Below, piece after piece: positions 1 through 64,000 of a stretch of DNA of 64,000 nt. The stretch spans positions 9,456 to 73,455 of the IMG/VR virus record IMGVR_UViG_3300032326_000853, one strand, 5' to 3'. The position numbers and the translations under genes were made by a program. Source of the DNA: a virus. A model generated the notes under the pieces. That model made no database searches, was not told where the DNA came from, and saw nothing but the letters and a program-made list of their open reading frames with translations. Positions within the stretch are counted from its first letter, which is position 1; every line of letters starts with the position of its first letter.

Positions 1-1316
1 GCCCACAAGGCGCACAAGGCGTTGCTGGTCCAGTTGGTCCACAGGGCTTACAAGGACTAGCTGGTGCTACTGGCGCCCAGGGTGTAGCCGGACCAAAGGG
101 TGATACAGGTGAAGTTGGACCGCAAGGCGTAGCTGGTCCACAAGGTTTACAAGGACCCGCTGGCCCTAAAGGTGACACAGGTGCAGACAGTACTGTTCCA
201 GGTCCACAAGGCTTGCAAGGTATTCAGGGTCCTAAGGGCGACAAAGGTGACACAGGTGCAGACAGTACTGTTCCAGGTCCACAAGGTGCAACTGGCCCGC
301 AAGGTTTACAAGGTGTAGCTGGCCCGCAGGGTCCACAAGGTGTTCCGGGTCCAGCAGGCGCAACTGGTACAAGTTACAGCATTAATGGCGTAGCAGATGA
401 AGTTCAAGTTTATGGACTGTCAGCTACCACACAAGCCGGCTATGATCTAGAAGTTGATGTTGCTAATCGTGCAAACAAATTAACAACTGCTCGTAATATT
501 ACTTTAAGTGGTAAAGTAACTGGTTTGACAAGTTTTGACGGCAGTGGTAACGTTAACATGATAACTGCGTTAAACGGTGTAACTACTAGTGAAGTTGCTG
601 AAGGCACAAACAAATATTTCACTGATGCCAGATCACGTGCCGCATTAAGCGCAAGTACAGGTCTAAGCTATAACAGCACAACAGGTGTTATGGCATTAAA
701 TGCCAACAGTGATCAGATCACTGAAGGTTCCAACAACCTATACTTTACCAACAACAGATTTGACAACAGATTAGGTCAAAGTACATTAGCACAGTTTTCT
801 GACGTTTCTAACACAAGCCCAACAACAGGTCAAGCACTTGTATGGAACGGTAGTGCTTGGGCGCCAAGCACTGTAAGCGGTGGCGGAAGTGGTGGCTTAT
901 CAGGTGGTGGAAGTGGCGTATTCAAGGCAACGGCACAAGTTGACTATGATGCAAACGGTAACCTTACTAATGTAAGTATTCTCAACGGTGGCATCAGTGC
1001 AGTTATTACAACTGCTACTTCTACTACTGCCACTGTGACATTTACATTTACAGGTAGCACATGTACTCCATTAGGCATTCAAGTGTATGGTTATCAACGT
1101 GCAAACAACGTGTATGTTACTCGTGCCTTGGCCAGTGACTTCCCAACAAGAACTATTGCTGCCGGCGGCACAAGTGGTAGCCCAACAACATTTAATGCGT
1201 TTGATTCAAGTGCAAACACTATGACTATCAGCTTGACAAAAGCTGTTACGGGTGCCAATGCCGCAATTGGTCAAACAACACATTGCGTATTGCAATTTTT
1301 ATTGAGCTCAATTTAA
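1..1316 (+). CDS. Collagen-like tail fibre protein, 5'-partial. Gly-X-Y repeats run in from before the window, then phage tail-fibre repeats ('GSNNLYFT').
   Basis: Frame 3 translates from base 3 as [15 protein letters not shown]... with no stop, so the gene starts upstream of the window. The ORF-track start at 213 is only an internal TTG. C-terminal part has YFTDARSR...[13 protein letters not shown] fibre repeats. Confidence 0.7.
168..284 (+). repeat. 43/44-bp near-perfect direct repeat within the collagen-like coding region
   Basis: aaggtgacacaggtgcagacagtactgttccaggtccacaagg at 168-211 and 241-284. Confidence 0.8.
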
Positions 1317-1324
1317 GGAATACA

Positions 1325-3310
1325 ATGACAATTCACGCATGGAAAACTAACTTTATTGGCTTAAACAAACCAGCAAAGGTAATGGCAGGAACTGCTAATT
1401 CATTTGTTGGTGTAGACTTATGGCCGTATGCTAATGGCGTGGATGATCCTTATTGGTCTGGTGGCCCTAACCCACAGTTTTATCGCTGGCGTGTTACATT
1501 TACAGTTAACGAGCGCCTACATGGCAGTCACTTGACTCGTACTCCATTTCGCTTTGATGCACAGGATATCGAAGTAGGTGACTTTGTTGCTGGCGCACAA
1601 GACGGCAAAGTATGTCAAATCATGAGTGTTGAGTCTAAGACCAACAGCGAAGTAGTTGCTATTGTAGAAGATAGACTACGTTATAATACATTCCGTGATC
1701 CAGCAGGCTTTGGCTTGTTTGCGGCACCTGGACAAGTTATTTTCTTCCAAATTAACGAACTTGGATATCCAATGTTGGATCCTGTTCCAGGTGAAGCGGC
1801 TGTAGACTTTGCCAGTAACGTGATGAGTCGCTTTCAGTATTTGAATCCGCTTATCAACTATTTGCTGGAAAAAGAAAACAACGGCTTTGAACAAGGCGAT
1901 GCAATTTGTATTGAAGATGAAGAATTTGTTCTAAGTGATGCTGATAACGTTAATAAGTTTATTGGTACAGTGGTACATCCAGGGCCCGGTCCACATCAAT
2001 TTATTCTACGTCCAGCCAACGGTGTTATTGATTTTGTGCCCAACTTACCGGGTATTGTAGGCGATTACATTTATCCAAGCATGGACGGCTCTGGTGATTT
2101 GACAACCAGTGACGCAAGTCGACGTCCAATTTACATGAAGGTTGCAGCCGCAATTACCAGTTCAACAACAGGTACCTCAGTGGACCCGACAGGTAATGAT
2201 GGTGATGTGGTTGAGTTTAATCGTGTACAAATGACCTTGAGCAGTGGCAATGGAACATATGACTTAGATGATGCTATTGCTACATTTAATGCTAACACTA
2301 ATCTACATCACATAACTGCAATTAAAGTTGGCGCAGCCAACATTGTTGAATCTGATGTTGCCGCAATTGGCAGTGCATACGGCATTGTTGCTGGTTACAG
2401 TCCTTTTAGTGCCACTATCAATGGTGAGCTTGTAACATTTACTACAACAACTAGTGGTAGTGTTGCCTACGGCGATCCAGCAATTGCTGATGTAAACGAC
2501 ATGGTAATAGATATTAATCAAGCTGCCATCCCTGATATTGTTGCAAGCGTTTCCAATGGTAGCAACTTGCAATTAACAAATACTGCTGGTCAGAATATTG
2601 TTATTGTTAACGTAACACCTGATGCCAACGGCAACAACTTTGCTGGCCCGGGATCTATATCAAGTTTACCGTTGCTGACTGTAGCAAGTGGTACAACATA
2701 TACTCTAAGACTAGAAAGACAAGATGGCGGTCCAATTACAATACGTGACATTCAAGGATCGTTCCTAAGTGACGTAGGTGTAATGAGCGGGCAAACTGGT
2801 CGTTATGCCTTGGGCTTAAACATTGAACAAGGCTTACGTTCAAGTACAACAACAGTAGTACCTGACCTAGGTGCTCGTGAAGCATTGTACGCACTTGTTG
2901 GCGATCAAGCACATGTGTTAGACGACGGCAATGGTGAATGGGCGTTGTTCTTATTCAACGGCGTTGACTGGATCAAGATTGGCGGGGAACGAAGCGTTGC
3001 TGTTGATGCACGAACAATTGAACGAGCAATTGCATTGCCTAGCACAACCACTACAATTGGCACAGTAAGCGAAGATCGTAGAATCTTAAACGTATCAGTA
3101 ACTGTACTACAAGACTTGGTTGGTGCACCAGACTTTGCTGTCAATGTTGGCAGCAATACTGTTTGGCAGTTCAGTCAGCATGGTTCAAGTAAAGCAGGTA
3201 CATACACAGTAGATACAGATTTAATTACTGCAATTCGAGAAGATGTAGTTGTTAACATACCAAGCAGTACTGCTACAGGCAATATTAGAGTTGAGGTATC
3301 ATACATATAA
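1325..3310 (+). CDS. Hypothetical structural (tail/fibre-associated) protein
   Basis: Long ORF with AAGGAA RBS before the ATG at 1325. Lies between two fibre genes. Ser/Thr/Gly/Asn-rich beta-type composition. No recognisable catalytic motif. Confidence 0.4.
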   Translation: MTIHAWKTNFIGLNKPAKVMAGTANSFVGVDLWPYANGVDDPYWSGGPNPQFYRWRVTFTVNERLHGSHLTRTPFRFDAQDIEVGDFVAGAQDGKVCQIMSVESKTNSEVVAIVEDRLRYNTFRDPAGFGLFAAPGQVIFFQINELGYPMLDPVPGEAAVDFASNVMSRFQYLNPLINYLLEKENNGFEQGDAICIEDEEFVLSDADNVNKFIGTVVHPGPGPHQFILRPANGVIDFVPNLPGIVGDYIYPSMDGSGDLTTSDASRRPIYMKVAAAITSSTTGTSVDPTGNDGDVVEFNRVQMTLSSGNGTYDLDDAIATFNANTNLHHITAIKVGAANIVESDVAAIGSAYGIVAGYSPFSATINGELVTFTTTTSGSVAYGDPAIADVNDMVIDINQAAIPDIVASVSNGSNLQLTNTAGQNIVIVNVTPDANGNNFAGPGSISSLPLLTVASGTTYTLRLERQDGGPITIRDIQGSFLSDVGVMSGQTGRYALGLNIEQGLRSSTTTVVPDLGAREALYALVGDQAHVLDDGNGEWALFLFNGVDWIKIGGERSVAVDARTIERAIALPSTTTTIGTVSEDRRILNVSVTVLQDLVGAPDFAVNVGSNTVWQFSQHGSSKAGTYTVDTDLITAIREDVVVNIPSSTATGNIRVEVSYI

Positions 3311-3687
3311 TGAAAACATATAATAACGCCGCAGGAACTACATCAAGTGATTTTGCATTAGGTCAAGGAACCGGCCACGAAGTTCGTCAGTACACATTGA
3401 GCCGTACTGATGCTGGTATTGCAACAGACAGAACTGGCAGTCAAATTACTATTGCTGGTGTAGAATTTTATGATGCCAAGGTGCTGGCCAAGAGCACAGG
3501 TGGCATTGTCGCGAAACAACTACGCGGCACTGTAAACGGAACAACAGTTACTCGAATTGAGGATGTTTTTCAAGAAGATATTGTGGCAGATGTCAATGTA
3601 ACATCTGATGGCACAACACTAAGCGTAAATTGTACAGGCACAGGAAACTTTACAATTTATATAACACTAACAAGGGTAGCTGAATAA
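3310..3687 (+). CDS. Hypothetical small structural protein
   Basis: ORF overlapping neighbours by ATGA/TAATG. Thr/Gly-rich. Confidence 0.35.
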   Translation: MKTYNNAAGTTSSDFALGQGTGHEVRQYTLSRTDAGIATDRTGSQITIAGVEFYDAKVLAKSTGGIVAKQLRGTVNGTTVTRIEDVFQEDIVADVNVTSDGTTLSVNCTGTGNFTIYITLTRVAE

Positions 3688-5786
3688 TGGCACAAGAATA
3701 TGTTAAAATTTCCGAGCTAGATCCTACAACTAGCTTTGGTACCGCAGATCAATTTGTAATTGTACAAGATGAAGAAACTGTAAAAATTGATGGGGCGTCA
3801 TTGGTTGAAAGCCTGGCTACACTAACAAACTTAGCAACACGTTCATATGTTGATGCAGTTGTTGACTCGGCACCAGGTACACTAGACACATTGCGAGAAT
3901 TGGCAGCGGCATTAAATGATAATGAAAACTTTGGTGCCACCATCACAAACTTGATCAATGAAAAGCTACCTACCAGCAACTTTGGTTTAGAATTTTGGAA
4001 TCAACTTGCAACAGTAAACACCTATCACATTCAAGAGGGCAGTAACTTATACTGGACGCAAGAAAGATTTGATGCGGCATTAGCGTCAAAGAACACATAC
4101 CATCTAGTAGAAGGTAGCAATTTATATTTTACAGAACAGCGTGTTCTTGATGTTGTAACACCGCTTATTCCAAATAGTATTTTTGATTTAGGTGTCCCAG
4201 ACGTTGGTACGCCCGAAAACATTCCTGGATATCTTTATTACAATGGCAACAGCCTAAGTTGGCAACCAGGCGGTAGCTACTCACTGCCAACTGCATCAAC
4301 ATCTGTACTTGGTGGTGTTAAAGTTGATGGCAATACTATTGTAATTGATAGCTATGGTACAATTACTGCTGTAGCTGGTGGCGAGATGAGTCCAGATCCA
4401 GTATTCAACTCAGTAACCGCAACACAATTAAATGTTCAAAATGTAACATTTACAGGCACAGGCGCCGTAAACATTTTTAGTGGCAATGATTTAAACTTGT
4501 CAGCAGTGGGTAATGTTACAGTCAACGGACAGAATTTTGTTGCATTCAGTGGCAACTACAATGATCTAATAGACAAGCCAACAAATCCAACATACAACTC
4601 AGTTATTGTTTCTGGTCCTATAACAAATCCAAGTCACGCAACAACCAAAGCCTATGTTGATTGGAAAGTAAGTTCCATACCTACTCCATCATGGAACAAC
4701 ATAGCCAATATTAGCAATCAATTTGGTCCAACACGAATTGCACTTGGTCGTAATGCAGGTGGCGCTACTGATGCTGATGGTTATGGTGGCTACGGAGCCT
4801 ACGGTGGTGGCAGTAGTCCATACGCCGTTGCTATTGGTAATAGCTCAGGTAAAACAAATCAAGGTGGTGCGGCAGTTGCAGTTGGTGTTGCTACTGGCTA
4901 CACTGACCAAGGAGAAAATGCAGTTGCCATTGGCTTTACAGCTGGTAACGAGTATCAAGGCACTGCGGCAGTTGCAGTTGGTCCAAATGCAGGTAAGATA
5001 TATCAAGGTGTAAATGCTGTGGCAGTTGGTAACCTAGCAGGCTATTCAAGTCAAGGTACAAACGCAATTGCTATTGGTAGCATGGCTGGCAAAACAAATC
5101 AACCAGCTGGCTCCATTGTAATCAACGCAAGCGAAAATGAATTAAATGGTAGTGTTGCTGGATTGTATATTGATCCAATCAGAAGTGCAGATGCAACAGA
5201 TTATGTAGCTTACTACAACCCAACAACAAAAGAAGTAACATACGGACTAGCGCCTACAGGCGGCGGCGCAATGAGCCCAGATCCTATTTTTAATAGTGTA
5301 ACAGCCACAGACTTAAATGTTCAAAATGTAACATTTACCGGAACTGGTGCAGTTACAATTAACAGTAACAATGACTTAAACTTGGTAGCGGCTGGCACAA
5401 TTAAATTTAACGGTAGTGAGATTGTAGAAAAAACTACAGGGTCTTGGACACTGGCAGCTGGTGCTAACACAGTAAGTCTTACAGTACCGGGGCCAGGCAC
5501 TTACTCGATATGGGTCAATGGTAACATTCCTAATGGTATTGTTACATATACAGCCACAGTGGTGGTTACAAATAATAATGTACCAGTAGTTGGTAGCAGT
5601 TATGGATGGTATTATGCGGCAGGCAATGCGCTAGTGCTTACAGCAATACCTAATCAAGTTGTTGGATCTCCAAATACTATTAGTACCGCTGTGGTCTCTA
5701 CTATAACTGCCAATGTGTTTACCTTTGGCATTACCAACAACAGTGGCGCTAGTCAAGTGGTCAACTGGGGTTATAGCAAACTCTAA
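3687..5786 (+). CDS. Tail fibre protein with phage fibre repeats and an internal duplication
   Basis: Repeats 'YHIQEGSNLYWTQERF' and 'YHLVEGSNLYFTEQRV'. About six repeats of 'NAVAIG..AG...QG..AVAVG'. Duplicated segment GG(E/A)MSPDP(V/I)FNSVTAT.LNVQNVTFTGTGAV. Confidence 0.7.
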   Translation: MAQEYVKISELDPTTSFGTADQFVIVQDEETVKIDGASLVESLATLTNLATRSYVDAVVDSAPGTLDTLRELAAALNDNENFGATITNLINEKLPTSNFGLEFWNQLATVNTYHIQEGSNLYWTQERFDAALASKNTYHLVEGSNLYFTEQRVLDVVTPLIPNSIFDLGVPDVGTPENIPGYLYYNGNSLSWQPGGSYSLPTASTSVLGGVKVDGNTIVIDSYGTITAVAGGEMSPDPVFNSVTATQLNVQNVTFTGTGAVNIFSGNDLNLSAVGNVTVNGQNFVAFSGNYNDLIDKPTNPTYNSVIVSGPITNPSHATTKAYVDWKVSSIPTPSWNNIANISNQFGPTRIALGRNAGGATDADGYGGYGAYGGGSSPYAVAIGNSSGKTNQGGAAVAVGVATGYTDQGENAVAIGFTAGNEYQGTAAVAVGPNAGKIYQGVNAVAVGNLAGYSSQGTNAIAIGSMAGKTNQPAGSIVINASENELNGSVAGLYIDPIRSADATDYVAYYNPTTKEVTYGLAPTGGGAMSPDPIFNSVTATDLNVQNVTFTGTGAVTINSNNDLNLVAAGTIKFNGSEIVEKTTGSWTLAAGANTVSLTVPGPGTYSIWVNGNIPNGIVTYTATVVVTNNNVPVVGSSYGWYYAAGNALVLTAIPNQVVGSPNTISTAVVSTITANVFTFGITNNSGASQVVNWGYSKL

Positions 5787-5807
5787 TCTAAAAATAAGGA
5801 ATAACAA

Positions 5808-7328
5808 ATGGAATACATTGTAACAGTTAAAGACCCATTAGTGTGGGATACACTTTGGAGTGAGTTAACAGTCAACGGATTAGGCGACAACTTTATCCCG
5901 GATCGCGCAGTACCTGTAATTAACGAGCGTCCTTTTAATGACTACTCAGCACACTTTGATTTGACCGACGAAGAAGCTGAACAACTGCGCCAGGACTCGC
6001 GTATCGCCGCAGTAGAGCTACAAGCTGATCAACAGCCTGGCGTTGAAAAACGATTCTATGGTCAGCGTCCCGGCAATTACGATCGCAATCCTTATTCAAC
6101 TACAGCGTCAATGAAGAACTGGGGGCTAATGCGTTGCACCCATAGAGACGATCCATATGGTGTCCAAACCAGTCTCAACACCAACTTTAACTACAACTTG
6201 GATGGCACAGGTGTAGATATTATTTTCCTTGATTCAGGAATCGAAGCTGATCATCCAGAGTTTGCTGTTAACCCTGATGGTACAGGCGGTAGCCGTGTAA
6301 TTGATTTTAACTGGCACAGCTTAGGTGTTCCTGGCGTACAACCTTCTTCATATTATGGTGGCTACTTGGGCGACAGCGACGGTCATGGCAGTAACTGTGC
6401 TTCAATTGCCGCAGGAAATACTTGCGGTTGGGCACCAAGCGCCCGCATCTACTCTATTAGAATTTTTGGGGGAAACAGTATTCGTACTGGTCAATATTTG
6501 AACGCTATCCCTTCTGACTTTGCGTTTGATTTAGTTCGTGCATTTCATTTAAAGAAGATTGCCGAAGGCAATACTCGTCCTACAATTTGCTCTAACTCAT
6601 GGGGCTACTATTCTAGCTATTCTGGTATGACGTCAACTACCTATCGTGGACAAACATATCCGACTAGTTCTTTTAACAGCAATTACGGACAAGTAACGTC
6701 TATACATGGTGCTCGAATAACATACGTTGACTCTTCTGTTGAAAACTGTGGGGCCGCCGGTGTTATACTTGTAGGTGCGGCCGGAAACTATCGACACAAA
6801 ATTGATGTACCTGGCGGCATTGACTACAACAACTACTGGTCGGGCTCATGGGGTCAAACTTACTATCACAGGGGCTCAAGTCCAACAGCAACACCTTGCA
6901 TGATCAATGTGGGTGCAACTGACAGCATCTTAACAAATCCACCAATTGAACGTAAGGCTTACTTTAGTGAGACTGGGCCACGAGTTGATGTGTATGCCCC
7001 TGGTACAATGATCATGGGTGCCTATGCCAATAAGCCGTATCAAACCATGGCTGTACCCGATCCACGCAAGGCTGGCTATTACCTTAATAAACTTTCAGGA
7101 ACCAGTATGGCCTGTCCACAGGTGTCAGGCTACATTGCATGTTTGTTACAACTGCGTCCAGGCTCAACAGTCAACAACATCAAGACGTTTATTGCTGAAA
7201 CTAGCAACAAAAACAAATTAGACGAAGGTGCTCTAAGTTGGACTAACTTGTACAGTTTACAAGGTGGTGTTAACAATTACCTTTACACACCGTTTACTAA
7301 TCCAAGTCGTGGTAGCATAACAAGTTAA
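5808..7328 (+). CDS. Subtilisin-like serine protease (peptidase S8)
   Basis: Catalytic triad motifs in order: FLDSGIEADHPEF (Asp), DGHGSNCASIAAG (His), LSGTSMACPQVSGY (Ser). Confidence 0.8.
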   Translation: MEYIVTVKDPLVWDTLWSELTVNGLGDNFIPDRAVPVINERPFNDYSAHFDLTDEEAEQLRQDSRIAAVELQADQQPGVEKRFYGQRPGNYDRNPYSTTASMKNWGLMRCTHRDDPYGVQTSLNTNFNYNLDGTGVDIIFLDSGIEADHPEFAVNPDGTGGSRVIDFNWHSLGVPGVQPSSYYGGYLGDSDGHGSNCASIAAGNTCGWAPSARIYSIRIFGGNSIRTGQYLNAIPSDFAFDLVRAFHLKKIAEGNTRPTICSNSWGYYSSYSGMTSTTYRGQTYPTSSFNSNYGQVTSIHGARITYVDSSVENCGAAGVILVGAAGNYRHKIDVPGGIDYNNYWSGSWGQTYYHRGSSPTATPCMINVGATDSILTNPPIERKAYFSETGPRVDVYAPGTMIMGAYANKPYQTMAVPDPRKAGYYLNKLSGTSMACPQVSGYIACLLQLRPGSTVNNIKTFIAETSNKNKLDEGALSWTNLYSLQGGVNNYLYTPFTNPSRGSITS

Positions 7329-7331
7329 TGT

Positions 7332-8189
7332 TTGCTGGTAAGTACAACGATGACACCTTTGACACCTTACCAGCAACGTTACGGTCTTCCCGTTCCAACT
7401 CCTGAAGCAACAGCCAATGGATTTATAACGAATCTTTTAAAAAGAACTTCGTGTCGTAAGTTCCAGAATAGACCACTTGAACCAGGAGTGCTAGAATTAT
7501 TAATCGCTGCCGCACAAAGCGCACCTACCAGTGGTATGTTGCAAACATGGAGTGTAATTGCATTAACGACTCCCGAAGAAAAAGCCAAGCTGTTCAATTT
7601 TAAGAACAATGATCTAGTCATTGGCAATATTGATAGTCACAACACTGTTGCAATCAATTCATCGTCGGTGACTCTGATCTGGCTTGCTGACTTATCTAGA
7701 TTAGATCTAGTATTAAAAAACGTTGAAGCGTCTGACAAAATAAAAGCACAAGTTACGCGAGCAGAATATCATCTTAAAGCAATAATTGATGCAACTATTG
7801 CGGCACAAACCTTCTTTATGGCTGCAGAGACCATGGGCATCGAAGGTACATACTGTGGAGCAATAAGACAACTTCCAATAGAATTTTTTGAGCGTGAGTT
7901 TAATTTACCAAAGTATACATTTCCAGTATTTGGAACAGTACACGGGTATTCGGATAATGCAAAAACTATTGTTAAACCAAGACTACCATCAGAAATTGTA
8001 CTACATCATGGTACATACAATAAAATGGAAGACCTGAGTCAGCTCGATGAATACAACAAAGTACACACACAGAGATCAAAACCTGATCAAGGCACGTTCG
8101 AAAAGCGAGTAGTTGAAAGATTGAGACCAACTCTAAGTAAAGAAAGTGTAGGTGACGCATTGCGCCACATGGGCTTTGACTTTAAATAA
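7332..8189 (+). CDS. Oxygen-insensitive NADPH nitroreductase, NfsA-like
   Basis: LLKRTSCRKF N-terminal motif. The C-terminal stretch 'LPKYTFPVFGTVHGYSDNAKTIVKPRLPSEIVLHHGTY' aligns with NfsA 'LPQHVLPLFGLCLGWPADNPDLKPRLPASILVHENSY'. Confidence 0.75.
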   Translation: MLVSTTMTPLTPYQQRYGLPVPTPEATANGFITNLLKRTSCRKFQNRPLEPGVLELLIAAAQSAPTSGMLQTWSVIALTTPEEKAKLFNFKNNDLVIGNIDSHNTVAINSSSVTLIWLADLSRLDLVLKNVEASDKIKAQVTRAEYHLKAIIDATIAAQTFFMAAETMGIEGTYCGAIRQLPIEFFEREFNLPKYTFPVFGTVHGYSDNAKTIVKPRLPSEIVLHHGTYNKMEDLSQLDEYNKVHTQRSKPDQGTFEKRVVERLRPTLSKESVGDALRHMGFDFK

Positions 8190-8198
8190 GGAATTATA

Positions 8199-8564
8199 AT
8201 GGAAACGCAAGAACCAAAACACTTCATACGCTTCTGTGTTGAACGAGAATTAACTGATAGCGAATTTGAAGACATGACTGAAATTGTTGACGATGAAATC
8301 GGTGATTTAGTTGCCGCTGACGAAGTATTTGAGCATCCTGGACCAGATGACACAATTTGCTATATGTTTCAATTGACTCGCGACATAGACGTTACAGATG
8401 GTGACATTGTGAGTTATGAAATATCAAACGCCTGGCCCGAATCTTTACAGTGGGAATTGGAAGCAAGTCATTCAGATCTAGACCTAGACGTTGCTGATGA
8501 TGCAACACCCGAGCAGGTTGAAGAAGCTGCCATCAATTACTTTCGCAATATCCTTAAAGGGTAA
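8199..8564 (+). CDS. Hypothetical acidic protein
   Basis: ORF with RBS. Asp/Glu-rich. Confidence 0.35.
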   Translation: METQEPKHFIRFCVERELTDSEFEDMTEIVDDEIGDLVAADEVFEHPGPDDTICYMFQLTRDIDVTDGDIVSYEISNAWPESLQWELEASHSDLDLDVADDATPEQVEEAAINYFRNILKG

Positions 8565-9022
8565 TGAAGTACACGCCTGCATCATTGCGCTTGTTGGGCT
8601 ACACAAGGCGGAGTTCGCACTGGCAAGACTTTGTGACCAAGACCATGGCAACATGGTACAGGTTCAGTCCAGATCACTCTGTTAGCCATTTTGCTTGGGT
8701 CAATAATCCGCACCATAGAAACACACAAGGCACTACCCATGGCGGCGCACTAATGACCTACATGGACTATTGTATGAGCGCACATGTGTGGGACTTGTCA
8801 GGGGGCAAGGCTGCATACACCATGGAGTTAAACAATAGGTTCATTCGTCCTGCACGTATCACACGTTGGCTCTTTGCTGAAGTTCGACACGTTATGGTTG
8901 CAGATGTAATTGAACTAGCAGGCACAGTGAGAGCCAATGATCCAACTGGTATGCTGGTGTTAGAAAGTTTTGGGCGTTTTACTTTGCCAAAAGAGTTAAA
9001 AATCATTGACGACGACGAATAA
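8564..9022 (+). CDS. Hotdog-fold thioesterase (PaaI / 4HBT-like)
   Basis: 'THGGALMTYMDY' matches the HGG motif of PaaI-type thioesterases. Size about 150 aa. Confidence 0.55.
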   Translation: MKYTPASLRLLGYTRRSSHWQDFVTKTMATWYRFSPDHSVSHFAWVNNPHHRNTQGTTHGGALMTYMDYCMSAHVWDLSGGKAAYTMELNNRFIRPARITRWLFAEVRHVMVADVIELAGTVRANDPTGMLVLESFGRFTLPKELKIIDDDE

Positions 9023-9034
9023 GAGTGCTATACT
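9006..9034 (+). promoter_or_regulatory. Sigma70-type promoter TTGACG-17-TATACT (extended TGcTATACT)
   Basis: ttgacg at 9006-9011, 17-bp spacer, tatact at 9029-9034. Upstream of the gene at 9070. Confidence 0.5.
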
Positions 9035-9069
9035 AGTCACATACGCTAACAACAGCAACAAGGAATAAT

Positions 9070-9648
9070 ATGAAAATCAATCTACGCAAGGCCAGTGTGG
9101 TCCAGCAAACAATCTTAGACGAAATCAAGCGCCTAGGTACCGAGAGCAACACTCTCAAAGTGAGTCTATTTGAAACAGACATTGAAGCCAGACTCAACGA
9201 GCAATTGGCTCGGGTCCGTGAGAACCATGGCAAAGCAGGTAGACTGTTGAATGCAAACAAGTTCTTGCGAGCAGTTGTGGCCAAAAAGAACGCCGAAGTT
9301 GGTATCACTGACTACTTGGCTGAAGAAGCAATGTTGGCCAGTGCAGAAGCTCGCTTGAAAGCATTTAGCGAAGCCGAAGTTCGTCCAAACCTAGATGCCT
9401 TAAAGGCCGAAATCGAAAGCCGCAAAGCCAACAGCAACAGCGAACGCATGAGCATTTACGGTCGAGACTACAGCGTTGATGTCAATGTTGTACCTGTAGA
9501 GGCTGTAGAAACAGCCAAGAAAGAGCTCGAAGGCATCCGCAAGCGTCGACGCAAGATCAAGGACGAGATGGTCTCCATCAACGTTCGTACCGAGTTTGAA
9601 GTACCCGAACAGGTAGCACTTGTGCTAACTGAACTTGGGCTAGACTAA
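9070..9648 (+). CDS. Hypothetical coiled-coil protein
   Basis: AAGGAA RBS. Charged alpha-helical composition. Confidence 0.4.
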   Translation: MKINLRKASVVQQTILDEIKRLGTESNTLKVSLFETDIEARLNEQLARVRENHGKAGRLLNANKFLRAVVAKKNAEVGITDYLAEEAMLASAEARLKAFSEAEVRPNLDALKAEIESRKANSNSERMSIYGRDYSVDVNVVPVEAVETAKKELEGIRKRRRKIKDEMVSINVRTEFEVPEQVALVLTELGLD

Positions 9649-9744
9649 GACTGCCACACTTAGTCCAAGGGACCAAGGCGAAAATACATTATCGCGTTTG
9701 CGATAAACAATACTGAATTAGTCTTGAAAACTAACTCAACTAGC

Positions 9745-9797
9745 TTTGCTCAGATATAAAACAATTAAATTGATGTTTGATGATATATCTGAGCAAA
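9745..9797. promoter_or_regulatory. 13-bp perfect inverted repeat (TTTGCTCAGATAT ... ATATCTGAGCAAA) in a 180-bp intergenic region
   Basis: Arms at 9745-9757 and 9785-9797. Also a smaller hairpin TTATCGC/GCGATAA at about 9689-9708. Lies between operons. Confidence 0.5.
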
Positions 9798-9885
9798 AAG
9801 CGTATGTTTGATTTTAGATATTTGACGTTTGCTATTTGACTATTTTCGTTTCCCTTGCTTCGTGGCAATACTAAATATCTGTATG

Positions 9886-11472
9886 GCACAAATTATTATA
9901 TGCGCAGGTATTTCTTTTATAGCAACAATGCGACCCGTGGGTGCGTTTCAAATCGCAGCCGTACTCCGCAAACAAGGATACACTGTACAAGTTATTGACA
10001 ACTGGCCGCACATTGCTAAACGCGGCCCTGAAGTTGTAAAAAAAGTTCTTGATCACTTTACTACAAAAGATACACTATGGATAGGATTCAGTTCCACCTG
10101 GTTTAAAAAACTAGTTGATAGTGAAAAGGGACAACCTTACAGTCTAGCTGGCCAAGCCAGCAGTATGTATAAAAACGTAGACGATTTACTGACCAACACC
10201 TACATCTTTGATGATGCTGAACTAGCAGAGATAAAAGAATCAGTTAGATCTAAAAGTCCCAAGTGCCAATTTGTATTAGGTGGAGGCCGCGCCCCTCTTG
10301 GTAGATTGGTCAGACGACCTGGTTTCATTGACTGCTTTATCGAAGGCTTTGCTGATACCACAGCAGTAGAGTACACAAAATACATTGAGGGCAAGAATCC
10401 GTTTTTGCCCTATGTGAAAAATTCAGACGGCAGTATCAGTATTACACATGACCACAAAGCGTCAAGATTTGATTACAACAATGACAAATTTTCGTGGCAT
10501 GAAAATGATCTAGTGCGTCAGGGCGAAGCACTGCCAATGGAGATTGCACGTGGTTGTATCTTTAACTGTAATTTTTGTGCATATCCCTTAAACGGTCGTA
10601 AGAAGCTGGACTATCTTAAAGACCCTGCAATTATTCGAGCGCAGTTTGAAGAAAACTACGACAGATTCAAAACCACTCACTACTGGCTACTAGACGACAC
10701 ATTCAACGACAGTCCTGAGAAACTTCAAATTTTATATGATGAAGTATTTTCAAAGCTGTCATTTAAAATAAACTTCAATGCATTTATGCGCTTGGACCTT
10801 ATGGCAGCGCATCCGCACACAATTGATCTAATTGCCGCTAGCGGAGCAGGTGGTCTCAGCTTTGGTATTGAAACCTTAAACTACGAAGCAAATAAAAGTA
10901 TTGGTAAGGGTATCACTAAAGAAAAAATTATTGATACACTACACAAGATCAACGCCAAGATGCCGGAAGGATCCTTGATCGATTCTCAATTCATTATTGG
11001 CTTACCTTACGAGACTCCGGACACTGCTAGGGAATGGATCACAGAAGTTACTTCACCTGAGTTCCCTTTAGGCAATGCAAAGATTCATTTGCTTTCAATG
11101 CACCCGTTCAAGGGCCTTGAAAATGTTTGGATCAGTAACTTTGAAAAGTATCCAGAAAAATATGGATACACTTTTCCTAATAAGAATTTCCCATTCTCGT
11201 GGGTCAACAACATGGGATTCTCTGTCAAGCAAGCATTTGACTTGCACACTGAAATGTATGATAAAATCATGTCAAAGGAAATGGATGCATGGTTATCGTA
11301 TGCTGGTTGGCTGAATTTGGGTCTTAGCGAAGAACAGGCCAGAGAGCTGGTTTCTATCAACAAGGCCCGAAGAACCGAAAGCAGTTTGGCGGCCAGCACA
11401 AATGCATTCCATATACACGAAGCTTTTATCGACAACTATATTAATCAATTGTTAAATCTTGATCCTCAATGA
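9886..11472 (+). CDS. B12-binding-domain radical SAM enzyme (paralog of 56501..57991)
   Basis: CxxxCxxC motif 'GCIFNCNFCAYP'. N-terminal region aligns with the paralog (..YTVQVIDNW.. vs ..YNTQVIDHL..). Start chosen at 'MAQIII' by alignment. The ORF track starts earlier, at 9829. Confidence 0.7.
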   Translation, partial: AQIIICAGISFIATMRPVGAFQIAAVLRKQGYTVQVIDNWPHIAKRGPEVVKKVLDHFTTKDTLWIGFSSTWFKKLVDSEKGQPYSLAGQASSMYKNVDDLLTNTYIFDDAELAEIKESVRSKSPKCQFVLGGGRAPLGRLVRRPGFIDCFIEGFADTTAVEYTKYIEGKNPFLPYVKNSDGSISITHDHKASRFDYNNDKFSWHENDLVRQGEALPMEIARGCIFNCNFCAYPLNGRKKLDYLKDPAIIRAQFEENYDRFKTTHYWLLDDTFNDSPEKLQILYDEVFSKLSFKINFNAFMRLDLMAAHPHTIDLIAASGAGGLSFGIETLNYEANKSIGKGITKEKIIDTLHKINAKMPEGSLIDSQFIIGLPYETPDTAREWITEVTSPEFPLGNAKIHLLSMHPFKGLENVWISNFEKYPEKYGYTFPNKNFPFSWVNNMGFSVKQAFDLHTEMYDKIMSKEMDAWLSYAGWLNLGLSEEQARELVSINKARRTESSLAASTNAFHIHEAFIDNYINQLLNLDPQ

Positions 11473-12200
11473 ATGTTTGTTTTGACTTAAACTGTATCAG
11501 CGTTAAATTAACATTACCTGCTGATACTGATTATAAGAATCAACTGTTGATACAAAATGGTTATTTCGGACTATCACAGCACGCCACCAACGATGCCATA
11601 ATCGAAGCAGCCGTTAAAAACTATACCCCAATACTGGAAAGGTCATTAAAATACTTTCCAGACTTGGGTGATGTTACAGTATTAGATATAGGCAGTGGTA
11701 ATTCTATTATAGACCTGGCACTTGCAAAAATCTATCCCAACACTAGATTTATCTTGCTTGACGGCAACGAATGGAATGACAATCCCAATTTGCACAGCAC
11801 ACAGTTTAGACCCTACAACCGTTGGAGTCATGTCAATGACTCTATTAGACTCAATCAATTAGATCCCAGTCGATTTAAATTTGTAGGCTTAGACTATGAT
11901 TTCGGAGATTCAGTGCAGTATGTACTAAGCTATGGTAGTTGCGGATTGCATTATCCAGTCAACACTTATATTAATCAAATTTATAGCGCATTAGATACAA
12001 ACGGAATAATGGCACTTGGACCAATACTCAACGTTGGTTCTCAACTTGAAATCATAAACACCTTGTTTGAACCAATGGAAATTTTAGAAATAAATGGGTT
12101 TGCCAGCAGAGAACGCAATCAAATGTCAATTTGGTCCAAGTATTTCCCCAAAGACTTTGCTGGTCCATTTGCACATGCTGGAGTTTGGCGTAAATTATGA
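11469..12200 (+). CDS. Class I SAM-dependent methyltransferase
   Basis: Motif I 'VLDIGSGNS'. Overlaps the upstream stop (ATGA). Confidence 0.55.
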   Translation: MNVCFDLNCISVKLTLPADTDYKNQLLIQNGYFGLSQHATNDAIIEAAVKNYTPILERSLKYFPDLGDVTVLDIGSGNSIIDLALAKIYPNTRFILLDGNEWNDNPNLHSTQFRPYNRWSHVNDSIRLNQLDPSRFKFVGLDYDFGDSVQYVLSYGSCGLHYPVNTYINQIYSALDTNGIMALGPILNVGSQLEIINTLFEPMEILEINGFASRERNQMSIWSKYFPKDFAGPFAHAGVWRKL

Positions 12201-12363
12201 AAAAGTATTGGAGACTTGTGGCCCTGGCCCTAGGTAAAAAATCTGGCGATTCGGACAAAGAAGCTGACCAAATCGCTTGCATTAGGCTAGCAATTGTGTT
12301 AACATACATTATTACAAACTGTTTCATTGTCGCTGGAGTGATCCGGCATTGGTAGGAGCCAAT

Positions 12364-13377
12364 ATGGGTCGAGTGGGTTTTTGTTGCAAGTGGATAAATG
12401 ATCCTAGTGAAGTAGCTGGCATGAAAGTCAGTGCTGTAGACCGAGATCTAAACGGACGCTCGACTACCATGCGCTGGCTACGTGAGCACAAGGCCGAAGC
12501 CGAACAGCGTCAGTGGGACATTATGAATCACAATGCTCGTGCGGCTCTGCTGTTAGTTGAGCGTGTTGGCACACTACCCGAACATCGTCGTATGGTACGC
12601 CTGGGTTCAGAAATGCTACAAGGCTACACACACGAAGACTGGATTCCGTTTTGGAAGCAACAGGACGTACAAGATCACTGTGCAAAGATCTTTACTCCTG
12701 TAGGTGAAGCCGCACGCCGTTTAGGTGTGCGTTTGAGTTTTCACCCTGGACAGTTTTGTGTACTGGCCAGTGCCAATGAAGGCATTGTAGAGCGCAGTAT
12801 TCTAGAATTTGAATACCATGCTGATCTGGCACGTTGGATGGGCTATGGTAAGAGCTTTCAAGACTTTAAGATCAATGTACACATTTCAGGACAACAAGGA
12901 CCCGAAGGTATTAGGCGAGCATACAATCGGTTGTCACCAGAGGCTCGCAATTGCATAACTATTGAAAATGAAGAAAACTCACACAACCTTGAAACTTGCC
13001 TTGAACTTGCGGACCTTGTTCCAATCGTTCTGGACGTCCATCACCACTGGATCAATTCGGGAGAGTATATCAATCCTGACGATGTACGTGTTCAACGGGT
13101 TATTGACAGTTGGCGTGGTGTCCGCCCTGCTATGCATTACAGTGTTTCTCGCGAAGATGTACTCGTTGATCATGCCCGAGATGCCAGACCAGATATGGCC
13201 AATCTTTTATCGCTAGGCTATAAAAAGCAAAAGCTACGAGCACATTCAGACTTTTACTGGAACACAGCAGTAAATGATTGGGTGGCCACATTTGCTGATA
13301 GCTTTGATATTCAGTGTGAAAGCAAGGGCAAGAATCTTGCCAGTGGTGAATTTGCAAAATTAGTGAGTGGCCACTAA
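12364..13377 (+). CDS. uvdE: UV damage endonuclease UvdE/UVDE family
   Basis: Block matches to Bacillus UvsE: RLSFHPGQF (RTSFHPNQF), INVHISGQQGPEG (INIHIGGAYGNKD), ITIENEE (LENDDKT), VLDVHHHW (VFDFHHFY), AMHYSVS (KVHLSSP). Confidence 0.7.
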   Translation: MGRVGFCCKWINDPSEVAGMKVSAVDRDLNGRSTTMRWLREHKAEAEQRQWDIMNHNARAALLLVERVGTLPEHRRMVRLGSEMLQGYTHEDWIPFWKQQDVQDHCAKIFTPVGEAARRLGVRLSFHPGQFCVLASANEGIVERSILEFEYHADLARWMGYGKSFQDFKINVHISGQQGPEGIRRAYNRLSPEARNCITIENEENSHNLETCLELADLVPIVLDVHHHWINSGEYINPDDVRVQRVIDSWRGVRPAMHYSVSREDVLVDHARDARPDMANLLSLGYKKQKLRAHSDFYWNTAVNDWVATFADSFDIQCESKGKNLASGEFAKLVSGH

Positions 13378-13413
13378 TCTCCTTTAAAACCGTTAAAACG
13401 GGTTACATTGATG

Positions 13414-13442
13414 TTGCACCGCAACATATATAGTGTTATACT
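13414..13442 (+). promoter_or_regulatory. Promoter TTGCAC-17-TATACT with flanking small hairpins
   Basis: ttgcac at 13414-19, tatact at 13437-42. Hairpins gaaacact/agtgtttc and atgttgc/gcaacat nearby. Precedes a strong RBS 'AAAGGAGAAATAAGCATG'. Confidence 0.45.
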
Positions 13443-13528
13443 AGTGAAAACACTGATAGTGTTTCTACTAGTGATAGTGCTCATTAGAGGCTATCAAAAA
13501 CTCGCTTAACATTAAAGGAGAAATAAGC

Positions 13529-13753
13529 ATGTTCACAGAAATCACAAAAACTTTCGAAGCAAACCAAAAACTGGCCAAGGAATTGACCGCACAGTTGACA
13601 ACCGCTTCAACAGAATTCACAAAAACAATCGTAGACGTTAACACACGTTTAGCAGAAACTTTCAAAACACAAGCCGCAGAAGCTTACAAGAACTTAGAAG
13701 CATTTAAAGTTCCTGGTTTTGATGCATACACTGCAAAGTCAAGCAAGAAGTAA
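13529..13753 (+). CDS. Small helical protein (phasin/histone-like composition), probably highly expressed
   Basis: Strong SD AAAGGAG. Ala/Lys/Glu/Thr-rich, 74 aa. Confidence 0.45.
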   Translation: MFTEITKTFEANQKLAKELTAQLTTASTEFTKTIVDVNTRLAETFKTQAAEAYKNLEAFKVPGFDAYTAKSSKK

Positions 13754-14035
13754 TATCATGTGGGCTAGAATCAAAAAATTCTTTGCCTCTATGACTCGCC
13801 AGTCCTCCATGGACTGGTGGGAAGAGCAATACCTAAACGCGGCACAAAATGTCGCTGATTTAGAGTATCGCCAAAGACAACTCTCACAAGGGTTTTCTAG
13901 ATCAAAGGGATATTAAAATGAAAACATTTTTAAATGCAGTATGGGAAGTTTTGACTGAAATTGGTCGTACCAGAGCTGCCATTGCGGCAGCACGAGCCGG
14001 GCAATTTGATATAGCCAAAGCATTAATGAAATAAT

Positions 14036-14584
14036 ATGTCGGCTGTTCGCAAGGTCTTAGTTAGCGAATATCCAAAGTACCGCAAACATTTAAAAGCACT
14101 TGACGCAGAAAGCAAGTATCTGCGTTTTGGGCACCCTATTAGGGACGAAATGATTGATCAATTGTGCGATCAATTTGAAGCAGATGCAGACAAGAACATT
14201 TTATTTTGCGTAGAAAATGACAATTTGGACTTTGTCGCAGTGGGTCACATTGCACTACAAGACGAGATGGAATTGGCTTTTAGTGTATTAAAAGCCTATC
14301 AAGGGCATGGACTGGGCAACCAGCTATTCCGACGTGTTATACAATGGTGCAGGACACACAACCGACTAAAAGGTAACATGGTTTGTTTAAGCACTAATAG
14401 CGTGGTCAAGCATCTTTGTACCAAGTATGGCATACGTATGAAAAACGATGGCGGCGAAACACTTGCTTCAATTGAACTAGATCATCCCGATATCGCTACT
14501 TACTTTACCGAAGCCACTGATAGTAATCTAGCTGTTATGGATTACTTAGGCAAGCGTTTTGTACATAAACTCAAACAACACTAA
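14036..14584 (+). CDS. GNAT-family N-acetyltransferase (putative)
   Basis: 'QGHGLGNQLFRRVIQW' resembles the GNAT motif A (Q/RxxGxG/A). Confidence 0.4.
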   Translation: MSAVRKVLVSEYPKYRKHLKALDAESKYLRFGHPIRDEMIDQLCDQFEADADKNILFCVENDNLDFVAVGHIALQDEMELAFSVLKAYQGHGLGNQLFRRVIQWCRTHNRLKGNMVCLSTNSVVKHLCTKYGIRMKNDGGETLASIELDHPDIATYFTEATDSNLAVMDYLGKRFVHKLKQH

Positions 14585-14619
14585 TCAAAGCCTTCGCTAA
14601 ATACAGTGAGGGCTTTTTC

Positions 14620-14814
14620 ATGAAGATTAGAGAATTAACAGAAGCATCGGGTTATATTGCCAGAAATGCCAAAGAAGCAAAAGATCCGCGCTGGAGTACA
14701 AGTTTAACAGTTGATGTTAAAACTGATACAATGCGTAAGCAATTGTCTGCGTTCTTTCCTACATCTGCACCCGAAGACGGCCAAACACAAATTAAAGAGA
14801 ACAGTTCAAAATGA
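14620..14814 (+). CDS. Small protein with N-terminal MKIRELTE motif
   Basis: RBS present. The N-terminal motif is shared with other proteins in the window. Confidence 0.4.
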   Translation: MKIRELTEASGYIARNAKEAKDPRWSTSLTVDVKTDTMRKQLSAFFPTSAPEDGQTQIKENSSK

Positions 14815-15212
14815 GCAAACAATTAAACGAAGGCTTGGGTAGCCTTAACGTAGAAGAACAATATGACGTTAGTCGTATTCAGCAGTTGGCAGGTATTGCC
14901 AATGCTTCAACTGTAGCAGGTACTCCTGTTGCTGAAGATATCAATGACGATATCAGCAATGAAGAAGCTCGTGAACTTGCTGGTCAATTAGAGACGCTAG
15001 TGCATGCCTTGGACAACGCCTTAGGCGATATTGAACATTTAATTCGTACCAAGCTGCCAAGAGAATATCGTTCATTAGAACACTACACATTAGCACATAT
15101 CAAGGCTGGCATTGGCGGCTATGGCTATGCTGAAAACCGTATGGCAAAATCCTTGCATGGTTTGGTAGAAGATTTAATTGACTACAGCGAAGGCGACGAA
15201 GATACATTATGA
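14811..15212 (+). CDS. Hypothetical acidic protein
   Basis: Overlapping ATGA start. Asp/Glu-rich. Confidence 0.4.
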   Translation: MSKQLNEGLGSLNVEEQYDVSRIQQLAGIANASTVAGTPVAEDINDDISNEEARELAGQLETLVHALDNALGDIEHLIRTKLPREYRSLEHYTLAHIKAGIGGYGYAENRMAKSLHGLVEDLIDYSEGDEDTL

Positions 15213-15496
15213 AACAGTACCGCGTCACTTCTGAAATGATCAACCCCAAGGGCAATGATCCAACAGTGCCTGATGCGTATATAGATCCTGATGAGCTGGC
15301 AAGGATCACGGCCCTGTCAGGTATTCCCAACCTGTGGTCAGCTAATGTTCCCGAATCCTCTAGCCCAGTTGATGGTTCAGTAGGCACTGAAAAAGGCAAG
15401 TATCAACGTGATAACAATATAACACCAGGATCAGCTGCCTGGTTTAGACTTTGGTTTAGTTTACCTTTCTTAACAGGAGAGAAGTCGCGTGAATAA
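15209..15496 (+). CDS. Hypothetical protein
   Basis: Overlapping start (ATGA). Confidence 0.35.
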   Translation: MKQYRVTSEMINPKGNDPTVPDAYIDPDELARITALSGIPNLWSANVPESSSPVDGSVGTEKGKYQRDNNITPGSAAWFRLWFSLPFLTGEKSRE

Positions 15497-15658
15497 ATGT
15501 AAGCCTGGTTGCCCTTGTGGCTGCGAGCTTGATGGCCGCGAATGTAGATGCCACGATGTTGAGCCCTTAAAAGAGCCGGAACCAAATCCCAATCAGTATC
15601 CAGTCTACCCCGAAGATGACGGGTATGATCTTCCTAGAAATCCCTACAGCCAAGTGTA
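15488..15658 (+). CDS. Small Cys-rich peptide (CKPGCPCGCELDGRECRCH), GTG start
   Basis: 56-codon ORF not in the ORF track. GGAGAG lies 7 nt upstream of the GTG. Eight Cys in the first 22 residues. Fills the gap to the next gene exactly. Confidence 0.3.
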
Positions 15659-15661
15659 AAA

Positions 15662-16300
15662 ATGCTCAAGCATTGCAACAGTCAATTTGACAAAAACGGT
15701 TATTGGTGCCAACCCATTGCAAAGCTAACATATTTGCCAACCTTAGAAGACGTTGAGCTGTTTGATCAAAATGGTTATGATTTGACCAGGATTGAACAAC
15801 ACTATGCCAGCAGTAACCAAACAGACTTTGCACATCATAGAAGCCACATTGTGGCACTCAAGAAGCCTTGGTTCAAACACCCAAATGATCCCATTGAAGG
15901 TGCTGTACTAAATCACAGTTTGTTATTTGAACGCAAGGGTTACTCAGGCGAAGCATTACGGCAACTCAGTTACTGGGCTCGCCAGCTTCCTTTGTTACAT
16001 AAAATTATAGCCATGCGTCCCAAATGGGGCTTGGACTTTAGCATGGACTATGTTGACCGCGATGGCAATGCATTTGAAGTCTTACACTGGGAGTGGGACA
16101 GTTTTGACTACGATGAGATCGACGCTGTTCGCAAAATTATAGAGCCTACACTGGGATCCATAGACTGGGATGATGCTGGTAAAGAAATCTTAAAACAAAA
16201 GGACAAATGGCACCACTTGGACTTTTTTGCACAAAGCAATTGGAAGTGCCAGTATTTTGGCATACCTAAAGAACGTTTCAAAATGGTAATTTGGAACTAA
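15662..16300 (+). CDS. Hypothetical protein
   Basis: 212-aa ORF. No recognisable motif. Confidence 0.4.
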   Translation: MLKHCNSQFDKNGYWCQPIAKLTYLPTLEDVELFDQNGYDLTRIEQHYASSNQTDFAHHRSHIVALKKPWFKHPNDPIEGAVLNHSLLFERKGYSGEALRQLSYWARQLPLLHKIIAMRPKWGLDFSMDYVDRDGNAFEVLHWEWDSFDYDEIDAVRKIIEPTLGSIDWDDAGKEILKQKDKWHHLDFFAQSNWKCQYFGIPKERFKMVIWN

Positions 16301-16382
16301 TGATCGTTTGGCAATATTGCCACCTCTAGACACAGCTAACTAATGCACTAGGCTTATTAGAGCCTTTAATTTAGAGGAAAAA

Positions 16383-17294
16383 ATGAAAAAACTCATTTCA
16401 ATCTTTCTTATGGCCTTGGCATTTGGTGCACAGGCTAAAGAAACAATCACTATCGTTTATGCATGGGGTCCAGGTGACTCTGTTGCCAACTACCATCGTA
16501 CTATTGCTAACGAAGCAAACAAGATCCAAGACAAGTACAACTTTATCTTTGATACCAAACCAGGTGCTGGTGGCGCGATTGCCGCTAACCATGTTTTAAA
16601 TACACCAGCAAACATTTTGGCACACAGCACAGCATTCTTTGTTCGTCCTGTTGTATTCCCAAATGAAAGCTATGACTTGACCAAGTACAAAGAGCAGTAT
16701 GTTCACTGTATGGCTCCTATGGCTGTGACATCTACCAAGTACAAGACTGTCAAAGACGTACCTGCCAACGCTTCTGTTGGTATTAGTGGATTGGGTGTTA
16801 CAACTCACTTGGCCGCTATTGAATTACAAAAGCGTTACCCACAGTTGAACATTGTCCCTTTTAAGTCAACAAACGATAGTATGTTGAGCATGGTATCTGG
16901 ACAGACTGATTTGCACATTGGCTTTATTTCAGAAGCCGAACAGTGGAGCAAAGAAAATGCCCGTGCAGAGCGTAAAGTCACTGTACTAGGTATTACAGGT
17001 AACAAAGTTGTTAATGGATATACACCATTGGTACGCCAGGGTTTTGATGCCAGTTTTGCTGACATGAACGTTGGCCATCATATGTTGTTGCCAGTCACAG
17101 TTGACGAAGCCAAGCGCAAAGAATTCCACGAAATCTTTGCTCGTGCAGCCAAGACCGATGCAGTACGTGCGGCCTATGCTGTTGACTATTGCGAGCCACA
17201 AACTATTGCTTATGATGGATTAGACAAGTTCTTTGCTTTCCACACAGCATACTGGAAGAAATTGGCTTCTGCTGTCAAGCTGGATACTAAATAA
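16383..17294 (+). CDS. Periplasmic solute-binding protein, Bug/TctC-like (tripartite tricarboxylate receptor family), with signal peptide
   Basis: Signal peptide MKKLISIFLMALAFGAQA. 'KPGAGGAIAANHV' matches TctC 'MPGGVGAVAYNAI'. About 300 aa. Paralog of the next gene. Confidence 0.45.
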   Translation: MKKLISIFLMALAFGAQAKETITIVYAWGPGDSVANYHRTIANEANKIQDKYNFIFDTKPGAGGAIAANHVLNTPANILAHSTAFFVRPVVFPNESYDLTKYKEQYVHCMAPMAVTSTKYKTVKDVPANASVGISGLGVTTHLAAIELQKRYPQLNIVPFKSTNDSMLSMVSGQTDLHIGFISEAEQWSKENARAERKVTVLGITGNKVVNGYTPLVRQGFDASFADMNVGHHMLLPVTVDEAKRKEFHEIFARAAKTDAVRAAYAVDYCEPQTIAYDGLDKFFAFHTAYWKKLASAVKLDTK

Positions 17295-17491
17295 TTTTAG
17301 TAAAGAACCCACCTTAGGGCCGTTTGTCGCTACGGAAAAAGGCGTCCGCGCAATTGAACTGCACCGCGTAGTGTGCGCCGTATAAAGTAAGCGGCACCTA
17401 CTAAACTACCACTAAAGTGCTATACTAACAAAAAGTATAGTTCATAAATTACTATGAGCAACATTAGTTGCAATTTTAAATTAGGTAATTT

Positions 17492-18412
17492 ATGAAGAAA
17501 ATTATTTCTATGTTGTTGCTTTTGGCTTGCATGTCAAGTGCATGGGCTAAAGAAACAATTACAGTAGTATATGCATTTACTGTAAGTGATACTATGGCAA
17601 ATTATAGCAGAACGCTAATTGAAGAAGCCAACAAAGCACAAGACAAATATGTTTTTGTATTAGAAGCAAAACCAGGCGCTGGTGGTAGTATTGCGTCCCG
17701 ACATGTTGCAAACACACCAAATACTATTTTAGCAACGTCTGGTGCGTTTTTTGTACGCCCAAACTTCTTTCCAAATGAAAGTCACAAATTAGAAGACTTT
17801 AGAGAGTTGTTGGTTCAAAGTTCTGCTCCAATGAGTGCTTCCAGTGTAAAGTACAAGTCGTGGAAAGAAATCCCAGCTGATGCCCCCATTAACATTGGTG
17901 TAAGCGGCCTTGGTGTTGTTAGTCACTTGTCTGCTGTGCAAATTAAAACCAAATTCCCAAATGCAACAATTGTTCCATTTAAATCAACCACAGACGCATT
18001 GTTATCTATGTTAGGCGGCAACTTAGACATTGCAATCGGCTTTATGGGCGAGCAAGAAAAATGGTCTGACCAAAAAACTCCAGATGGTAAGAGTGTGACA
18101 ATTTTAGGTATCACTGGTCCCAAGAGTGTTAACGGTCGCCCAACTTATGTAAGTGCTGGTTTCCCGCAAGTGTTTACTAAAATGAATAACCCTAATCATT
18201 TAGTTGTTCCCAAGACAATGCCAGAAGCACAGTTCAAAGAGTTGCGAGAGATCCTTTACAAAGCTTCTAAGGCTAAAACAGTGACACAATCATATGAAGT
18301 TGACTTTGGATCTGCAGCCGACGTATCAACTGCCAAATTGGACGCTTGGTATGCTGAACAAGCCGAACACTGGGCAAAAGTAAGTGAGGTAGCCAAGGCA
18401 CAAATGAAATAA
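17492..18412 (+). CDS. Second Bug/TctC-like solute-binding protein (tandem paralog)
   Basis: Signal peptide MKKIISMLLLLACMSSAWA. Shared 'KETIT(I/V)VYA', 'KPGAGG(A/S)IA..HV', 'VPFKST.D' with 16383..17294. Confidence 0.45.
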   Translation: MKKIISMLLLLACMSSAWAKETITVVYAFTVSDTMANYSRTLIEEANKAQDKYVFVLEAKPGAGGSIASRHVANTPNTILATSGAFFVRPNFFPNESHKLEDFRELLVQSSAPMSASSVKYKSWKEIPADAPINIGVSGLGVVSHLSAVQIKTKFPNATIVPFKSTTDALLSMLGGNLDIAIGFMGEQEKWSDQKTPDGKSVTILGITGPKSVNGRPTYVSAGFPQVFTKMNNPNHLVVPKTMPEAQFKELREILYKASKAKTVTQSYEVDFGSAADVSTAKLDAWYAEQAEHWAKVSEVAKAQMK

Positions 18413-18562
18413 AATGTGCCCCAATTATACCAGTGTTTTAAACAACATATAAACGGCTAAATATTGGGCAAACTACAGGGAGTTTCTCTGTAGTTAAGCT
18501 AAATATATACGAGCCGAATGCTCACAACTTAGCTGAATGCTAATAAAAAGGAAATTTTTGTC

Positions 18563-19507
18563 ATGACAACAAAATTAACTTGGGTTCTAGCCCACGAGCC
18601 GTACGATCTATTCTTACGTGCCGCTGAAAAATTCTCAAAAGAAGTCAGCGAAAAAACTAACGGTGCTTTCGAAATCGAAATTCTTGGTATCCAAGAATAT
18701 GCTGCCAAGTACAACGGTGGCGTAGCTATTGATAACCGTTTTGGTCTATTAGACCTATTGGAGAGCGGTGCTGTTCAAATGAGCCAAATGTACACAACTA
18801 CATTGGGTCAATTGAGCCAGGACATGTTCGTCCTAGACTTGCCTTTCTTGTTTGAAGGCCACGACCACGCTGAGCGTGTGTTAGACGGTGCAGTTGGTCA
18901 ACAACTATTCGCTAAACTAGCCGAAGAGTCAAATGTTAAGGGCTTGGCCTTTACATACTCTGGTGGTTTCCGTATCATCCCAGCAACAGAAGCAGTTGAG
19001 AACTTAGAGTCTCTACGTGGCATGCGTGTTCGCGTTCCAGCATCTCCAGTTGCCAAGGACACATTCGAAGCTATCGGTGCAGTTCCAGTTGAAATGGCTA
19101 TTGAAGATCTAGCTGGTGCTTTGGCTGCTAAGACAGTTGACGCTGGTGAATCTACATACCCACGTATCTATGGTATGCAACAAGCTCAACACGCTGCCAG
19201 CATCGCTCACAGCGAGCACAGCTTGTTCTTGACATCATTGATCATCAACAAGACATTGTGGAACAGTTTAGACACAGCTACTCAGCAAGTTTTTGCTGAC
19301 GCCGCTTTGGCTGCTGCTCGTATCGAGCGTCAAGAGTCTATCGAAGACATCGCATTGACACAAGCTCGTGCTGTTAACGAAGGTATCAACGTTGTTCACT
19401 TCTCCGCAGAAGACAAGGCAGCTTTCAAAGCCGCTACTGCTCCTTTGCATGTTAAGTACGATAGCGTATTCACTTCTGGCCTAATCGGTCAAATCAAATC
19501 TGCTTAA
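18563..19507 (+). CDS. TRAP-transporter DctP-like solute-binding protein lacking a signal peptide
   Basis: 'KLTWVLAHEPYDLFLRAAEKFSKEVSEKTNGAFEIEI' matches the DctP N-terminal consensus (..LAH..P......AAEKFAELV.EKTNG...I.V). Begins MTTKLTW with no hydrophobic leader. Confidence 0.5.
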   Translation: MTTKLTWVLAHEPYDLFLRAAEKFSKEVSEKTNGAFEIEILGIQEYAAKYNGGVAIDNRFGLLDLLESGAVQMSQMYTTTLGQLSQDMFVLDLPFLFEGHDHAERVLDGAVGQQLFAKLAEESNVKGLAFTYSGGFRIIPATEAVENLESLRGMRVRVPASPVAKDTFEAIGAVPVEMAIEDLAGALAAKTVDAGESTYPRIYGMQQAQHAASIAHSEHSLFLTSLIINKTLWNSLDTATQQVFADAALAAARIERQESIEDIALTQARAVNEGINVVHFSAEDKAAFKAATAPLHVKYDSVFTSGLIGQIKSA

Positions 19508-19523
19508 TTTTTAAGTAAGTTAA

Positions 19524-19552
19524 GGGTACAACTTCGGTTGTACCCTTTTTTC
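19524..19552 (+). terminator. Rho-independent terminator (GGGTACAAC-TTCG-GTTGTACCC-TTTTTT)
   Basis: Perfect 9-bp stem, 4-nt loop, T6 tail directly after the stop at 19507. Confidence 0.8.
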
Positions 19553-19572
19553 TTGGCCGCTTAAATAGGCGT

Positions 19573-19866
19573 ATGAGCACAGAACAATTTAGATGGATTG
19601 ACGATAACCCCGAAACAGACTCATGTGAATACTGTAGTGTATGCATTGTTGGGGATAGGATTGATATCGCATCACAACCAAACGATACCACAATTGGTGT
19701 AGTGGTTGGCGCTTTGGACTTTGATTCAGCTTGGGCCACTGTACAAATAAGCGGCAGGGTTGAAGTCTATAGGTCCAACTTTAAACCCAGGTCCTGGATC
19801 TTATTGCGAGAAAACACAAAAACAGGTCCACATGGTCCAATTGATGAATACTTTATTAGGTCTTGA
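19573..19866 (+). CDS. Hypothetical protein
   Basis: 97-aa ORF. Confidence 0.3.
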   Translation: MSTEQFRWIDDNPETDSCEYCSVCIVGDRIDIASQPNDTTIGVVVGALDFDSAWATVQISGRVEVYRSNFKPRSWILLRENTKTGPHGPIDEYFIRS

Positions 19867-19891
19867 CAAGTGCTCAAAATGGTGCTATACT
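19863..19891 (+). promoter_or_regulatory. Consensus sigma70 promoter TTGACA-17-TATACT (extended -10 TGcTATACT)
   Basis: ttgaca at 19863-68, 17-nt spacer, tatact at 19886-91. The gene with a GAGG RBS follows at 19924. Confidence 0.6.
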
Positions 19892-19923
19892 ATGCTTATC
19901 GTGACTAACATTCGAGGTCCAAG

Positions 19924-20313
19924 ATGAGTATGCATTTAGAAGGTCCATGGCTCAGTACCACTGGCAAGCGCAAAGGCAAGAAAAAGTTTGCAAGTGCAGA
20001 GCAAGCAAGAAAGGCCCGTGAACTAGATGCTGAGTGGCTGGAACTACAAAAGCGTTGGGGAGTAGACGCAGACGATAAAAAGCGCCGACGTGCCCTTGCC
20101 GCAGAGCCGTATATTGCCCCTAAACCCATGCATCGTGGTGCTGAACAGGCTCGTATCCCAAGTTTAAATAGTGGTGCCGGAGTTGCAACAGTGGCGGCTC
20201 CGAAGGTATATACAGGTACAATGGTAAAAGGTATTGCTACAATGCACAAGTCAAATGCTGTTCCTGTTTTCAGTGATGAGCAGGCTGTAGATATTAGCAG
20301 GATGCGTAGATAA
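19924..20313 (+). CDS. Hypothetical basic protein
   Basis: Lys/Arg-rich N-terminus (GKRKGKKKF). Confidence 0.4.
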   Translation: MSMHLEGPWLSTTGKRKGKKKFASAEQARKARELDAEWLELQKRWGVDADDKKRRRALAAEPYIAPKPMHRGAEQARIPSLNSGAGVATVAAPKVYTGTMVKGIATMHKSNAVPVFSDEQAVDISRMRR

Positions 20314-20460
20314 TGAGAGATATGGTAATCAAGGAATGTCATCGTTTAGCGGCATTGTTAGGCGAGGAACTTGATTCTAATTGGAACAATGTAAGCAATC
20401 AAGAGTTGCTGACGATTTATGGTGATTTACGAATTGAACTTGAAACTGAGGAGTATGACG

Positions 20461-20772
20461 ATGAAAACTAAACTTTTAATTGCTGTGGTTGCGCTGTTGG
20501 CCTTGAGTGGATGTGCTACTCGTACAGGCACTGCAATTGTAGCAGGCACTGCTGGCATGGTCATTGGTAACGCAATGGCTCAACCCCGAGCAGTTGTTGT
20601 ACGTGAAGTTCCAGTTGTTGCACCTGAGCGAGTAATTATTGTCAACAATGCATGTGCCCAATACCATACTCACAGCGAGAGAAGTGCGTGTGAACGTGGT
20701 ACTCGTCAACGCTACTACGAAGAACAGCGTCGTCGAGAAAATGAAGCATATAGGCAGGGTTATGGTAGGTAA
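20461..20772 (+). CDS. Small lipoprotein
   Basis: MKTKLLIAVVALLALSGCAT contains a lipobox (LSGC). Confidence 0.5.
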   Translation: MKTKLLIAVVALLALSGCATRTGTAIVAGTAGMVIGNAMAQPRAVVVREVPVVAPERVIIVNNACAQYHTHSERSACERGTRQRYYEEQRRRENEAYRQGYGR

Positions 20773-21592
20773 GAATATTTTTGACACCTGGGGTATTGAA
20801 TACAATATCACCTTTGAGCAATTACTTGCACAAGAAAAAGCCACTTGGCAACGCATTTTAGTTGATCGTGGACTTATTGTGTTCCGCGGCCTTGGTCCCA
20901 ATTTGACCGATGCAGAATATCACTCCATTGGTGAAAAGTTTGGTCGTGTGTGGACTCAAGAAGACTACAAGCGCACCCCTACTGATACCACGATTAAACA
21001 TCGAGACACTACGCCTGTCAGCTATTTTCAAACCAACAACATGTGGGGCGCCAGGGACATGAAGTATCATGCTGACATGGCACATGTTGGAGAGAACAGT
21101 TTTCCGGCCCGAGCACTTTATATGGTGCGTGGCGCACAGAATCGCAGTGGTGAAACTTCTTGGTTAAACTTAGAAGCGGCTTGGGCACAGTTTACTCGTG
21201 AAGAAAAAGAACAGTTTAAAAACCATTTTATTGTACAACAAGACATGTACAAGCCAGGTACCAATTTGGTTAGATATCCTTTTCTAAAAGCCAATCCCAA
21301 AAGCGGAAAGTTTAGTCCGCGAGTCAACTGCTATGTCACACCTGGCAAAAATCAAGTTGCTTGGGTTCACCACGTTGAACACGATGACACGCCCGTAGAG
21401 GATTCGGGTGCATTTATTGAATCTGTGTATCAACTATGCGAAAGCAAACTCAATACTGTATATTCGCACACCTGGGATGATGGCGATTTGATTGTTTATG
21501 ATAATTGGAATTCGGTTCACAAGCGTACTGAAGTTAAACTGGCGCCTGGAGAATCTGATCGCTTGCTTAAACGATTAACTTTCAATATTTAA
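20763..21592 (+). CDS. Fe(II)/2-oxoglutarate dioxygenase, TauD/TfdA family
   Basis: 'YHADMAHVGENSFPARALYMVRGAQNRSGETSWLN' fits the TauD 'WHTD.TF...PP.G.IL.........GG.T.W'. C-terminal 'GDLIVYDNWNSVHKR' fits 'GDLVIWDNR..LH.A'. Start is ambiguous between 20742 and 20763. Confidence 0.65.
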
Positions 21593-21910
21593 AATATCGT
21601 AATCCAGCAAACCAATGGTATTGTGTGTTTCTCGAATACCATTGGCGTTATTGTATGCCATCCTGTCCCGGACATTCATTGATGTTACTGGATTTGAAAG
21701 CCAATTCTGATAATCTTCTATGGTAGGGAAAAGCAGGGTTCTTATTCTAACCAAACCATCTGTGAAGTTTCTTTCGCCAACCACTGCTGGTGGCCCATAA
21801 GTACGCAGAGCATTTTTTACCGATTCGGGCGCGGCATAAAAAGGCACATTGACATTGGGCCTAACTTGCTTGATAATCAATAATTGGCAGGACATTGTGT
21901 ATATATTCAA
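21575..21910 (-). CDS. Hypothetical protein (paralog of 21985..22308)
   Basis: Shares 'L(L/V)IKQ.RP...V.F', 'GERN..(D/G)GL..IRTL.F' and 'NANGI.E.H' with the adjacent minus-strand gene. Confidence 0.45.
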   Translation of the reverse strand: MNIYTMSCQLLIIKQVRPNVNVPFYAAPESVKNALRTYGPPAVVGERNFTDGLVRIRTLLFPTIEDYQNWLSNPVTSMNVRDRMAYNNANGIRETHNTIGLLDYDILNIES

Positions 21911-21935
21911 AATGACATTGTCAGACTAGCCAAAA

Positions 21936-21960
21936 AGAAACCCGGGAATCCCGGGTTTCT
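21936..21960 (-). terminator. Perfect palindromic hairpin AAACCCGGG-AAT-CCCGGGTTT between the two minus-strand paralogs
   Basis: 9-bp arms. A-run on one side and T-run on the other. Potentially a bidirectional terminator. Confidence 0.6.
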
Positions 21961-21984
21961 AATAATCCAAAGTCTATAATTAAA

Positions 21985-22308
21985 TTATAGAACAGGTGCT
22001 TTAAATGGATTGTAGTTTGGCATATCAACAGTGTGAATTTCTTCAACAATGCCATTGGCTGCATTATGTGCATTACGTGCGGCAACGTTAGCTTGAATTG
22101 GTGCAGAAGCTTGCCAATCAATATAAGATTGTGCAGTTGTAAAAAATAATGTACGGATTTTCTTTAATCCGCCATCAATATTGCGCTCACCAGCAACAAT
22201 AGGAATTGGTTCAGCTCGCATTGAAGCCTTGGCTTCTACTGTAGGAGTAAAGAATGCAACATCTAGTGATGGGCGAGTTTGTTTAATAACTAATAATTTT
22301 GCGGCCAT
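21985..22308 (-). CDS. Hypothetical protein (paralog of 21575..21910)
   Basis: See paralog. Confidence 0.45.
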   Translation of the reverse strand: MAAKLLVIKQTRPSLDVAFFTPTVEAKASMRAEPIPIVAGERNIDGGLKKIRTLFFTTAQSYIDWQASAPIQANVAARNAHNAANGIVEEIHTVDMPNYNPFKAPVL

Positions 22309-22379
22309 TTTAGGCTCCTTTAAGTTTTGGCAAAGTCATCTGCCAAGTTTATTTAGTTAAAATAGGGCTTTTAAACTGG

Positions 22380-22517
22380 GTTTTTGTTGCTAAAATGCAA
22401 CAGTCTAAGTGTTGCTAAAATACAACAAAAGTACACAAAAAATAGCCCAAAAACGCCCAAAAATCTGGCCCAAAACACCAAAAAATGGTTGACTTCTGGT
22501 CCAGATCGCAGTATAAT
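22380..22517 (+). promoter_or_regulatory. Promoter-operator cassette, copy A. It has TTGTTGC-N6-GCAACA inverted repeats (x2) and A-rich 'AGCCCAAAA' boxes. It has TTGACT-17-TATAAT with a TCTGGtCCAGA palindrome in the spacer.
   Basis: ttgact at 22489-94 and tataat at 22512-17. Near-identical architecture recurs at 30526..30627. Confidence 0.6.
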
Positions 22518-22523
22518 AATAAC

Positions 22524-22856
22524 ATGAACTGCAAAAACACCCCAACACAACGCAAGCGCCGTACAGATCGTAACCATGCAATTTACGAACTGTTTTGCGA
22601 AGCAACAGGTGAAAGCTACATTGGTATCACTGTAGTTGATGGGACTGCATTGGGTTCTGTTCGTGGACGTTTTAACCGTCACTTGAGCCGTGCTAAGACA
22701 GAAAGCAAGAACTGGAACTTGTGCGAAGCACTTCGTACATATGGCCGTGAAGGCTTTACTCCCTACTTGTTGGAAGTGGTTCGTGGTAAGACAGCGGCTC
22801 ATGCTCGCGAACGTGAATTGATTGCAATTATGCAACCTGCTCTTAACTCTCTTTAA
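22524..22856 (+). CDS. GIY-YIG nuclease-domain protein (homing-endonuclease-like catalytic domain only)
   Basis: 'IYELF...GESYIGIT' (GIY-YIG variant), 'RFNRH', and downstream Glu/Asn residues. The ATG lies 6 nt after the -10, so the mRNA may be leaderless. The ORF-track start at 22485 lies inside the -35. Confidence 0.45.
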   Translation: MNCKNTPTQRKRRTDRNHAIYELFCEATGESYIGITVVDGTALGSVRGRFNRHLSRAKTESKNWNLCEALRTYGREGFTPYLLEVVRGKTAAHARERELIAIMQPALNSL

Positions 22857-22867
22857 AAGGAAACACC

Positions 22868-23077
22868 ATGAGTGATTATGCTATGTTCTCTGATGCTGGC
22901 GATGCCGCAGTTCAAGATATTGTGGGCCTGGCCAAACGTCAAGGCCTGTCTTGGAAAATCACATACAGCCTGCTGATGGCTCTGAGTGAAGACGAGCGTT
23001 TTGGTGAAGCCACTGACACCGCAGTTCGTGAATGCGTTTACAGTGCCTGTGGTTACAATACCCCTTTTTACATTTAA
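22868..23077 (+). CDS. Hypothetical small protein
   Basis: AAAGGAAACACCATG RBS. Confidence 0.4.
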   Translation: MSDYAMFSDAGDAAVQDIVGLAKRQGLSWKITYSLLMALSEDERFGEATDTAVRECVYSACGYNTPFYI

Positions 23078-23086
23078 GGACTCATC

Positions 23087-23329
23087 ATGTTTGAAACAGA
23101 ATACGAAGTGGAATTTAACGGTATCAAGTATGTCCAAAAACACGGCAACCCGTTTGATCGTGGCTCAGCTGACAGTTACTACCATCGTGAAATTAATCCT
23201 CACTACTGGCCCGAAGGCACTGGCCATGGCACAATGGTCGAGGGCAAGGATATGACTCCTGCAGAGATTGTGGCCTACATGGCCGGTTACGAATGGAACG
23301 AAAAGTTCGGCGACAAGAAAGAATGGTAA
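23087..23329 (+). CDS. Hypothetical small protein
   Basis: AGGACTCATCATG RBS. Confidence 0.4.
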   Translation: MFETEYEVEFNGIKYVQKHGNPFDRGSADSYYHREINPHYWPEGTGHGTMVEGKDMTPAEIVAYMAGYEWNEKFGDKKEW

Positions 23330-23528
23330 ATGGTCCGCGAGTATCAAGTTATCAATGCAACATACGATGAATTCCATCGTCGTGTGGCAGAGTTGATTGC
23401 AGAAGGATGGCAACCTCAGGGTGGTGTTGCCATCATTCGAGAATACTTGACAGAGCCAACCACTTATTACTTTCAGGCATTCGTTAGGTAAATCTTACTT
23501 AAATTTGTAAATCTTGTTTACATTTTGC

Positions 23529-23573
23529 TTGACAAAGTTGTAAAAAGACTATACACTTATCTACATTGTATAG
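23529..23573 (+). promoter_or_regulatory. Promoter TTGACA-17-TACACT overlapped by a 7-bp inverted repeat CTATACA-N11-TGTATAG (candidate LuxR-family operator)
   Basis: AT-rich 230-bp intergenic region upstream of two LuxR-type genes. IR arms at 23549-55 and 23567-73. Confidence 0.45.
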
Positions 23574-23708
23574 TAATAAATTTTATAATTTTATAACAAT
23601 GCAATAAAGGGTAGTGGTAAGTGAAAGTCTAATACTGAAGTTGCTTGTAGTACTAGAGCAGGTATATTGATGCGTTCCCCCACTGTAAGTACTATACAGG
23701 GAACAAAT

Positions 23709-24398
23709 ATGAAACGAACAATTTATTTTGATACAGTAAGCAGTCAGTTCAGCGTAGACGCTAAGATTGCAATCAGTGACATTACCAACAGCACCATTGA
23801 CACTGTTGATTCGTGGCCAGCTCTTATGAGCCTGCTTTGCCAAGAATTGTGTCATGGTGAGGCGTCTGAAAATGATATTACATTAGTAATCTTTAATAAA
23901 GATACACTGTCATTTCCGGGTACTACAGTAAATGAAATTGTAGATGCACTAACAACAATTTCAACTATAGCAGGACCAAAAAAAGTAAGTGTAGGAATTT
24001 TAGTAAATGACAAATGCGAACAAAAGTTTATACAAGATTTAAAGAAAAGCAACATAAGCGGCATCGTACCAAACTATAAGAGTTTTGGAGATGCCGATTT
24101 CTTTGACGCCTTGAATACCTTACTGTCTGGAACTACGCACTGGCCCGAAGCATACATTGTGCCTAGAGTAAAGTTATCTACTAGAGCCACAGTGGAATAT
24201 GGTATTAGACTAACTGGGCGCCAAAGAGAAATCTTAGCCTTGGTGGCCAATCGCGGTTTGAGCAACAAAAAGATTGCACAGATTTTAAATATCAGCGAAA
24301 GCACTGTGAAAGTGCATATCAGTTCTATCCTAAAAGCATATGGAGTACGGAATAGGACACAGTTGGCCTTAGCCGGAAACAAAGGATTGCATGCGTGA
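23709..24398 (+). CDS. LuxR/FixJ-family HTH transcriptional regulator with uncharacterised N-terminal domain
   Basis: C-terminal GerE-type HTH 'LTGRQREILALVANRGLSNKKIAQILNISESTVKVHISSILKAYGVRNRTQLA'. The N-terminal 170 aa lack receiver-domain acid-pocket residues. Confidence 0.75.
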   Translation: MKRTIYFDTVSSQFSVDAKIAISDITNSTIDTVDSWPALMSLLCQELCHGEASENDITLVIFNKDTLSFPGTTVNEIVDALTTISTIAGPKKVSVGILVNDKCEQKFIQDLKKSNISGIVPNYKSFGDADFFDALNTLLSGTTHWPEAYIVPRVKLSTRATVEYGIRLTGRQREILALVANRGLSNKKIAQILNISESTVKVHISSILKAYGVRNRTQLALAGNKGLHA

Positions 24399-25101
24399 AA
24401 CACTGTCAGATATAGTTTATTTTTGCCCTTGGGTTTCATCTACAAAAAGTAAAAATTCACAAGCCAACGAGTTAAAGTCAATTGTCAGTGTAGCCGACAA
24501 CTTGAAACAGTTGTCAAATATTGAAGTTACTATTGCCCCAACTTGGGCCGCGCTTATTGAGCTCATGCAAGACAACAACCGAAATAACATGTTGGTGGTA
24601 TTTCGATTGGACTTCTTGGAGCGTGAAAATATGATGCTAGGCGAAGTGCTGACCATGCTGAGTTCACTGACCAAATTTGTATCCACAAAGACCATTAACA
24701 TTGCAGTGGTTGTACCCAGTGCATGTGACGCTGATTTGATTGCACAATTAAAAAGAAATGAAGTACTGGGTATTATTCCGGGCATGCGATTCTTTGATCA
24801 CAGTGACACAGTTGAAGCCTACGAGCGACTGCGTCGTGGACAAAGTCATTGGCCAGCTGTGGCAATTGAAGCACCAATGAAGCGATACGTTCGTAAGAAA
24901 AAAGGTGTAGACTTGACCAAGCGCCAAAGTGAAATCTTTGTTTTAATTGCCAAGCGTGGACTAAGCAATGCCAAGATTGCTGAGATATTGAAAATCAGCG
25001 AGTACACTGTCAAGATTCATGTTAGTGCAATTTTACGAAGGTACGGTGTTAAAAATAGAACACAACTTGCCCTGGCCAACACAACAGGCCCTATAACATA
25101 A
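24391..25101 (+). CDS. Second LuxR-family HTH regulator (tandem paralog)
   Basis: 'LTKRQSEIFVLIAKRGLSNAKIAEILKISEYTVKIHVSAILRRYGVKNRTQLALA'. Same architecture as the upstream gene. Confidence 0.75.
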   Translation: MRETLSDIVYFCPWVSSTKSKNSQANELKSIVSVADNLKQLSNIEVTIAPTWAALIELMQDNNRNNMLVVFRLDFLERENMMLGEVLTMLSSLTKFVSTKTINIAVVVPSACDADLIAQLKRNEVLGIIPGMRFFDHSDTVEAYERLRRGQSHWPAVAIEAPMKRYVRKKKGVDLTKRQSEIFVLIAKRGLSNAKIAEILKISEYTVKIHVSAILRRYGVKNRTQLALANTTGPIT

Positions 25102-25102
25102 A

Positions 25103-25127
25103 ATATCCCGGAAGGGATATTTTTTTG
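25103..25127 (+). terminator. Rho-independent terminator ATATCCC-GGAA-GGGATAT-TTTTTTT
   Basis: 7-bp stem plus T7 immediately after the stop at 25101. Confidence 0.75.
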
Positions 25128-25279
25128 ACTCTAGTACTGACGCACACCCTACTACTTTTGCTACAAGCAAATCGGCACTTTTTCCTTTAACTAATTTTGT
25201 ACAGCGGCAGAATCGAATCTACTGCTTACAATCCTAGGCAAACATACAGCCTAGAATTTTACTTTAAAGGAAAAATAAA

Positions 25280-25834
25280 ATGGCTGATATGCTAACAACC
25301 GATCCCTTCTTCAATTTGACAAACCAGGTGGCTGGTGTCCGTGAAAAGGTTTCTGACTCAATTTTCGAAAACTACAAACTACAAGTTGCTCAAACCAACG
25401 ACATCAACAACCGTGCCATGCAAGTTGCATTACACGACTCTAGCGAACTAGCTAACATCAAGCAAGAAATTGCCAACAGCACACTACAAACAATGTTGGC
25501 CGCTGCTCGTACAGACGCACAGATCGGTGCCACAAGTTCCGCTCAACAACGTTTGGTAATGGAACAAGCAGAAGCTACTCGTCGTTTAATCGTGGACTTG
25601 AACACACAAAACTTGAACACAGCATTGATCAACACAAACACAGCATTGACTGGTTTGGGCGTTCAATTCGGTGGTTTAGGTCTTGCATATGGTGGCGCTG
25701 TTAGTGCTTACCAAAGTGCTAACCAAGTAAGCGCAGTAAACGCATTACAAAGCGCAATCTCTAGCCAAGGTCTAGTTAACACAGGTACTATGACAGGTAC
25801 CACACAAACTTCTACACCTACTAGCATCAATTAA
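25280..25834 (+). CDS. Hypothetical protein (Ala/Gln/Thr-rich; C-terminal motif shared with 26125..26295)
   Basis: AAAGGAAAAATAAAATG RBS. C-terminus 'SAISSQGLVNTGTMTGTTQTSTPTSIN'. Confidence 0.45.
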   Translation: MADMLTTDPFFNLTNQVAGVREKVSDSIFENYKLQVAQTNDINNRAMQVALHDSSELANIKQEIANSTLQTMLAAARTDAQIGATSSAQQRLVMEQAEATRRLIVDLNTQNLNTALINTNTALTGLGVQFGGLGLAYGGAVSAYQSANQVSAVNALQSAISSQGLVNTGTMTGTTQTSTPTSIN

Positions 25835-25849
25835 TAGGAGGACTCTATT

Positions 25850-26071
25850 ATGTATAGATCCGGTATTATTGGTCTTGGATACGGTCGAGGTTACATGGGC
25901 GCAGGTATTGGTTATCCCTACGGCGCTTATGCAGGCATTGGTGGCTTTGGCTACCCAGGCTATGGCTTTGGGGGCATTGGCTTAGGCCTAGGCGGTTATG
26001 GTTATGGCTATGGTTACCCAGGCTATGGCTATGGCGGCTACTACGGTGGTATTTCAGGCGGCTTGTTATAA
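25850..26071 (+). CDS. Gly/Tyr-rich low-complexity structural protein (GYGYGYPGYGYGGYYGG)
   Basis: AGGAGG RBS. 73 aa, more than 45% Gly, about 20% Tyr. Followed by a terminator-like hairpin. Confidence 0.5.
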   Translation: MYRSGIIGLGYGRGYMGAGIGYPYGAYAGIGGFGYPGYGFGGIGLGLGGYGYGYGYPGYGYGGYYGGISGGLL

Positions 26072-26080
26072 AATGAGCAC

Positions 26081-26113
26081 AATGGGTTGGCTCACAAGGT
26101 CGACCCATTTTTT
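26081..26113 (+). terminator. Putative terminator (AATGGGT...ACCCATT + T6)
   Basis: 7-bp stem with a large loop and a TTTTTT tail after the stop at 26071. Confidence 0.4.
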
Positions 26114-26124
26114 AAGGAGTAAAA

Positions 26125-26295
26125 ATGTTTTCAGGTTATTATTATCCATACTATAGAAGTTTTATGTACCCCGTGAATCCATGGAGTTATAACACCAGCA
26201 ATGTTATTGGCAGTGCAATATCCAACCAAGGCTTTGTAAACACAGGTACCGCAGTGGGGGTGAATCAAATTTCAACCCCAACAGTTATATGGTGA
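26125..26295 (+). CDS. Small aromatic-rich protein sharing a C-terminal motif with 25280..25834
   Basis: Not in the ORF track (56 aa). AAGGAG RBS. 'MFSGYYYPYYRSFMYP...SAISNQGFVNTGTAVGVNQISTPTVIW'. Confidence 0.35.
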   Translation: MFSGYYYPYYRSFMYPVNPWSYNTSNVIGSAISNQGFVNTGTAVGVNQISTPTVIW

Positions 26296-26299
26296 TTAG

Positions 26300-26968
26300 A
26301 TGTACACAGTGACACACACTATCACTAAAGAACAATATGTTAATGGCCGATTGGTCAAGCCCATGGCCAGCGAATCTCTGCCAGTGGTGGTCATTAACGA
26401 AAAAACTATGACGTTTCGCATGGACAATCGTACACTATGGACACGTTATAGTTTGGGCATGATTAACTTTTCAGTTGCGCTGTATGGCAATGTGGACAGT
26501 GAAAATGTTCTAGAAAATTTAAAAAAGGCAGCGGCAGCTTGTGGTGAATATTTTGCACCATATTATGGCTTTAATGCTGCCAAAAAGGTCAGCAGTCTCT
26601 TAGCAGTCATTGTGGTCAATGGCAGCAAGGTTGCAGAGGCACTTAAGGCCAAAAGAGACATTGTGGCTTACGAAACAATTTGGGACAAACAAATTGATGA
26701 ACTTGCAAACTATCTCAATGAGCTTAATCCCAATTATTGGCCCAAGGACACACTCAACGAAATGTTCATTAACCTGACAGCACTGTGGACTGATGACTTT
26801 AAGGCCAGGCTGATCAAGGACTTTGTAGCAGATTCAATTGCACTTGATAACATTGTAAAAGTTGCAGTGTCGGGTATTCCCAATCATATCAACAAGGGTT
26901 ATACCAGCATTGCTGATACCATTAGCAAAGGAATTATTGCACAGTCACCATTGGAGTTTACAAACTAA
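26300..26968 (+). CDS. Hypothetical protein (paralog of 29177..29824)
   Basis: Shared N-terminus 'MY..THTI..E' and a shared 'NYW..D' motif with 29177..29824. Confidence 0.45.
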   Translation: MYTVTHTITKEQYVNGRLVKPMASESLPVVVINEKTMTFRMDNRTLWTRYSLGMINFSVALYGNVDSENVLENLKKAAAACGEYFAPYYGFNAAKKVSSLLAVIVVNGSKVAEALKAKRDIVAYETIWDKQIDELANYLNELNPNYWPKDTLNEMFINLTALWTDDFKARLIKDFVADSIALDNIVKVAVSGIPNHINKGYTSIADTISKGIIAQSPLEFTN

Positions 26969-26972
26969 CATC

Positions 26973-27215
26973 ATGGCAGTACTGAGTTCAAATAAAGATA
27001 TAGAATTAACTGACTTAGAAACGCATGTTGCGTTATGTGCTCAACGCCGACGAGCACTTGAACTTCGCTTAGATAATGTAGAGCGCAAGATTTCACAAGC
27101 AGATGAAAGATCAGATCGAATTAAAATCTTGGTACTGGGAGGATTAGTTTCTCTTGCTGTTGGCATAGCCGGAACTATATTTGCAGTGCTATTAAAACAC
27201 GGAGTACTGCAATGA
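26973..27215 (+). CDS. Small membrane-anchored coiled-coil protein
   Basis: C-terminal TM 'ILVLGGLVSLAVGIAGTIFAVLL'. Start inferred at the ATG just after the upstream stop. Confidence 0.35.
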   Translation: MAVLSSNKDIELTDLETHVALCAQRRRALELRLDNVERKISQADERSDRIKILVLGGLVSLAVGIAGTIFAVLLKHGVLQ

Positions 27216-27754
27216 ACAATCAACAACTGGCAGAACAACGCCGCTTAGAAGAAATATTAAAACTTGCTAGAATGCAACTCAATGAAGAGTACATGAAGAA
27301 GCACTCGGCTGCACATACTGCTTGGTTAACTGGTGCAAGAACAGCATGGAACAGCAGTGGGATTCTACTGCCATTTGCCACCAAATTTGTCTACCCGTCT
27401 GAAGAAGAAGTAGTGGCACGTGGAGTTGAGATTTACAATACACTAACACCAAAGACTGCAACAGCGCCTGTAACACCTGCCACAATTATCGAACAGCCGC
27501 AGACTATGGAAGAAGTTGTAATTGAACCCACAGTTGAATTACTGCAAGCAGGCGGGGATTTTGTATTAGCAGAAGTTGTTGAAGAAGAATCGCCGGTGGA
27601 AGAAGTTGTGCCGCTTGCAGTCGAAGAAGATATTACAGACGTTGAAGTAAAAGAAGAAACTCCCAATGTCCCAGAACCAACTGTGACTGATTCTCTAATA
27701 GAGAACCGATTTAAAAGCCTATTCACCAAGTGGGGCGGCCGTGGTAATTTTTAA
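27212..27754 (+). CDS. Hypothetical acidic protein (EEVV repeats)
   Basis: Glu/Val-rich C-terminal half. Confidence 0.4.
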   Translation: MNNQQLAEQRRLEEILKLARMQLNEEYMKKHSAAHTAWLTGARTAWNSSGILLPFATKFVYPSEEEVVARGVEIYNTLTPKTATAPVTPATIIEQPQTMEEVVIEPTVELLQAGGDFVLAEVVEEESPVEEVVPLAVEEDITDVEVKEETPNVPEPTVTDSLIENRFKSLFTKWGGRGNF

Positions 27755-27766
27755 GGAAAACAAAAC

Positions 27767-28252
27767 ATGATGTTTAACAATTTAGGCCTGTATTCGTACT
27801 GGCAGTATCGCAGACGCAGACCCGGACGTAGTAGCCCACGGCCCCTGGCTCGCAGGGGAGGCTTTCCGCTTATTCAACAAATTGGCGGTGCTGGCCAAGA
27901 CTTTTTTATCAATGGCGGCACGGGACCTGCGGGACCGCCTGGCCCTCCGGGACCACCTGGTACTCCTGGCCTGGTGCCTGTGACCATTGTTACAACTACA
28001 CCATTTACGCCCACGCTGACAAATTATCTATTGGATATAAATGTAGCAGGACCTTCCAGTGTGGTGCTTCCTGTAAGCCCAACTGGCACAGTTTTTATTG
28101 TCAAAGACTTTAGCGGTAATGCTTCTACTAATCCCATTACAATAACAGCCGTTGGCGGAACGTTATTTGACGGTAATGCAAATGCCACTATCAATGCGGA
28201 CTACGGTGCTTTGCAATTGGTATTCAATGGAACAGAATGGAGTATAGTGTAA
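27767..28252 (+). CDS. Short collagen-like protein with conserved C-terminal beta domain (family member 1 of 3)
   Basis: 'GPAGPPGPPGPPGTPG', then 'LP.SPTGTVFIVKDFSGNAS.NPITI...GG.L.DGNANATI.A.YGALQLVF.G.EW'. Confidence 0.5.
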   Translation: MMFNNLGLYSYWQYRRRRPGRSSPRPLARRGGFPLIQQIGGAGQDFFINGGTGPAGPPGPPGPPGTPGLVPVTIVTTTPFTPTLTNYLLDINVAGPSSVVLPVSPTGTVFIVKDFSGNASTNPITITAVGGTLFDGNANATINADYGALQLVFNGTEWSIV

Positions 28253-28284
28253 GATACACTATCAATTTTTAAAGGAAGACAACT

Positions 28285-28683
28285 ATGTCATATACAAACA
28301 ATCCAACTTCAATACTTGCAGGAACAGGTATTACAGTTACACCCACAACTGGCACCGGTGCCAACACTATTACTATTGCTGCCACTGGCGTAGTAATCAC
28401 AGCAATTAGAATTGCCATAGCGACCCCCGTAGTAGTAGCACCTACAGATGCAGCCGTTAGTGTACAAGTTCCAGGACCTGTACCTGTGGCTGTTACATTG
28501 CCGATTGGCGTAACTGGCCAAACTTTTATCATCAAAGATGGTCTAGGCTTGGCTAGTGTTGCAACACCTATTACTATTACACCCGCCGCAGGTAGTATTG
28601 ATGGCGCTATCACAGCTACAATTACAGCACCTTATGGTTCATTGACAATGATCTATGACGGTGTACAGTGGTTACTAACTTAA
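28285..28683 (+). CDS. Fibre-like protein sharing the C-terminal domain (family member 2)
   Basis: 'LPIGVTGQTFIIKDGLGLAS..TPITI....GSIDGAITATI.APYGSLTMIYDGVQW'. Confidence 0.5.
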   Translation: MSYTNNPTSILAGTGITVTPTTGTGANTITIAATGVVITAIRIAIATPVVVAPTDAAVSVQVPGPVPVAVTLPIGVTGQTFIIKDGLGLASVATPITITPAAGSIDGAITATITAPYGSLTMIYDGVQWLLT

Positions 28684-28689
28684 TCAATT

Positions 28690-29163
28690 ATGGCCTACAA
28701 TAGACAACCACAAACAGTATTAGCGGGGATGGCGCTAAAGCAAAATCCTCCTCCAACCATCTTACAACCTGCCGGAATTGTTGCAGTGACATTAGATGCT
28801 GACATAGCAACTACCGCCAGCCTGGGCGTAGTCCAAATTGGCAGTGGCTTGTCTATTACTCCCGGCGGTGTATTGTCAGCAACAGGAAGCAGTAGTGGCT
28901 TACTCAACGTAAAATTAACATCCATTGACTATACTGCTACAGTATCTGATTATTACATTGGTGCTACTAAGAAAGACATTGAAATAACTTTACCTTTAGG
29001 AGTAACCGGTAAAGTTTATATTGCCAAAAATCAAGTCAGCGGAAATATCAAGGTTAAAGCATCAGGTGGACAAAAAATAGACACGGCATCTGATGTAAAT
29101 CTGGGCACAAATAACAGCATTGTTGTTGTGTTTGACGGTACACGATGGAACGTCATTGAATAA
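28690..29163 (+). CDS. Fibre-like protein sharing the C-terminal domain (family member 3)
   Basis: 'LPLGVTGKVYIAKNQVSGNIKV.ASGGQKID......LG.N.SIVVVFDGTRW'. Confidence 0.5.
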   Translation: MAYNRQPQTVLAGMALKQNPPPTILQPAGIVAVTLDADIATTASLGVVQIGSGLSITPGGVLSATGSSSGLLNVKLTSIDYTATVSDYYIGATKKDIEITLPLGVTGKVYIAKNQVSGNIKVKASGGQKIDTASDVNLGTNNSIVVVFDGTRWNVIE

Positions 29164-29176
29164 AAGGAAATAAATC

Positions 29177-29824
29177 ATGTATAAAAAAATTACACATACC
29201 ATTGTCGAAGAGCACTTCGATCATCCCATGGGCGTTGGCATTGCAGCCAACGTAGGCCTACCCAAATTGGGGCGCCACACAATTGCCGAAGTTATGTCAA
29301 GTGGTCAATTCAAGACCTACGTTGACAACTATTTTATGGAAACAGAAGACAAGCTGGTTGAATTTGCTAACGCAACATTTGACGAGAATCTTGATTTCCA
29401 GTCTGCTATTGCCAATGCTATGAATTACGAATCTCTAGGCAACACCTTGGGCAAATATTACGATGTTGAATTCCAGGAACGCTTTAATCAGAACATGGGC
29501 ATTTGGATTATGCAATTGTTGTACTACTGGAGAAACTCTATTCGTAAACTTGACAACAAAGAGACCCTAGCAAGACTAAAGACTCAAGCCTGGGCCATGT
29601 CACAAATAATGAATCAGTACAACAACTACTGGGACAGAGATATTCTAAGAGCACTACTAGACGACTTCCTTGGAGAGTTCGTAAACTTAGGCAATGCTAA
29701 ATTGGCAAAAAACAAGGCCAACGAAACTGCTTCCTTGGATCGCATTGCAGCCGCTGGTTCAAAACTATCCAACTATCTTGCCAATGGTGTTATACAACAG
29801 CACCCCGAGTTGTTTAGTGTCTAA
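29177..29824 (+). CDS. Hypothetical protein (paralog of 26300..26968)
   Basis: See 26300..26968. Confidence 0.45.
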   Translation: MYKKITHTIVEEHFDHPMGVGIAANVGLPKLGRHTIAEVMSSGQFKTYVDNYFMETEDKLVEFANATFDENLDFQSAIANAMNYESLGNTLGKYYDVEFQERFNQNMGIWIMQLLYYWRNSIRKLDNKETLARLKTQAWAMSQIMNQYNNYWDRDILRALLDDFLGEFVNLGNAKLAKNKANETASLDRIAAAGSKLSNYLANGVIQQHPELFSV

Positions 29825-30501
29825 TGCCCAAACAAGCAGTTGACCTTAGAGAATGGGCCAGTCCCGTTGAAGAACAATGGCAACTGGGTAGTTGCACTGC
29901 ACAGGCAGTAATCGGTGCTTATGAATTATTGACTAAGATGCACTACCCAGACCAATTTGTTGATCTAAGTAGATTGTTTTTGTACTACAATGCTAGAAAA
30001 ATTGCAGGCGACGTAGAAGAAGATGTTGGGGCGTATGTTTCAACTGCTTTGACGGCAATTGAGTTATACGGACTTTGTAGGGAAGATCTATGGCCATATG
30101 ATGCTGGCCGATTCAAAGTTGAACCTGGATATAAATGCTATCGCGATGCCAAAATGCGATCTATAACCAACGTTCGTGAAGTTACTTCACATGACATGAT
30201 CATTGACATGCTTGATCGTCAGTATCCAGTTGTAGTTGGTGTTGCTGTTTATTCAGGATTTGACTCTATTGACAATCAAACAACAACTTTAAAAATGCCT
30301 ATGACTGCTGAGGAGCCCATTGGTAGTCATGCCATGTGCATTGTTGGATACAATGATGCCCGGCAAGCATTTTTAGTAAGAAACAGCTTTGGTGACGACT
30401 GGGGCGAAGGCGGATATTTTTGGGTTCCCTTTGTGTACGCAGACGAAAATTTTTCAGATATGTGGACTTTTGATGTGAAATTAAACGGTATAAACAGTTA
30501 A
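29824..30501 (+). CDS. Papain-like cysteine protease (peptidase C1 family)
   Basis: 'EEQWQLGSCTAQAV' (the QxxxGSCWA Cys motif). 'GSHAMCIVGYND' (His) and 'FLVRNSFGDDWGEGGYFWV' (the Asn-Ser-Trp-Gly motif). Confidence 0.65.
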   Translation: MPKQAVDLREWASPVEEQWQLGSCTAQAVIGAYELLTKMHYPDQFVDLSRLFLYYNARKIAGDVEEDVGAYVSTALTAIELYGLCREDLWPYDAGRFKVEPGYKCYRDAKMRSITNVREVTSHDMIIDMLDRQYPVVVGVAVYSGFDSIDNQTTTLKMPMTAEEPIGSHAMCIVGYNDARQAFLVRNSFGDDWGEGGYFWVPFVYADENFSDMWTFDVKLNGINS

Positions 30502-30525
30502 AAACAGTTAATACCCAAGTATTAC

Positions 30526-30627
30526 CTTTTTGTTGCTAAAAAACAACACTTTTTGACCAAAAAAAGCTCAAAAAACAGCCCAAAATGCCAGAAAAAGGTT
30601 GACCATCTGGACCAGAACCAGTATAAT
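30526..30627 (+). promoter_or_regulatory. Promoter-operator cassette, copy B: TTGTTGC..CAACA IR, 'CAGCCCAAAATGCC' box. It has TTGACC-17-TATAAT with a TCTGGaCCAGA palindrome in the spacer.
   Basis: ttgacc at 30599-604 and tataat at 30622-27. Gene with AGGAG RBS at 30661. Confidence 0.6.
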
Positions 30628-30660
30628 ACATACATAGCGAAACAAAACAGGAGTTAGAAG

Positions 30661-30888
30661 ATGACAGAATTTGAAAGCAAGTGCTACGGAATGTCCGAAG
30701 CTCAAATCCGCGAAGAGTACATGAACAGCATCACTGCTAAGTTTAGCGGACTTGAAATGGTTGCTATGGGTGTGTTGTCAGACTCCCAAGAATTGCTTGC
30801 AATGGGTCGCAACGAACAAGCCCGTAAACAAATCAACATTGCCAAATTCATCCTGTCAGAAATGATGGATGCACGAGTTTCAGCTTAA
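30661..30888 (+). CDS. Hypothetical small protein
   Basis: AGGAG RBS. Downstream of repeated promoter B. Confidence 0.45.
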   Translation: MTEFESKCYGMSEAQIREEYMNSITAKFSGLEMVAMGVLSDSQELLAMGRNEQARKQINIAKFILSEMMDARVSA

Positions 30889-30903
30889 CTTAAGGAGATC
30901 ACA

Positions 30904-31182
30904 ATGAGCTATGTAATCGTCTCTAAAGGCACTGGCCTTATTGTTACTGATGGTCCTAACAAGACCCGTGCTTACAAAACTTTTGGTGCCGCTAAGGCGA
31001 CCCGTACTCGTCTCTGCAACAAAGCAGGTTGGAGCGAAAACGAATTGCACATTGTTGCTCGCGACACTTACCAGGCTCCCAAGATCACTGTTAAGAATCT
31101 TATGAGCGGCAAGAATGTTGTTATCGATGCAGACACTCCTTGGTGTTGCAACCCTGCCAGCGAAACTTATTGGTCAATGTAA
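30904..31182 (+). CDS. Hypothetical small protein
   Basis: AAGGAGATCACAATG. Confidence 0.45.
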   Translation: MSYVIVSKGTGLIVTDGPNKTRAYKTFGAAKATRTRLCNKAGWSENELHIVARDTYQAPKITVKNLMSGKNVVIDADTPWCCNPASETYWSM

Positions 31183-31197
31183 TAAAGGAATTTAATT

Positions 31198-31422
31198 ATG
31201 AATGCAAATGTAGAAAACCTTATCAACAAATACTCAGAGATTCTGGACCGAAATCCCTTGGATCAAATGGAAGATACTCAAAGTATCTTGACTAAATTTA
31301 CACAGGCCTTGGCCACAGAACTAGGTGAGATTCTAGTAGCAAGTCCTTACAACGAGGGAGTTCAGATGTACTTTGACGAGAAGATTGCTCGCTACGAAGT
31401 TAAAAAAGCTGTTGGACTATAA
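31198..31422 (+). CDS. Hypothetical small protein
   Basis: AAAGGAATTTAATTATG. Confidence 0.45.
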   Translation: MNANVENLINKYSEILDRNPLDQMEDTQSILTKFTQALATELGEILVASPYNEGVQMYFDEKIARYEVKKAVGL

Positions 31423-31425
31423 AAT

Positions 31426-31600
31426 GATTCGAATAATTTTCTTTTGGTTGATCCTATTTGCCCTGTTCTTTTTTGGCATAAAATTTCTTAGAAGTTTGTC
31501 CGGAAGCGAAGCATGGGCATTGACAAAGCTAGTGACCTATGCTATACTTTGCTCACTGCTAACAACAGCATTCTTAATTTTTATTGTCATTCTTTTTTAA
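31426..31600 (+). CDS. Small two-TM membrane protein
   Basis: MIRIIFFWLILFALFFFGIKF ... AILCSLLTTAFLIFIVILF. Confidence 0.35.
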
Positions 31601-31609
31601 AGGTTCACT

Positions 31610-32404
31610 ATGAAACGCATTGCAACTCTTTCCCTTATTGCGGCCGCTGTCTTGGCCACTGGCTGTACTCGAATCGAAACCGGTGAGGTTGGTGTTCGTG
31701 TTGGATTTGACAAGCAGGTTCAGCCTGGCGAATTGCTACCAGGTTCTTTCAATCAAGTCTTGATTGGTGATGTGCTTACATTCCCTATCAAGGATGTCAA
31801 TGTTGCACTTAACGACATGACTCCCGTGGCCGCAGACAACAGCACAATGAAAGACTTTGATGCTGTGGTTGTTTATAACATCAACCCTCAACAGGTAGCA
31901 GAACTGTACAGTACCAAGAACAAGGCATTCCATGCTGAGATGAAGGGTGACACTTATGTAATGTACAACTACATTGTTCAAAATGCTCGTAATGCTATCT
32001 ACAAGGCCGCACGTAAGTATGAAGCCTTGGACATGGCCGACAAGCGAAGCGAAATGGAAAAGTTTATCCAAGATGAAATCGTTCGCAATTTGGCAGAAGA
32101 AAAACTAGACGGTACTATCATGATCAGTCAAGTCTTGATTCGTAATGTTGTGCCAGCAGATTCAGTTGTTGAAAGTGCCAACGCACTGGTCCGTGCCAAG
32201 AACGAACTCAAGCAAAAGGAAGTTGAAGTTAAAACTGCCGAAGCTGAAAGCCGTCGTATGGCCGCATTGGCAAATAACAGTGCCAGCTCAATTGCGTTTA
32301 TGCAAGCACAGGCCATGTTAAATATCTCAGAAGGTATTAAAGCAGGCAAAGTGCAGACTATTGTTGTTCCCAGTAACTTTAACGCACTCATGATGCCCAA
32401 ATAA
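31610..32404 (+). CDS. SPFH/band-7 domain lipoprotein
   Basis: Lipobox 'VLATGCT'. Band-7-like 'EVGVRVGFDKQVQPGEL ... VKTAEAESRRMAALA' C-terminal Ala/Glu-rich helix. Confidence 0.55.
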   Translation: MKRIATLSLIAAAVLATGCTRIETGEVGVRVGFDKQVQPGELLPGSFNQVLIGDVLTFPIKDVNVALNDMTPVAADNSTMKDFDAVVVYNINPQQVAELYSTKNKAFHAEMKGDTYVMYNYIVQNARNAIYKAARKYEALDMADKRSEMEKFIQDEIVRNLAEEKLDGTIMISQVLIRNVVPADSVVESANALVRAKNELKQKEVEVKTAEAESRRMAALANNSASSIAFMQAQAMLNISEGIKAGKVQTIVVPSNFNALMMPK

Positions 32405-32722
32405 ATGGGCAAGATGACACCTGAAGAGTTAGAAGAACTTTGGAAGTTTGTCTTGACACCTAAAATTAAAAAACCTATCAAGAGTGTAGTGCCAACCGAA
32501 CTACACTATGACCTAATGGGGCGGGAGTTCAAAGAAGGCCAGTACGTTGCAGTCAGTGACGGTGGCCTTTATATTGCTCAGGTAAAACGCTTCACTCCTA
32601 AAATGGTCGAAGTAGAAAAGGTTGGTAGCAAGTATCGTAGCAAGCGATTAAAGTACGCAAGCGATATGGTTATTCTTGATGGGCCCGATGTGTTTATGTG
32701 GGTGCTGGCCAATGGACTTTAA
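32405..32722 (+). CDS. Hypothetical protein
   Basis: ATGGGC overlapping the upstream stop. Confidence 0.4.
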   Translation: MGKMTPEELEELWKFVLTPKIKKPIKSVVPTELHYDLMGREFKEGQYVAVSDGGLYIAQVKRFTPKMVEVEKVGSKYRSKRLKYASDMVILDGPDVFMWVLANGL

Positions 32723-32957
32723 AAACAAAGATGACGCACATGACTTCTTGGTAAAAATTGGTGCCATTCGTCCCAATGAGCGTACCTTGCAAGGGCAAGA
32801 AAAAGAAGAGATGATGCTTATCTTAAAGATCCTTACTCCCACACACTCAACAAACAATCAACGGTTCATCAACGAGCACTACAGGTATGGCAATTTTGAA
32901 TATTCAGTTACATTTTTTGATGAATCCGAATACGAAATCATTGAGATTGAATCATAA
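32712..32957 (+). CDS. Hypothetical protein
   Basis: ORF with start near 32712. The ORF track gives 32676. Confidence 0.3.
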   Translation: MDFKNKDDAHDFLVKIGAIRPNERTLQGQEKEEMMLILKILTPTHSTNNQRFINEHYRYGNFEYSVTFFDESEYEIIEIES

Positions 32958-32993
32958 CTCATAATTACATAATAGTTTTAAAGGAAACCAAGA

Positions 32994-33194
32994 ATGGCAG
33001 ATATTATCGATGACGCACAAGAAGCAATGGAAGCGGCCGAAGAACTTCGACGAGCCACTGCAAAGGCATTCAAGCCAATTCGTACGGGCTTTTGCCTTGA
33101 GTGCGAAGAACCAACAGAGTTTACATTCTGTTGTGTAGATTGCAGGGACTCCCACGAAAAACGAGAGAAGATGAAGGCCATCAACGGCAAATGA
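32994..33194 (+). CDS. Small zinc-ribbon protein (CxxC...CxxC)
   Basis: 'CLECEEPTEFTFCCVDC'. AAAGGAAACCAAGAATG RBS. Confidence 0.4.
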   Translation: MADIIDDAQEAMEAAEELRRATAKAFKPIRTGFCLECEEPTEFTFCCVDCRDSHEKREKMKAINGK

Positions 33195-33231
33195 TGTAGT
33201 TACCGTAAAATGCAGTTCAGGTAAATATCTG

Positions 33232-34455
33232 ATGCGTTTACGTGAACTATTATCAGAAGTCAAAATTGACAACAAAGACGGGGCAGGTGCAGTTCCTTTT
33301 AATCAAGACATTGATTACTTTGGACTACGCACCACAATGCGTCCAAGTACATTCTTGCGATTGGCTGCTCCGCTGGGACAAGAACACAGCGCCAAGCTAG
33401 AAAAATACATTGCTGACGGTGGTGCAATTGGCGCCCCATTCTTAGACATTAAAATCCCCCAGGAATGGGACGACGGCGACTTTTCTAAGCCTGCACAAGT
33501 TGCGGGACATGAAGGTCGCAATCGCATGACTGCTATTAAAAAGCTAGAAGGCGATGCGCCTGTTGAAGTACATATTTTACCACGTGGCGGATATCGTGCT
33601 AGAGACATTACTCCAGAATTCAAAGCCGCCCTGGCCAAGAGCTTGTATGCAGAAAAAAGTACATCGTTAGTGACAGGCCCGCTATTTGAAGATGAACTAG
33701 AAGAAGGATGGAAAGACACTATGGCCAACTTGGCCATTGCTGGTGGCATTGCTGCCGGTGGTATAGGAGGCATGGCTGCAAAACAGGCGGCGCAAGATTA
33801 CTTTAAAGAGCCTACTGCGGCAGTAGCTCAGGCAACAACAAAAGCACCAGAAGTTCCAAAGACATTTGCACAAGCCAAATCTGCACCAAGTGCGCCTGCT
33901 GCCGTTAAAGCAGAGCCCAAACCTGAAGTACAGAAAAAACTCAATGTACAACCTATTACTGGCAATCCTTTGGAAGCTACGTTATTAAAAGTTGCCAAAT
34001 CTTCTGGCCTACAAGGTTCCGAACTTGCGGCATTTATGGCTCAATGTGCTCATGAAACCTTGGACTTTAAACGTCTGGTAGAATTTGGCGGTAGCTTAGA
34101 CTTCCGCAAATATGATCCAAAATATGCACCCAAGAAAGCCAAGGCCCTAGGCAACAAGCAAGTGGGAGATGGTGCCAAATACAAAGGTCGTGGCTTTATT
34201 CAAATCACTGGCCGTTACAATTACAAACGTGCAGGGGAAGCACTGGGCTTAGATTTAGTAAATCATCCAGAATTAGCCGAAGATCCAGCAACAGCAGCCA
34301 AGATTGCTGTTTGGTTTTGGAAGCATAGAGTGCAACCCAACGTAGACAACTTTAAAAATACCACTGATGTTACCAAGCAAATTAACCCCGGCATGCGAGG
34401 ATTAGAACAGCGCAAGGATAACTTTGCTGATTACATGCAAGTTGCCATGCGATAA
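33232..34455 (+). CDS. Glycoside hydrolase family 19 (chitinase/lysozyme-like) peptidoglycan hydrolase. It has a 250-aa N-terminal extension and an internal Ala/Gly-rich hydrophobic segment.
   Basis: GH19 motifs 'FMAQCAHETLDF', 'YKGRGFIQITGRYNY', 'AVWFWKHR'. N-terminal MRLRELL motif. Segment 'MANLAIAGGIAAGGIGGMAAKQAA'. Confidence 0.7.
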   Translation: MRLRELLSEVKIDNKDGAGAVPFNQDIDYFGLRTTMRPSTFLRLAAPLGQEHSAKLEKYIADGGAIGAPFLDIKIPQEWDDGDFSKPAQVAGHEGRNRMTAIKKLEGDAPVEVHILPRGGYRARDITPEFKAALAKSLYAEKSTSLVTGPLFEDELEEGWKDTMANLAIAGGIAAGGIGGMAAKQAAQDYFKEPTAAVAQATTKAPEVPKTFAQAKSAPSAPAAVKAEPKPEVQKKLNVQPITGNPLEATLLKVAKSSGLQGSELAAFMAQCAHETLDFKRLVEFGGSLDFRKYDPKYAPKKAKALGNKQVGDGAKYKGRGFIQITGRYNYKRAGEALGLDLVNHPELAEDPATAAKIAVWFWKHRVQPNVDNFKNTTDVTKQINPGMRGLEQRKDNFADYMQVAMR

Positions 34456-34547
34456 CGGTATATTTTGAACTAGCTCAAGTCTAGCCAAAAAACTAAATAT
34501 AATACACGGTTGTAGAAGACCCTACAACTACAATTAAAGGAAAAGAA

Positions 34548-34853
34548 ATGTTATCATTTTTAAAGAAGCTGTTTGGTTTTGGTAGCACACCAGCCTCAGA
34601 AGCACCATACAAGGTTGAAGTTACACAGCAAGGGGTTATTGCCGTAGGCGAGCCGCCAGCAACAGTAGCAATTCCAGTTGCAGGATTAATGTTGCCAGTT
34701 GAAGGTGCAGGCGCAGTTGAAGTTGTACCAGTTGCAGACGCTACAGTTCCAGTTGTTGCTGAAAAGAAGCCACGTGCCAAAAAGCCAGCCGCTGAAAAGA
34801 AACCAGCCGCTGAAAAGAAACCACGTGCCAAGAAAGCTCCCAAGGCTGAATAA
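34548..34853 (+). CDS. Small basic protein with histone-H1-like (KPAAEKK)n C-terminal repeats
   Basis: 'AEKKPRAKKPAAEKKPAAEKKPRAKKAPKAE'. AAAGGAAAAGAAATG RBS. Confidence 0.5.
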   Translation: MLSFLKKLFGFGSTPASEAPYKVEVTQQGVIAVGEPPATVAIPVAGLMLPVEGAGAVEVVPVADATVPVVAEKKPRAKKPAAEKKPAAEKKPRAKKAPKAE

Positions 34854-35668
34854 TGTTTTTGTCTGACATCACTCCACGTGTAACTGTATATGAATCCCTG
34901 CAACAGGTGAATGGCCGCTGGGCCCGCGTCAATACAGAAACAAATACCGTGGTAGAAATGTATCATGGAGCCAAGGATATTATTCTAGAGGGTGGCAATG
35001 TATTCAAAGATGCAGAAGGTAAGGAACTAACACAGCGTATCAATCAAGCTGATGTAGAACCAACTATTCGCTTCTTGGAAAAGATCACTGGTATCCCGCA
35101 TTTTGAACATGCACTAGGTACAACTGGCAAGACTCCCACAAGCGGAGACTTGGATATTGGTATTCCGCCTGGTATCACCAAAGAAGAATTGGTCAACAAA
35201 CTAAGTCAATGGTGCAGTCAACACGGTGAAGATTCCAAGGCCTTTATTAGAAAGTCTGGTATTAGCGTACACTTCAAAGCACCTATTGGTGGCAGTCCTG
35301 AGCGTGGTTATGTACAAACTGACTTTATGTTTGTGCCCAACTTAGACTTTGCAAAGTTTGCTATGGCAGCAGACCCACACAGTAAGTTCCGTGGCGCCCA
35401 TAAACAAATTTTGCTAAGTAGCATTGCTAAAGTAAAAGGCTATACTTGGAATCCAACAACCGGTCTCATTGATCGTGCCACTAAAAAATTAGTAGACAAT
35501 GGAGACAATCCAGATCATGTATCTGAATTGTTGTTTGGTCCAGGATTTGATCGTACTAGTCTGACCAGTGTTGAAGCTGTACTTAAAGCACTGGAAAATA
35601 ATCCCCAGCGTGAAGAGTTATTAGCCGATGCTAGAGAAACATTGGGCCGCGAAGGGGTTGAAATTTAA
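34853..35668 (+). CDS. Hypothetical protein, possible Pol-beta-superfamily nucleotidyltransferase fold
   Basis: 'LGTTGKTPTSGDLDIGI' resembles the hG[GS]x9-13DhDh signature. A possible third carboxylate lies in 'VQTDFMF'. Confidence 0.3.
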   Translation: MFLSDITPRVTVYESLQQVNGRWARVNTETNTVVEMYHGAKDIILEGGNVFKDAEGKELTQRINQADVEPTIRFLEKITGIPHFEHALGTTGKTPTSGDLDIGIPPGITKEELVNKLSQWCSQHGEDSKAFIRKSGISVHFKAPIGGSPERGYVQTDFMFVPNLDFAKFAMAADPHSKFRGAHKQILLSSIAKVKGYTWNPTTGLIDRATKKLVDNGDNPDHVSELLFGPGFDRTSLTSVEAVLKALENNPQREELLADARETLGREGVEI

Positions 35669-35669
35669 A

Positions 35670-37175
35670 ATGTTATTACGTCATATATTTGAAACTAGAA
35701 TTGAAGTACTAATCGAGGGCCGCGGTTTGGCTGCTCGACTACCTGGTGAGCAATTTAAAAATCCACAAGGTGATGTTATCACATTTCAAAGCCTAGACTT
35801 TTTCCCCGAGCGTGGTCAGTTTGCCAGTGCTGAAGAAATGCAAGTAGAAATTGATGCTCAAAAAGCTGGTAAAAATATTCATTGGACCAATAAGCAAAAT
35901 GCAGGTACCTTGGCATTTGCCATTGCTACATTTACAGATGCTGACAAAAAGGCCTATTACCTAGGTCGCTATTACAAAACAATCAGTGCTAACCGTATTC
36001 AAAACGATTGGCAACATACAGATATTCCAGGTGGCTTTAAGTACCAAAGCAAGTTGGGACAAAAAGAAAACACAGGCTACAAGCCAAGTGAGATCTTGAA
36101 ACAGTTCAAAGACAACACAGTAGATACCATTGCTAAACAAATTATCACTAAATTTGGACAAGGCAGTGACGAAGTTGTTGCGCTAAATGCGTTCTTGACT
36201 GCTAATAAGTTTCCTATTACGTTCCCCAAGGGCAACATTAACATGACTGCGTTCCGCGATTACTTCTGCGAAATGCTACAGCCAATGGCCTTGTTAATGG
36301 AAAAGCCTATTAAAGGTAATGCAGGCGAAGCCGCTGATATCTTCTTTGGTAGTGGTGGATACAAAGGCTGTACTGTTAGTTTCAATGCCGCAGTAAGTGG
36401 CGGATTGTACGACAGCTTGCTGGTCAGTCCCGAAGGCAAACAAATTAAGTTATCAAGTAAAGGTGCGTCTGGTGCAAGTGCTTCCGTTGTTAACTTGTTA
36501 AAGAGTATTAACGAATTAAAGGTTGCTCCTAAAGGACAAATCTTACTTGAAAAGCACAAAGTAGTTGTTGAAATCTTAAAAGATATTGACGCTAAAGGTC
36601 ACTTTGGTGCACCGCTAAAGTTAGCAGTAGACTACAAAATGATCACTGCTGATGACGCTACATTTGCAATGACATTAAAGAAGTACGGTCCCGATGATCA
36701 AATTGATTGGGCAGGACACTCTACACTAGAAGCATTGTACAACGGCCGCAAGGCACGTGACATGCGTGTTATTATTCCTATGGAACACATGATCAGTGCT
36801 ATTGCTTATAAAGTTGCTGACTATGTAAATGAAAATACCAATTTTGGTAAAGCGGCTTCTGACATTCTAAACCACTCTGCCTTGGTGCAGATGTACACAA
36901 ATTGTTCCGAAACCAAGGATACAATCAGCATTGATAGCTTTAATGCTGTATACCCAAGTGAAACCGTTACAGGCGTTTTACTTGATGCCAGTAAGGCTTA
37001 CATGAGCACACAGGGTAAAGGCAACTTTACATTCAAGATTCTTAAGAATGGTGCCAAAGAAGTTGATGTACCAGACGAAGCAGAAGAGCCAGTAGCGGCT
37101 CCAAAGCCTAAGAAGATTGCGCCCAAAGACAAGCCTGCTATGACTACTACTAGCACTACTCGCCAGCTAAAATAA
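35670..37175 (+). CDS. Hypothetical protein
   Basis: 515-aa ORF in the track (35628). Start likely at the ATG at 35670 right after the upstream stop. Confidence 0.45.
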   Translation: MLLRHIFETRIEVLIEGRGLAARLPGEQFKNPQGDVITFQSLDFFPERGQFASAEEMQVEIDAQKAGKNIHWTNKQNAGTLAFAIATFTDADKKAYYLGRYYKTISANRIQNDWQHTDIPGGFKYQSKLGQKENTGYKPSEILKQFKDNTVDTIAKQIITKFGQGSDEVVALNAFLTANKFPITFPKGNINMTAFRDYFCEMLQPMALLMEKPIKGNAGEAADIFFGSGGYKGCTVSFNAAVSGGLYDSLLVSPEGKQIKLSSKGASGASASVVNLLKSINELKVAPKGQILLEKHKVVVEILKDIDAKGHFGAPLKLAVDYKMITADDATFAMTLKKYGPDDQIDWAGHSTLEALYNGRKARDMRVIIPMEHMISAIAYKVADYVNENTNFGKAASDILNHSALVQMYTNCSETKDTISIDSFNAVYPSETVTGVLLDASKAYMSTQGKGNFTFKILKNGAKEVDVPDEAEEPVAAPKPKKIAPKDKPAMTTTSTTRQLK

Positions 37176-37251
37176 CATTAAGTAGCACTTTTTTAATTTT
37201 TAAAGAACTTTTAAATACTAAAGTAGAGAATTTGGTCTCTACTTTAGTAAT

Positions 37252-37731
37252 ATGAAAAAGATAACTTTAGCCTTAGCAGTGGTATTAAGTGGAGCCCCGA
37301 ATGCCGCTGAATTACAACACAATTTCAATAGTCCAGCCTTTAGTGGTGTGGGCTATTCGTCACATGTTCTAACTTTAAAACAGTTAGAAGATCAACAAAA
37401 AGACAAAAACAGACAGGCAGCAGAAGCATTAAAAGCTGCCGCTGAACGTGAGGCCGCAAATACGCCGCAAGCACGTTTTAAAGCCAGTATGGAAACTCGC
37501 ATTTATAGTGAGTTAGCCAAACGCATTAGCGATAGTCTATTTGGTTCTAGTCCAAATGCACCAACATGTACTCCAACATCAAGTGGTGGCCCATGTGGCG
37601 ATATTGACATTGGCGGTCAAAATATTACTTGGAGAATCCAAGGTACAAATATCATTGTTAGAATTTCAGAAATTGCAAATCCTAACAACTATACAGAATT
37701 AGTAATGCCTTATGCGGCATTTAACATCTAA
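37252..37731 (+). CDS. csgF: CsgF-like curli assembly protein (secreted)
   Basis: Signal peptide MKKITLALAVVLSGAPNAA. 'ELQHNFNSPAFSGVGYSSHVLTLKQLEDQ' parallels E. coli CsgF '[28 protein letters not shown]'. Size 159 aa. Confidence 0.45.
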   Translation: MKKITLALAVVLSGAPNAAELQHNFNSPAFSGVGYSSHVLTLKQLEDQQKDKNRQAAEALKAAAEREAANTPQARFKASMETRIYSELAKRISDSLFGSSPNAPTCTPTSSGGPCGDIDIGGQNITWRIQGTNIIVRISEIANPNNYTELVMPYAAFNI

Positions 37732-37741
37732 GGAAATAAAC

Positions 37742-38623
37742 ATGAAAAAAACAACATTATCCTTAGCAATATCAGCAGTAATTCTACTGTCAGGTTGTGC
37801 CACAGGTTCTGCTATACGTGAAAAAGCCACTGGCAAACAATTTGATGAGCCAGTAGTTGAGCAAAATGCATTTTTAAAAAATCAATCAGACAAGTTACTA
37901 CCACCTTCAACAGGTCCAATTCCAGTTGCTGTTTATGGATTCCAAGACAAGACTGGTCAGCGTAAGAGTATTCCTAACATTGCCAGCTTATCAAGTGCAG
38001 TTACACAAGGTGCCGAAAGCTACTTGATCAAGGCCTTACAAGACGTTGGTCAAGCCCGTTGGTTTACAGTGCTAGAGCGTGTGGGTCTAGACAACTTGAT
38101 CAAAGAGCGTCAAATGATTCGTCAAGCACGTGAGCAATATCAGGGCAAAGATGCAAAGCCATTGAACCCTATGATGTTTGCTGGCATCATTGTCGAAGGC
38201 GGCATTATTGGTTATGACAGCAATACACTAACAGGCGGATCTGGTGTTCGTTTGTTTGGCATTGGTGCAACTACTCAGTATCAAAGCGACACAGTTACAG
38301 TTAACCTACGTACAGTCAGCGTAAGCACAGGCGAAGTGTTAACCAGCGTAACAGTCACTAAAACAGTATTAAGCTATATGGACAAGTTTGGCGTATTAAA
38401 ATTTGTTGACAGCGGTACACAAAGTGTAGAAGCTGAAACAGGCGCCAGCATTAACGAAAGTATCAATAAGGCGGTAAATTTAGCTGTTCAAGCCGCTGTA
38501 GTAAACACAATTCACGAAGGTGCTCGTAAAGGACACTGGAGTTTTAAAGAAGATAAGCCAGCTAACCCAACTGTAGTAGTTCCAGCAGTTGAAGAGGTCA
38601 AGGGAGGCGCGACTGCACAATAA
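37742..38623 (+). CDS. csgG: CsgG curli secretion channel lipoprotein
   Basis: Lipobox LLSGCAT. 'VAVYGFQDKTGQ', 'VTQGAESYLIKALQDVGQARWFTVLERVGLDNLIKERQMIRQA' and 'IIVEGGIIGYDSNTLTGGSGVRLFGIGATTQYQSDTVTVNLRTVSVSTGEVLTSVTVTKTVLSY' match E. coli CsgG blocks closely. Confidence 0.85.
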   Translation: MKKTTLSLAISAVILLSGCATGSAIREKATGKQFDEPVVEQNAFLKNQSDKLLPPSTGPIPVAVYGFQDKTGQRKSIPNIASLSSAVTQGAESYLIKALQDVGQARWFTVLERVGLDNLIKERQMIRQAREQYQGKDAKPLNPMMFAGIIVEGGIIGYDSNTLTGGSGVRLFGIGATTQYQSDTVTVNLRTVSVSTGEVLTSVTVTKTVLSYMDKFGVLKFVDSGTQSVEAETGASINESINKAVNLAVQAAVVNTIHEGARKGHWSFKEDKPANPTVVVPAVEEVKGGATAQ

Positions 38624-38770
38624 GTTTAAGAAAAACCGTGCATAGATCTTGCTTGTACAGTATGTAGGTCTTGGAAAAACTTACACTCTCTGGCAAGATC
38701 ATAGAGAGTTAATTAACGGGATAAATCCCAAGGAGCTAGGCAGAGAAGAATAATCTGTTTAGGTTTTAAA

Positions 38771-39568
38771 ATGAATAGAAGTATAACAAACGTTTGCTTG
38801 CTGACAGTGGCAATGATGGCAACCAGCACAGCATGGGCGCAGGCTGCAACAGGACCCAACAAGGTCTACATTGAGCAAATTGGTAACAGCAACACAGTTA
38901 CTATTCAACAAGTAGGTGGTACTAACAACGTCGGTGGCGTTGCATTAAGTACACCAACCAGCGTTAGCGCAAGCGGCATTACTACATTTACACCAGCCGC
39001 CCCAAGTTCTTCAAACTATGCCACTATCACTGGTAGCAGTAACACAGTTGCGCTAACACAAACTGGTAACGGCAACAGTGCTCAGTATGACATGCAAGGC
39101 AACAACAACGTTTATACCAGCACTGTAACTGGTCACAGCAACATGACCAGCTTGACAATTGGTGATTCAAACAACGCAAGTAACTTGCGTAACATAGTAA
39201 CAGAAACAATCACTGGTGATACTAACTTGATTATTCAACAGTTAGTTGGTAGCGATATTACAAGTACCACTGCTGTCACAGGTAATTTAAACCAAATCAC
39301 TAAAGAATTAAAAAGCTCAAACGGTACAAGTGACATTGAAATCACTGGCAACAGCAACGTGTTAAACATTCAACAAGTTGATGCCGCAGGTGCTAACGGT
39401 CACTACTTGAAGCAAGTTATTGCTGGTAGCTTTAACAGCATCACAACTCAACAGCAAGGTACTAATGACACCACTGTTGATATCCGTGCAACAGGAAGCA
39501 ACAATACAATCACTGTAAGAACAAGTAGTAGCAGTATTGTAAATCCTGGTACAGCAATTGCGAGATAA
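38771..39568 (+). CDS. Curlin-repeat (CsgA/CsgB-like) secreted amyloid subunit
   Basis: Signal peptide. Imperfect repeats 'N.V.I.Q.G..N...' e.g. 'SNTVALTQTGNGNSAQYDMQGNNN' vs CsgA 'SIDLTQRGFGNSATLDQWNGKNS'. Confidence 0.6.
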   Translation: MNRSITNVCLLTVAMMATSTAWAQAATGPNKVYIEQIGNSNTVTIQQVGGTNNVGGVALSTPTSVSASGITTFTPAAPSSSNYATITGSSNTVALTQTGNGNSAQYDMQGNNNVYTSTVTGHSNMTSLTIGDSNNASNLRNIVTETITGDTNLIIQQLVGSDITSTTAVTGNLNQITKELKSSNGTSDIEITGNSNVLNIQQVDAAGANGHYLKQVIAGSFNSITTQQQGTNDTTVDIRATGSNNTITVRTSSSSIVNPGTAIAR

Positions 39569-39573
39569 AATCA

Positions 39574-40680
39574 ATGTGGCGTGTGCTTTTAGCCACACTT
39601 TTAACGTTAACCAATACTACCATTTTTGCCAGTGGTAGTATTGGCGTTGTGTCCGATAACAAAGGAACACAATGTGAAGTGCAACGTGGCAAGACAAAAA
39701 CCTCAGGCATAAAGGGTGCTAGTATCGAGAGCATGGATACCTACCTAACACAGGCCTGTGCCAGTAATATTACTTTTCGAGACGATACCAAGGTAAAGAT
39801 TACAGAAAATTCAAAGTTGGTCATTGACGACTTTGTGTATGATCCCAAGCAAAGCGATGCAGGTAAATTGGCCATGAAAGTCACAATGGGCACTGTGCGC
39901 TATGCGTCAGGACAGATTGCCAAAAATAATCCACAACAAGTTGCTGTTAAGACACCAACAGCCAACATTGCTGTTCGTGGCACTGACTTTTCAATGACTG
40001 TTGATGAAACAGGGCAAAGCCTTGTTGTTCTACTTCCAAGTTGCAAAGAAGAAAGCGAGCAAAAGAAATACGAGTTAGAAGAAAACCGTTGTAAGGTGGG
40101 ACAGATTGCTGTATCTAATGCCGCTGGTACGGTTGTATTAGATAAGGCATTTGAAGCCACATACATCACCAGCGCAGACATACGACCAACTGTACCAACT
40201 GTTATTAACACAGTTGAAAGCAAAATCAACAACAACCTAATTATTGTGCGCCCACATGAAGTTGAACGTGCTATTCGCGACAACACTGGCCGTACAAAAA
40301 AGGAAGAGCTTGAAGCAGAAATTGAAGCTGAGGCTGCTAGACGTTTAGCGCAACGTGTTCGAGAATCAGGTGAAGAAATTGAACGTGCTAGACTACTGGC
40401 CATGGCTGAGGCTGCTGGTAAAACTGGGTGTAATGCCAGTACAAATATTTGCGTTACATGGGCCAATCCTGACGCACAAGAAATACAAAGTCGTGGTAAA
40501 GGCATAGCATTTAGAAGCAACGAAGATCACTACGCCGAAGTAAAGACACAGGGTTACAGTAGCAACACTGCCATCACAATTGTGCATAACGATGCCAGCG
40601 CCAGCGAGCTAATTGGTGCTGGTGGCGGAGGTGGCAATAGTGTGTATATCAAACAAAACCTTGGAGTACTGCGTAGATGA
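39574..40680 (+). CDS. Secreted FecR-domain protein with C-terminal coiled coil
   Basis: Signal peptide MWRVLLATLLTLTNTTIFA. 'VAVKTPTANIAVRGTDFSMTVDETGQSLVVLLPS' fits the FecR beta-sandwich consensus. Confidence 0.4.
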   Translation: MWRVLLATLLTLTNTTIFASGSIGVVSDNKGTQCEVQRGKTKTSGIKGASIESMDTYLTQACASNITFRDDTKVKITENSKLVIDDFVYDPKQSDAGKLAMKVTMGTVRYASGQIAKNNPQQVAVKTPTANIAVRGTDFSMTVDETGQSLVVLLPSCKEESEQKKYELEENRCKVGQIAVSNAAGTVVLDKAFEATYITSADIRPTVPTVINTVESKINNNLIIVRPHEVERAIRDNTGRTKKEELEAEIEAEAARRLAQRVRESGEEIERARLLAMAEAAGKTGCNASTNICVTWANPDAQEIQSRGKGIAFRSNEDHYAEVKTQGYSSNTAITIVHNDASASELIGAGGGGGNSVYIKQNLGVLRR

Positions 40681-42590
40681 AAAAGTTTTTACTGCCCTTA
40701 TTGTTATTGTGTTCAACTGCATTTGCACAGACAAACTATAACTCTATTGCCACTGCTTACGTTACTACCACTATCAGTCAAAACGTAGTGTTCAATAGTG
40801 CTATGCAACAGGGTGGAACATTTACTTTTAGTGCATTGGCACACAATGGTGGTGGCCGTGCTGGACAAGCAGACACAGCCAACGTAAAGATACAATTCTA
40901 TGCGGCCAACGGTTCGTTGATATCCACAGTAAACTCAAATTACTCTAGTAATTTACCAAACCCAAATCAGGCTCCTGGTAATCCCTGGGCAGATCCCAGT
41001 GTACCTTGGACAGTATTAACAGTTAGTTCAACCAACTGCGGCGGAAGTTGTGCCAACGTTGCGTATGCCACAGTCAGTATGTATGGTATTGATGGCAGTT
41101 ACTGGGCTGGCGACTACGGCCCTTGGTATCGTGCTCCTACACTACAACTTAACGGTGGCGGCAACTTATTATATAACCCAGAGTTCGGTCCTGCTTATGG
41201 ATACAATGCTCAAGGATGGACAACAAACCCAGGCATGGGTGCTTGCCAAGGAGCGTGGGGTGGTAGTAATCCATGTATTGTAAACAGTTCAGGTACACCC
41301 GGTTCAAGTACAGCAGGCCTTGTTGCCAACGAGAACGGTGGTGGTCCCAGCACAACTGGTGGTACTACTAGCGGTCAAGCTGGTGGATACAACAGCACCA
41401 TGAGTGTGACCAATGCAGGGCCCGGAACAGGAACACCACAGACTCCTCCTGGACCTCCACCACCTGCTCCTACAGCAATTTACATGGATAACTCCACAGT
41501 AAAGATTATACGAGCAATACCAACCACTAACAACAGTCCTGGTGGTGAGGGTCCTAACAATGCGTTTGATAATAACCCAAATACAAAATATCTAAACTTT
41601 GATAAGAAGAACGCCGGCGTTACTGTTCAATTAAACACAGGTAAGGTTGTTACAGGATTTACTGTTACAACTGCAAATGACTTCAGTGGTCGCGATCCAA
41701 CAAGTTATAAACTGTATGGCAGTAACGATGGTTCAACATGGACTTTGATTAAACAAGATACCATTTCACTAAGTGAAAATCGTTTTACAACATCATCGAC
41801 TATTAGTGTTGCAAACACAACAGCGTATGCCTATTACTTTATGTTGTTCCCAACAACCAAAGCTGGAGATGGCTGCGGCTTAAACTGCGATAGTATGCAG
41901 GTTGCTGAAATTACATATTACTACGATGCAAATAGTACAACAACATCAACTGCCTCAAGCAACACCATTGTTGACCCTGTAACGGCTGCCAATAACACAC
42001 TATGCTGTGGAGGCAGTGCGGCTGCATTCAATGCTGATACTACCAATGCCGCAAAGGTATCAGCGTTTGTGTCCCGTACTACAAACGACAGTCGTGTTTA
42101 TATAGAACAAATTGGCAACATGAATACTATCACTGTTAACCAGTCTGGTACTAGACAAAACTATGCAGGATATACCGGCAACGGCTCTTCAAATGACATT
42201 GAAATTGTACAAAGTGGTACAGCATCTACGCAAGTAAATTATGCAAACGTTAATGTAACAGGTAACAGTAACACAGTTAATGTCACTCAACAAAGCACAG
42301 GTGGTGCAAAAGGTGCATTTGTTAATATTCAAAACAACAACAATTCTGTCATAATCCAACAAAAAGATTCAGGCAGTCACTGGGCTGATGTTACAGTAAG
42401 CGGCGGTAATAAAAACGTTGACGTGCTTCAACAAGGCAGTGCTAGCCACATGGCTCGTATTAACCTAAGTGGCTTGCCACAGGATTTAAGTTTAACACAA
42501 AGCGGTAGTACACAACAATACTACTCAATCACCAGCAATTGTGCCACAGCAGGCGGTTGCGCCAAGATCACTGTCAATCAAGGACAGTAG
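40677..42590 (+). CDS. Large secreted protein: N-terminal beta domain, F5/8-type C (discoidin) domain, C-terminal curlin repeats
   Basis: Signal peptide MKKFLLPLLLLCSTAFA. Discoidin block 'NAFDNNPNTKYLNF...VTVQLNTGKVVTGFTVTTANDFSGRDPTSYKLYGSNDGSTWTLI'. C-terminal 'RVYIEQIGNMNTITVNQSG...NSNTVNVTQQSTGG...NSVIIQQKDSG' repeats like 38771..39568. Confidence 0.6.
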   Translation: MKKFLLPLLLLCSTAFAQTNYNSIATAYVTTTISQNVVFNSAMQQGGTFTFSALAHNGGGRAGQADTANVKIQFYAANGSLISTVNSNYSSNLPNPNQAPGNPWADPSVPWTVLTVSSTNCGGSCANVAYATVSMYGIDGSYWAGDYGPWYRAPTLQLNGGGNLLYNPEFGPAYGYNAQGWTTNPGMGACQGAWGGSNPCIVNSSGTPGSSTAGLVANENGGGPSTTGGTTSGQAGGYNSTMSVTNAGPGTGTPQTPPGPPPPAPTAIYMDNSTVKIIRAIPTTNNSPGGEGPNNAFDNNPNTKYLNFDKKNAGVTVQLNTGKVVTGFTVTTANDFSGRDPTSYKLYGSNDGSTWTLIKQDTISLSENRFTTSSTISVANTTAYAYYFMLFPTTKAGDGCGLNCDSMQVAEITYYYDANSTTTSTASSNTIVDPVTAANNTLCCGGSAAAFNADTTNAAKVSAFVSRTTNDSRVYIEQIGNMNTITVNQSGTRQNYAGYTGNGSSNDIEIVQSGTASTQVNYANVNVTGNSNTVNVTQQSTGGAKGAFVNIQNNNNSVIIQQKDSGSHWADVTVSGGNKNVDVLQQGSASHMARINLSGLPQDLSLTQSGSTQQYYSITSNCATAGGCAKITVNQGQ

Positions 42591-42617
42591 TTCTAGCTAT
42601 CGTATAAATACGTTACT

Positions 42618-44612
42618 ATGAAATTACGTGACGTTAGCCCCCAAATAACCCTATTAGCTGAGCAACAGCTAGACGAAATTAACATGAGCCCGTCAAGCCT
42701 AAAGCAATTGGCTTCGAGAATCAATGCCCGTGCTGGTATGGAATTTGAAATGATTGTACCGGGCGTAAGTGAGGAAGATGGTGATTTAGAACCCAACTAC
42801 GGCGACGATCAACGCACACGTAGCTTTAGTGATATCGAAGACTTCTTTAACGATGGTGACTACAATAGCCGTAACGATGTTCAACGCTTGATCCAAAAAC
42901 TACAAGAAGCGTATTGGGAATGGGAAATGGAAAAGATCGATAACGATTGGAGCAATGACGGCGAAGATTACATTCGAGACTACATTAACAACAATGAGTG
43001 GAACCAAGACGACAAAATTCGCGAACACTTAGAAGCCATGGGCTTAGATGAAGATGCCATTGAAGCCGCAATTGAAGCTGGCAACAACGCACCAATTTAC
43101 ACAAAGTCTAGCGATCTTAAAGCCGCTCGTGAAGCAGACGAAAACTACAACAATTGGGTAGAAGCAGACCGTGCGGCTGATGATGAACTTGATGAATTAG
43201 TGTCAGAAACATGGAGCGAACAAAGCGGTGTTTATGAAGAAGCATTGGACCAGTATCGTGAAGAAAATGCAGGCACACACGATGAAGATGACTTCTTAGA
43301 AGACAATGGCCTACGTTACATGAGCGATATTTCAAATGAATATGACATCAGCTGGCCTTACTGGAGTAGTCCCGGTGGCGGTGAAGTCAATGCAGAAAGT
43401 GTTGCCGAAGACTTTGCCCAAGCAGTTGGTCGTACAGTAAAAGCCAGTGGCTCTTACCATTCGGGCAGTGTAGCTCGTCCTGACGCCAGTAACTCACACT
43501 ATGTTGTAGAACCTGACGGTAGCTTGGACCCGGACGACAGCAATGACGGTGGCTTAGAGTTTGTAAGCCCAGCATTGCCCATTGGCGAACTGCTAAGTGA
43601 CTTAGACAAAGTTGCCAAGTGGGCCGGCACGTATGGTTGCTACACTAATGAGTCAACTGGCTTGCACATCAACGTCAGCGTTGAAGGTTGGAGCGGTGAC
43701 ATGGGCAAGTTAGATTATGTCAAGTTGGCATTATTAATGGGTGACAACTATATCCTAGACAAGTTTGGTCGTGCTGGCAATACCTATTGCAAAAGTGCAA
43801 TGAACGAAATTAAAAATCGTGTAACACAACGTCCAGAAGATGCAGCCGCACTGCTAGAGAAAATGAAGTCTGGCCTAGACAGTCTTGCAAGTAAAGCAAT
43901 TCACTCGGGCGTTACCAACAAGTACACCAGTATCAATACCAAGAGTGGTTATATTGAATTCCGCTCACCTGGTGGCGACTGGTTAGGCGAGTATGCAGCC
44001 GATCCAGGATCAATTACCAATACCCTGTTGCGATTTGTTGTAGCATTAGATGCCGCAGTAGACGCAGAAAAATACAAACAAGAATACTTGAAAAAGTTGT
44101 ATGCAATCTTACAACCTAAAACTCACAACGACACTATGGCTTACTTTGCACAGTATGCCGCAGGTCAAATGCCCAAGGCCGCACTAAAGAGTTTTATTCG
44201 TCAGGCACAATTAGAGCGTCAAGGTAAGAAACCGCCGCCAGAACAAAAAGAACCAAATTGGTATATCTCAGACAAAAACACTGGACAAATAATTCAGAAG
44301 TACTATGCTGACAATGCCAGTGATGCTTATGAATACCTACAGCGTTGGAAGGCACAAAACGGCGGTGGTGATCACTTACAGTATGGTAAGATAATGCCGG
44401 GACAAGAACCTGGACAAACAGCCACGCAACGAACAGGTGGTAACGAGTGGACTGGACAATGGCTAATTAAAGACGGCAGTGGTCGAGTACTACATAGTTT
44501 TGGCGGTATAGGAAACAGCCAAAGCGATGCAAATCGTTTTGCAACTCGCTGGTTAGCACAACAAGGTTACAGTTATGGAACTGAAATTGAAGTAGTTCCA
44601 GAAATGAGATAA
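42618..44612 (+). CDS. Acidic N-terminal domain fused to an amidoligase-like domain (Amidoligase_2, GS-like fold; tentative)
   Basis: 'GGLEFVSPALPIGEL...GCYTNESTGLHINVSV' resembles the E-x-VSP and tGlHVHv signature blocks of phage amidoligases. N-terminus MKLRDV. Confidence 0.4.
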   Translation: MKLRDVSPQITLLAEQQLDEINMSPSSLKQLASRINARAGMEFEMIVPGVSEEDGDLEPNYGDDQRTRSFSDIEDFFNDGDYNSRNDVQRLIQKLQEAYWEWEMEKIDNDWSNDGEDYIRDYINNNEWNQDDKIREHLEAMGLDEDAIEAAIEAGNNAPIYTKSSDLKAAREADENYNNWVEADRAADDELDELVSETWSEQSGVYEEALDQYREENAGTHDEDDFLEDNGLRYMSDISNEYDISWPYWSSPGGGEVNAESVAEDFAQAVGRTVKASGSYHSGSVARPDASNSHYVVEPDGSLDPDDSNDGGLEFVSPALPIGELLSDLDKVAKWAGTYGCYTNESTGLHINVSVEGWSGDMGKLDYVKLALLMGDNYILDKFGRAGNTYCKSAMNEIKNRVTQRPEDAAALLEKMKSGLDSLASKAIHSGVTNKYTSINTKSGYIEFRSPGGDWLGEYAADPGSITNTLLRFVVALDAAVDAEKYKQEYLKKLYAILQPKTHNDTMAYFAQYAAGQMPKAALKSFIRQAQLERQGKKPPPEQKEPNWYISDKNTGQIIQKYYADNASDAYEYLQRWKAQNGGGDHLQYGKIMPGQEPGQTATQRTGGNEWTGQWLIKDGSGRVLHSFGGIGNSQSDANRFATRWLAQQGYSYGTEIEVVPEMR

Positions 44613-44613
44613 T

Positions 44614-45876
44614 ATGAAAATACAAGATTTAATTGAAGGTTGCAAACACGGAGAATACTATTGCTCCACAGACAAAAAGTGGAAGTGCCGTACTGGTCCT
44701 AAGCAAAGTAGAAAAGTATCCGAAGGTGACTTAAACGAATTTGCACCTGGTGCCGGCGATGGTGATGGCGACGAAGATCCATACCGATATCCCAAGCCAG
44801 AGTCGTATCGTCGTAGTATAGATTTCTTTGGAAAGTTTGAAGCTGATCATTTTGATCGAGAAGATATGAATGACGCCACTGGTGAATTCAAAGGCTATTG
44901 GGGCAAAACACAAATTGCCTATTTCAAGTTTGATAATCCAGCAAAGACTGGCAGTGATGATCCAGGCATGGGCTGGTACTATGAGCCCAACGACATCAGT
45001 GACGACGACAGTGACACTGGTGCAACACCTGCTGTTGATACATCTGCACAACGCAAGCAACAAGAATTAGGCATGATTGATGCGTTTTTAAAGTCAGGGA
45101 AAAAGCCTAATCCGGGCAGTCCAATACATGCCCTAATGAAGAAACATGGTCTGGCAGAAGGCAGTTTAGAAGAAATAGACCGTAGAGGATTCTTAAAAGG
45201 CCTTGGTGCGGCAGTGGCGGGTGCAGCCGGAGTCAGCAACGCCAAAGCGTCTGAAAAGAAGTTTTCAGACTTTATTACCGATCCTGCCGATAAAGAAAAA
45301 TATATAGAGTTAAGAAAAAAAGCCGATCGTATTTTGGCAATATCTATGGTAAATTCATCACTTAAAGTGGCCGCCTATGCCGAAATGGCCAAACTAAAGG
45401 ATTTTAAGAAAGAACTGGCCAAGAAATATAATATTGACATCAATCTTAAAGAAGAAGATATGGCGGAAGCACATCCTAACAGCAAAATCTACGACAAGTG
45501 CTGGGATGGTTATAAGAAAGTCCCGGGCAAAAAGCGTGGTGAAAAAGGCTCATGTGTAGAAGAAACTTATGATGGTGATGAGTTCTTTGAAGCCTACGGT
45601 GTATTATGGTTCAACGAAGATGAGCAGTTAGACGAAGCCGAATACCAAGGACGTAGTGTTCCACTAGGTAAGCCCATGCAAGGCGATGTTAAAAAGTTCA
45701 AAGTATATGTAAAAGATCCTTCAACTGGCAATGTTAAAAAAGTAAACTTTGGCGATCCAGACATGAAGATCAGAAAGTCTAACCCTGCGGCTCGTCGTAG
45801 CTTCCGTGCTAGACACAACTGTGACAACCCAGGTCCAAGAACCAAAGCACGTTACTGGTCCTGCCGTAAGTGGTGA
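44614..45876 (+). CDS. Hypothetical protein with 'LNEFAPGAGDGDGDED' motif and an internal twin-arginine-like signal (RRGFLKGLGAAVAGAAGVSNAKA)
   Basis: Internal Met 'MKKHGLAEGSLEEIDRRGFLKG...' would give a canonical Tat signal peptide. C-terminal Lys-rich region. Confidence 0.45.
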   Translation: MKIQDLIEGCKHGEYYCSTDKKWKCRTGPKQSRKVSEGDLNEFAPGAGDGDGDEDPYRYPKPESYRRSIDFFGKFEADHFDREDMNDATGEFKGYWGKTQIAYFKFDNPAKTGSDDPGMGWYYEPNDISDDDSDTGATPAVDTSAQRKQQELGMIDAFLKSGKKPNPGSPIHALMKKHGLAEGSLEEIDRRGFLKGLGAAVAGAAGVSNAKASEKKFSDFITDPADKEKYIELRKKADRILAISMVNSSLKVAAYAEMAKLKDFKKELAKKYNIDINLKEEDMAEAHPNSKIYDKCWDGYKKVPGKKRGEKGSCVEETYDGDEFFEAYGVLWFNEDEQLDEAEYQGRSVPLGKPMQGDVKKFKVYVKDPSTGNVKKVNFGDPDMKIRKSNPAARRSFRARHNCDNPGPRTKARYWSCRKW

Positions 45877-45895
45877 TCTAATCCATATTATGGAC

Positions 45896-45929
45896 TTGAC
45901 ACAGCCGTTAAAATGTGTTAAATTATAGT
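45896..45929 (+). promoter_or_regulatory. Promoter TTGACA-17-TAAATT(ATAGT) abutting the cyclase start codon
   Basis: ttgaca at 45896-901. ATG at 45930 with no SD, which suggests a short-leader or leaderless transcript. Confidence 0.45.
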
Positions 45930-47966
45930 ATGAAAAACTTTATTCCCGGACCATGGAGTATTGCATGGGTGGCTGTTACAGCCGTTGTACTTGTTGCACT
46001 TAAAATCTCCAACCCCTCACCTGTTGAAAGCATTCAACTAAAAGGCTTTGATGCCTTGCTGGCCACTGACACACCTGTTGATTCCGATCGTGTTGTCATT
46101 GTTGACATTGGCGAGCCCTCCATTGAACGACTAGGGCAGTGGCCTTGGCCTCGCAAGGATCTTGCTCGTGCAATTGATCGTATTCAAGAACTAGGGGCAT
46201 CAGCTATTGTAGTTCCCGTTATCATGAGCGAAGCAGATCGCCTGGGTGGTGATCGAGACTTAGTCAATACACTGAATCATACCAACAGTGTTATTACACA
46301 AGCGCCTACTACACAAAACAAACGTCCCGATGCTGTTCGTCGTGGTGTTGCTGTAATTGGTGGCGACCCGCTTGAGTGGACATTTACTTGGCCCGGTGCG
46401 CTGAGTCCATACAAGCCCTTGGCTGATGCGGCCTCTGGTGTTGGTACCAGTGTAGTTGCTCCTGAGGTAGACGGTGTTGTTCGCCGCATGCCCTTGATTG
46501 TTGCAGTGGGAGATCAAATTTACCCCAGCTTGCCCATTGAAGCACTTCGTGTTGCTACGGGACAAAAGAGTTATCAAGTCAAAATGAGTTCAGCAGGTAT
46601 TGAAAAAGTTCGTATTGCTGGACAACCAGTTGTTACCACAGACGAACATGCTAGAATTTGGCTACGCTGGAACAAGAACTTTGCACGTTACGAGCTATCA
46701 GAGATATCAAAGAAAAAAGTAGACCTTAAGGGCAAAGTTGTAGTACTGGGTCTTGGTGTAGAAGGCTTGGGCAGTATCATTGCCACACCACAAGGCGAAC
46801 GTTGGGCACATGACATCCAAGCACAAACTGTACAAACATTATTAGACGGTGACAGCCCAGTACGTCCTGCATTCGCCCGTAGTGTCGAGCTATTAGCAAT
46901 TGTACTGATAGCGTTTGTACTAATTTTCGTTATGCCACGCTTGCCATTCTGGGCAGTGGGGGCGGCCCTATTTGTCACTGTAGGCGCTGTCATTGGTGGT
47001 AGCTTTTATGCATGGCAACAGTACAGTCAGTTATGGGACATTTACTTGTTGACCTTTGCGGCTGTGGTGTTATATGGACATGCATTGTTTGCCCGCTTTG
47101 TAATTGAATTCAAACAAAAGCAACAGATCAAGAAACAGTTTGGCACATACTTGAGCCCTGCATTGGTAGCCAAGCTACAAAAGAATCCAGAAATGTTACA
47201 GCTGGGCGGTGACGAACGTGAACTATCAATTATGTTTACAGACGTTCGTGGCTTTACTACTATTAGTGAACACTATGGTAAGGACGTACAAGGACTTACC
47301 AAGATCATGAATCGTTACATGACTGCAATGACCAAGAAGATCATTGACAATAACGGCACACTTGACAAGTATATTGGCGATGCACAAATGGCATTCTGGA
47401 ATGCTCCAGTTGACGAAGCACGTCACGCACATATGGCTGTCAAGACAGCACTTGAAATGATGGGAAGTTTAGATGCATTTAATGCGGAAATTACAGCAGA
47501 AGGCGTTCCTCCCTTTGGTATGGGCCTGGGAATTAATACTGCCGCCGTTGTGGTGGGCAATATGGGCAGTGATCAACGGTTTGACTATACTTGTCTTGGC
47601 GACGGTGTTAATTTGGCGAGCCGACTCGAGGGCCAGTCTAAGCCGTATGGTGTCAAGATTGTTTTAGGACAACGTACAGCAGAATTGGTTCGAGACGAAT
47701 ACTCTGTAGTAGAGTTAGACTGTATTGCAGTTAAGGGTAAAACACAAGGCGTTAAGATTTATACGCTAGGTGAAACCAATACAACATTGCATGACACGTA
47801 CTTGACTGCATACTATCGCGGCGACTGGACTAGAGCCATCAAACAGTGCGAAAAGCTAATTGCCTTGGACAATGAACTCAAAGCATATTATGAAGCTATG
47901 TTAGAGCGCATGAACGAAGGGTTACCTCCAAATTGGGATGGTACCTATCGTGCCACAAGTAAATGA
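45930..47966 (+). CDS. Class III adenylate/guanylate cyclase with N-terminal membrane-anchored CHASE2 sensor domain
   Basis: 'LSIMFTDVRGFTTISE', 'KYIGDAQMAFWNAP', 'GLGINTAAVVVGNMGSDQRFDYTCLGDGVNLASRLEG' are cyclase catalytic blocks. N-terminal TM, about 300-aa extracytoplasmic domain, then two TMs (CHASE2 layout). Confidence 0.8.
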   Translation: MKNFIPGPWSIAWVAVTAVVLVALKISNPSPVESIQLKGFDALLATDTPVDSDRVVIVDIGEPSIERLGQWPWPRKDLARAIDRIQELGASAIVVPVIMSEADRLGGDRDLVNTLNHTNSVITQAPTTQNKRPDAVRRGVAVIGGDPLEWTFTWPGALSPYKPLADAASGVGTSVVAPEVDGVVRRMPLIVAVGDQIYPSLPIEALRVATGQKSYQVKMSSAGIEKVRIAGQPVVTTDEHARIWLRWNKNFARYELSEISKKKVDLKGKVVVLGLGVEGLGSIIATPQGERWAHDIQAQTVQTLLDGDSPVRPAFARSVELLAIVLIAFVLIFVMPRLPFWAVGAALFVTVGAVIGGSFYAWQQYSQLWDIYLLTFAAVVLYGHALFARFVIEFKQKQQIKKQFGTYLSPALVAKLQKNPEMLQLGGDERELSIMFTDVRGFTTISEHYGKDVQGLTKIMNRYMTAMTKKIIDNNGTLDKYIGDAQMAFWNAPVDEARHAHMAVKTALEMMGSLDAFNAEITAEGVPPFGMGLGINTAAVVVGNMGSDQRFDYTCLGDGVNLASRLEGQSKPYGVKIVLGQRTAELVRDEYSVVELDCIAVKGKTQGVKIYTLGETNTTLHDTYLTAYYRGDWTRAIKQCEKLIALDNELKAYYEAMLERMNEGLPPNWDGTYRATSK

Positions 47967-48622
47967 CGTATTTTTATCCCTTGGCATTGACAATTGATTC
48001 TGCAGAAAAAGAATCATTTGTCAAGAATCAATTGCCAGGCCTAAAAAACAAGTACAGTGGCACTGGGCATGGACTTGTTAATGTAGGAACTGTTACAGAG
48101 TTGTTCCCCCGCACCATTGCTCAAACTAATCAAGTGGTTGAGTCATTGGGCTTGCGTACCAGGGCAGTTACACTGTTTGCAGGTGATGCAGATTCAACAT
48201 CATATGCTATCCATGCTGACGGTGTTTATTATAATCGCAAGCCTGCATTATTAGAAGCACGACTAAGCTATTACGAATTAGCAGATGCTCCGGGTACATT
48301 GTGTTGGTGGGATCAACAAGACTTGCCCATGACCATGCAGGAATATCCAGCAACAGAATACTCACAGGCCCGCATTAACGTAATGGCCAACTGTGTAGAA
48401 GATCTACAAGCAGGTAGATTACAGTGGCACGACTTACCAGCGCCTGTATTTGAAACCGAGTCCGCAGTGCCCAGTGCTATACTTAGAACTGATCAGCCTC
48501 ATACAGTAATACAAGGTTCGGGATTTAGAATCACCATCAGTTGCCAACTGGTGTTTGCTGATGGCAACCCTCAAGGTGTGTGGCAACACATCGAAAACAA
48601 TATCAATAAATTAGGAGTTTAA
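47963..48622 (+). CDS. Hypothetical protein, possible 2OG/Fe(II) oxygenase-like (HxD...H)
   Basis: 'AIHADG' and 'QPHTVIQGSGFRITIS' are weak. Overlapping ATGA start. Confidence 0.25.
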   Translation: MTYFYPLALTIDSAEKESFVKNQLPGLKNKYSGTGHGLVNVGTVTELFPRTIAQTNQVVESLGLRTRAVTLFAGDADSTSYAIHADGVYYNRKPALLEARLSYYELADAPGTLCWWDQQDLPMTMQEYPATEYSQARINVMANCVEDLQAGRLQWHDLPAPVFETESAVPSAILRTDQPHTVIQGSGFRITISCQLVFADGNPQGVWQHIENNINKLGV

Positions 48623-48623
48623 A

Positions 48624-49034
48624 GTGTTATATTTTGCATATGGTATGAATACCAATAGTAGCGTTATGAGCAAGACCAGCCGCAGACTAGGTCCAGCAAC
48701 CTTATTGGGTTATAAATGGGAAATGCTACAGTTTGCCAATGTGTTTGAATCTAAAGGCTGCACTGCCGTAGGCATATTATGGGACATTGATGAGACGGAG
48801 TTGCAGGACTTGGATTATCGCGAAGGCTATCCTTCATTTTACGATCGCGTTAGTGCCACAGTGGAACACCAAGGTGAACAAAAGAAAGCCTGGGTATACT
48901 ACATGACTCCGCACTATAGAACCAAGCTGTCTGATTGTGAGCCAAGCCCACATTATGCTCAAATGGTCACTGAGGGCTTTGCTCAGGATGGTTTAAGTGT
49001 TGCTAATCTTACTGCACACAAGAGTTTGATATAA
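48624..49034 (+). CDS. Gamma-glutamyl cyclotransferase-like (GGCT/AIG2 fold) protein
   Basis: N-terminal 'LYFAYGMNT' (YFAYGSNL hallmark), 'GILWDIDETELQDLDYREG', 'AWVYY'. Confidence 0.6.
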   Translation: MLYFAYGMNTNSSVMSKTSRRLGPATLLGYKWEMLQFANVFESKGCTAVGILWDIDETELQDLDYREGYPSFYDRVSATVEHQGEQKKAWVYYMTPHYRTKLSDCEPSPHYAQMVTEGFAQDGLSVANLTAHKSLI

Positions 49035-49690
49035 AGCCAGCCTATATCAAATTCAAACCAACGACGACTTAGTCGAGGGTTAGCAGGATCCAAATGATGG
49101 TTATTATGAAGGCATTCGCCACCAATAATAATACCCCAAGGACTAATGTTTCTACTGTTATCTTTAGTTTGGCCATTACGATATCCCCACCAGTGACCCA
49201 AGCCGTTGATGACTCCAGCGGCCCAGAATGGTATCCATATCATTTGAATACCCCATATTAATAAGCCCGGCAAGCCAAACACCACCAGGTCTATCAATAA
49301 CATAAGCATAATACCCAAGCGGCTGTGTCGAGTATATAAATTTTGTTCAATCCAGTCGTTTGGAGTACCAACGCCGTATTGTGCAACCATCTCTGCATCT
49401 TTACTGGCACTGTGATATAGTCCTGCTCCACGAAGTAGCACACGTTTTAATCCGTATACCTGTGGACTGTGTGGGTCTCCGGGTTGTTCTGTAAATCTAT
49501 GATGCTTGCGGTGTATGGCTACCCATTGCCGAGTGACCATGCCTGTTGTTAACCATAACCAAAAGCGCATGAAGTGTGCCACAACAGGATTAAATGTGAC
49601 GCCTCTGTGCGCTTGACTGCGGTGTAGATAAAGTGTAACACACGCAATGGTAATGTGTGTTAGTATAAGAGTTGCTATTAATGTTGTCAT
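48983..49690 (-). CDS. Delta-9 acyl-lipid/acyl-CoA fatty acid desaturase
   Basis: Three His boxes: 'LHRSQAH', 'WVAIHRKHHRFTEQPGDPHSP' (cf. DesC 'WVGLHRIHHKFSDTPHDPH'), 'HNNHHLDP'. Confidence 0.75.
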   Translation of the reverse strand: MTTLIATLILTHITIACVTLYLHRSQAHRGVTFNPVVAHFMRFWLWLTTGMVTRQWVAIHRKHHRFTEQPGDPHSPQVYGLKRVLLRGAGLYHSASKDAEMVAQYGVGTPNDWIEQNLYTRHSRLGIMLMLLIDLVVFGLPGLLIWGIQMIWIPFWAAGVINGLGHWWGYRNGQTKDNSRNISPWGIIIGGECLHNNHHLDPANPRLSRRWFEFDIGWLYIKLLCAVRLATLKPS

Positions 49691-49705
49691 TAAGTAGTTA
49701 TACTC

Positions 49706-50044
49706 TTAACTTTTACTATTCTTAGCAGGTTTATCAAGGTTAACGGCATCGCGAAACTTTTCATCTGCTTCGCGGTCTACTTTTTGCTGTTCTACCACAC
49801 GCTCACCATCAATGATCTTGCCACGTAAATGTAGTACAACATCTACCTTTTGATTCAAACGAATCAAATCGTTGTCTAACATACGCACACGATCAATCAA
49901 GGCAATAAGTGTAGTAGATGCGGCACCTAATACTGGTTTAATATCTTGTGTTGCCCATTGCCATACATAGAATATCAAGTATCCCATGCCGCCAGCGGCC
50001 ACAATCGGGAAGCCGTATTTGTTAATTAAATTCGCTATATCCAT
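49706..50044 (-). CDS. Small membrane protein (paralog of 50782..51063)
   Basis: Shared 'GFPI.AA...GY..F' TM plus 'AL(I)D.RV..M..D.IR' helix. Confidence 0.45.
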   Translation of the reverse strand: MDIANLINKYGFPIVAAGGMGYLIFYVWQWATQDIKPVLGAASTTLIALIDRVRMLDNDLIRLNQKVDVVLHLRGKIIDGERVVEQQKVDREADEKFRDAVNLDKPAKNSKS

Positions 50045-50255
50045 AAGTTCGTTGTCCTGTTACTAAATCTTCATCATCATACACTGGTGTGCATACATGA
50101 CCCCATGTTTGTAAAAATTGCGCATGTTCTTCGCCTTCACTGACCCAAAATCTTGTGCGGTTTAAGTGTGCTTCAAATTTGATACGCTGAGCTCGAATCC
50201 ATTGAATAACATTCAAAAATTCTGGGTCGCGAGTGTAAATGCAATAGTGTATCAT
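50022..50255 (-). CDS. Hypothetical protein
   Basis: ORF in the minus-strand island. Confidence 0.3.
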   Translation of the reverse strand: MIHYCIYTRDPEFLNVIQWIRAQRIKFEAHLNRTRFWVSEGEEHAQFLQTWGHVCTPVYDDEDLVTGQRTYGYSEFN

Positions 50256-50369
50256 GCCAAGTATCCAATTATAAAGCCCAAGGCTGCTGACGCCGCAGCC
50301 ACAAGTGCTAGATCTCGATCAGTCCATAGCATCTTGTCTCTGTTTTTTTGCAAGTAGAAATCATATTTT

Positions 50370-50600
50370 TTAAAAATCATCTTTAAGATCCTCACCAATT
50401 TCACGAATTAATTTAATCAATGGATCTATCTTGACCAACATTGCACGACCGTTTACATTTTTAATTTGAAAACAGTCACCAGCGACCCAGCCCAATTTAT
50501 CAATATTAAGCTCGGGATCAAGTATGATTCCGTTTGGACTTAAATCCCAATCATAATCAAAATAACGCATTAATTCTTCCCAGGCCAACCTGCTGGCCAT
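50370..50600 (-). CDS. Hypothetical protein
   Basis: ORF in the minus-strand island. Confidence 0.35.
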   Translation of the reverse strand: MASRLAWEELMRYFDYDWDLSPNGIILDPELNIDKLGWVAGDCFQIKNVNGRAMLVKIDPLIKLIREIGEDLKDDF

Positions 50601-50782
50601 TTTGGATTATTATTCTTTTTTTGTTCGGCCAGCATGCGAAACCATTCTTTTTTCATTTCCACATTGTGGCGAAGATGTGTCAAGCGGTCATCCCCGTCAT
50701 CTTTGATGTAAACGTACATCAGTACAGCAAATACAGCTATACACAATACAACATACAAATTAATTGTTAATGTGTATTCCAT
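50570..50782 (-). CDS. Small membrane protein
   Basis: TM 'LYVVLCIAVFAVLMYVYI'. Confidence 0.35.
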   Translation of the reverse strand: MEYTLTINLYVVLCIAVFAVLMYVYIKDDGDDRLTHLRHNVEMKKEWFRMLAEQKKNNNPKWPAGWPGKN

Positions 50783-51063
50783 TAGTCACGTCTCGCATCG
50801 TTTTTGCCGTCGGCCCGTGCAATACGACTGGTGTCGGGCTTTAGACCTAGTGCATTTGAAACAATAGTGTCAATGCGTATAACGTCATGGTTCATTGTTT
50901 TAACACGGTTGTCAAGTGCTTCAATGATACCTTTTAAACCATTGACACTGGATGTAACACCTGCTAAAATAAACTTCAACGTTAGAAATACAAAGTACCC
51001 TGCGGCTATTGCGGCTGCAATTGGAAAGCCAACTTCGGCTACTAATTTGAAAAACTCACCCAT
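50782..51063 (-). CDS. Small membrane protein (paralog of 49706..50044)
   Basis: See paralog. Confidence 0.45.
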   Translation of the reverse strand: MGEFFKLVAEVGFPIAAAIAAGYFVFLTLKFILAGVTSSVNGLKGIIEALDNRVKTMNHDVIRIDTIVSNALGLKPDTSRIARADGKNDARRD

Positions 51064-51176
51064 CTTGGCAATCCTTTAAGTTATAGTGCTATTTATTAGA
51101 ATGACCAGAAAAGTGGTCCTATTATACTAGCGGTAAATAGAGTGAAGGTTAATGTGCAAAAACAATAAATATATCT

Positions 51177-52241
51177 ATGAAACTACGTGAATTAATTATG
51201 ATGGAAGACGGCGAAGCCGCGGTGGCAACCACGTCTAGCGACATCGCTACAGTAGCTTATCCTCTATTTGTACGTGGTCGAAACAATAAAGAAAAACGCA
51301 AAAACGCACGTGCCGCAGTTGGTCAAAAATATGTACCTGGCCCCAAGGGAATTGGCCAGGGTGTGTTTGAAAATGAGTTAACGGAAAGAGCCAGTCAGTT
51401 GCTGTCTGCACAAGACAGAAATGGTGTCATTACAGTTGTTGTACAAGCACCCGACGGTACCAAACGTTCGCTAGCAGATGAAAATCCTCGCTATATTAAC
51501 CAATGGTTAATGAAGTATGACCTAAGCCTACCAAGAAGCATTACTAGTAAATTTGTAGGTGTAGGCGAAGCACATGTACTAAATCACGATAATGTTATCT
51601 ATAGACTAGATCGTGAGAATCCCATGAGCGATACAGAAGTTGCAGTACTAGGTGGTGCAGGCCGTTATAGCTTAAAGGCATTGCGTGATAAAGCTCGCAA
51701 AGAAGCCGCCGAGTTGGCACAAGACCTAAGCATTGAGCATGGAGGCGCATTTAGACGCAGTGCCGAAAACATCAAACAGTTAACAAACACAATCAATACA
51801 ATCGTTGCTGCCTACAATGAACTGGCAAGATTAAGACGCAAAGGTGGCCGCGGTAGCCGTGGTATCACAGACGAAGACACAAACTTTATTCGCGAATGTA
51901 TTCGTGTAGTAGAACAAGCCACGCAGAATTATAGATTAATGGAAGCTCGTGCAGTGGAGCCTGATGCACAAGGTTATGCCCAGGACAGTTTAACTAGTCC
52001 CCAATACACAGTGGTAGTAAATACACCAGGTGACTTGGATTGGTACAAAATTGGCATGTACTGGCATGATAAAATAGTTGATCCCCATGAATTTGGGCAA
52101 GACGACAGTGACACTGTAATGGTGGCACAGGGACCAGAAGAATACAAAGAAATGATGGCCAAGATTAAACGAATGGGCCTAACATATAAAGAAATTGGCG
52201 GTACGACTGATCAGCCAGAAATTCACAGTAAAACTTATTAA
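51177..52241 (+). CDS. Hypothetical protein with N-terminal MKLRELIMME motif
   Basis: 354-aa ORF. N-terminal motif shared with 33232, 14620 and 42618. Confidence 0.5.
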   Translation: MKLRELIMMEDGEAAVATTSSDIATVAYPLFVRGRNNKEKRKNARAAVGQKYVPGPKGIGQGVFENELTERASQLLSAQDRNGVITVVVQAPDGTKRSLADENPRYINQWLMKYDLSLPRSITSKFVGVGEAHVLNHDNVIYRLDRENPMSDTEVAVLGGAGRYSLKALRDKARKEAAELAQDLSIEHGGAFRRSAENIKQLTNTINTIVAAYNELARLRRKGGRGSRGITDEDTNFIRECIRVVEQATQNYRLMEARAVEPDAQGYAQDSLTSPQYTVVVNTPGDLDWYKIGMYWHDKIVDPHEFGQDDSDTVMVAQGPEEYKEMMAKIKRMGLTYKEIGGTTDQPEIHSKTY

Positions 52242-52250
52242 GGGATAAAA

Positions 52251-55200
52251 ATGATTCGCATTAGACTAATCAACGAAGGTAAAGTTGTCAAGCAAATTAC
52301 CAGCCGCATACACGAAGGTGTTGTACTTGAACAAATTAAAAATTACAAGGATCCGTACGACACTATTCAAGTTGTCGAAGGTGAATTGTCAGAGGATGCC
52401 AAGAGCATGTTACAGCATGTTGCTCGTAAAATTGTACCAGCAGCCATGGCAGCAGGTGTTGCACTAAGTGGTGCAGGCAATGCTCAAGCACAAGGTAGTG
52501 CCAATCCCAACTACCCAGGTCTAAATCACTCAGTTGGTCAGCACATGGTTGACATTTTCAGTCCTAATTACAAAGAGATGATGCGTCAACGCGAACATCG
52601 TCGTAATACAGAACGTCAAGTTTGGAATGCTGAACAAGATGAAATTCGCAAGCAACGTGTGGCTGATGCTCGTGCTAGAGTAAGACCAGCACCGGGGCAA
52701 CAGCATGTGGTTTATGATCAAAGTCGTATCAGTCAAGACGGTAAGTCTTACATCATCTACGGCATGGACAACAAGGTTCGTCGTATTCCAGTAAACGGTA
52801 CAGAATATATGCCAGGTGATAGTCAACGCTTACCGCACTATATTACCAGTGGGGGCGGTGTATTTTATGTACGCCACCCACACATGAACGAAAGCATTAG
52901 AGAGTCCGCAGAGAACAAAGCCGAGCATGATAAAGGTTATAGTGATGCTAGCCAAGGTAAATCAAAGAACCCTTACAATCCTGGTAGTCCAGCGGCAGCC
53001 GCTTACGATGCGGGTCAACAAGCATACAGGCGTCACTTTTCAGAAGCACATCAGATTCCAGGCAAAGACGAACACTATGCATTGCGTAATAACATCTGGA
53101 CCTTGTATGACGGTGATGAAATAGTACATGAATACAGACCCGAGCGTGGCGAAGTTGTTGGTGCTAAAAAGTTATTGGCTCGATTCGACGATGAAGGTTA
53201 TGATGTTACTCACGTTGTAAGCCCAATGGGTGTTGCCACTTACTTGTACGGCAAACCAGAAGAAGACATGGACGAAGGCTACACAGTCACACGTGGCATT
53301 GATCGAGAGCGTTATCAAGAGCGCCCAGGTTTAGAAGGCCCATTCTCTACTCGCAGTGGTAAGGTTGTGTATTACGATCCAAAAGAAGGCAAGTATTACG
53401 ATCCCGAAACTGACTTTTACATTGGCCACGAAGACTATGCCAAAATGGACGAAGAAGCGACACCAGGTGTAGTCAAAGCAGCCGCTGGTTTAACCCTGGG
53501 TGGAATAGCAGCCGCAGGTGCTCCGGCTCTTATTGGCATATTAGGCCCAGTAGTTGGTATCCCATTTGCCGCATACGCCGCTTATAGTGCCGCCAAATTG
53601 GGCATGAAGGGTGTAGAAAAGCTATGGGACATGGCCTCTGAAAAGTTGGGTGGCGATGATAAAGTTGCACAATACGCCAACGCTAAGTTAGCTAAATTAC
53701 CGCCTGATCAGGCCAGGGCAGCCGCGGCAGTAGTTAAACAAATTGGTGAGAGCAAGCAAAGTGTAGCCGAAGGCGATCCAAATGCCACTGTGGGCACTAT
53801 TTCAAGTACAGGTACCAGTGGTGGTACAGGTCGTACACAGTTTGCACCAACAGGCAAAACAACCAACGCCAAGTTCAACAAGAACGGTCAAATTGAATTA
53901 GACACCGAACAAGAAGATGATGGTTCTGTGAACTTAGATGCTGATGCTGTTAAGCAACTACAACAAGCCGGCGTTAAAATTAAAGAAAGCGAAGACAGTC
54001 CAGTGGCCAGTGCCATTGCTCGTCGTATCATGAGCCAACGTTTAGATTTGCTACAAAATCACGGACCACAAAAAGTTATGGCTGCAATTGATGATGTTGC
54101 TGACTTTGTTGGTGACACCGAAGAAATTGGTTCTAGTGATGTAAGTGCTTGGGTAAAACAAGTTGAACAAACATTAGCTGGCATGGGCGAGTCTGTAAAC
54201 GAAGGTACTGATACCCTGGAAGGTATTCTAAGCAAGTTCAGCGCAGACTATGCCAAGTTCAAAGCAGGTGGTGACATTGATGAGAACCAAGACTTCTTTG
54301 ATGCCTTATATGAGTACTTCTTTGACGAAATGCCATATGGTGTTAAGAAAGCCCGCGATGGCGATCCTTACGAGTGGATTACTGATCGTTTAGATCAAGA
54401 GTCAGGCATTGCGCCAGTTGCAGAAGCTGAAGAAGATGAAGCTACTCCTGGTGATCAAGCTGCCGCAGATCAAAACATTATCATGCAAATTCGTAAAGCA
54501 AGTGACTATGAAAAGCCAACTAAGATTAAACTAGCAGATGGCAGTGAAAATGTTATTGCTCCAAACATTGCCAAGTTAATCCTTGCCAAGTTTGACAAAA
54601 TGAAACCAGAAAGCAAGGCCCTGCTACAAGATACACTAAACACTGAAGAAGGCTTCAAAGAAATTTTGGCTTATTTTGGTGGTGGTGTACGTGAACAAGC
54701 AGTTGCTCGTGCAAGTAAAGTCATGGCACACGCATTAGAAGAAGCTGGCTTAGCTGATATACGAGCAAGAATGGATGCAAGACGCGACCATCCCGAAAAG
54801 CAGTCCCCTAATCCAACTACTCCAATGCCTCCAGTGCCTCCATATGTTGCACCAGCAAAGCAACAGGAACTAAAGGCCGGAGACATCATTGGTTACAGAC
54901 CCAAGAATGCTAAAATGGTACCAATCAAGGCCAAGGTATTAAAGTTGCTAAGTGGCGACAGAGCCATGGTCAGTGTATCAAGCCCAACTATGATTGCTCG
55001 CAACAATGATAGCCCTGTTATTACCATTGGCCCATTGAGCGATCTTGATATTCAAAATCCATACAAAGCAATAGCGAGAGAGTCTGTTGTAAATGAAGCC
55101 GCTGCGGATTGGTTGCCAGCATATAATGGATTATTAAAAGGTGACGGCGAGCCAGCAAGGGGTGGGAGCAGCCAAAATCTTAATTGGAAAAAATCAATGG

Positions 55201-56429
55201 CCTTAGTTGCCAAAGATACTGGCATCACTGACTGGAACCAGTTGATGAATTTTGTACAACAGTATGCCTCAAATAGCCATAATAAAGCCAGCAGAGAGAA
55301 TTTGGAGAGATGGCAACAGCTTACTAATGAAATTGCTTCATTAATGAAGCAGGCTCCTACCATGGATGAAATGCGAGCCGCAATAAAGCAACAAGATGCT
55401 GACAAACATCAACAGAACTTGACTGCTATTCAACAGCAGTTAGATTTAGAAAATGCTCCGCTACAACACGAAATGTCTGTGCAGGCCCTAATAAACAAGG
55501 CTGAATTAGATAAAGCTGACCAGAAGGAGTTGTTAGAACTTGACATGGAAGCACGCCTGGCCATTATGAAAATCAAGCAGGACATGGAACTTGATGCCAA
55601 GGAACGCTTGACTCAAATTGAACGCGAAATTGAAGATCGTAAAGAACGTGAAGATGTTCGCAAGCATGAGTTGGAAATGGCACAAGCTGGCTACAAGCAT
55701 GAGCTTGCTGTTATCAATGCCTCAGCTGAAGGTGAATATAAGAAAGCTAAACTAGAAGCTGATTATCAAATTCAAATCAAACAGCTAGACAACATTGACA
55801 ATGCAGGCGAGCGTCAAAACAGACTAGATCAAATCAACACTGAAAAAGCAAAACAACTTGAAATCATTGATGCTGAAACAAAAGCTCGAGTTGAAGTAAT
55901 GCAAAAAGAAGTTGATGTTGAAAAACAACAAAGTGACATCAAGATCAACCAAGCATTCATGATGACGTTAAACCCAATTTGGGGTGCGGCATTGACTGCG
56001 GCACATGCGGCAGGTTCTACATGGAAAGCAGGTATTAACAATTTAAATAAGGCGTTAGCAATGCTATCGAAACCAGTTATGCCAACAGCACAGAAAGAAA
56101 GTCGTTATGATCGACGCGATGCTTATCAACGTGATTATGATTCAAGTGTAGCAGGTATGGGCAAGCGTCAAAGTCTAGCTTATCAACTTGACGGTGGTGC
56201 CAATGACGAAGGTTGGGATCAACCTGAACGTTCGTATCAAGTACCACAACAAACATACTATATTCGCTTCAAGGATTCTGGCAAGGTATACAAACAAAAA
56301 GGTGTACCCAAGAGCTTTGCCAACAAAGCAGCCGCGAATGCCTATGCGCTGGCCATGATCAAGAATAATCCTGCACATCAGGACAACATATTGTTGACAG
56401 TGTCCAGTGAAGACAAACCCTCAGCATAA
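52251..56429 (+). CDS. Giant (1392-aa) protein with several features. It has an N-terminal signal-like Ala/Gly segment and a central multi-pass hydrophobic block. It has a long C-terminal coiled coil. It is a candidate virion ejection or tape-measure-like protein.
   Basis: 'RKIVPAAMAAGVALSGAGNAQAQG', 'AAAGLTLGGIAAAGAPALIGILGPVVGIPFAAYAAYSAA', then a Glu/Lys/Gln-rich heptad region (aa 1050-1250). Confidence 0.45.
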   Translation: MIRIRLINEGKVVKQITSRIHEGVVLEQIKNYKDPYDTIQVVEGELSEDAKSMLQHVARKIVPAAMAAGVALSGAGNAQAQGSANPNYPGLNHSVGQHMVDIFSPNYKEMMRQREHRRNTERQVWNAEQDEIRKQRVADARARVRPAPGQQHVVYDQSRISQDGKSYIIYGMDNKVRRIPVNGTEYMPGDSQRLPHYITSGGGVFYVRHPHMNESIRESAENKAEHDKGYSDASQGKSKNPYNPGSPAAAAYDAGQQAYRRHFSEAHQIPGKDEHYALRNNIWTLYDGDEIVHEYRPERGEVVGAKKLLARFDDEGYDVTHVVSPMGVATYLYGKPEEDMDEGYTVTRGIDRERYQERPGLEGPFSTRSGKVVYYDPKEGKYYDPETDFYIGHEDYAKMDEEATPGVVKAAAGLTLGGIAAAGAPALIGILGPVVGIPFAAYAAYSAAKLGMKGVEKLWDMASEKLGGDDKVAQYANAKLAKLPPDQARAAAAVVKQIGESKQSVAEGDPNATVGTISSTGTSGGTGRTQFAPTGKTTNAKFNKNGQIELDTEQEDDGSVNLDADAVKQLQQAGVKIKESEDSPVASAIARRIMSQRLDLLQNHGPQKVMAAIDDVADFVGDTEEIGSSDVSAWVKQVEQTLAGMGESVNEGTDTLEGILSKFSADYAKFKAGGDIDENQDFFDALYEYFFDEMPYGVKKARDGDPYEWITDRLDQESGIAPVAEAEEDEATPGDQAAADQNIIMQIRKASDYEKPTKIKLADGSENVIAPNIAKLILAKFDKMKPESKALLQDTLNTEEGFKEILAYFGGGVREQAVARASKVMAHALEEAGLADIRARMDARRDHPEKQSPNPTTPMPPVPPYVAPAKQQELKAGDIIGYRPKNAKMVPIKAKVLKLLSGDRAMVSVSSPTMIARNNDSPVITIGPLSDLDIQNPYKAIARESVVNEAAADWLPAYNGLLKGDGEPARGGSSQNLNWKKSMALVAKDTGITDWNQLMNFVQQYASNSHNKASRENLERWQQLTNEIASLMKQAPTMDEMRAAIKQQDADKHQQNLTAIQQQLDLENAPLQHEMSVQALINKAELDKADQKELLELDMEARLAIMKIKQDMELDAKERLTQIEREIEDRKEREDVRKHELEMAQAGYKHELAVINASAEGEYKKAKLEADYQIQIKQLDNIDNAGERQNRLDQINTEKAKQLEIIDAETKARVEVMQKEVDVEKQQSDIKINQAFMMTLNPIWGAALTAAHAAGSTWKAGINNLNKALAMLSKPVMPTAQKESRYDRRDAYQRDYDSSVAGMGKRQSLAYQLDGGANDEGWDQPERSYQVPQQTYYIRFKDSGKVYKQKGVPKSFANKAAANAYALAMIKNNPAHQDNILLTVSSEDKPSA

Positions 56430-56447
56430 CATATAATATGCAATAAG

Positions 56448-56475
56448 AATTGCCGCGTAATGCGGCAATTTCTTT
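56448..56475 (+). terminator. Terminator hairpin AATTGCCGC-GTAAT-GCGGCAATT followed by TCTTT
   Basis: 9-bp perfect stem after the stop of the giant gene. Confidence 0.6.
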
Positions 56476-56500
56476 GACTACAGCTTGTATAAGTACACGC

Positions 56501-57991
56501 ATGGATGTAATACTTTTAAACAGTGGGCCCGAAGATCTTGGTCGAATTTCGCCTTATAGAACCTTGGGCGCATATAAAATTGCACACTACACAAGGTCTG
56601 CAGGCTACAATACTCAGGTAATAGATCATTTGATGTTCTTATCCGAGGACCAGCTGCGTGCCTGTTTGCTAAAATTTGTTACTAATGAAACCTTGGTAAT
56701 TGGCGTTAGCACAACTTTCATGAGAGACCCTTCCCGTCCCTTTAATGAACCCTCGCTGCCTGCACATGTTATTACTGTATTAAACGAAATCACTGATCAA
56801 TTTCCCAATATCAAATTGGTTTTTGGCGGTTACGGTACGTATTTGGTCACAAGTACAAGAAGCACTGACTTTATAAAGAATCCATATGCTGTTGTTCAGG
56901 AGTACGGCGAAGATACTTTTGTTGATATCCTGAATCATTTAAGCGGCACAGGTGATGAGCCTCCTTGGGTCATTGCCAAAGTAACACCCGGTGGTCCTTA
57001 TAAAAAGATGATCAAGCAATACACAGGTCCTGTTGCTGTGAGATTTAATATTGAAACTGATGCATTTCAATTTACTGCACAAGATGCAGTTATGCCCAAC
57101 GAAACTTTACCAATTGAAATCAGCAGAGGTTGTATCTTTAAATGCAAATTTTGCAACCATTTATTGTTGGGACGAGGCAAACTTGACTACCTAAGAGATT
57201 TTGAATTGGTGCGCAACGAATTGATCAACAATTACGAACGCTGGGGCACTACCAATTACTATGTCATATGTGACACATTCAATGACACAGAATATAAAAT
57301 GAAAGAATGGCACAAAATGGTCACAGCATTGCCATTCAAGATAAATTGGACTTCGTATTTGCGAGCTGACTTATTGAATAGATTTGAAGACGTACCTTAT
57401 ATGCTGGCCGAGACTGGGTTATTTTCATGCTTTCACGGCATTGAAAGTTTCGGCGAAAAAGCATCTGTTACAATTGGCAAAGGCTGGAGTGGCAAAAGCG
57501 CCCGAGAATTCCTACCAAAATTGTATCACGACATTTGGAAAAAAGAAGTATTTCAGACCTTGAGTTTTATTGTGGGCTTGCCAGGGGACACGGCCGAAAG
57601 CATACTTGACACTGGTAGATGGTTCAACAGTAATAAAATGTACAACATTGCTTGGCATACCCTGGGTATCATGCCCAACAGTCCTAGACATGCCAGCGAA
57701 TTTGAGCGCAACGCTGAAAGCTATGGCTACACATTTACTGAAAACAATAAATGGAAAAATGAACACTGGACCATGGACACGGCTGCAGAGTTTGTTAAGA
57801 CAAAATTAGGCCCGTTAAACGGTCCCAATAATGCCAAGCACGGCAGCTGGAAAATCATGCAGTTGAAGCAATTTGGGTACACACGATCTAATTTTCAAAA
57901 GGAAAACAACATATTTTGGAACATAGCCGACCAATATCAGCGGGGACAAGTGTTTATTGATCAATACGTGACTAAATTACTTGCACTTTAA
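56501..57991 (+). CDS. B12-binding-domain radical SAM enzyme (paralog of 9886..11472)
   Basis: 'GCIFKCKFCNH' CxxxCxxC. Collinear similarity with 9886..11472 throughout, e.g. 'YYVICDTFND' vs 'YWLLDDTFND' and 'SFIVGLPGDT' vs 'QFIIGLPYET'. Confidence 0.7.
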   Translation: MDVILLNSGPEDLGRISPYRTLGAYKIAHYTRSAGYNTQVIDHLMFLSEDQLRACLLKFVTNETLVIGVSTTFMRDPSRPFNEPSLPAHVITVLNEITDQFPNIKLVFGGYGTYLVTSTRSTDFIKNPYAVVQEYGEDTFVDILNHLSGTGDEPPWVIAKVTPGGPYKKMIKQYTGPVAVRFNIETDAFQFTAQDAVMPNETLPIEISRGCIFKCKFCNHLLLGRGKLDYLRDFELVRNELINNYERWGTTNYYVICDTFNDTEYKMKEWHKMVTALPFKINWTSYLRADLLNRFEDVPYMLAETGLFSCFHGIESFGEKASVTIGKGWSGKSAREFLPKLYHDIWKKEVFQTLSFIVGLPGDTAESILDTGRWFNSNKMYNIAWHTLGIMPNSPRHASEFERNAESYGYTFTENNKWKNEHWTMDTAAEFVKTKLGPLNGPNNAKHGSWKIMQLKQFGYTRSNFQKENNIFWNIADQYQRGQVFIDQYVTKLLAL

Positions 57992-58018
57992 TAAATACAT
58001 TCGATAAGGATTCATAAT

Positions 58019-59464
58019 ATGAAATTTACAGACCTAGGGGACAAGGGCCCAAATATTAAACTGGCTTTTGTTAAAGAAGCCAAGTTAAATGAATTTGCAC
58101 CTGGTGGCGGGGATGACCGCGAGCCCAATGAAGAAGAAATCTTGCGTCAATTGGCCGCACAATGGTGGAATGGCACAGAACAACAAATGGCCAAAGCACA
58201 ACGTACATTAGAAACAATGGGTTGGGAAATTGGACAAGATGAATCCGGTGATGACGATGCAGGTGTATTCTTAATACGCCCAGGTGATGTAAATGGTGAC
58301 ACATACATTGCATTTAACCACAGTGATTTAGATTTAAACGAAGGCTGGAAAGATAAGTTGGCAGCGGCTGCGTTAGCTGGAACAATGGCCCTAGGTGCCG
58401 CAGGCGCACAAGCCAGAGTTTCACCTGGTGACGATCCCAGTATCAATCGTTTAAATGGCAAACCTGTTGCTACACAAGTTGCGCCGGCTGCATCACAGGC
58501 TGTGCAACCTGGTGCTTCATTACCAGGTAAAAATCTACAAGCAGTTGATAACATAGAAGGAAACAAGGCCAATGGTTATACCATCACACAAGATGGCAAT
58601 TCCTATGATGTTAAGGTAGTGCCAAAAGGTTCTCCTACTCCCAGGGGCGGCAAAATGATGAAGGTAACTCAAGCACAAGTTGGCGAGCGCGGCATTGGAA
58701 ATTATGTAGTATATTTGCTAAACAATGGGACTGCATATCTTTATATGGGCGAAAGCGTAAATGAAGCTTCACCGCGAGTTGATTCGCTTGTAACCGACGC
58801 ACTAAAAATAATGCAGGGTTCAAGTGTAAATGATGCTGTGGCCGCACTAAAGACTGTGCTGGGCAATAGAGAATACAACAGCCGTCGTGGACATTATAAT
58901 TTCTATGTCAAGCAATTGGTTGATATGTCAGGACAGCAAGGCATGGCGGAAGCACGTGACGGCGAGGACTTTGAGCCAGCATTGTCGGGCTTGAAAAAAG
59001 AGTTTGACAAGTTCGCAAACAGTGATCGCGCAAATCGAGATGTCGCTGACAGTGACATTGACGATGAGGATGTTGCTAACGACATGGGTCAAGACAGCGG
59101 CGATGACTTAGATGAAGCAACATTGGCACAAATGCGTGACTACTTTAATCAACCAGACGACTCGATGAAAGTAAACCGTGCGCCAGGCGCACCGGGAAAG
59201 CCTGCCGCAGGTATCCCACACGAAATACAAGCCTTGGTCAACAAGATGTATCATTCAGGAAAAGTTACACCGCAAGAGTTTGAAATTTTAAGAAAGTTTC
59301 AACAGAAAACAAAAATCAATGTGGGCATTAAAGAAGCTGATAAAAATCCCTATGCCATAGGTATGGCACAGGCCATGAAAAGCACAGGCGATAAACCGCC
59401 ATTAAAGAAAAGCACTATCAACAAGGCGCATGAAATCGCCCGTGCTGTTAAAAAAGGTGAATAA
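58019..59464 (+). CDS. Hypothetical protein with 'KLNEFAPGGGDD' motif and internal Ala/Gly-rich signal-like segment
   Basis: 'KLAAAALAGTMALGAAGAQARVSPGDD'. Acidic C-terminal region. Confidence 0.5.
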   Translation: MKFTDLGDKGPNIKLAFVKEAKLNEFAPGGGDDREPNEEEILRQLAAQWWNGTEQQMAKAQRTLETMGWEIGQDESGDDDAGVFLIRPGDVNGDTYIAFNHSDLDLNEGWKDKLAAAALAGTMALGAAGAQARVSPGDDPSINRLNGKPVATQVAPAASQAVQPGASLPGKNLQAVDNIEGNKANGYTITQDGNSYDVKVVPKGSPTPRGGKMMKVTQAQVGERGIGNYVVYLLNNGTAYLYMGESVNEASPRVDSLVTDALKIMQGSSVNDAVAALKTVLGNREYNSRRGHYNFYVKQLVDMSGQQGMAEARDGEDFEPALSGLKKEFDKFANSDRANRDVADSDIDDEDVANDMGQDSGDDLDEATLAQMRDYFNQPDDSMKVNRAPGAPGKPAAGIPHEIQALVNKMYHSGKVTPQEFEILRKFQQKTKINVGIKEADKNPYAIGMAQAMKSTGDKPPLKKSTINKAHEIARAVKKGE

Positions 59465-59476
59465 CAGGAGATTACC

Positions 59477-60124
59477 GTGATTAAATTAACGCTTGAACAC
59501 TTACAGGCATGCTTGCCCGAAGCAAAAAAAGCAAACTTAGAAAAGTTTGTAGAAGGTTTAAATGAAACATTTGAGCACTTTGAAATTGACACGCCTAAAC
59601 GCATGGCCATGTTTATTGCACAAACTGCTCATGAGTCTGGCAACTTTGCAGCCACACAAGAAAACTTAAACTATTCAGCCAAGGGCTTGAGTGGTACATT
59701 TAAAAAGTATTTCCCCACAGAAGAGTCTGCTACTGCTTATGCACGTAAGCCAGAAAAGATTGCCAACAAGGTTTATGGTTCACGCATGGGCAATGGAGCC
59801 GAATCATCTGGTGATGGTTACAAGTATCGTGGTCGCGGTGTTATTCAATTAACTGGCAAAGACAACTACACTGCTTGCGGCAAGGCTCTAGGCATGGATT
59901 TATTAGCAGATCCCGATTCCGTAGCAGAAAATCCAGTTGCAGTACTAAGTGCTGGTTGGTTCTGGAACACACGTAGACTAAATGACTGGGCCGACAAAGG
60001 TGACGTATTAACTGTTACTAAAAAAATCAACGGTGGTACAATTGGTCTAGCTGATCGCAAAAAGCACTACGAGCACATTTTAGAAGTGCTTGAAGATATT
60101 GAGGGCGAAAGCGAAAGCGAATAA
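59477..60124 (+). CDS. GH19-family endolysin (lysozyme/chitinase-like), compact form
   Basis: 'MFIAQTAHESGNF', 'YRGRGVIQLTGKDNY', 'GWFWNTRRLNDWAD'. Confidence 0.75.
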   Translation: MIKLTLEHLQACLPEAKKANLEKFVEGLNETFEHFEIDTPKRMAMFIAQTAHESGNFAATQENLNYSAKGLSGTFKKYFPTEESATAYARKPEKIANKVYGSRMGNGAESSGDGYKYRGRGVIQLTGKDNYTACGKALGMDLLADPDSVAENPVAVLSAGWFWNTRRLNDWADKGDVLTVTKKINGGTIGLADRKKHYEHILEVLEDIEGESESE

Positions 60125-60221
60125 AACTAACTCAACACGGCCCCGATCGTTTGCTTAACAGGAACGCTTCGGGGTTTTTCTTGACTGCGATTTCTTTAAC
60201 TACACACATAATAAATAAAGC

Positions 60222-61496
60222 ATGAAAGAAATGATCTGGTACTGTGACCACAAGAATGATAATCCATTTGAATTACACAGCTACCTGCAACAATTTATTA
60301 CTAACGACACTGACAATATAGATCATTTTACAGTTCAGCCCTCTATTGATTTGACTATACTGCCTGAATTTGCTTCAAAAATCACAGTTCGAACATTTCC
60401 CGACTACAAAAACAATTCCAATGGTGCTGTTGTAATTGGACTACACGGTGGATGGGATCCGGTTAAACTTAAATTAATCACTGAGTGGTTTACATCAGAT
60501 CGACACAGGCTTCGTGCCTGGCAGGATCATACTTGTCGCATTGTACTTGACTACAGCATGGAAGGCTTTGGCGAAGAAGCATTTGGCGACTTGTACAATT
60601 GGAGTTGTACTCATGGCCTGCAAGATAGGCTTGTTTATGTAAGCGGGGACTTGAACATCAAAGACAACTATTGGGCATGGTGTGCTCAACATCGTGTTGG
60701 GCCTGCAATGACTGTGACCTATTATGGGTACTTTGCAGTATGGGCCAGCAGACAATTAAGAGTCACAGCACAAACCACAAGACGTCGTCGTTACATGAGT
60801 TTGAATCGTCGGCCACATTATCATCGCATCATGATGATGACCATATTAGAACGCAGAGGCTTGATCGAACATGGCACTATCAGTATGCCACGTGATTTTG
60901 TGGAACCTGACATTGGGTGGGCCGCAGATCAATGGGACCTGCGTAGATTATGGGACGAGTTAAAAGACCTGCAGGTGGGCTTTTTGGATCGTTACGAATC
61001 AGCATTTCAATCCTTGCACAGCAAACTACCGCTAATAGCCGACAGAACAGACTTTGAAACCAATCATGCACTAGACTTTAATACGGACCTATACCGCGAA
61101 CATCCTATTAACTTAGTCACAGAAACCCTGTGCTTTACCACTAGTGCATTTGCGTCGGAAAAGATCTGGAAGCCCATGGCTGCGGGACAAATATTTTTAG
61201 TACTCAGTGGCCCTTATTACTTACGTGGTTTAAAGCGCATTGGTTTCCGCACATTTGCCCCATATATAAATGAAGAATACGATGAAGAAACAGAACCAAT
61301 TGCTCGGGCTAATTTGGTAGCTCGTGAATTAAAACGTCTGATAAGTATCACAGACGAGGAATTTGAAGCAGTCTTGGCTCAATGTCAAGAAGTGATTAGA
61401 CATAATCAACAGTTGGTTACAGATCAAAATCAAATCAAAGCAACAGTTGCTCGTGACTTAGTACGCACATTAGAAGGTAAACGTGGAACCAATTAA
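60222..61496 (+). CDS. Putative glycosyltransferase, GT10 (alpha-1,3-fucosyltransferase)-like C-terminal motif
   Basis: 'LCFTTSAFASEKIWKPMAAGQIFLVLSGP' parallels GT10 'FYLAFENS...ITEKLW..A..AGSVPVVLGP'. Confidence 0.35.
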   Translation: MKEMIWYCDHKNDNPFELHSYLQQFITNDTDNIDHFTVQPSIDLTILPEFASKITVRTFPDYKNNSNGAVVIGLHGGWDPVKLKLITEWFTSDRHRLRAWQDHTCRIVLDYSMEGFGEEAFGDLYNWSCTHGLQDRLVYVSGDLNIKDNYWAWCAQHRVGPAMTVTYYGYFAVWASRQLRVTAQTTRRRRYMSLNRRPHYHRIMMMTILERRGLIEHGTISMPRDFVEPDIGWAADQWDLRRLWDELKDLQVGFLDRYESAFQSLHSKLPLIADRTDFETNHALDFNTDLYREHPINLVTETLCFTTSAFASEKIWKPMAAGQIFLVLSGPYYLRGLKRIGFRTFAPYINEEYDEETEPIARANLVARELKRLISITDEEFEAVLAQCQEVIRHNQQLVTDQNQIKATVARDLVRTLEGKRGTN

Positions 61497-62943
61497 AATT
61501 CATTTAAACAGAGTCAAACAACAACTGGATGAGGTCAGCGGCTCATACTGTGTGGCCAAATGGCAGCAAGTAACAATCCATCTTGCAACAGGCCAAACTC
61601 ACAGTTGCCATCACCCAGCCACACATCGTATTCCTTTAGAAGAGATTGCTGTCAATCCTACTGCGTTACACAATACCAAATTCAAGAAAGAACAGCGTCG
61701 AAAGATGTTGGCTGGTGAGCGTCCACCTGAATGTGATTACTGCTGGAAGGCTGAAGACTCGCCTGGACATCACTACAGCGACCGTGTGCATAAAAGTGCA
61801 GATCCTGTGTGGGGACAGCCATACTTGAAAGAGTCAGCACGGATGCCCTGGGACGCTGATGTTACACCTGCTTATGTAGAAGTATCATTCAGCAATGTGT
61901 GCAACTTTGGTTGTGCATATTGCAGTCCAGATATCAGTAGTACTATCATGCAAGAAGCCAAACGCTTTGGCCCCGTTAAACTAGACGGTGGTCGTTTTGA
62001 TCGTGACATTATCAAGTTGGAGCAACAGGGCCGCATGCCTATTCCCAACAGAGAACAAAATCCCTATATTGATGCATTTTGGGCCTGGTGGCCTACCCTG
62101 TACCCCAAGTTAAAAGTATTCCGCATCACTGGTGGCGAACCCCTGTTGGCCAAGGACACATTCAAGGTATTAGATTGGATCATTGCTCATCCCAACCCCG
62201 AACTGGATCTTGCTATCAATTCAAACTTGGGAGTAGATGAAAAACTACTAGACGAGTTTTTGGAAAAAGCCAACTACATTCAAGAAAACAATTTAGTAAA
62301 AAGCCTAAAGATCTTTACCAGCTGTGACACATGGGGCAAGCAAGCAGAATATATTCGCACTGGTTTAAATTATAATCAATGGTATCGCACACTATGGGAT
62401 ATTACACTACGTTATCCTGCGTTGAGTATCAGTGTCATGGTCACATTTAATTTGTTGAGCATTCCACGTTTTGAATCATTCCTACGTGACATGTTGACAA
62501 TACGTCAATCGCCTTCAGTGGTAGTTAACAATTCTGGCATGCGTGGAGTTGGCTTAGACTTTCCGTATCTGCGTCATCCGCGTTATTTGAGTACCTTGAT
62601 TGCTGATCCCTATATGATGGTATTGCTTGATCGTTCCATTCAGTTCATGCGTCGGAATACAGCTACCTTTCAACAAGTGGATTATCATGACGGTTTTTAT
62701 CCACACGAAATAGAAAACTTACAGCGTGTGTACAACATTGCGTCAGCTGAATGGCAAGGCAGTTTACAAAGTCAGATAAGTAGACGTGACTTTTATTTGT
62801 ACATCACTGAACATGATCGACGAAATGAAACTGACTTTAAAACAGTGTTTCCGGAAATTGGTTATTTTTACGATCAGTGTCGACGAGAATATGAAGAATC
62901 ACAGGCTGCTAGAGAAGCGGCTGAAAATAAAGACAAAGAATAA
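61483..62943 (+). CDS. Radical SAM domain protein (third in window)
   Basis: 'SNVCNFGCAYCSP' CxxxCxxC. About 480 aa. Confidence 0.55.
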   Translation: MEPIKIHLNRVKQQLDEVSGSYCVAKWQQVTIHLATGQTHSCHHPATHRIPLEEIAVNPTALHNTKFKKEQRRKMLAGERPPECDYCWKAEDSPGHHYSDRVHKSADPVWGQPYLKESARMPWDADVTPAYVEVSFSNVCNFGCAYCSPDISSTIMQEAKRFGPVKLDGGRFDRDIIKLEQQGRMPIPNREQNPYIDAFWAWWPTLYPKLKVFRITGGEPLLAKDTFKVLDWIIAHPNPELDLAINSNLGVDEKLLDEFLEKANYIQENNLVKSLKIFTSCDTWGKQAEYIRTGLNYNQWYRTLWDITLRYPALSISVMVTFNLLSIPRFESFLRDMLTIRQSPSVVVNNSGMRGVGLDFPYLRHPRYLSTLIADPYMMVLLDRSIQFMRRNTATFQQVDYHDGFYPHEIENLQRVYNIASAEWQGSLQSQISRRDFYLYITEHDRRNETDFKTVFPEIGYFYDQCRREYEESQAAREAAENKDKE

Positions 62944-62945
62944 TT

Positions 62946-64000
62946 ATGAAACGTGTAGCAATGATTGGATTAGGCAAGCTGGGCTTGCCGTGTGCAGAAG
63001 TAATGGCCGAGCATTACGATGTTTGCGGATATGATATTAACACAGTAGACCCAACACAAACTGTTGTTATCAAAGACTCTATTGCAGAAGCTGTCAAAGG
63101 CGCTGACATTATCTTTGTTGCAGTTCCTACACCCCACAATCCACAATACGGCGGTGAAACTCCTATCTCTAATATGGCTCCGTGTAACTTTGATTACACG
63201 CCAGTCATTAATGTCTTTGAACAAATTAATCCGCATGTGACACAGGATCAATTGGTAGTGTTGATCTCTACTGTATTGCCTGGCACTGTTCGAGAAGTTT
63301 TAATTCACTATTTGACTCGAGCAAGATTTATTTACAATCCATATCTCATTGCCATGGGTTCAGTAAAATGGGACATGGTCAATCCTGAGTGCTTGATTAT
63401 TGGCACAGAAGACGGTTCAACAACAGGCGATGCACAAGAGCTTATTGAATTCTACAAGCCATTGATGAAAAATGAACCACGTGTTAACGTGGGTACATGG
63501 GACGAAGCAGAAGCTATTAAGATTTTCTACAATACGTTTATTAGTGCCAAGATTGGTCTTGTGAACATGATTCAAGACGTTGCAGAAAAGAACGGCAACA
63601 TCAACGTTGACGTAGTAACAGATGCACTCAAAGCCGCAACACAGCGTATTACAGGACCACGTTACCTAACAGCAGGTTTAGGTGACGCAGGTGCATGCCA
63701 TCCACGTGACAACATTGCTTTACGTTGGCTAAGTGGCAAGTTAGATCTAGGTTACGATATGTTCCATGCTATCATGAGTGCCCGCGATAGTCAAGCTCAA
63801 GCCATGGCCAGTAAGCTAGTAAAACTTGCACAAGAAAACAATCTTCCTGTTGTGATTCATGGTAAAGCATACAAACCATATGTGCCTTACACCATTGGTA
63901 GTTATAGCTTACTAGTAGGACATTTTGTAGAACATGCTGGAGTAGAGTTACACTATGTAGATCCTCTAACAGGCGACACTGAAGCACCTGCTGGACCAGC
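62946..64000 (+). CDS. ugd: UDP-glucose/GDP-mannose 6-dehydrogenase family protein (3'-partial)
   Basis: Not in the ORF track because it runs off the window. N-terminal Rossmann 'VAMIGLGKLGLPCAEV' and catalytic Cys motif 'GLGDAGACHPRD' (cf. GFGGSCFPKD). Confidence 0.65.
   Translation, partial: MKRVAMIGLGKLGLPCAEVMAEHYDVCGYDINTVDPTQTVVIKDSIAEAVKGADIIFVAVPTPHNPQYGGETPISNMAPCNFDYTPVINVFEQINPHVTQDQLVVLISTVLPGTVREVLIHYLTRARFIYNPYLIAMGSVKWDMVNPECLIIGTEDGSTTGDAQELIEFYKPLMKNEPRVNVGTWDEAEAIKIFYNTFISAKIGLVNMIQDVAEKNGNINVDVVTDALKAATQRITGPRYLTAGLGDAGACHPRDNIALRWLSGKLDLGYDMFHAIMSARDSQAQAMASKLVKLAQENNLPVVIHGKAYKPYVPYTIGSYSLLVGHFVEHAGVELHYVDPLTGDTEAPAGP

Follow-up and report, generated by a model that had tools for sequence, protein, structure and literature searches.

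What are curli-like genes doing on a virus contig, and do they serve the virus or a bacterium? In the window (the whole 64,000-nucleotide stretch of IMG/VR DNA analysed here), an earlier note made from the sequence had pointed to five consecutive signal-peptide genes. All five open reading frames were found on the + strand at the positions it gave, co-directional and encoding a CsgF-like protein, CsgG, a curlin-repeat subunit (Cur1), a FecR-fold protein, and a second curlin subunit (Cur2). These five proteins, and none of the flanking ones, have signal-peptide-like N-termini, as judged by eye and by hydropathy. In keeping with export, the cysteines of the mature proteins are paired, and within each pair of Cur2 the two are at most 10 residues apart. 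The flagged genes constitute a genuine curli-type (type VIII) secretion module. Its extent was underestimated, as the module continues past 42590 to a sixth conserved member, a CHASE2 adenylate cyclase, beyond a two-gene insertion:

37252 to 37731, + strand: CsgF-like protein (159 aa; Sec signal peptide; Pfam CsgF)
37742 to 38623, + strand (ORF opens at 37712): CsgG outer-membrane lipoprotein channel (Pfam CsgG; 3x2r match)
38771 to 39568, + strand: Cur1, curlin-repeat subunit (265 aa; signal peptide; 8c50_A match, orthologue profile)
39574 to 40680, + strand: secreted FecR-fold protein (368 aa; Pfam FecR; Foldseek 6ovk_R)
40677 to 42590, + strand: Cur2, lectin-headed curlin subunit (637 aa; signal peptide; beta-sandwich, discoidin/CBM32 domain, solenoid)
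42618 to 45876, + strand: two-gene insertion, outside the ancestral module, comprising an Amidoligase_2 protein (42618-44612, +; Pfam Amidoligase_2 E=8e-11) and a 420-aa protein (44614-45876, +)
45915 to 47966, + strand: CHASE2 adenylate/guanylate cyclase, sixth conserved module member (683 aa; Pfam CHASE2, Guanylate_cyc)

Channel, cap and curlin subunits

CsgG, as named in the earlier note, is secure: it matches the Pfam CsgG model (E=8.5e-53) and, over residues 10-271, E. coli CsgG 3x2r (E=2.6e-52), with an NCBIfam CsgG score of 197 bits, under the equivalog cutoff of 505. Its true start is probably 37742, which gives the N-terminus MKKTTLSLAISAVILLSGC (MKKTT...LLSGC) with a lipobox. The constriction loop, KSIPNIASLSSAV, differs from E. 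coli KPYPA-SNFSTAV by Y51I, N55S, F56L, and one extra residue; because three constriction residues differ, the properties of the channel may differ as well. In all loci a csgF-like gene lies directly 5' of csgG. The window's CsgF-like protein scores just above the Pfam CsgF cutoff (28.9 bits versus 25.8; E=1.5e-6), and F25, P28, F30, and G34 of its FNSPAFSG motif are invariant among 23 orthologues. The top PDB match of the family profile, E. coli CsgF 6l7a_J, is aligned at this motif at a non-significant E=0.93. We predict that the protein is the extracellular cap or nucleation factor, its N-terminus inserted into the CsgG barrel.

For the curlin assignment Pfam did not suffice, and profiles and structures had to be drawn on as well: Curlin_rpt stays below cutoff in the window's own sequences, giving Cur1 18.3 bits against 20.7. 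Cur1 contains about 17 strand units of the type N-x-psi-x-psi-x-Q-x-G, the first being canonical N-x-V-x-I-x-Q-x-G repeats, and its 11-residue G/N periodicity was matched by none of 2000 shuffles. It matches the solved curli subunit 8c50_A (Pontibacter CsgA fibre) by phmmer at E=4.7e-5, improving to E=2.2e-9 with a profile of 22 orthologues, and the C-terminus of Cur2 by hhalign at 98.6% probability. Among the invariant positions of Cur1, 21 of 23 are N, Q, or G (p=2e-11); nearly all invariant residues of Cur1 and Cur2 fall on the curlin repeat's N, Q, and G positions, at spacings that are multiples of 11, a pattern that points to selection on the amyloid motif.

The repeats of Cur2 are preceded by several other segments:

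aa 28-184 (nt 40758-41228), + strand: N-terminal beta-sandwich
aa 186-261, + strand: Gly/Pro/Ser/Thr-rich disordered linker
aa 265-420 (nt 41469-41936), + strand: discoidin/CBM32 domain, with a CBM32-like fold
between the discoidin/CBM32 domain and the solenoid, + strand: second linker
aa 471-635 (nt 42087-42581), + strand: C-terminal curlin beta-solenoid

The discoidin-curlin fusion is real, by profile and structure evidence, although it is less singular than had been supposed. More than 1,400 Cur2 homologues were found; the protein spans 153 to 759 aa and its heads are mosaic across loci, with PA14 in HTVC008M gp018 and in one further locus (L024) and discoidin in another (L041). In general the second curlin bears a swappable lectin-type head, of which this fusion is one case. 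Engineered CsgA fusions, such as those of VHH-curli display (PMC9477280), likewise place a functional binding domain on a curlin amyloid core so that fibres display it; compared with these, Cur2 is natural, and its N-terminal head of about 440 aa, on long disordered linkers, is much larger.

With the curli of E. coli and Salmonella (csgBAC/csgDEFG), the module shares the CsgG channel lipoprotein, a CsgF whose N-terminus has the barrel-binding motif, and a pair of curlin-repeat subunits that bear Sec signals. It differs from enterobacterial curli in that its genes all run in one direction, an N22-like leader is lacking from both subunits, folded lectin domains are part of one of them, and there are two additional members, the FecR-fold protein and the CHASE2 cyclase; equivalents of CsgE, CsgC, and CsgD are missing. 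As the earlier note had it, canonical csgD and csgE are absent: no Pfam match to CsgE or CsgC was found among the neighbouring ORFs scanned, and against the CsgD model the window's two LuxR/GerE proteins score far below cutoff.

Do these subunits form fibres? Cur1 and Cur2 could instead leave through CsgG and act as monomeric or short beta-solenoid adhesins, or as a coat that, for example, masks receptors against superinfection, without long fibres. Many beta-solenoids scaffold rather than polymerise (Sleutel et al., PMC10192328), Cur1 is interrupted by a 35-residue non-repeat insert and ends in a conserved C-terminal tail without repeats, Cur2 has a terminal disulfide-type loop (C622/C628), and Buchholz et al. 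observed no clumping in Melnitz-infected cultures (PMC9004378). A 440-aa head with cysteine pairs would also be a difficult load for a channel of about 1 nm, which counts against a fibre model. However, the best sequence and structure matches of the curlin subunits are true fibre-forming CsgA proteins (8c50, 8enq), the first repeats are canonical, and the CsgF nucleation factor is kept, and we regard the non-polymerising alternative as unlikely.

A second alternative dispenses with the curlins. CsgG, with or without CsgF, would be an outer-membrane pore, either a gated secretin/pinholin that times lysis (Buchholz et al., PMC9004378) or an uptake channel (Zaragoza-Solas et al., PMC7029224), and the curlin-like genes would be vestigial or irrelevant. 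The altered constriction residues, the lack of a CsgE gate, the GH19 lysozyme-like genes in the window, and again the unclumped Melnitz cultures are consistent with this proposal. Both papers assumed, however, that csgA and csgB are missing, whereas both curlin subunits are present here, with signal peptides and with amyloid-motif positions conserved across thousands of sequences. Vestigial genes would be neither so conserved nor fitted with swappable lectin heads; moreover, the same six-gene set is found as a cellular locus (see below). A pore acting by itself is accordingly quite improbable, and we continue to favour secreted, fibre-forming subunits.

The FecR-fold protein and the cyclase

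The protein encoded between the two curlin genes, correctly recognised as having a FecR domain (Pfam FecR E=4.3e-10), consists of a signal peptide, a beta-rich FecR/PupR-like domain (residues ~24-200; AF2 pLDDT 80-92), a long helix (228-280), and, modelled at low confidence, a beta region at the C-terminus; more than 6,000 homologues were found. Its fold is that of the periplasmic domain of FecR/PupR anti-sigma regulators, with Foldseek matches to the PupR C-terminal cell-surface-signalling domain (6ovk_R, E=2.3e-4, 163 columns) and to 4m0h. We considered and rejected a role as an anti-sigma factor. Unlike those regulators, the protein starts with a signal peptide, with the domain following from residue 24, and has no cytoplasmic anti-sigma domain or transmembrane helix, and the module encodes no ECF sigma factor or TonB-dependent transducer; for the same reasons the published label "iron-dependent regulator" is unsupported.

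Its C-terminal strand seems to fit the curlin motif (N355-x-V-x-I359-x-Q361). In 12 orthologues, among them those of Melnitz and HTVC008M, G350, N355, I359, and Q361 do not vary, and bacterial FecR-like versions keep a similar end strand; the resemblance comes down to a short motif, and when the tail was aligned to curlin profiles by hhalign the match was not significant (5% probability).

The cyclase (Pfam CHASE2 E=2e-41; Guanylate_cyc E=1.1e-19) is predicted from hydropathy to have a first transmembrane segment (14-32), a periplasmic CHASE2 domain, three further transmembrane segments (323-397), and a cytoplasmic cyclase domain. It is 41% identical to the cyclases 3' of the module in Melnitz and HTVC008M, occupies that 3' position in almost every complete locus, and adjoins the FecR-like gene in bacterial loci. 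The insertion that parts it from Cur2, whose genes are unrelated to the module, is confined to the nearest relatives of the window (L006, L007, L010, L016, L035, L037); most other loci, L049, HTVC008M, and Melnitz among them, lack it and have either nothing or other, non-homologous sequence between Cur2 and the cyclase. The window's only TATAAATA is at 42603-42610, just 5' of the amidoligase start.

Signal-peptide FecR-domain proteins also lie beside membrane sensors with a periplasmic CHASE2 domain in systems tied to biofilm or surface phenotypes: operons with CHASE2 kinases in Burkholderia (BiofilmReg) and Pseudomonas (P. aeruginosa) (PMC5192318), and S. meliloti, where CHASE2 cyclases are activated via NsrA, a beta-barrel protein of the outer membrane (PMC13001267). 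In contrast to the Burkholderia type, the window's output is a cyclase rather than a histidine kinase and a LysM domain is missing; unlike any of these systems, its pair lies inside a phage-carried type VIII locus.

Carrier lineage and cellular counterparts

The earlier note took a virus-borne type VIII module to be uncharacterised. The viral curli module is, however, already known from marine SAR11 and OM43 phages: it appears in the HTVC008M annotation (Zhao 2013) and has been reported and analysed bioinformatically, with FecR, second curlin, and adenylate cyclase included (PMC7029224, PMC9004378, PMC9599517), and metatranscriptomes show that pelagiphage versions are expressed (PMC9599517). 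The order CsgF-CsgG-Cur1-FecR-Cur2-cyclase is kept in the cultured phages HTVC008M (a Pelagibacter phage) and Melnitz (a Methylophilales phage) and in nearly all of the approximately 46 IMG/VR loci that cover the module. The pelagiphage modules (HTVC008M gp014-019, Melnitz gp99-104, and HTVC023P-type podoviruses) share gene set and order with the window, at pairwise identities of 31-49%, as well as the lack of CsgC, CsgD, and CsgE. They differ from it in GC content (0.34-0.37 versus 0.43), in having an upstream histidine kinase (none was detected by Pfam scan at the window's module), in an uninterrupted Cur2-cyclase junction, and in the PA14 head of HTVC008M, where the window has an additional beta-sandwich as well as discoidin/CBM32. 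In the cultured phages the module is flanked by T4-core genes, of which neither the window nor any of the other 59 sequences searched has a homologue, and close relatives of the window sit on contigs of 200-370 kb versus cultured phage genomes of 141-147 kb. The window's lineage is different from the cultured carriers, uncultured, and very abundant; the carrier is probably a jumbo phage. What is new here is the sugar-binding head fused to one fibre subunit, together with this carrier lineage.

Outside phages, CsgF-CsgG-curlin(s)-FecR-CHASE2 cyclase loci lie between ordinary chromosomal genes in a Henriciella MAG (L057; 396-kb contig) and Caulobacteraceae MAGs (L054, L055), in the order of the window and at 27-47% identity, with a GC content of 0.52-0.57. 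Judged by this synteny, all six genes, with those for the FecR-like protein and the cyclase, also make up a cellular locus, and the FecR-like protein is an ancestral member of this alphaproteobacterial locus type and not simply a stand-in at the csgD/csgE position, as had been suggested. In the alphaproteobacterial loci every curlin is 5' of the FecR-like gene (the 504-aa Henriciella curlin gave no Pfam domain match), whereas a lectin-headed curlin between FecR and cyclase is seen in phage-type loci only.

These chromosomal counterparts raise the possibility that the window is itself bacterial chromosome or degraded prophage and the module an ordinary curli operon serving the bacterium. It also encodes many metabolic genes (solute-binding proteins, TauD, radical SAM enzymes), and the proposed check for terminase or capsid came back negative: neither the window nor its 10-kb flanks showed a capsid, portal, or terminase gene, so the phage assignment is indirect for this lineage. 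Against a bacterial origin, coding is almost entirely on one strand, no tRNA genes were found, and there are collagen-like tail-fibre PHROG matches, PHROG-only families, and two GH19 genes. As is the case in large phages, the flanks encode S21, peptide deformylase, MazG, HSP20, heme oxygenase, and bilin reductase, and the best cultured matches of the flanking genes are jumbo phages. The GC content of the module equals that of the window (0.43) rather than of the bacterial loci, and orthologous modules are on 46 IMG/VR viral contigs and in two cultured phages. The virus-like context noted earlier thus stands, and a bacterial operon is very improbable. Scarcely credible is the reading, raised in that note as virion decoration, that the curlin proteins coat or extend the particle: tail spikes can contain beta-solenoids (PMC10192328) and tail-fibre-like genes are in the window, but all five proteins have Sec signals and rely on an outer-membrane channel, and therefore leave the cytoplasm, where virions are assembled, and the module is not part of a structural gene block.

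Proposed role in the infected cell

On balance we consider it reasonably probable that the genes are a type VIII (curli-like) module for secretion and assembly, carried by a phage and of the SAR11/OM43-phage kind, in a different, uncultured and probably jumbo lineage, and that the module works as follows. During infection the host Sec system would export all five proteins; CsgG would be lipidated and form the outer-membrane channel, capped by CsgF through its N-terminal FxxPxF motif. Cur1 and Cur2 would be threaded unfolded through the channel and stack as beta-solenoid amyloid fibres on the infected cell. As the CBM32/discoidin lectin domain and second beta-sandwich of Cur2 would sit on flexible linkers, fibres or their tips would display glycan-binding heads, which appear to have been swapped among phage lineages (PA14, discoidin, or none). 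An envelope-to-cytoplasm signalling pair with cAMP output may be made up of the secreted FecR-fold protein together with the CHASE2 adenylate cyclase, and the former may also, via its curlin-like C-terminal strand, replace the missing CsgE/CsgC as chaperone or adaptor. The six genes were presumably acquired together from an alphaproteobacterial-type chromosomal locus.

The most likely function of the module is to build lectin-decorated amyloid fibres on the infected cell, with an envelope-to-cAMP signalling arm. Candidate benefits to the phage include aggregation or capture of new hosts, particle attachment, and shielding against superinfection.

Composition of the curli-type module

The five ORFs that an earlier note had described from the sequence are all present on the + strand, and their identities are borne out, CsgF, CsgG, FecR and F5/8 type C by Pfam and the curlins by matches to the structure 8c50 and by family profiles. 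The module had been taken to end at 42590, but it extends further: a CHASE2 adenylate cyclase gene belongs to it as well, being conserved downstream of the second curlin gene in nearly all related loci that reach far enough. In the window two genes, found at this position only here and in the nearest relatives, separate the cyclase from the second curlin gene.

37252-37731, +, CsgF-like protein
37742-38623 (alternative start 37712), +, CsgG
38771-39568, +, first curlin-repeat subunit (Cur1; 265 aa)
39574-40680, +, FecR-like protein
40677-42590, +, second curlin subunit (Cur2; 637 aa)
42618-44612, +, Amidoligase_2 protein with ~30% identity to jumbo-phage proteins (Atu_ph07 and RsoM2USA)
44614-45876, +, 420-aa protein with an internal TAT-signal-like motif (residues 187-205) and a phrog_7595 C-terminus
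45915-47966, +, CHASE2 adenylate cyclase

Scans for sigma-70 promoters and terminators returned chance-level results, and an Rfam search gave no matches. The window contains a single copy of the T4 late promoter TATAAATA, where chance predicts 3; this one match, at 42603-42610 just 5' of the amidoligase start, is statistically meaningless. A perfect 8-bp inverted repeat without a T-run (AGTAGAGA...TCTCTACT; 37225-37246) ends ~5 nt before the csgF start codon.

CsgG scores 179 bits against its Pfam model (E=8.5e-53), E. coli CsgG structures align to it with E=2.6e-52, and the start at 37742 gives it a lipobox (LLSGC); it is a member of the CsgG family of outer-membrane lipoprotein channels, characteristic of a type VIII (curli) secretion system (T8SS). 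Its constriction differs from that of E. coli by Y51I, N55S, F56L and one extra residue. The CsgF-like protein is the least secure of the gene calls; the Pfam CsgF model scores it at 28.9 bits, above the 25.8-bit cutoff. A single-sequence phmmer search of the PDB found no match to it, and with the family profile E. coli CsgF ranks top, aligned at the N-terminal motif, at E=0.93 only. That motif, FxxPxFxxxG, consists of the invariant residues F25, P28, F30 and G34; together with the Pfam score it identifies, if weakly, a CsgF accessory protein whose N-terminus would bind CsgG.

Because the Pfam Curlin_rpt model stays below its cutoff in both candidate subunits of the window, we checked the curlin calls by independent tests. 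Cur1 alone matches 8c50 (CsgA R15.5 from Pontibacter korlensis, a fibre structure determined by cryo-EM; PMC10192328) with E=4.7e-5, and a profile of 22 Cur1 orthologues does so with E=2.2e-9. Its G/N periodicity of 11 residues was equalled in none of 2000 shuffles, and 21 of its 23 invariant positions, which fall at multiples of 11, are N, Q or G (p ~2e-11). The family profile of the C-terminal 178 residues of Cur2 matches 8c50 with E=7.9e-21 and E. coli CsgA (8enq) with E=0.013, hhalign relates this family to Cur1 with 98.6% probability, and several Cur2 orthologues pass the Curlin_rpt cutoff outright. We therefore recognize in the module the secreted, beta-solenoid-forming curlin-repeat subunits of a T8SS.

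The AF2 model of Cur2 comprises three folded parts, an N-terminal beta-sandwich (28-184), a discoidin/CBM32 domain (265-420) and the curlin solenoid, joined by disordered linkers rich in Gly, Pro, Ser and Thr. Both the domain profile (Pfam F5/8 type C, E=8.8e-13, residues 284-397) and the beta-sandwich fold place the middle part in the F5/8 type C (discoidin)/CBM32 family, where it resembles galactose-binding CBM32 modules. Across related loci Cur2 varies from 153 to 759 aa, the curlin tail being kept while the head is a mosaic with both head domains, one, or neither; Pfam detects PA14 in the heads of gp018 of the Pelagibacter phage HTVC008M and of the related locus L024, and discoidin in that of L041. 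What had appeared to be an unusual discoidin-curlin fusion is one instance of a general design, in which the second curlin joins an exchangeable, predicted glycan-binding head to a tail predicted to form amyloid. To the extent that we could establish, this design had not been pointed out before; PMC9599517 uses no words such as PA14, lectin or adhesin.

All five proteins have signal-peptide-like N-termini, which the flanking proteins lack, and the cysteines of the mature proteins occur as pairs. Every pair in Cur2 lies no more than 10 residues apart and the spacing is wider in the FecR-like protein, which would be compatible with Cur2 being threaded through a narrow channel and the FecR-like protein staying in the periplasm.

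Compared with enterobacterial curli, the CsgG channel, CsgF and the curlin subunits are common to both, but CsgE, CsgC and CsgD of the enterobacterial type gave no Pfam hits in the module or the neighbouring ORFs scanned, consistent with the initial observation that canonical csgD and csgE are missing. Published viral and alphaproteobacterial modules likewise lack all three. Elsewhere, the window encodes two tandem HTH proteins.

23667-24398, +, LuxR/GerE-type HTH protein (243 aa), N-terminal half uncharacterised
24391-25101, +, LuxR/GerE-type HTH protein (236 aa), N-terminal half uncharacterised

For both proteins the best matches include the CsgD model of NCBIfam, at 51 and 41 bits; these scores are far under its cutoff of 250, and we rejected the pair as CsgD equivalents in favor of generic NarL/FixJ-type proteins.

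The FecR-like protein and the CHASE2 cyclase

In the FecR-like protein, the FecR domain (Pfam FecR 40.3 bits, E=4.3e-10) begins at about residue 24, after the signal-peptide-like segment. The N-terminal domain is modelled by AF2 with pLDDT 80-92, and Foldseek matches it over 163 columns to PupR, an anti-sigma regulator, in the cell-surface-signalling domain that lies in the periplasm (6ovk_R, E=2.3e-4); the protein thus has the periplasmic FecR domain fold. Part of the model (m56fc3de72fe3) also has a weak match, over 64 columns with 26% identity, to 5ix9 (E=0.047), a 'Cell surface anchoring domain'. The protein contains no anti-sigma domain, no 19-residue hydrophobic segment and no transmembrane helix, and no gene for a sigma factor or a TonB-dependent receptor or transducer lies within the module. 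Without that domain and helix, and without partner ECF sigma and TonB-dependent transducer genes, it was rejected as a FecR-type anti-sigma factor, and an iron-sensing role is therefore unsupported.

The extreme C-terminus of the FecR-like protein contains a stretch (GGN-S-V-Y-I-K-Q) whose residues G350, N355, I359 and Q361 are invariant through to HTVC008M and the Methylophilales phage Melnitz, and the bacterial versions end similarly. This C-terminal strand matches the published curlin half-repeat N-x-psi-x-psi-x-Q, and the segment before it, DHYAEVKTQGYSSNTAITIVHN, where AF2 confidence is low, looks like SHWADVTVSGGNKNVDVLQQ of Cur2. Alignment of the FecR family with the curlin families by hhalign was not significant (5% and 1% probability), so we keep the curlin-like tail as a motif observation only. 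As a lead rather than an established result, the tail could bind to the ends of fibres or to curlin subunits; with CsgE and CsgC absent, such docking would be in keeping with a function as chaperone, adaptor or sensor.

The cyclase matches Pfam CHASE2 with 142.7 bits (E=2e-41) and Guanylate_cyc with 71.2 bits (E=1.1e-19), and is 41% identical to the cyclases of Melnitz and HTVC008M. Its hydropathy indicates a periplasmic CHASE2 domain between transmembrane segments together with a class III cyclase domain, the predicted architecture of a CHASE2 sensor adenylate/guanylate cyclase. Secreted FecR-domain proteins are encoded beside CHASE2 sensors in the 'BiofilmReg' operons of Burkholderia and Pseudomonas (PMC5192318), and CHASE2 cyclases of S. 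meliloti are activated via an outer-membrane beta-barrel protein (PMC13001267). By analogy with these systems, we read the FecR-like protein and the cyclase as a putative envelope-to-cAMP signalling pair.

Viral and cellular relatives

A tblastn search of 50,697 phage records with CsgG found HTVC008M and four Methylophilales Melnitz phages (45-49% identity). Their records annotate, in order, CsgF, CsgG, a curlin-repeat protein, a protein labelled either FecR-domain or hypothetical, another labelled either second curlin or hypothetical, and an adenylate cyclase. Every module protein of the window has a counterpart in these phages, in the same order and with 31-49% tblastn identity, which makes the cluster orthologous to the viral one of the pelagiphage type; the cyclase gene is displaced by the two-gene insertion. 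In the podovirus-type viral T8SS, a histidine kinase is stated to precede csgF; the window has no such gene, and the two ORFs upstream of csgF (34853-35668 and 35628-37175) gave no Pfam or PHROG matches.

The suggestion that a virus-borne T8SS had not been characterised holds only as regards experiments, since such systems have already been described. Zaragoza-Solas et al. 2020 reported pelagimyophages with CsgF and CsgG, for which they suggested a role in uptake or 'sibling capture' (PMC7029224). For Buchholz et al. 2022, who stated an absence of csgA and csgB, the system would be a repurposed pore that controls the timing of lysis (PMC9004378). Wittmers et al. 2022 reported CsgF, CsgG, CsgA/B, FecR, a second CsgA/B and a cyclase in podo- and myoviral pelagiphages, found the set expressed in metatranscriptomes, placed its origin near the Alphaproteobacteria, and estimated that viral curli modules make up ~0.1% of assembled ocean viral proteins (PMC9599517). 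The system is of a known kind, and specialists who know the pelagiphage papers are unlikely to be surprised by it; new in the window are the discoidin and beta-sandwich head on the second curlin, the insertion between the second curlin gene and the cyclase gene, and the lineage itself, which is distinct and probably jumbo.

A FecR-family scan over one genome per species yielded nine loci. Three MAGs, one of Henriciella (on a contig of 396 kb) and two of Caulobacteraceae, encode CsgF, CsgG, one or more curlins, a FecR-like protein and a CHASE2 cyclase in that order, and the bacterial loci lie beside genes for TonB-dependent receptors, fumarylacetoacetate hydrolase, acyl-CoA dehydrogenase and methylmalonyl-CoA mutase. 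Ancestrally, the FecR-like protein and the cyclase belong to this cellular locus type, so that whatever is learned in a tractable alphaproteobacterium would apply to the phage module as well. Three other hits of the scan, on short MAG contigs (L051, L052 and L053; GC 0.35-0.40), binned as Flavobacteriaceae, Pelagibacter and Legionellales, carry the phage-type module and may be mis-binned phage contigs.

The GC content of the window is 0.43, equal to that of the module, as compared with 0.34-0.37 in the cultured phages, and a megablast search with 20 kb of the window found no DNA-level match among cultured phages. In HTVC008M and Melnitz, T4-core genes flank the module. In contrast, a tblastn search of the module neighbourhood for gp32, gp59, gp33, PhoH, ThyX and the baseplate hub region, for which the positive control worked, found no match in the window or in 59 other sequences; on this basis we dropped the reading of a T4 phage that resembles pelagimyophages and keeps the surroundings of the module.

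Relatives of CsgG (54-100% identity) occur on 46 IMG/VR contigs, and homologues number >1,400 for Cur2 and >6,000 for the FecR-like protein. For the latter two, close homologues (82-88% identity) are found on contigs 206-340 kb long, and further ones on contigs reaching 369,613 bp. On this largest contig (L049; JGI 3300043530 Ga0480294_000005) the module is flanked by S21, MazG, HSP70, HSP20, ClpS, heme oxygenase and bilin reductase, and the window's upstream flank (L061; ENA ERZ28594089 scaffold_354) encodes DnaJ, peptide deformylase, a ClpA/B-type ATPase and collagen-like fibre proteins. The chaperone set of HSP70/DnaK, DnaJ, HSP20, ClpS and ClpA/B-type ATPase is spread over L049 (1-6500) and L061 (1-4300); it and the accompanying ribosomal protein S21, peptide deformylase, heme oxygenase and bilin reductase are notable for a phage, on contigs of up to 370 kb.

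Among cultured phages, the amidoligase and the Clp ATPase match jumbo phages best (Atu_ph07, Phosso, RsoM2USA and PA5oct), and tblastn of other window proteins gave only trivial matches or jumbo-phage accessory genes, those to HSP70 being mostly contaminated records. The window is coded nearly entirely on the + strand and has collagen-like tail-fibre PHROG matches and two GH19 genes; no tRNA genes were detected in it, and no capsid, portal or terminase genes were seen in it or in the 10-kb flanks. A bacterial-chromosome origin of the window is unlikely, even with loci of the same type in bacteria; indirectly, the evidence points to an uncultured phage lineage, probably jumbo, which would extend the viral T8SS beyond the phages of SAR11 and OM43. 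Other genes of the window encode the following proteins.

5808-7328, +, subtilase (S8)
9829-11472, +, radical SAM protein with a weak B12-binding-domain match
16383-19507, +, three consecutive periplasmic solute-binding proteins, two weakly TctC-like and one clearly DctP/TRAP-type
20639-21592, +, TauD-family dioxygenase, after the solute-binding trio
29824-30501, +, papain-like C1 peptidase
33232-34455, +, GH19 lysozyme/chitinase-like protein
56450-57991, +, radical SAM protein
59477-60124, +, GH19 lysozyme/chitinase-like protein
61483-62943, +, radical SAM protein, under the Pfam cutoff

The solute-binding proteins and the TauD dioxygenase are cargo of a nutrient-uptake type, unusual in a phage, and one of the GH19 proteins bears a 260-aa N-terminal extension.

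Possible function of the viral module

Published proposals on the function of viral curli conflict, some invoking a pore only and others fibres, and the modules are abundant, with thousands of homologues. The best-supported model, which we hold to be moderately likely, is that upon infection the host Sec system would export the five module proteins, CsgG and CsgF would build an outer-membrane secretion and nucleation complex, and Cur1 and Cur2 would leave unfolded and polymerise as curli-like fibres displaying lectin heads, while the FecR-like protein and the cyclase would link events at the envelope to cAMP. Candidate benefits to the phage are the aggregation or capture of new hosts, particle attachment, and a shield against superinfection.

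Alternatively, the curlin proteins may form a non-polymerising adhesin or coat. The pore-only models from the literature are weakened: their premise of missing subunits is wrong, and both subunits are not only present but conserved exactly at amyloid-motif positions, which argues for fibres. Decoration of virions by the curlin proteins, also raised in the earlier note, is unlikely. The exchangeable lectin head on one subunit points to a specific target.

A more far-reaching version, which we regard as improbable in its entirety, predicts lectin-tipped amyloid fibres on the infected cell whose heads (discoidin, PA14 or none) would be swapped among lineages to match target surfaces; the FecR-fold protein with its curlin-like strand would sense curlin secretion or assembly, in place of CsgE and CsgC, and gate the CHASE2 cyclase. 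If true, this would be a virus-encoded circuit joining surface fibres to cAMP and reprogramming the adhesion and physiology of the infected cell. The window and its relatives make the long-standing question of what viral curli do more directly testable.

Follow-up and report, generated by a model that had tools for sequence, protein, structure and literature searches.

A 6.4 kb gene run in an uncultured giant phage encodes three real enzymes, a glutamine-synthetase-like amidoligase, a membrane adenylate cyclase, and a gamma-glutamyl cyclotransferase (GGCT), yet their union in a single signaling system is not supported. The run, which lies in the 64 kb stretch of DNA analyzed here (the window), is best explained as several gene sets brought together on one strand, with no function in common: the end of a viral curli module, a late-gene cassette whose amidoligase would be packaged in the virion, and leaderless cytoplasmic enzymes. 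We hold this full explanation, packaging included, with slightly better than even confidence. The gene and domain calls behind it are confirmed well above chance at the coordinates listed in Table 1. An earlier sequence-only reading had instead tentatively joined the amidoligase, the cyclase, the GGCT, and the gene preceding the GGCT into one signal-coupled system for peptide or amide-bond modification, an interpretation that is partly supported as a whole.

Table 1. Features of the gene run and its surroundings (positions in the window).
Feature	Coordinates	Strand	Remarks
CsgF-like curli secretion component	37252..37731	+	Pfam CsgF E=1.5e-6; N-terminal signal-like sequence; first gene of viral T8SS module
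CsgG-like outer-membrane curli channel lipoprotein	37712..38623	+	Pfam CsgG E=8.5e-53; lipobox-like LLSGC
Curlin-repeat (CsgA/B-like) secreted subunit	38771..39568	+	Weak Curlin_rpt match E=0.002; signal peptide; syntenic with pelagiphage curlin genes
FecR-domain periplasmic protein	39574..40680	+	Pfam FecR E=4e-10; phrog_37870 E=2e-71; signal peptide
Second curlin-like secreted protein (curlin2) with F5/8 type C (discoidin) domain	40677..42590	+	Pfam F5_F8_type_C E=9e-13; signal peptide
T4-type late-promoter motif TATAAATA	42603..42610	+	8 nt upstream of amidoligase start codon
Glutamine-synthetase-like amidoligase (Amidoligase_2)	42618..44612	+	Pfam PF12224
Amidoligase N-terminal 20-residue leader MKLRDVSPQITLLAEQQLDE, candidate capsid-targeting propeptide	42618..42677	+	L-x-E at end
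Mosaic protein p420, 420 aa, no enzymatic domain	44614..45876	+	Starts 1 nt after amidoligase stop
Sigma-70-like promoter match (TTGACA-17-TAAATT with TG), cyclase gene start	45896..45924	+	Consensus match only
Membrane CHASE2-sensor class III (K/T type) adenylate cyclase, 683 aa	45915..47966	+	Pfam; phrog_35576 E=4e-232; terminal gene of curli/FecR module
2OG/Fe(II)-oxygenase-like (JmjC/cupin fold) cytoplasmic protein p219, 219 aa	47963..48622	+	Start overlaps cyclase stop by 4 nt
Gamma-glutamyl cyclotransferase (GGCT/GGACT fold), 136 aa, cytoplasmic, leaderless	48624..49034	+	Pfam GGACT E=4e-14; phrog_2520
Small membrane/coiled-coil protein p112, paralog of p93	49706..50044	-	Companion of curli-cyclase module
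Small single-pass membrane protein p93	50782..51063	-	Most conserved curli-cyclase neighbor; ATAAATA motif precedes gene

The cyclase closes a viral curli module

The cyclase bears the CHASE2 and catalytic domains that the sequence-only reading assigned to it (CHASE2 E=2e-41, Guanylate_cyc E=1e-19), and the metal-binding aspartate pair on which that assignment was said to hinge is present (D443/D489), as are K485/T559, N566, and R570 in the alignment. Hydropathy predicts a transmembrane segment at residues 9-34, a periplasmic CHASE2 domain, and a transmembrane cluster at residues 316-397. The protein shares 41-42% identity with its counterparts in the cultured phages HTVC008M and Melnitz, and it is the last gene of a viral module ordered CsgF-CsgG-curlin-FecR-curlin2-cyclase. 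A curli (T8SS)-FecR-cyclase module has already been described in pelagiphages (HTVC008M, Melnitz, and HTVC023P-type; Wittmers et al., 2022, PMC9599517), and its gene set and order are those of the window, with the CsgF-like gene in the matching position in HTVC008M and Melnitz. Unlike the pelagiphage module, the module here is split just before the cyclase by a 3.3 kb late-gene cassette (amidoligase and p420), a discoidin domain has been added to its second curlin-like protein, and its carrier is a giant phage with relatives on contigs of ~290 kb. The C-terminal 200 residues of that second curlin-like protein are 59% identical to the Curlin_rpt protein directly preceding the cyclase in a related locus, L091.

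The FecR-domain protein is likely the partner of the CHASE2 sensor, an adjacency known as a pairing in bacteria (PMC5192318). Homologs of p93 and p112 flank the module in ~64 of the 82 cyclase loci, and in HTVC008M and Melnitz p112 homologs immediately precede CsgF; the passages of PMC9599517 on the module make no mention of these near-constant neighbors. Signal peptides or transmembrane segments occur in every curli-module protein and in none of the amidoligase, p420, p219, and the GGCT. The sigma-70-like match at the cyclase gene start belongs to a class of matches whose overall count is not above that of shuffled controls.

Gene distributions separate the cyclase from the amidoligase and GGCT

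If the amidoligase, the cyclase, p219, and the GGCT were one system, cAMP made by the cyclase in response to an extracytoplasmic cue would control tagging. The run genes are co-directional and close-set (gaps of 1-38 nt or overlaps of 4 nt), an arrangement that resembles a single operon owing solely to the dense packing of phage genes. The order amidoligase...cyclase-p219-GGCT is also kept in relatives that have all of these genes, and the amidoligase occupies the same curli-module site in two cyclase sub-clades, although the two copies are not closest relatives. This fixed place in every relative that combines amidoligase and module could still reflect a functional tie to the module rather than an insertion hot spot. 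Even so, the distributions of the genes largely refute a single system, and we regard it as hardly credible. Neither amidoligase nor GGCT is present in 76 of the 82 related cyclase loci, and the module in HTVC008M and Melnitz follows the same order, again with neither gene. Conversely, in ~70 of the 80 amidoligase loci fetched (from 247 IMG/VR loci encoding relatives), neither a cyclase nor a GGCT lies within 10 kb; for the family, about 80% of loci have neither that near.

Comparisons of single loci separate the same genes. L091 has identical synteny minus the amidoligase, p420, and the GGCT, and L098, separated from L097 at the amidoligase site by a clean indel of 2.77 kb, has the cyclase without amidoligase or GGCT. 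The reverse is seen in L016, which keeps the amidoligase, p420, p219, and the GGCT while CsgF, CsgG, curlin, FecR, curlin2, the cyclase, p112, and p93 are all gone, a configuration that further opposes cAMP coupling. Different promoter-like motifs precede the amidoligase and the cyclase, and a domain scan of the window found no cAMP-binding domain. The amidotransferase of the amidoligase, GGCT, and amidotransferase trio invoked earlier is likewise absent: no class II glutamine amidotransferase was found among the scanned window ORFs of at least 150 aa, which comprised all such ORFs but for three minus-strand ones, two of these nested within larger genes.

A phage-only family of amidoligases

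As the sequence-only reading proposed, the first gene of the run encodes an Amidoligase_2 protein, and with its catalytic-type residues conserved it looks like an intact and active ATP-dependent carboxylate-amine ligase. Strand beta1 carries an ExE motif (residues 37-47) and is followed by a helical insert of roughly 160 residues (85-241), the catalytic core (259-481), and two small alpha/beta repeats (548-591 and 614-661); there is no signal peptide or transmembrane segment. Identity to glutamine synthetase, gamma-glutamyl-amine synthetases, and PafA/Dop, of the carboxylate-amine ligase superfamily, is only 10-16%, and the amidoligase lacks an N-terminal beta-grasp domain. The family is phage-only and independent of the cyclase, with more than 2,238 homologous clusters and only three loci, in two MAGs, among 185,579 species genomes.

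Iyer et al. (2009) reportedly described phage Amidoligase_2 systems, with examples in phiEco32, LUZ24-like, and OM43 phages, that combine a glutamine-synthetase-like amidoligase with a class II glutamine amidotransferase and sometimes a GGCT. The window resembles these systems in its PF12224 domain, conserved catalytic-type residues, and nearby co-varying GGCT gene. Unlike them, it has no amidotransferase, most family members have no nearby GGCT, and the helical insert, C-terminal repeats, and leader go with a protein of double the usual size.

A probable late-gene cassette with a candidate capsid-targeting leader

The motif TATAAATA occurs once in the 64 kb window. The shorter ATAAATA is depleted there (5 copies versus 13.9±3.5 expected), all five copies sit 5-30 nt upstream of a start codon, and TAAATA is conserved at the same spacing upstream of the amidoligase in relatives. 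Judged by this short motif, the amidoligase seems to be transcribed late and separately, with a promoter motif of its own, and together with p420 it would make up a distinct late-gene cassette that was inserted after the second curlin gene and before the cyclase. The p420 gene, which the sequence-only reading left undescribed, encodes a CTS-like N-terminus (MKIQDLIEG), a small Cys-rich module, and a conserved C-terminal module (phrog_7595), with an internal Tat-signal-like stretch at residues 187-210; its modules are found separately in other loci.

The amidoligase leader, MKLRDVSPQITLLAEQQLDE, is part of a family-wide pattern. About 49 of 60 aligned family members start with M-[KR]-x-x-[DE]-hydrophobic, most of the others having N-terminal extensions, and L18 and E20 do not vary in a 12-sequence alignment and are kept in 90% or more of the 60. 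The structural model gives pLDDT below 50 for residues 1-21. The leader resembles those of the T4 internal proteins IPII/IPIII (MKTYQEFIAE) and IPI (MKTFKEF...ITE), and the T4 prohead protease gp21 cuts after L/I-x-E (PMC9026906). As with the T4 internal proteins and Alt, a short M-K/R-x-x-acidic-hydrophobic leader ending in L/I-x-E is accompanied by a late-promoter motif and a homolog in the virion, and it is common to unrelated, fast-evolving proteins clustered in the genome: 14.1% of gene starts in amidoligase loci show the pattern, compared with 0.7% of those in cyclase-only loci and 0.4% of internal methionines. In contrast to T4, the leader is one residue shorter in most carriers (15-24 residues on the amidoligase itself), and the putative cargo is a 75 kDa ATP-dependent amidoligase. 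We know of no packaged phage protein with such an activity.

The virion homolog is gp196 of Agrobacterium phage Atu_ph07, which has a leader of the same kind and was detected by mass spectrometry in purified virions (14 unique peptides, 30% coverage). Its gene lies two genes from a T4-like portal gene, and Atu_ph07 has a gp21-like protease. Identity between gp196 and the window amidoligase is only 32% over the core domain, the C-terminal repeats are missing in gp196, and only two of four leader-like proteins in a 49-gene region of Atu_ph07 are confirmed virion proteins. No gp21-type prohead protease was seen within the 64 kb window because the window is only part of a genome that reaches ~290 kb in relatives.

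A role in superinfection exclusion or lysis tuning was the original suggestion for phage amidoligases, and several family members do keep company with GH19 peptidoglycan hydrolases: one of them, P0103, carries LysM and GH19 domains as a fusion, a GH19 gene adjoins the amidoligase or lies within ~3.5 kb of it in L016 and in some 14 loci that are otherwise unrelated, and the window GH19 protein at 33232 bears the same N-terminal leader. It is nevertheless unlikely that the amidoligase works with these hydrolases by modifying the cell wall or its precursors. The enzyme has no signal peptide, ATP is not available in the periplasm, and the shared leader is a simpler reason for the GH19 clustering, in that both may be packaged proteins.

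The GGCT co-varies with the amidoligase

The identity proposed earlier for the last gene stands, with E67 aligning to catalytic E98 of human GGCT, although its motif reads LYFAYGMN and not the YFAYGSN originally quoted. Among cyclase loci, the GGCT is present in exactly those that carry the amidoligase and absent from sister phages, and its indel site is separate from that of the amidoligase. This co-variation, which amounts to only two or three evolutionary events, suggests a ligase/remover pair. Joint presence and absence at two insertion sites lends some support to a functional link between amidoligase and GGCT. The GGCT cannot be an obligate partner, since about 80% of family loci have no GGCT gene within 10 kb of the amidoligase.

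Such a pair could also act unpackaged in the cytoplasm of the infected cell, metabolizing small molecules, for example in a gamma-glutamyl cycle with polyamines or amino acids as substrates, in which the ligase makes the amide and the GGCT frees the amine and 5-oxoproline; the conserved N-terminus would then be only a common translation-start or recombination feature of late genes. This is possible but doubtful, given that a homolog is physically present in Atu_ph07 virions and that the leader both ends in an invariant L-x-E, like prohead-protease substrates, and recurs on unrelated proteins clustered in the same loci. The lack of a nearby GGCT gene in most family members and the occurrence of the decarboxylase also in loci without the amidoligase count against it as well.

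The weak HxD...H signature noted in p219 is real, with H84-x-D86...H180 invariant in 21 homologs, and the structural model (pLDDT 92.6) has JmjC/2OG oxygenases, NO66 and HygX among them, as its matches. The gene is present in relatives with or without amidoligase and GGCT (the latter including L091 and L098) and also in L016, which has no cyclase.

Implications for infection

The amidoligase, found in a large group of uncultured giant phages, is probably a packaged and injected enzyme. Its leader would direct entry into the prohead in the manner of the T4 internal proteins, a prohead protease would remove that leader after L-x-E, and the mature enzyme would be injected together with the DNA. 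The GGCT and p219 would be made in the cytoplasm from the incoming genome, while the cyclase would most likely sense the state of the envelope apparatus through CHASE2 and FecR and make cytoplasmic cAMP. At the onset of infection the amidoligase would use host ATP to join an amine and a carboxylate, probably in a gamma-glutamyl-type amide, on a host or phage target, and the GGCT may remove or recycle that amide as 5-oxoproline.

Identity and distribution of the amidoligase

Profile searches upheld the three domain calls of the sequence-only reading, which had named an amidoligase, a CHASE2-sensor cyclase and a gamma-glutamyl cyclotransferase-like (GGCT) protein in one run of genes. Pfam matches aa 257-452 of the first to Amidoligase_2 (PF12224; 42.7 bits against a curated cut-off of 22, E=8e-11), the second to CHASE2 (2e-41) and a class III cyclase domain (1e-19), and the third to GGACT/AIG2 (4e-14, 53.5 bits against a cut-off of 22.8). 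The GGCT motif LYFAYGMN aligns with LYFAYGSN of human GGCT, and E67 with the human catalytic E98. The amidoligase has the glutamine-synthetase-type catalytic fold, and across 60 homologues its residues E42-x-E44, E298, E314, H350 and E447-x-R449 are invariant. These acidic, histidine and arginine residues are the putative counterparts of the metal, ATP and substrate residues of the glutamine synthetase active site. The protein is predicted to be an intact amide-forming enzyme.

More than 2,238 clusters belong to the amidoligase family at E≤0.001 among the candidates scored, and most of them, at 45-86% identity, are conserved from end to end. The family is essentially confined to viruses: across 185,579 species, each represented by one genome, a scan recovered three loci, in two metagenome-assembled genomes. 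No full-length member was found in cultured phages; the giant phages Atu_ph07 and RsoM2USA come nearest, with partial matches. The C-terminus carries an alpha/beta repeat of about 50 residues, present in one to four copies depending on the homologue (aa 548-591 and 614-661 in the window protein), with the consensus FTGxWxIxD..G..L..FGGIGNxQSDANRxAxxW...VVPEM and no match to a known family. One family member, P0103, is fused with LysM and GH19 domains, and a GH19 gene lies beside or near the amidoligase in about 14 otherwise unrelated loci (for example L008, L033, L050 and L087).

Positions of the features discussed, in window coordinates unless another locus is named
Feature	Position	Strand	Remark
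Accessory genes	5808-8189		host-like
Gene at 14620	14620		leader opening
Accessory genes	16383-21592		host-like
LuxR/GerE-type regulator	23667-24398		helix-turn-helix
LuxR/GerE-type regulator	24391-25101		helix-turn-helix
Accessory genes	29824-32404		host-like
GH19 hydrolase	33232		leader opening
ATAAATA	42604		
Amidoligase	42618-44612		
p420	44614-45876		leader opening
CHASE2 cyclase	45915-47966		
p219	47963-48622		219 aa
GGCT	48624-49034		
Accessory gene(s)	48983-49690	-	host-like
p112	49706-50044	-	paralogous to p93
p93	50782-51063	-	paralogous to p112
ATAAATA	51096	-	
ATAAATA	51165		
Gene at 51177	51177		leader opening
ATAAATA	57991		
Gene at 58019	58019		leader opening
ATAAATA	60211		
S-adenosylmethionine decarboxylase	L097, 7250-7600	-	
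S-adenosylmethionine decarboxylase	L099, 7053-7406	-	

Leader, late-promoter motif and virion proteome

The N-termini of the amidoligase family are poorly conserved in detail and share a common design, M-[K/R]-x-x-[D/E] and then a hydrophobic residue, with an L-x-E motif 15-24 residues in, directly before the conserved INMSP motif. This L-x-E is invariant in a 12-sequence alignment and kept in at least 90% of 60 members, and disorder is predicted for residues 1-21. Across 67 non-redundant amidoligase loci the leader pattern stands at the start of 219 of 1,558 genes (14.1%), compared with 0.7% in cyclase-only loci and 0.4% at internal methionines, an enrichment of about 20-fold at gene starts in amidoligase loci. 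The carriers, taken from window genes and loci L003-L090, are mutually unrelated, a GH19 hydrolase included, and their consensus is M-R/K-A/L-x-E-F/L-I/L/V-x-E. Within the window, five proteins besides the amidoligase open in this way.

In phage T4, capsid-targeting propeptides of 10-19 residues steer otherwise unrelated proteins into the prohead and are removed by the gp21 protease, which cuts after L/I-x-E (PMC9026906; PMC3012670). The leader of the amidoligase family closely resembles, as a matter of similarity only, these targeting sequences of the T4 internal proteins, which read MKTYQEFIAE (IPII and IPIII) and MKTFKEFTSTTTPVSTITE (IPI) in the T4 genome. It looks like a T4-type capsid-targeting tag that uncultured giant phages would put to wide use.

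The sequence upstream of the gene agrees with this reading of the leader. The T4 late-promoter consensus, TATAAATA, has a single copy in the 64 kb window, 8 nt 5' of the amidoligase start codon. The shorter ATAAATA is depleted (five copies, where 13.9±3.5 would be expected); each copy has a start codon 5-30 nt downstream, and three precede leader-bearing genes. TAAATA is conserved at equal spacing upstream of the amidoligase in relatives, and at the cyclase start a sigma-70-like match stands in place of the late-type motif. This distribution would fit a T4-type late-promoter core.

The partial homologue in Atu_ph07 brings in a virion proteome. Its gp196 (500 aa) matches the amidoligase core (BLASTP E=1e-32), shares the ExE strand and begins with a comparable leader, MRWQDISSKKLTE and then LKMNSSTL; its gene lies two genes away from the T4-like portal. 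In purified Atu_ph07 virions gp196 was detected by 14 unique peptides at 30.2% coverage (PMC6102473 Supplementary Table S5), and the phage encodes a gp21-like prohead protease, gp204 (PMC6102473 Supplementary Tables S3, S5). Within the 49-gene stretch of Atu_ph07 examined, the small leader-bearing gp199 is a second virion protein, and two further matches to the leader pattern look like chance. The RsoM2USA homologue is not among the 10 gel bands covered by the virion analysis of that phage, which is too shallow to inform. We consider, with slightly better than even confidence, that the amidoligase is best explained as an enzyme expressed late and probably packaged in the capsid and injected, one member of a very large giant-phage family.

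The cyclase and the curli module

The cyclase was assigned to its partners by comparing 80 viral loci around cyclase relatives, 80 around amidoligase relatives and further loci from exact-protein look-ups, each scored for homologues of every neighborhood gene. Neither the amidoligase nor the GGCT occurs in 76 of 82 cyclase loci, almost all of which keep the curli genes and FecR. Conversely, about 70 of 80 amidoligase loci are without the cyclase, the curli genes or the GGCT within 10 kb, and an iterative profile search of the same intervals found no divergent GGCT. Two loci bring out this division. L091, a giant phage with a cyclase 72% identical to that of the window, has the exact window gene order minus the amidoligase, p420 and the GGCT. 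L016 retains the amidoligase (69% identical), p420, p219 and the GGCT, and is without CsgF, CsgG, curlin, FecR, the second curlin, the cyclase, p112 and p93. This joint loss of curli genes, cyclase and p93/p112 from three separate positions, with the intervening enzymes left in place, argues strongly that the cyclase functions together with the curli module rather than with the amidoligase and GGCT. The signal-coupled (cAMP) amide-bond modification system proposed in the sequence-only reading is therefore not supported, given the 76 cyclase loci without both enzymes and the presence of both without a cyclase in L016.

The cyclase matches phrog_35576 over its full length (E=4e-232) and is 41-42% identical to homologues in the cultured marine myophages HTVC008M and Melnitz. 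Hydropathy places a transmembrane segment at residues 9-34, a periplasmic CHASE2 domain, a transmembrane cluster at 316-397 and then the cytoplasmic cyclase domain. From end to end, that domain can be aligned with bacterial adenylate cyclases of solved structure, CyaB (3r5g) and 6fht. In this alignment the transition-state residues N566/R570 are in place, as is the metal-binding aspartate pair D443/D489, whose absence the sequence-only reading had named as a refuting result. The substrate-specifying positions K485 and T559 carry the residues of Pseudomonas aeruginosa CyaB, a pair predicted to specify ATP. PADLOC matches the cyclase to Pycsar cyclases at the domain level alone and returned nothing for the remaining genes.

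Upstream of the amidoligase lie genes for CsgF, CsgG, a curlin-repeat protein, a FecR-domain protein and a secreted discoidin-domain protein, and every curli-module protein of the window has a signal peptide or membrane segments. HTVC008M and Melnitz have the contiguous order CsgF-CsgG-curlin-FecR-second curlin-like-cyclase. The window follows the order of the viral T8SS-FecR-cyclase module, but the amidoligase/p420 cassette interrupts it. A published study describes and surveys this viral module in pelagiphages, FecR and cyclase included (PMC9599517), and a gene for a periplasmic FecR-domain protein adjoining a CHASE2 sensor is a known bacterial arrangement (PMC5192318). The cyclase part of the window is this already known viral curli-FecR-cyclase module and, being published, is ordinary.

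In the paralogous p112 and p93, two small membrane proteins, a hydrophobic 'GFPI' segment at the N-terminus leads into a coiled-coil-like stretch. In about 64 of the 82 cyclase loci they are found with the curli-FecR-cyclase module, before CsgF in some and after the cyclase in others, and p93 is the most conserved protein of the neighborhood (63% identity to its Melnitz homologue versus 42% for the cyclase). The two may be unrecognized module members or holin-like proteins. About 13 kb upstream of the curli module are two adjacent LuxR/GerE-type helix-turn-helix regulators, the type to which the bacterial curli regulator CsgD belongs.

The GGCT and its possible link to the amidoligase

The GGCT lies 4 kb downstream of the amidoligase, and the two co-vary in the curli-bearing clade, yet about 80% of loci of the amidoligase family have no GGCT within 10 kb. 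Among curli-module giant phages it occurs in exactly the amidoligase-positive loci and is missing from the rest. On the cyclase tree one clade is positive throughout, and the only other positives are the pair L022/L099, which is surrounded by negatives. The amidoligase of this pair groups with copies from curli-less phages, a hint that the gene entered this site a second time, independently. L097 and its sister L098 differ at the DNA level by two clean indels. One, of 2.77 kb, holds the amidoligase and an S-adenosylmethionine decarboxylase; the other, of about 0.4 kb, holds the GGCT and is separated from the first by the cyclase and p219. Two or three such correlated events at separate sites suggest a ligase/remover pair, and are suggestive rather than proof. 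Butirosin biosynthesis follows this pairing logic in its BtrJ/BtrG step, and gamma-glutamyl amines are the substrates of GGACT enzymes. Only tentatively, and well short of an even chance, do we regard the GGCT as a lineage-specific partner of the amidoligase.

Phage trios of amidoligase, GGCT and amidotransferase had been invoked for this region, and two of the three members are present. The third was not found, as no GATase family matched the window ORFs of at least 150 aa, a set that covered all but three minus-strand ORFs, two of them embedded in larger genes. In this the window differs from the amidoligase system of Iyer et al. (2009), in which a class II (N-terminal Cys) amidotransferase is adjacent.

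The decarboxylase of the 2.77 kb insert (PF02675, E=6e-20) is seen in one sub-lineage, in L097 and L099. A polyamine link through this gene was rejected: the window does not have it, and some loci carry it without the amidoligase. As general ideas for the amidoligase, a polyamine role and a cell-wall role are rivals of lower probability.

p219, p420 and the wider neighborhood

The gene between the cyclase and the GGCT, p219, has no Pfam, NCBIfam or PHROG match and belongs to a narrow family of 46 homologous clusters. Its predicted model is confident (pLDDT 92.6) and resembles NO66, HygX and JMJD7 at Foldseek probability 1.0 and E of about 1e-5, with TM-scores of only 0.4-0.5. A weak HxD...H signature had been read in this protein, and it proves to be made of invariant residues (H84-x-D86 and H180, alongside R189-x-T191). 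On the model, p219 is a predicted JmjC/2OG oxygenase-like protein, a double-stranded beta-helix with an HxD/E...H iron triad. It is found with or without the amidoligase, the GGCT or the cyclase, so it cannot be assigned to a partner.

Directly after the amidoligase, p420 is a mosaic of a leader, a small, rare Cys-rich N-terminal module (17 matches), a variable middle and a C-terminal module seen in other phages, and its modules recur elsewhere in differing combinations. A stretch resembling a twin-arginine (Tat) signal, with an A-x-A site (RRGFLKGLGAAVAGAAGVSNAKA), lies at aa 187-210, mid-protein rather than N-terminal; it may be a trace of two genes that fused, or mark an internal start. Single-linkage clustering of amidoligase neighbors gave one chain of 209 mosaic proteins with common small modules and no clean conserved partner; in the other giant-phage group, the commonest neighbor genes had no Pfam match.

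The region is a densely packed plus-strand gene run with close relatives on viral contigs of up to about 295 kb. The window is phage, as judged from its surrounding genes: the curli module is common to cultured phages, several genes match PHROG families, and tail-fiber genes stand at the window's start. These features, together with the viral relatives in IMG/VR, led us to reject a bacterial origin. Host-like accessory genes are abundant, and encode two TctC-like and one DctP solute-binding proteins, a TauD dioxygenase, a subtilase, a nitroreductase, a papain-like peptidase, an SPFH protein, a DesA-family fatty-acid desaturase (the one name contributed by NCBIfam), three radical-SAM proteins and two GH19 hydrolases. 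Over 36.5-51.4 kb, generic scans for promoters and terminators found no more candidates than in shuffled controls and so do not define operons, and a DNA-level search against cultured phages returned nothing useful.

Implications

The amidoligase bears the marks of a T4-style injected protein, namely a leader, a protease site and a late-promoter motif, and has a homologue in virions. Extended to the whole phage-only family of more than 2,200 clusters, a bolder hypothesis is that these are capsid-packaged amidoligases delivered with the DNA, which would carry out ATP-dependent amide ligation on a target in the host or the phage at the very onset of infection. The GGCT would serve as remover in some lineages, and the T4-like tag on about one in seven nearby genes would load a diverse, fast-evolving head arsenal. 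We think it rather unlikely that this full picture holds. Among the large unannotated proteins of uncultured giant phages from fresh and marine waters, the amidoligase family is one of the commonest. T4 Alt and other injected enzymes reprogram the host ahead of any phage gene expression, and an injected ATP-dependent ligase, if true, would be a new activity among them. The leader motif offers a simple sequence rule for predicting head-packed proteins of giant phages, one that can be checked in virion proteomes.
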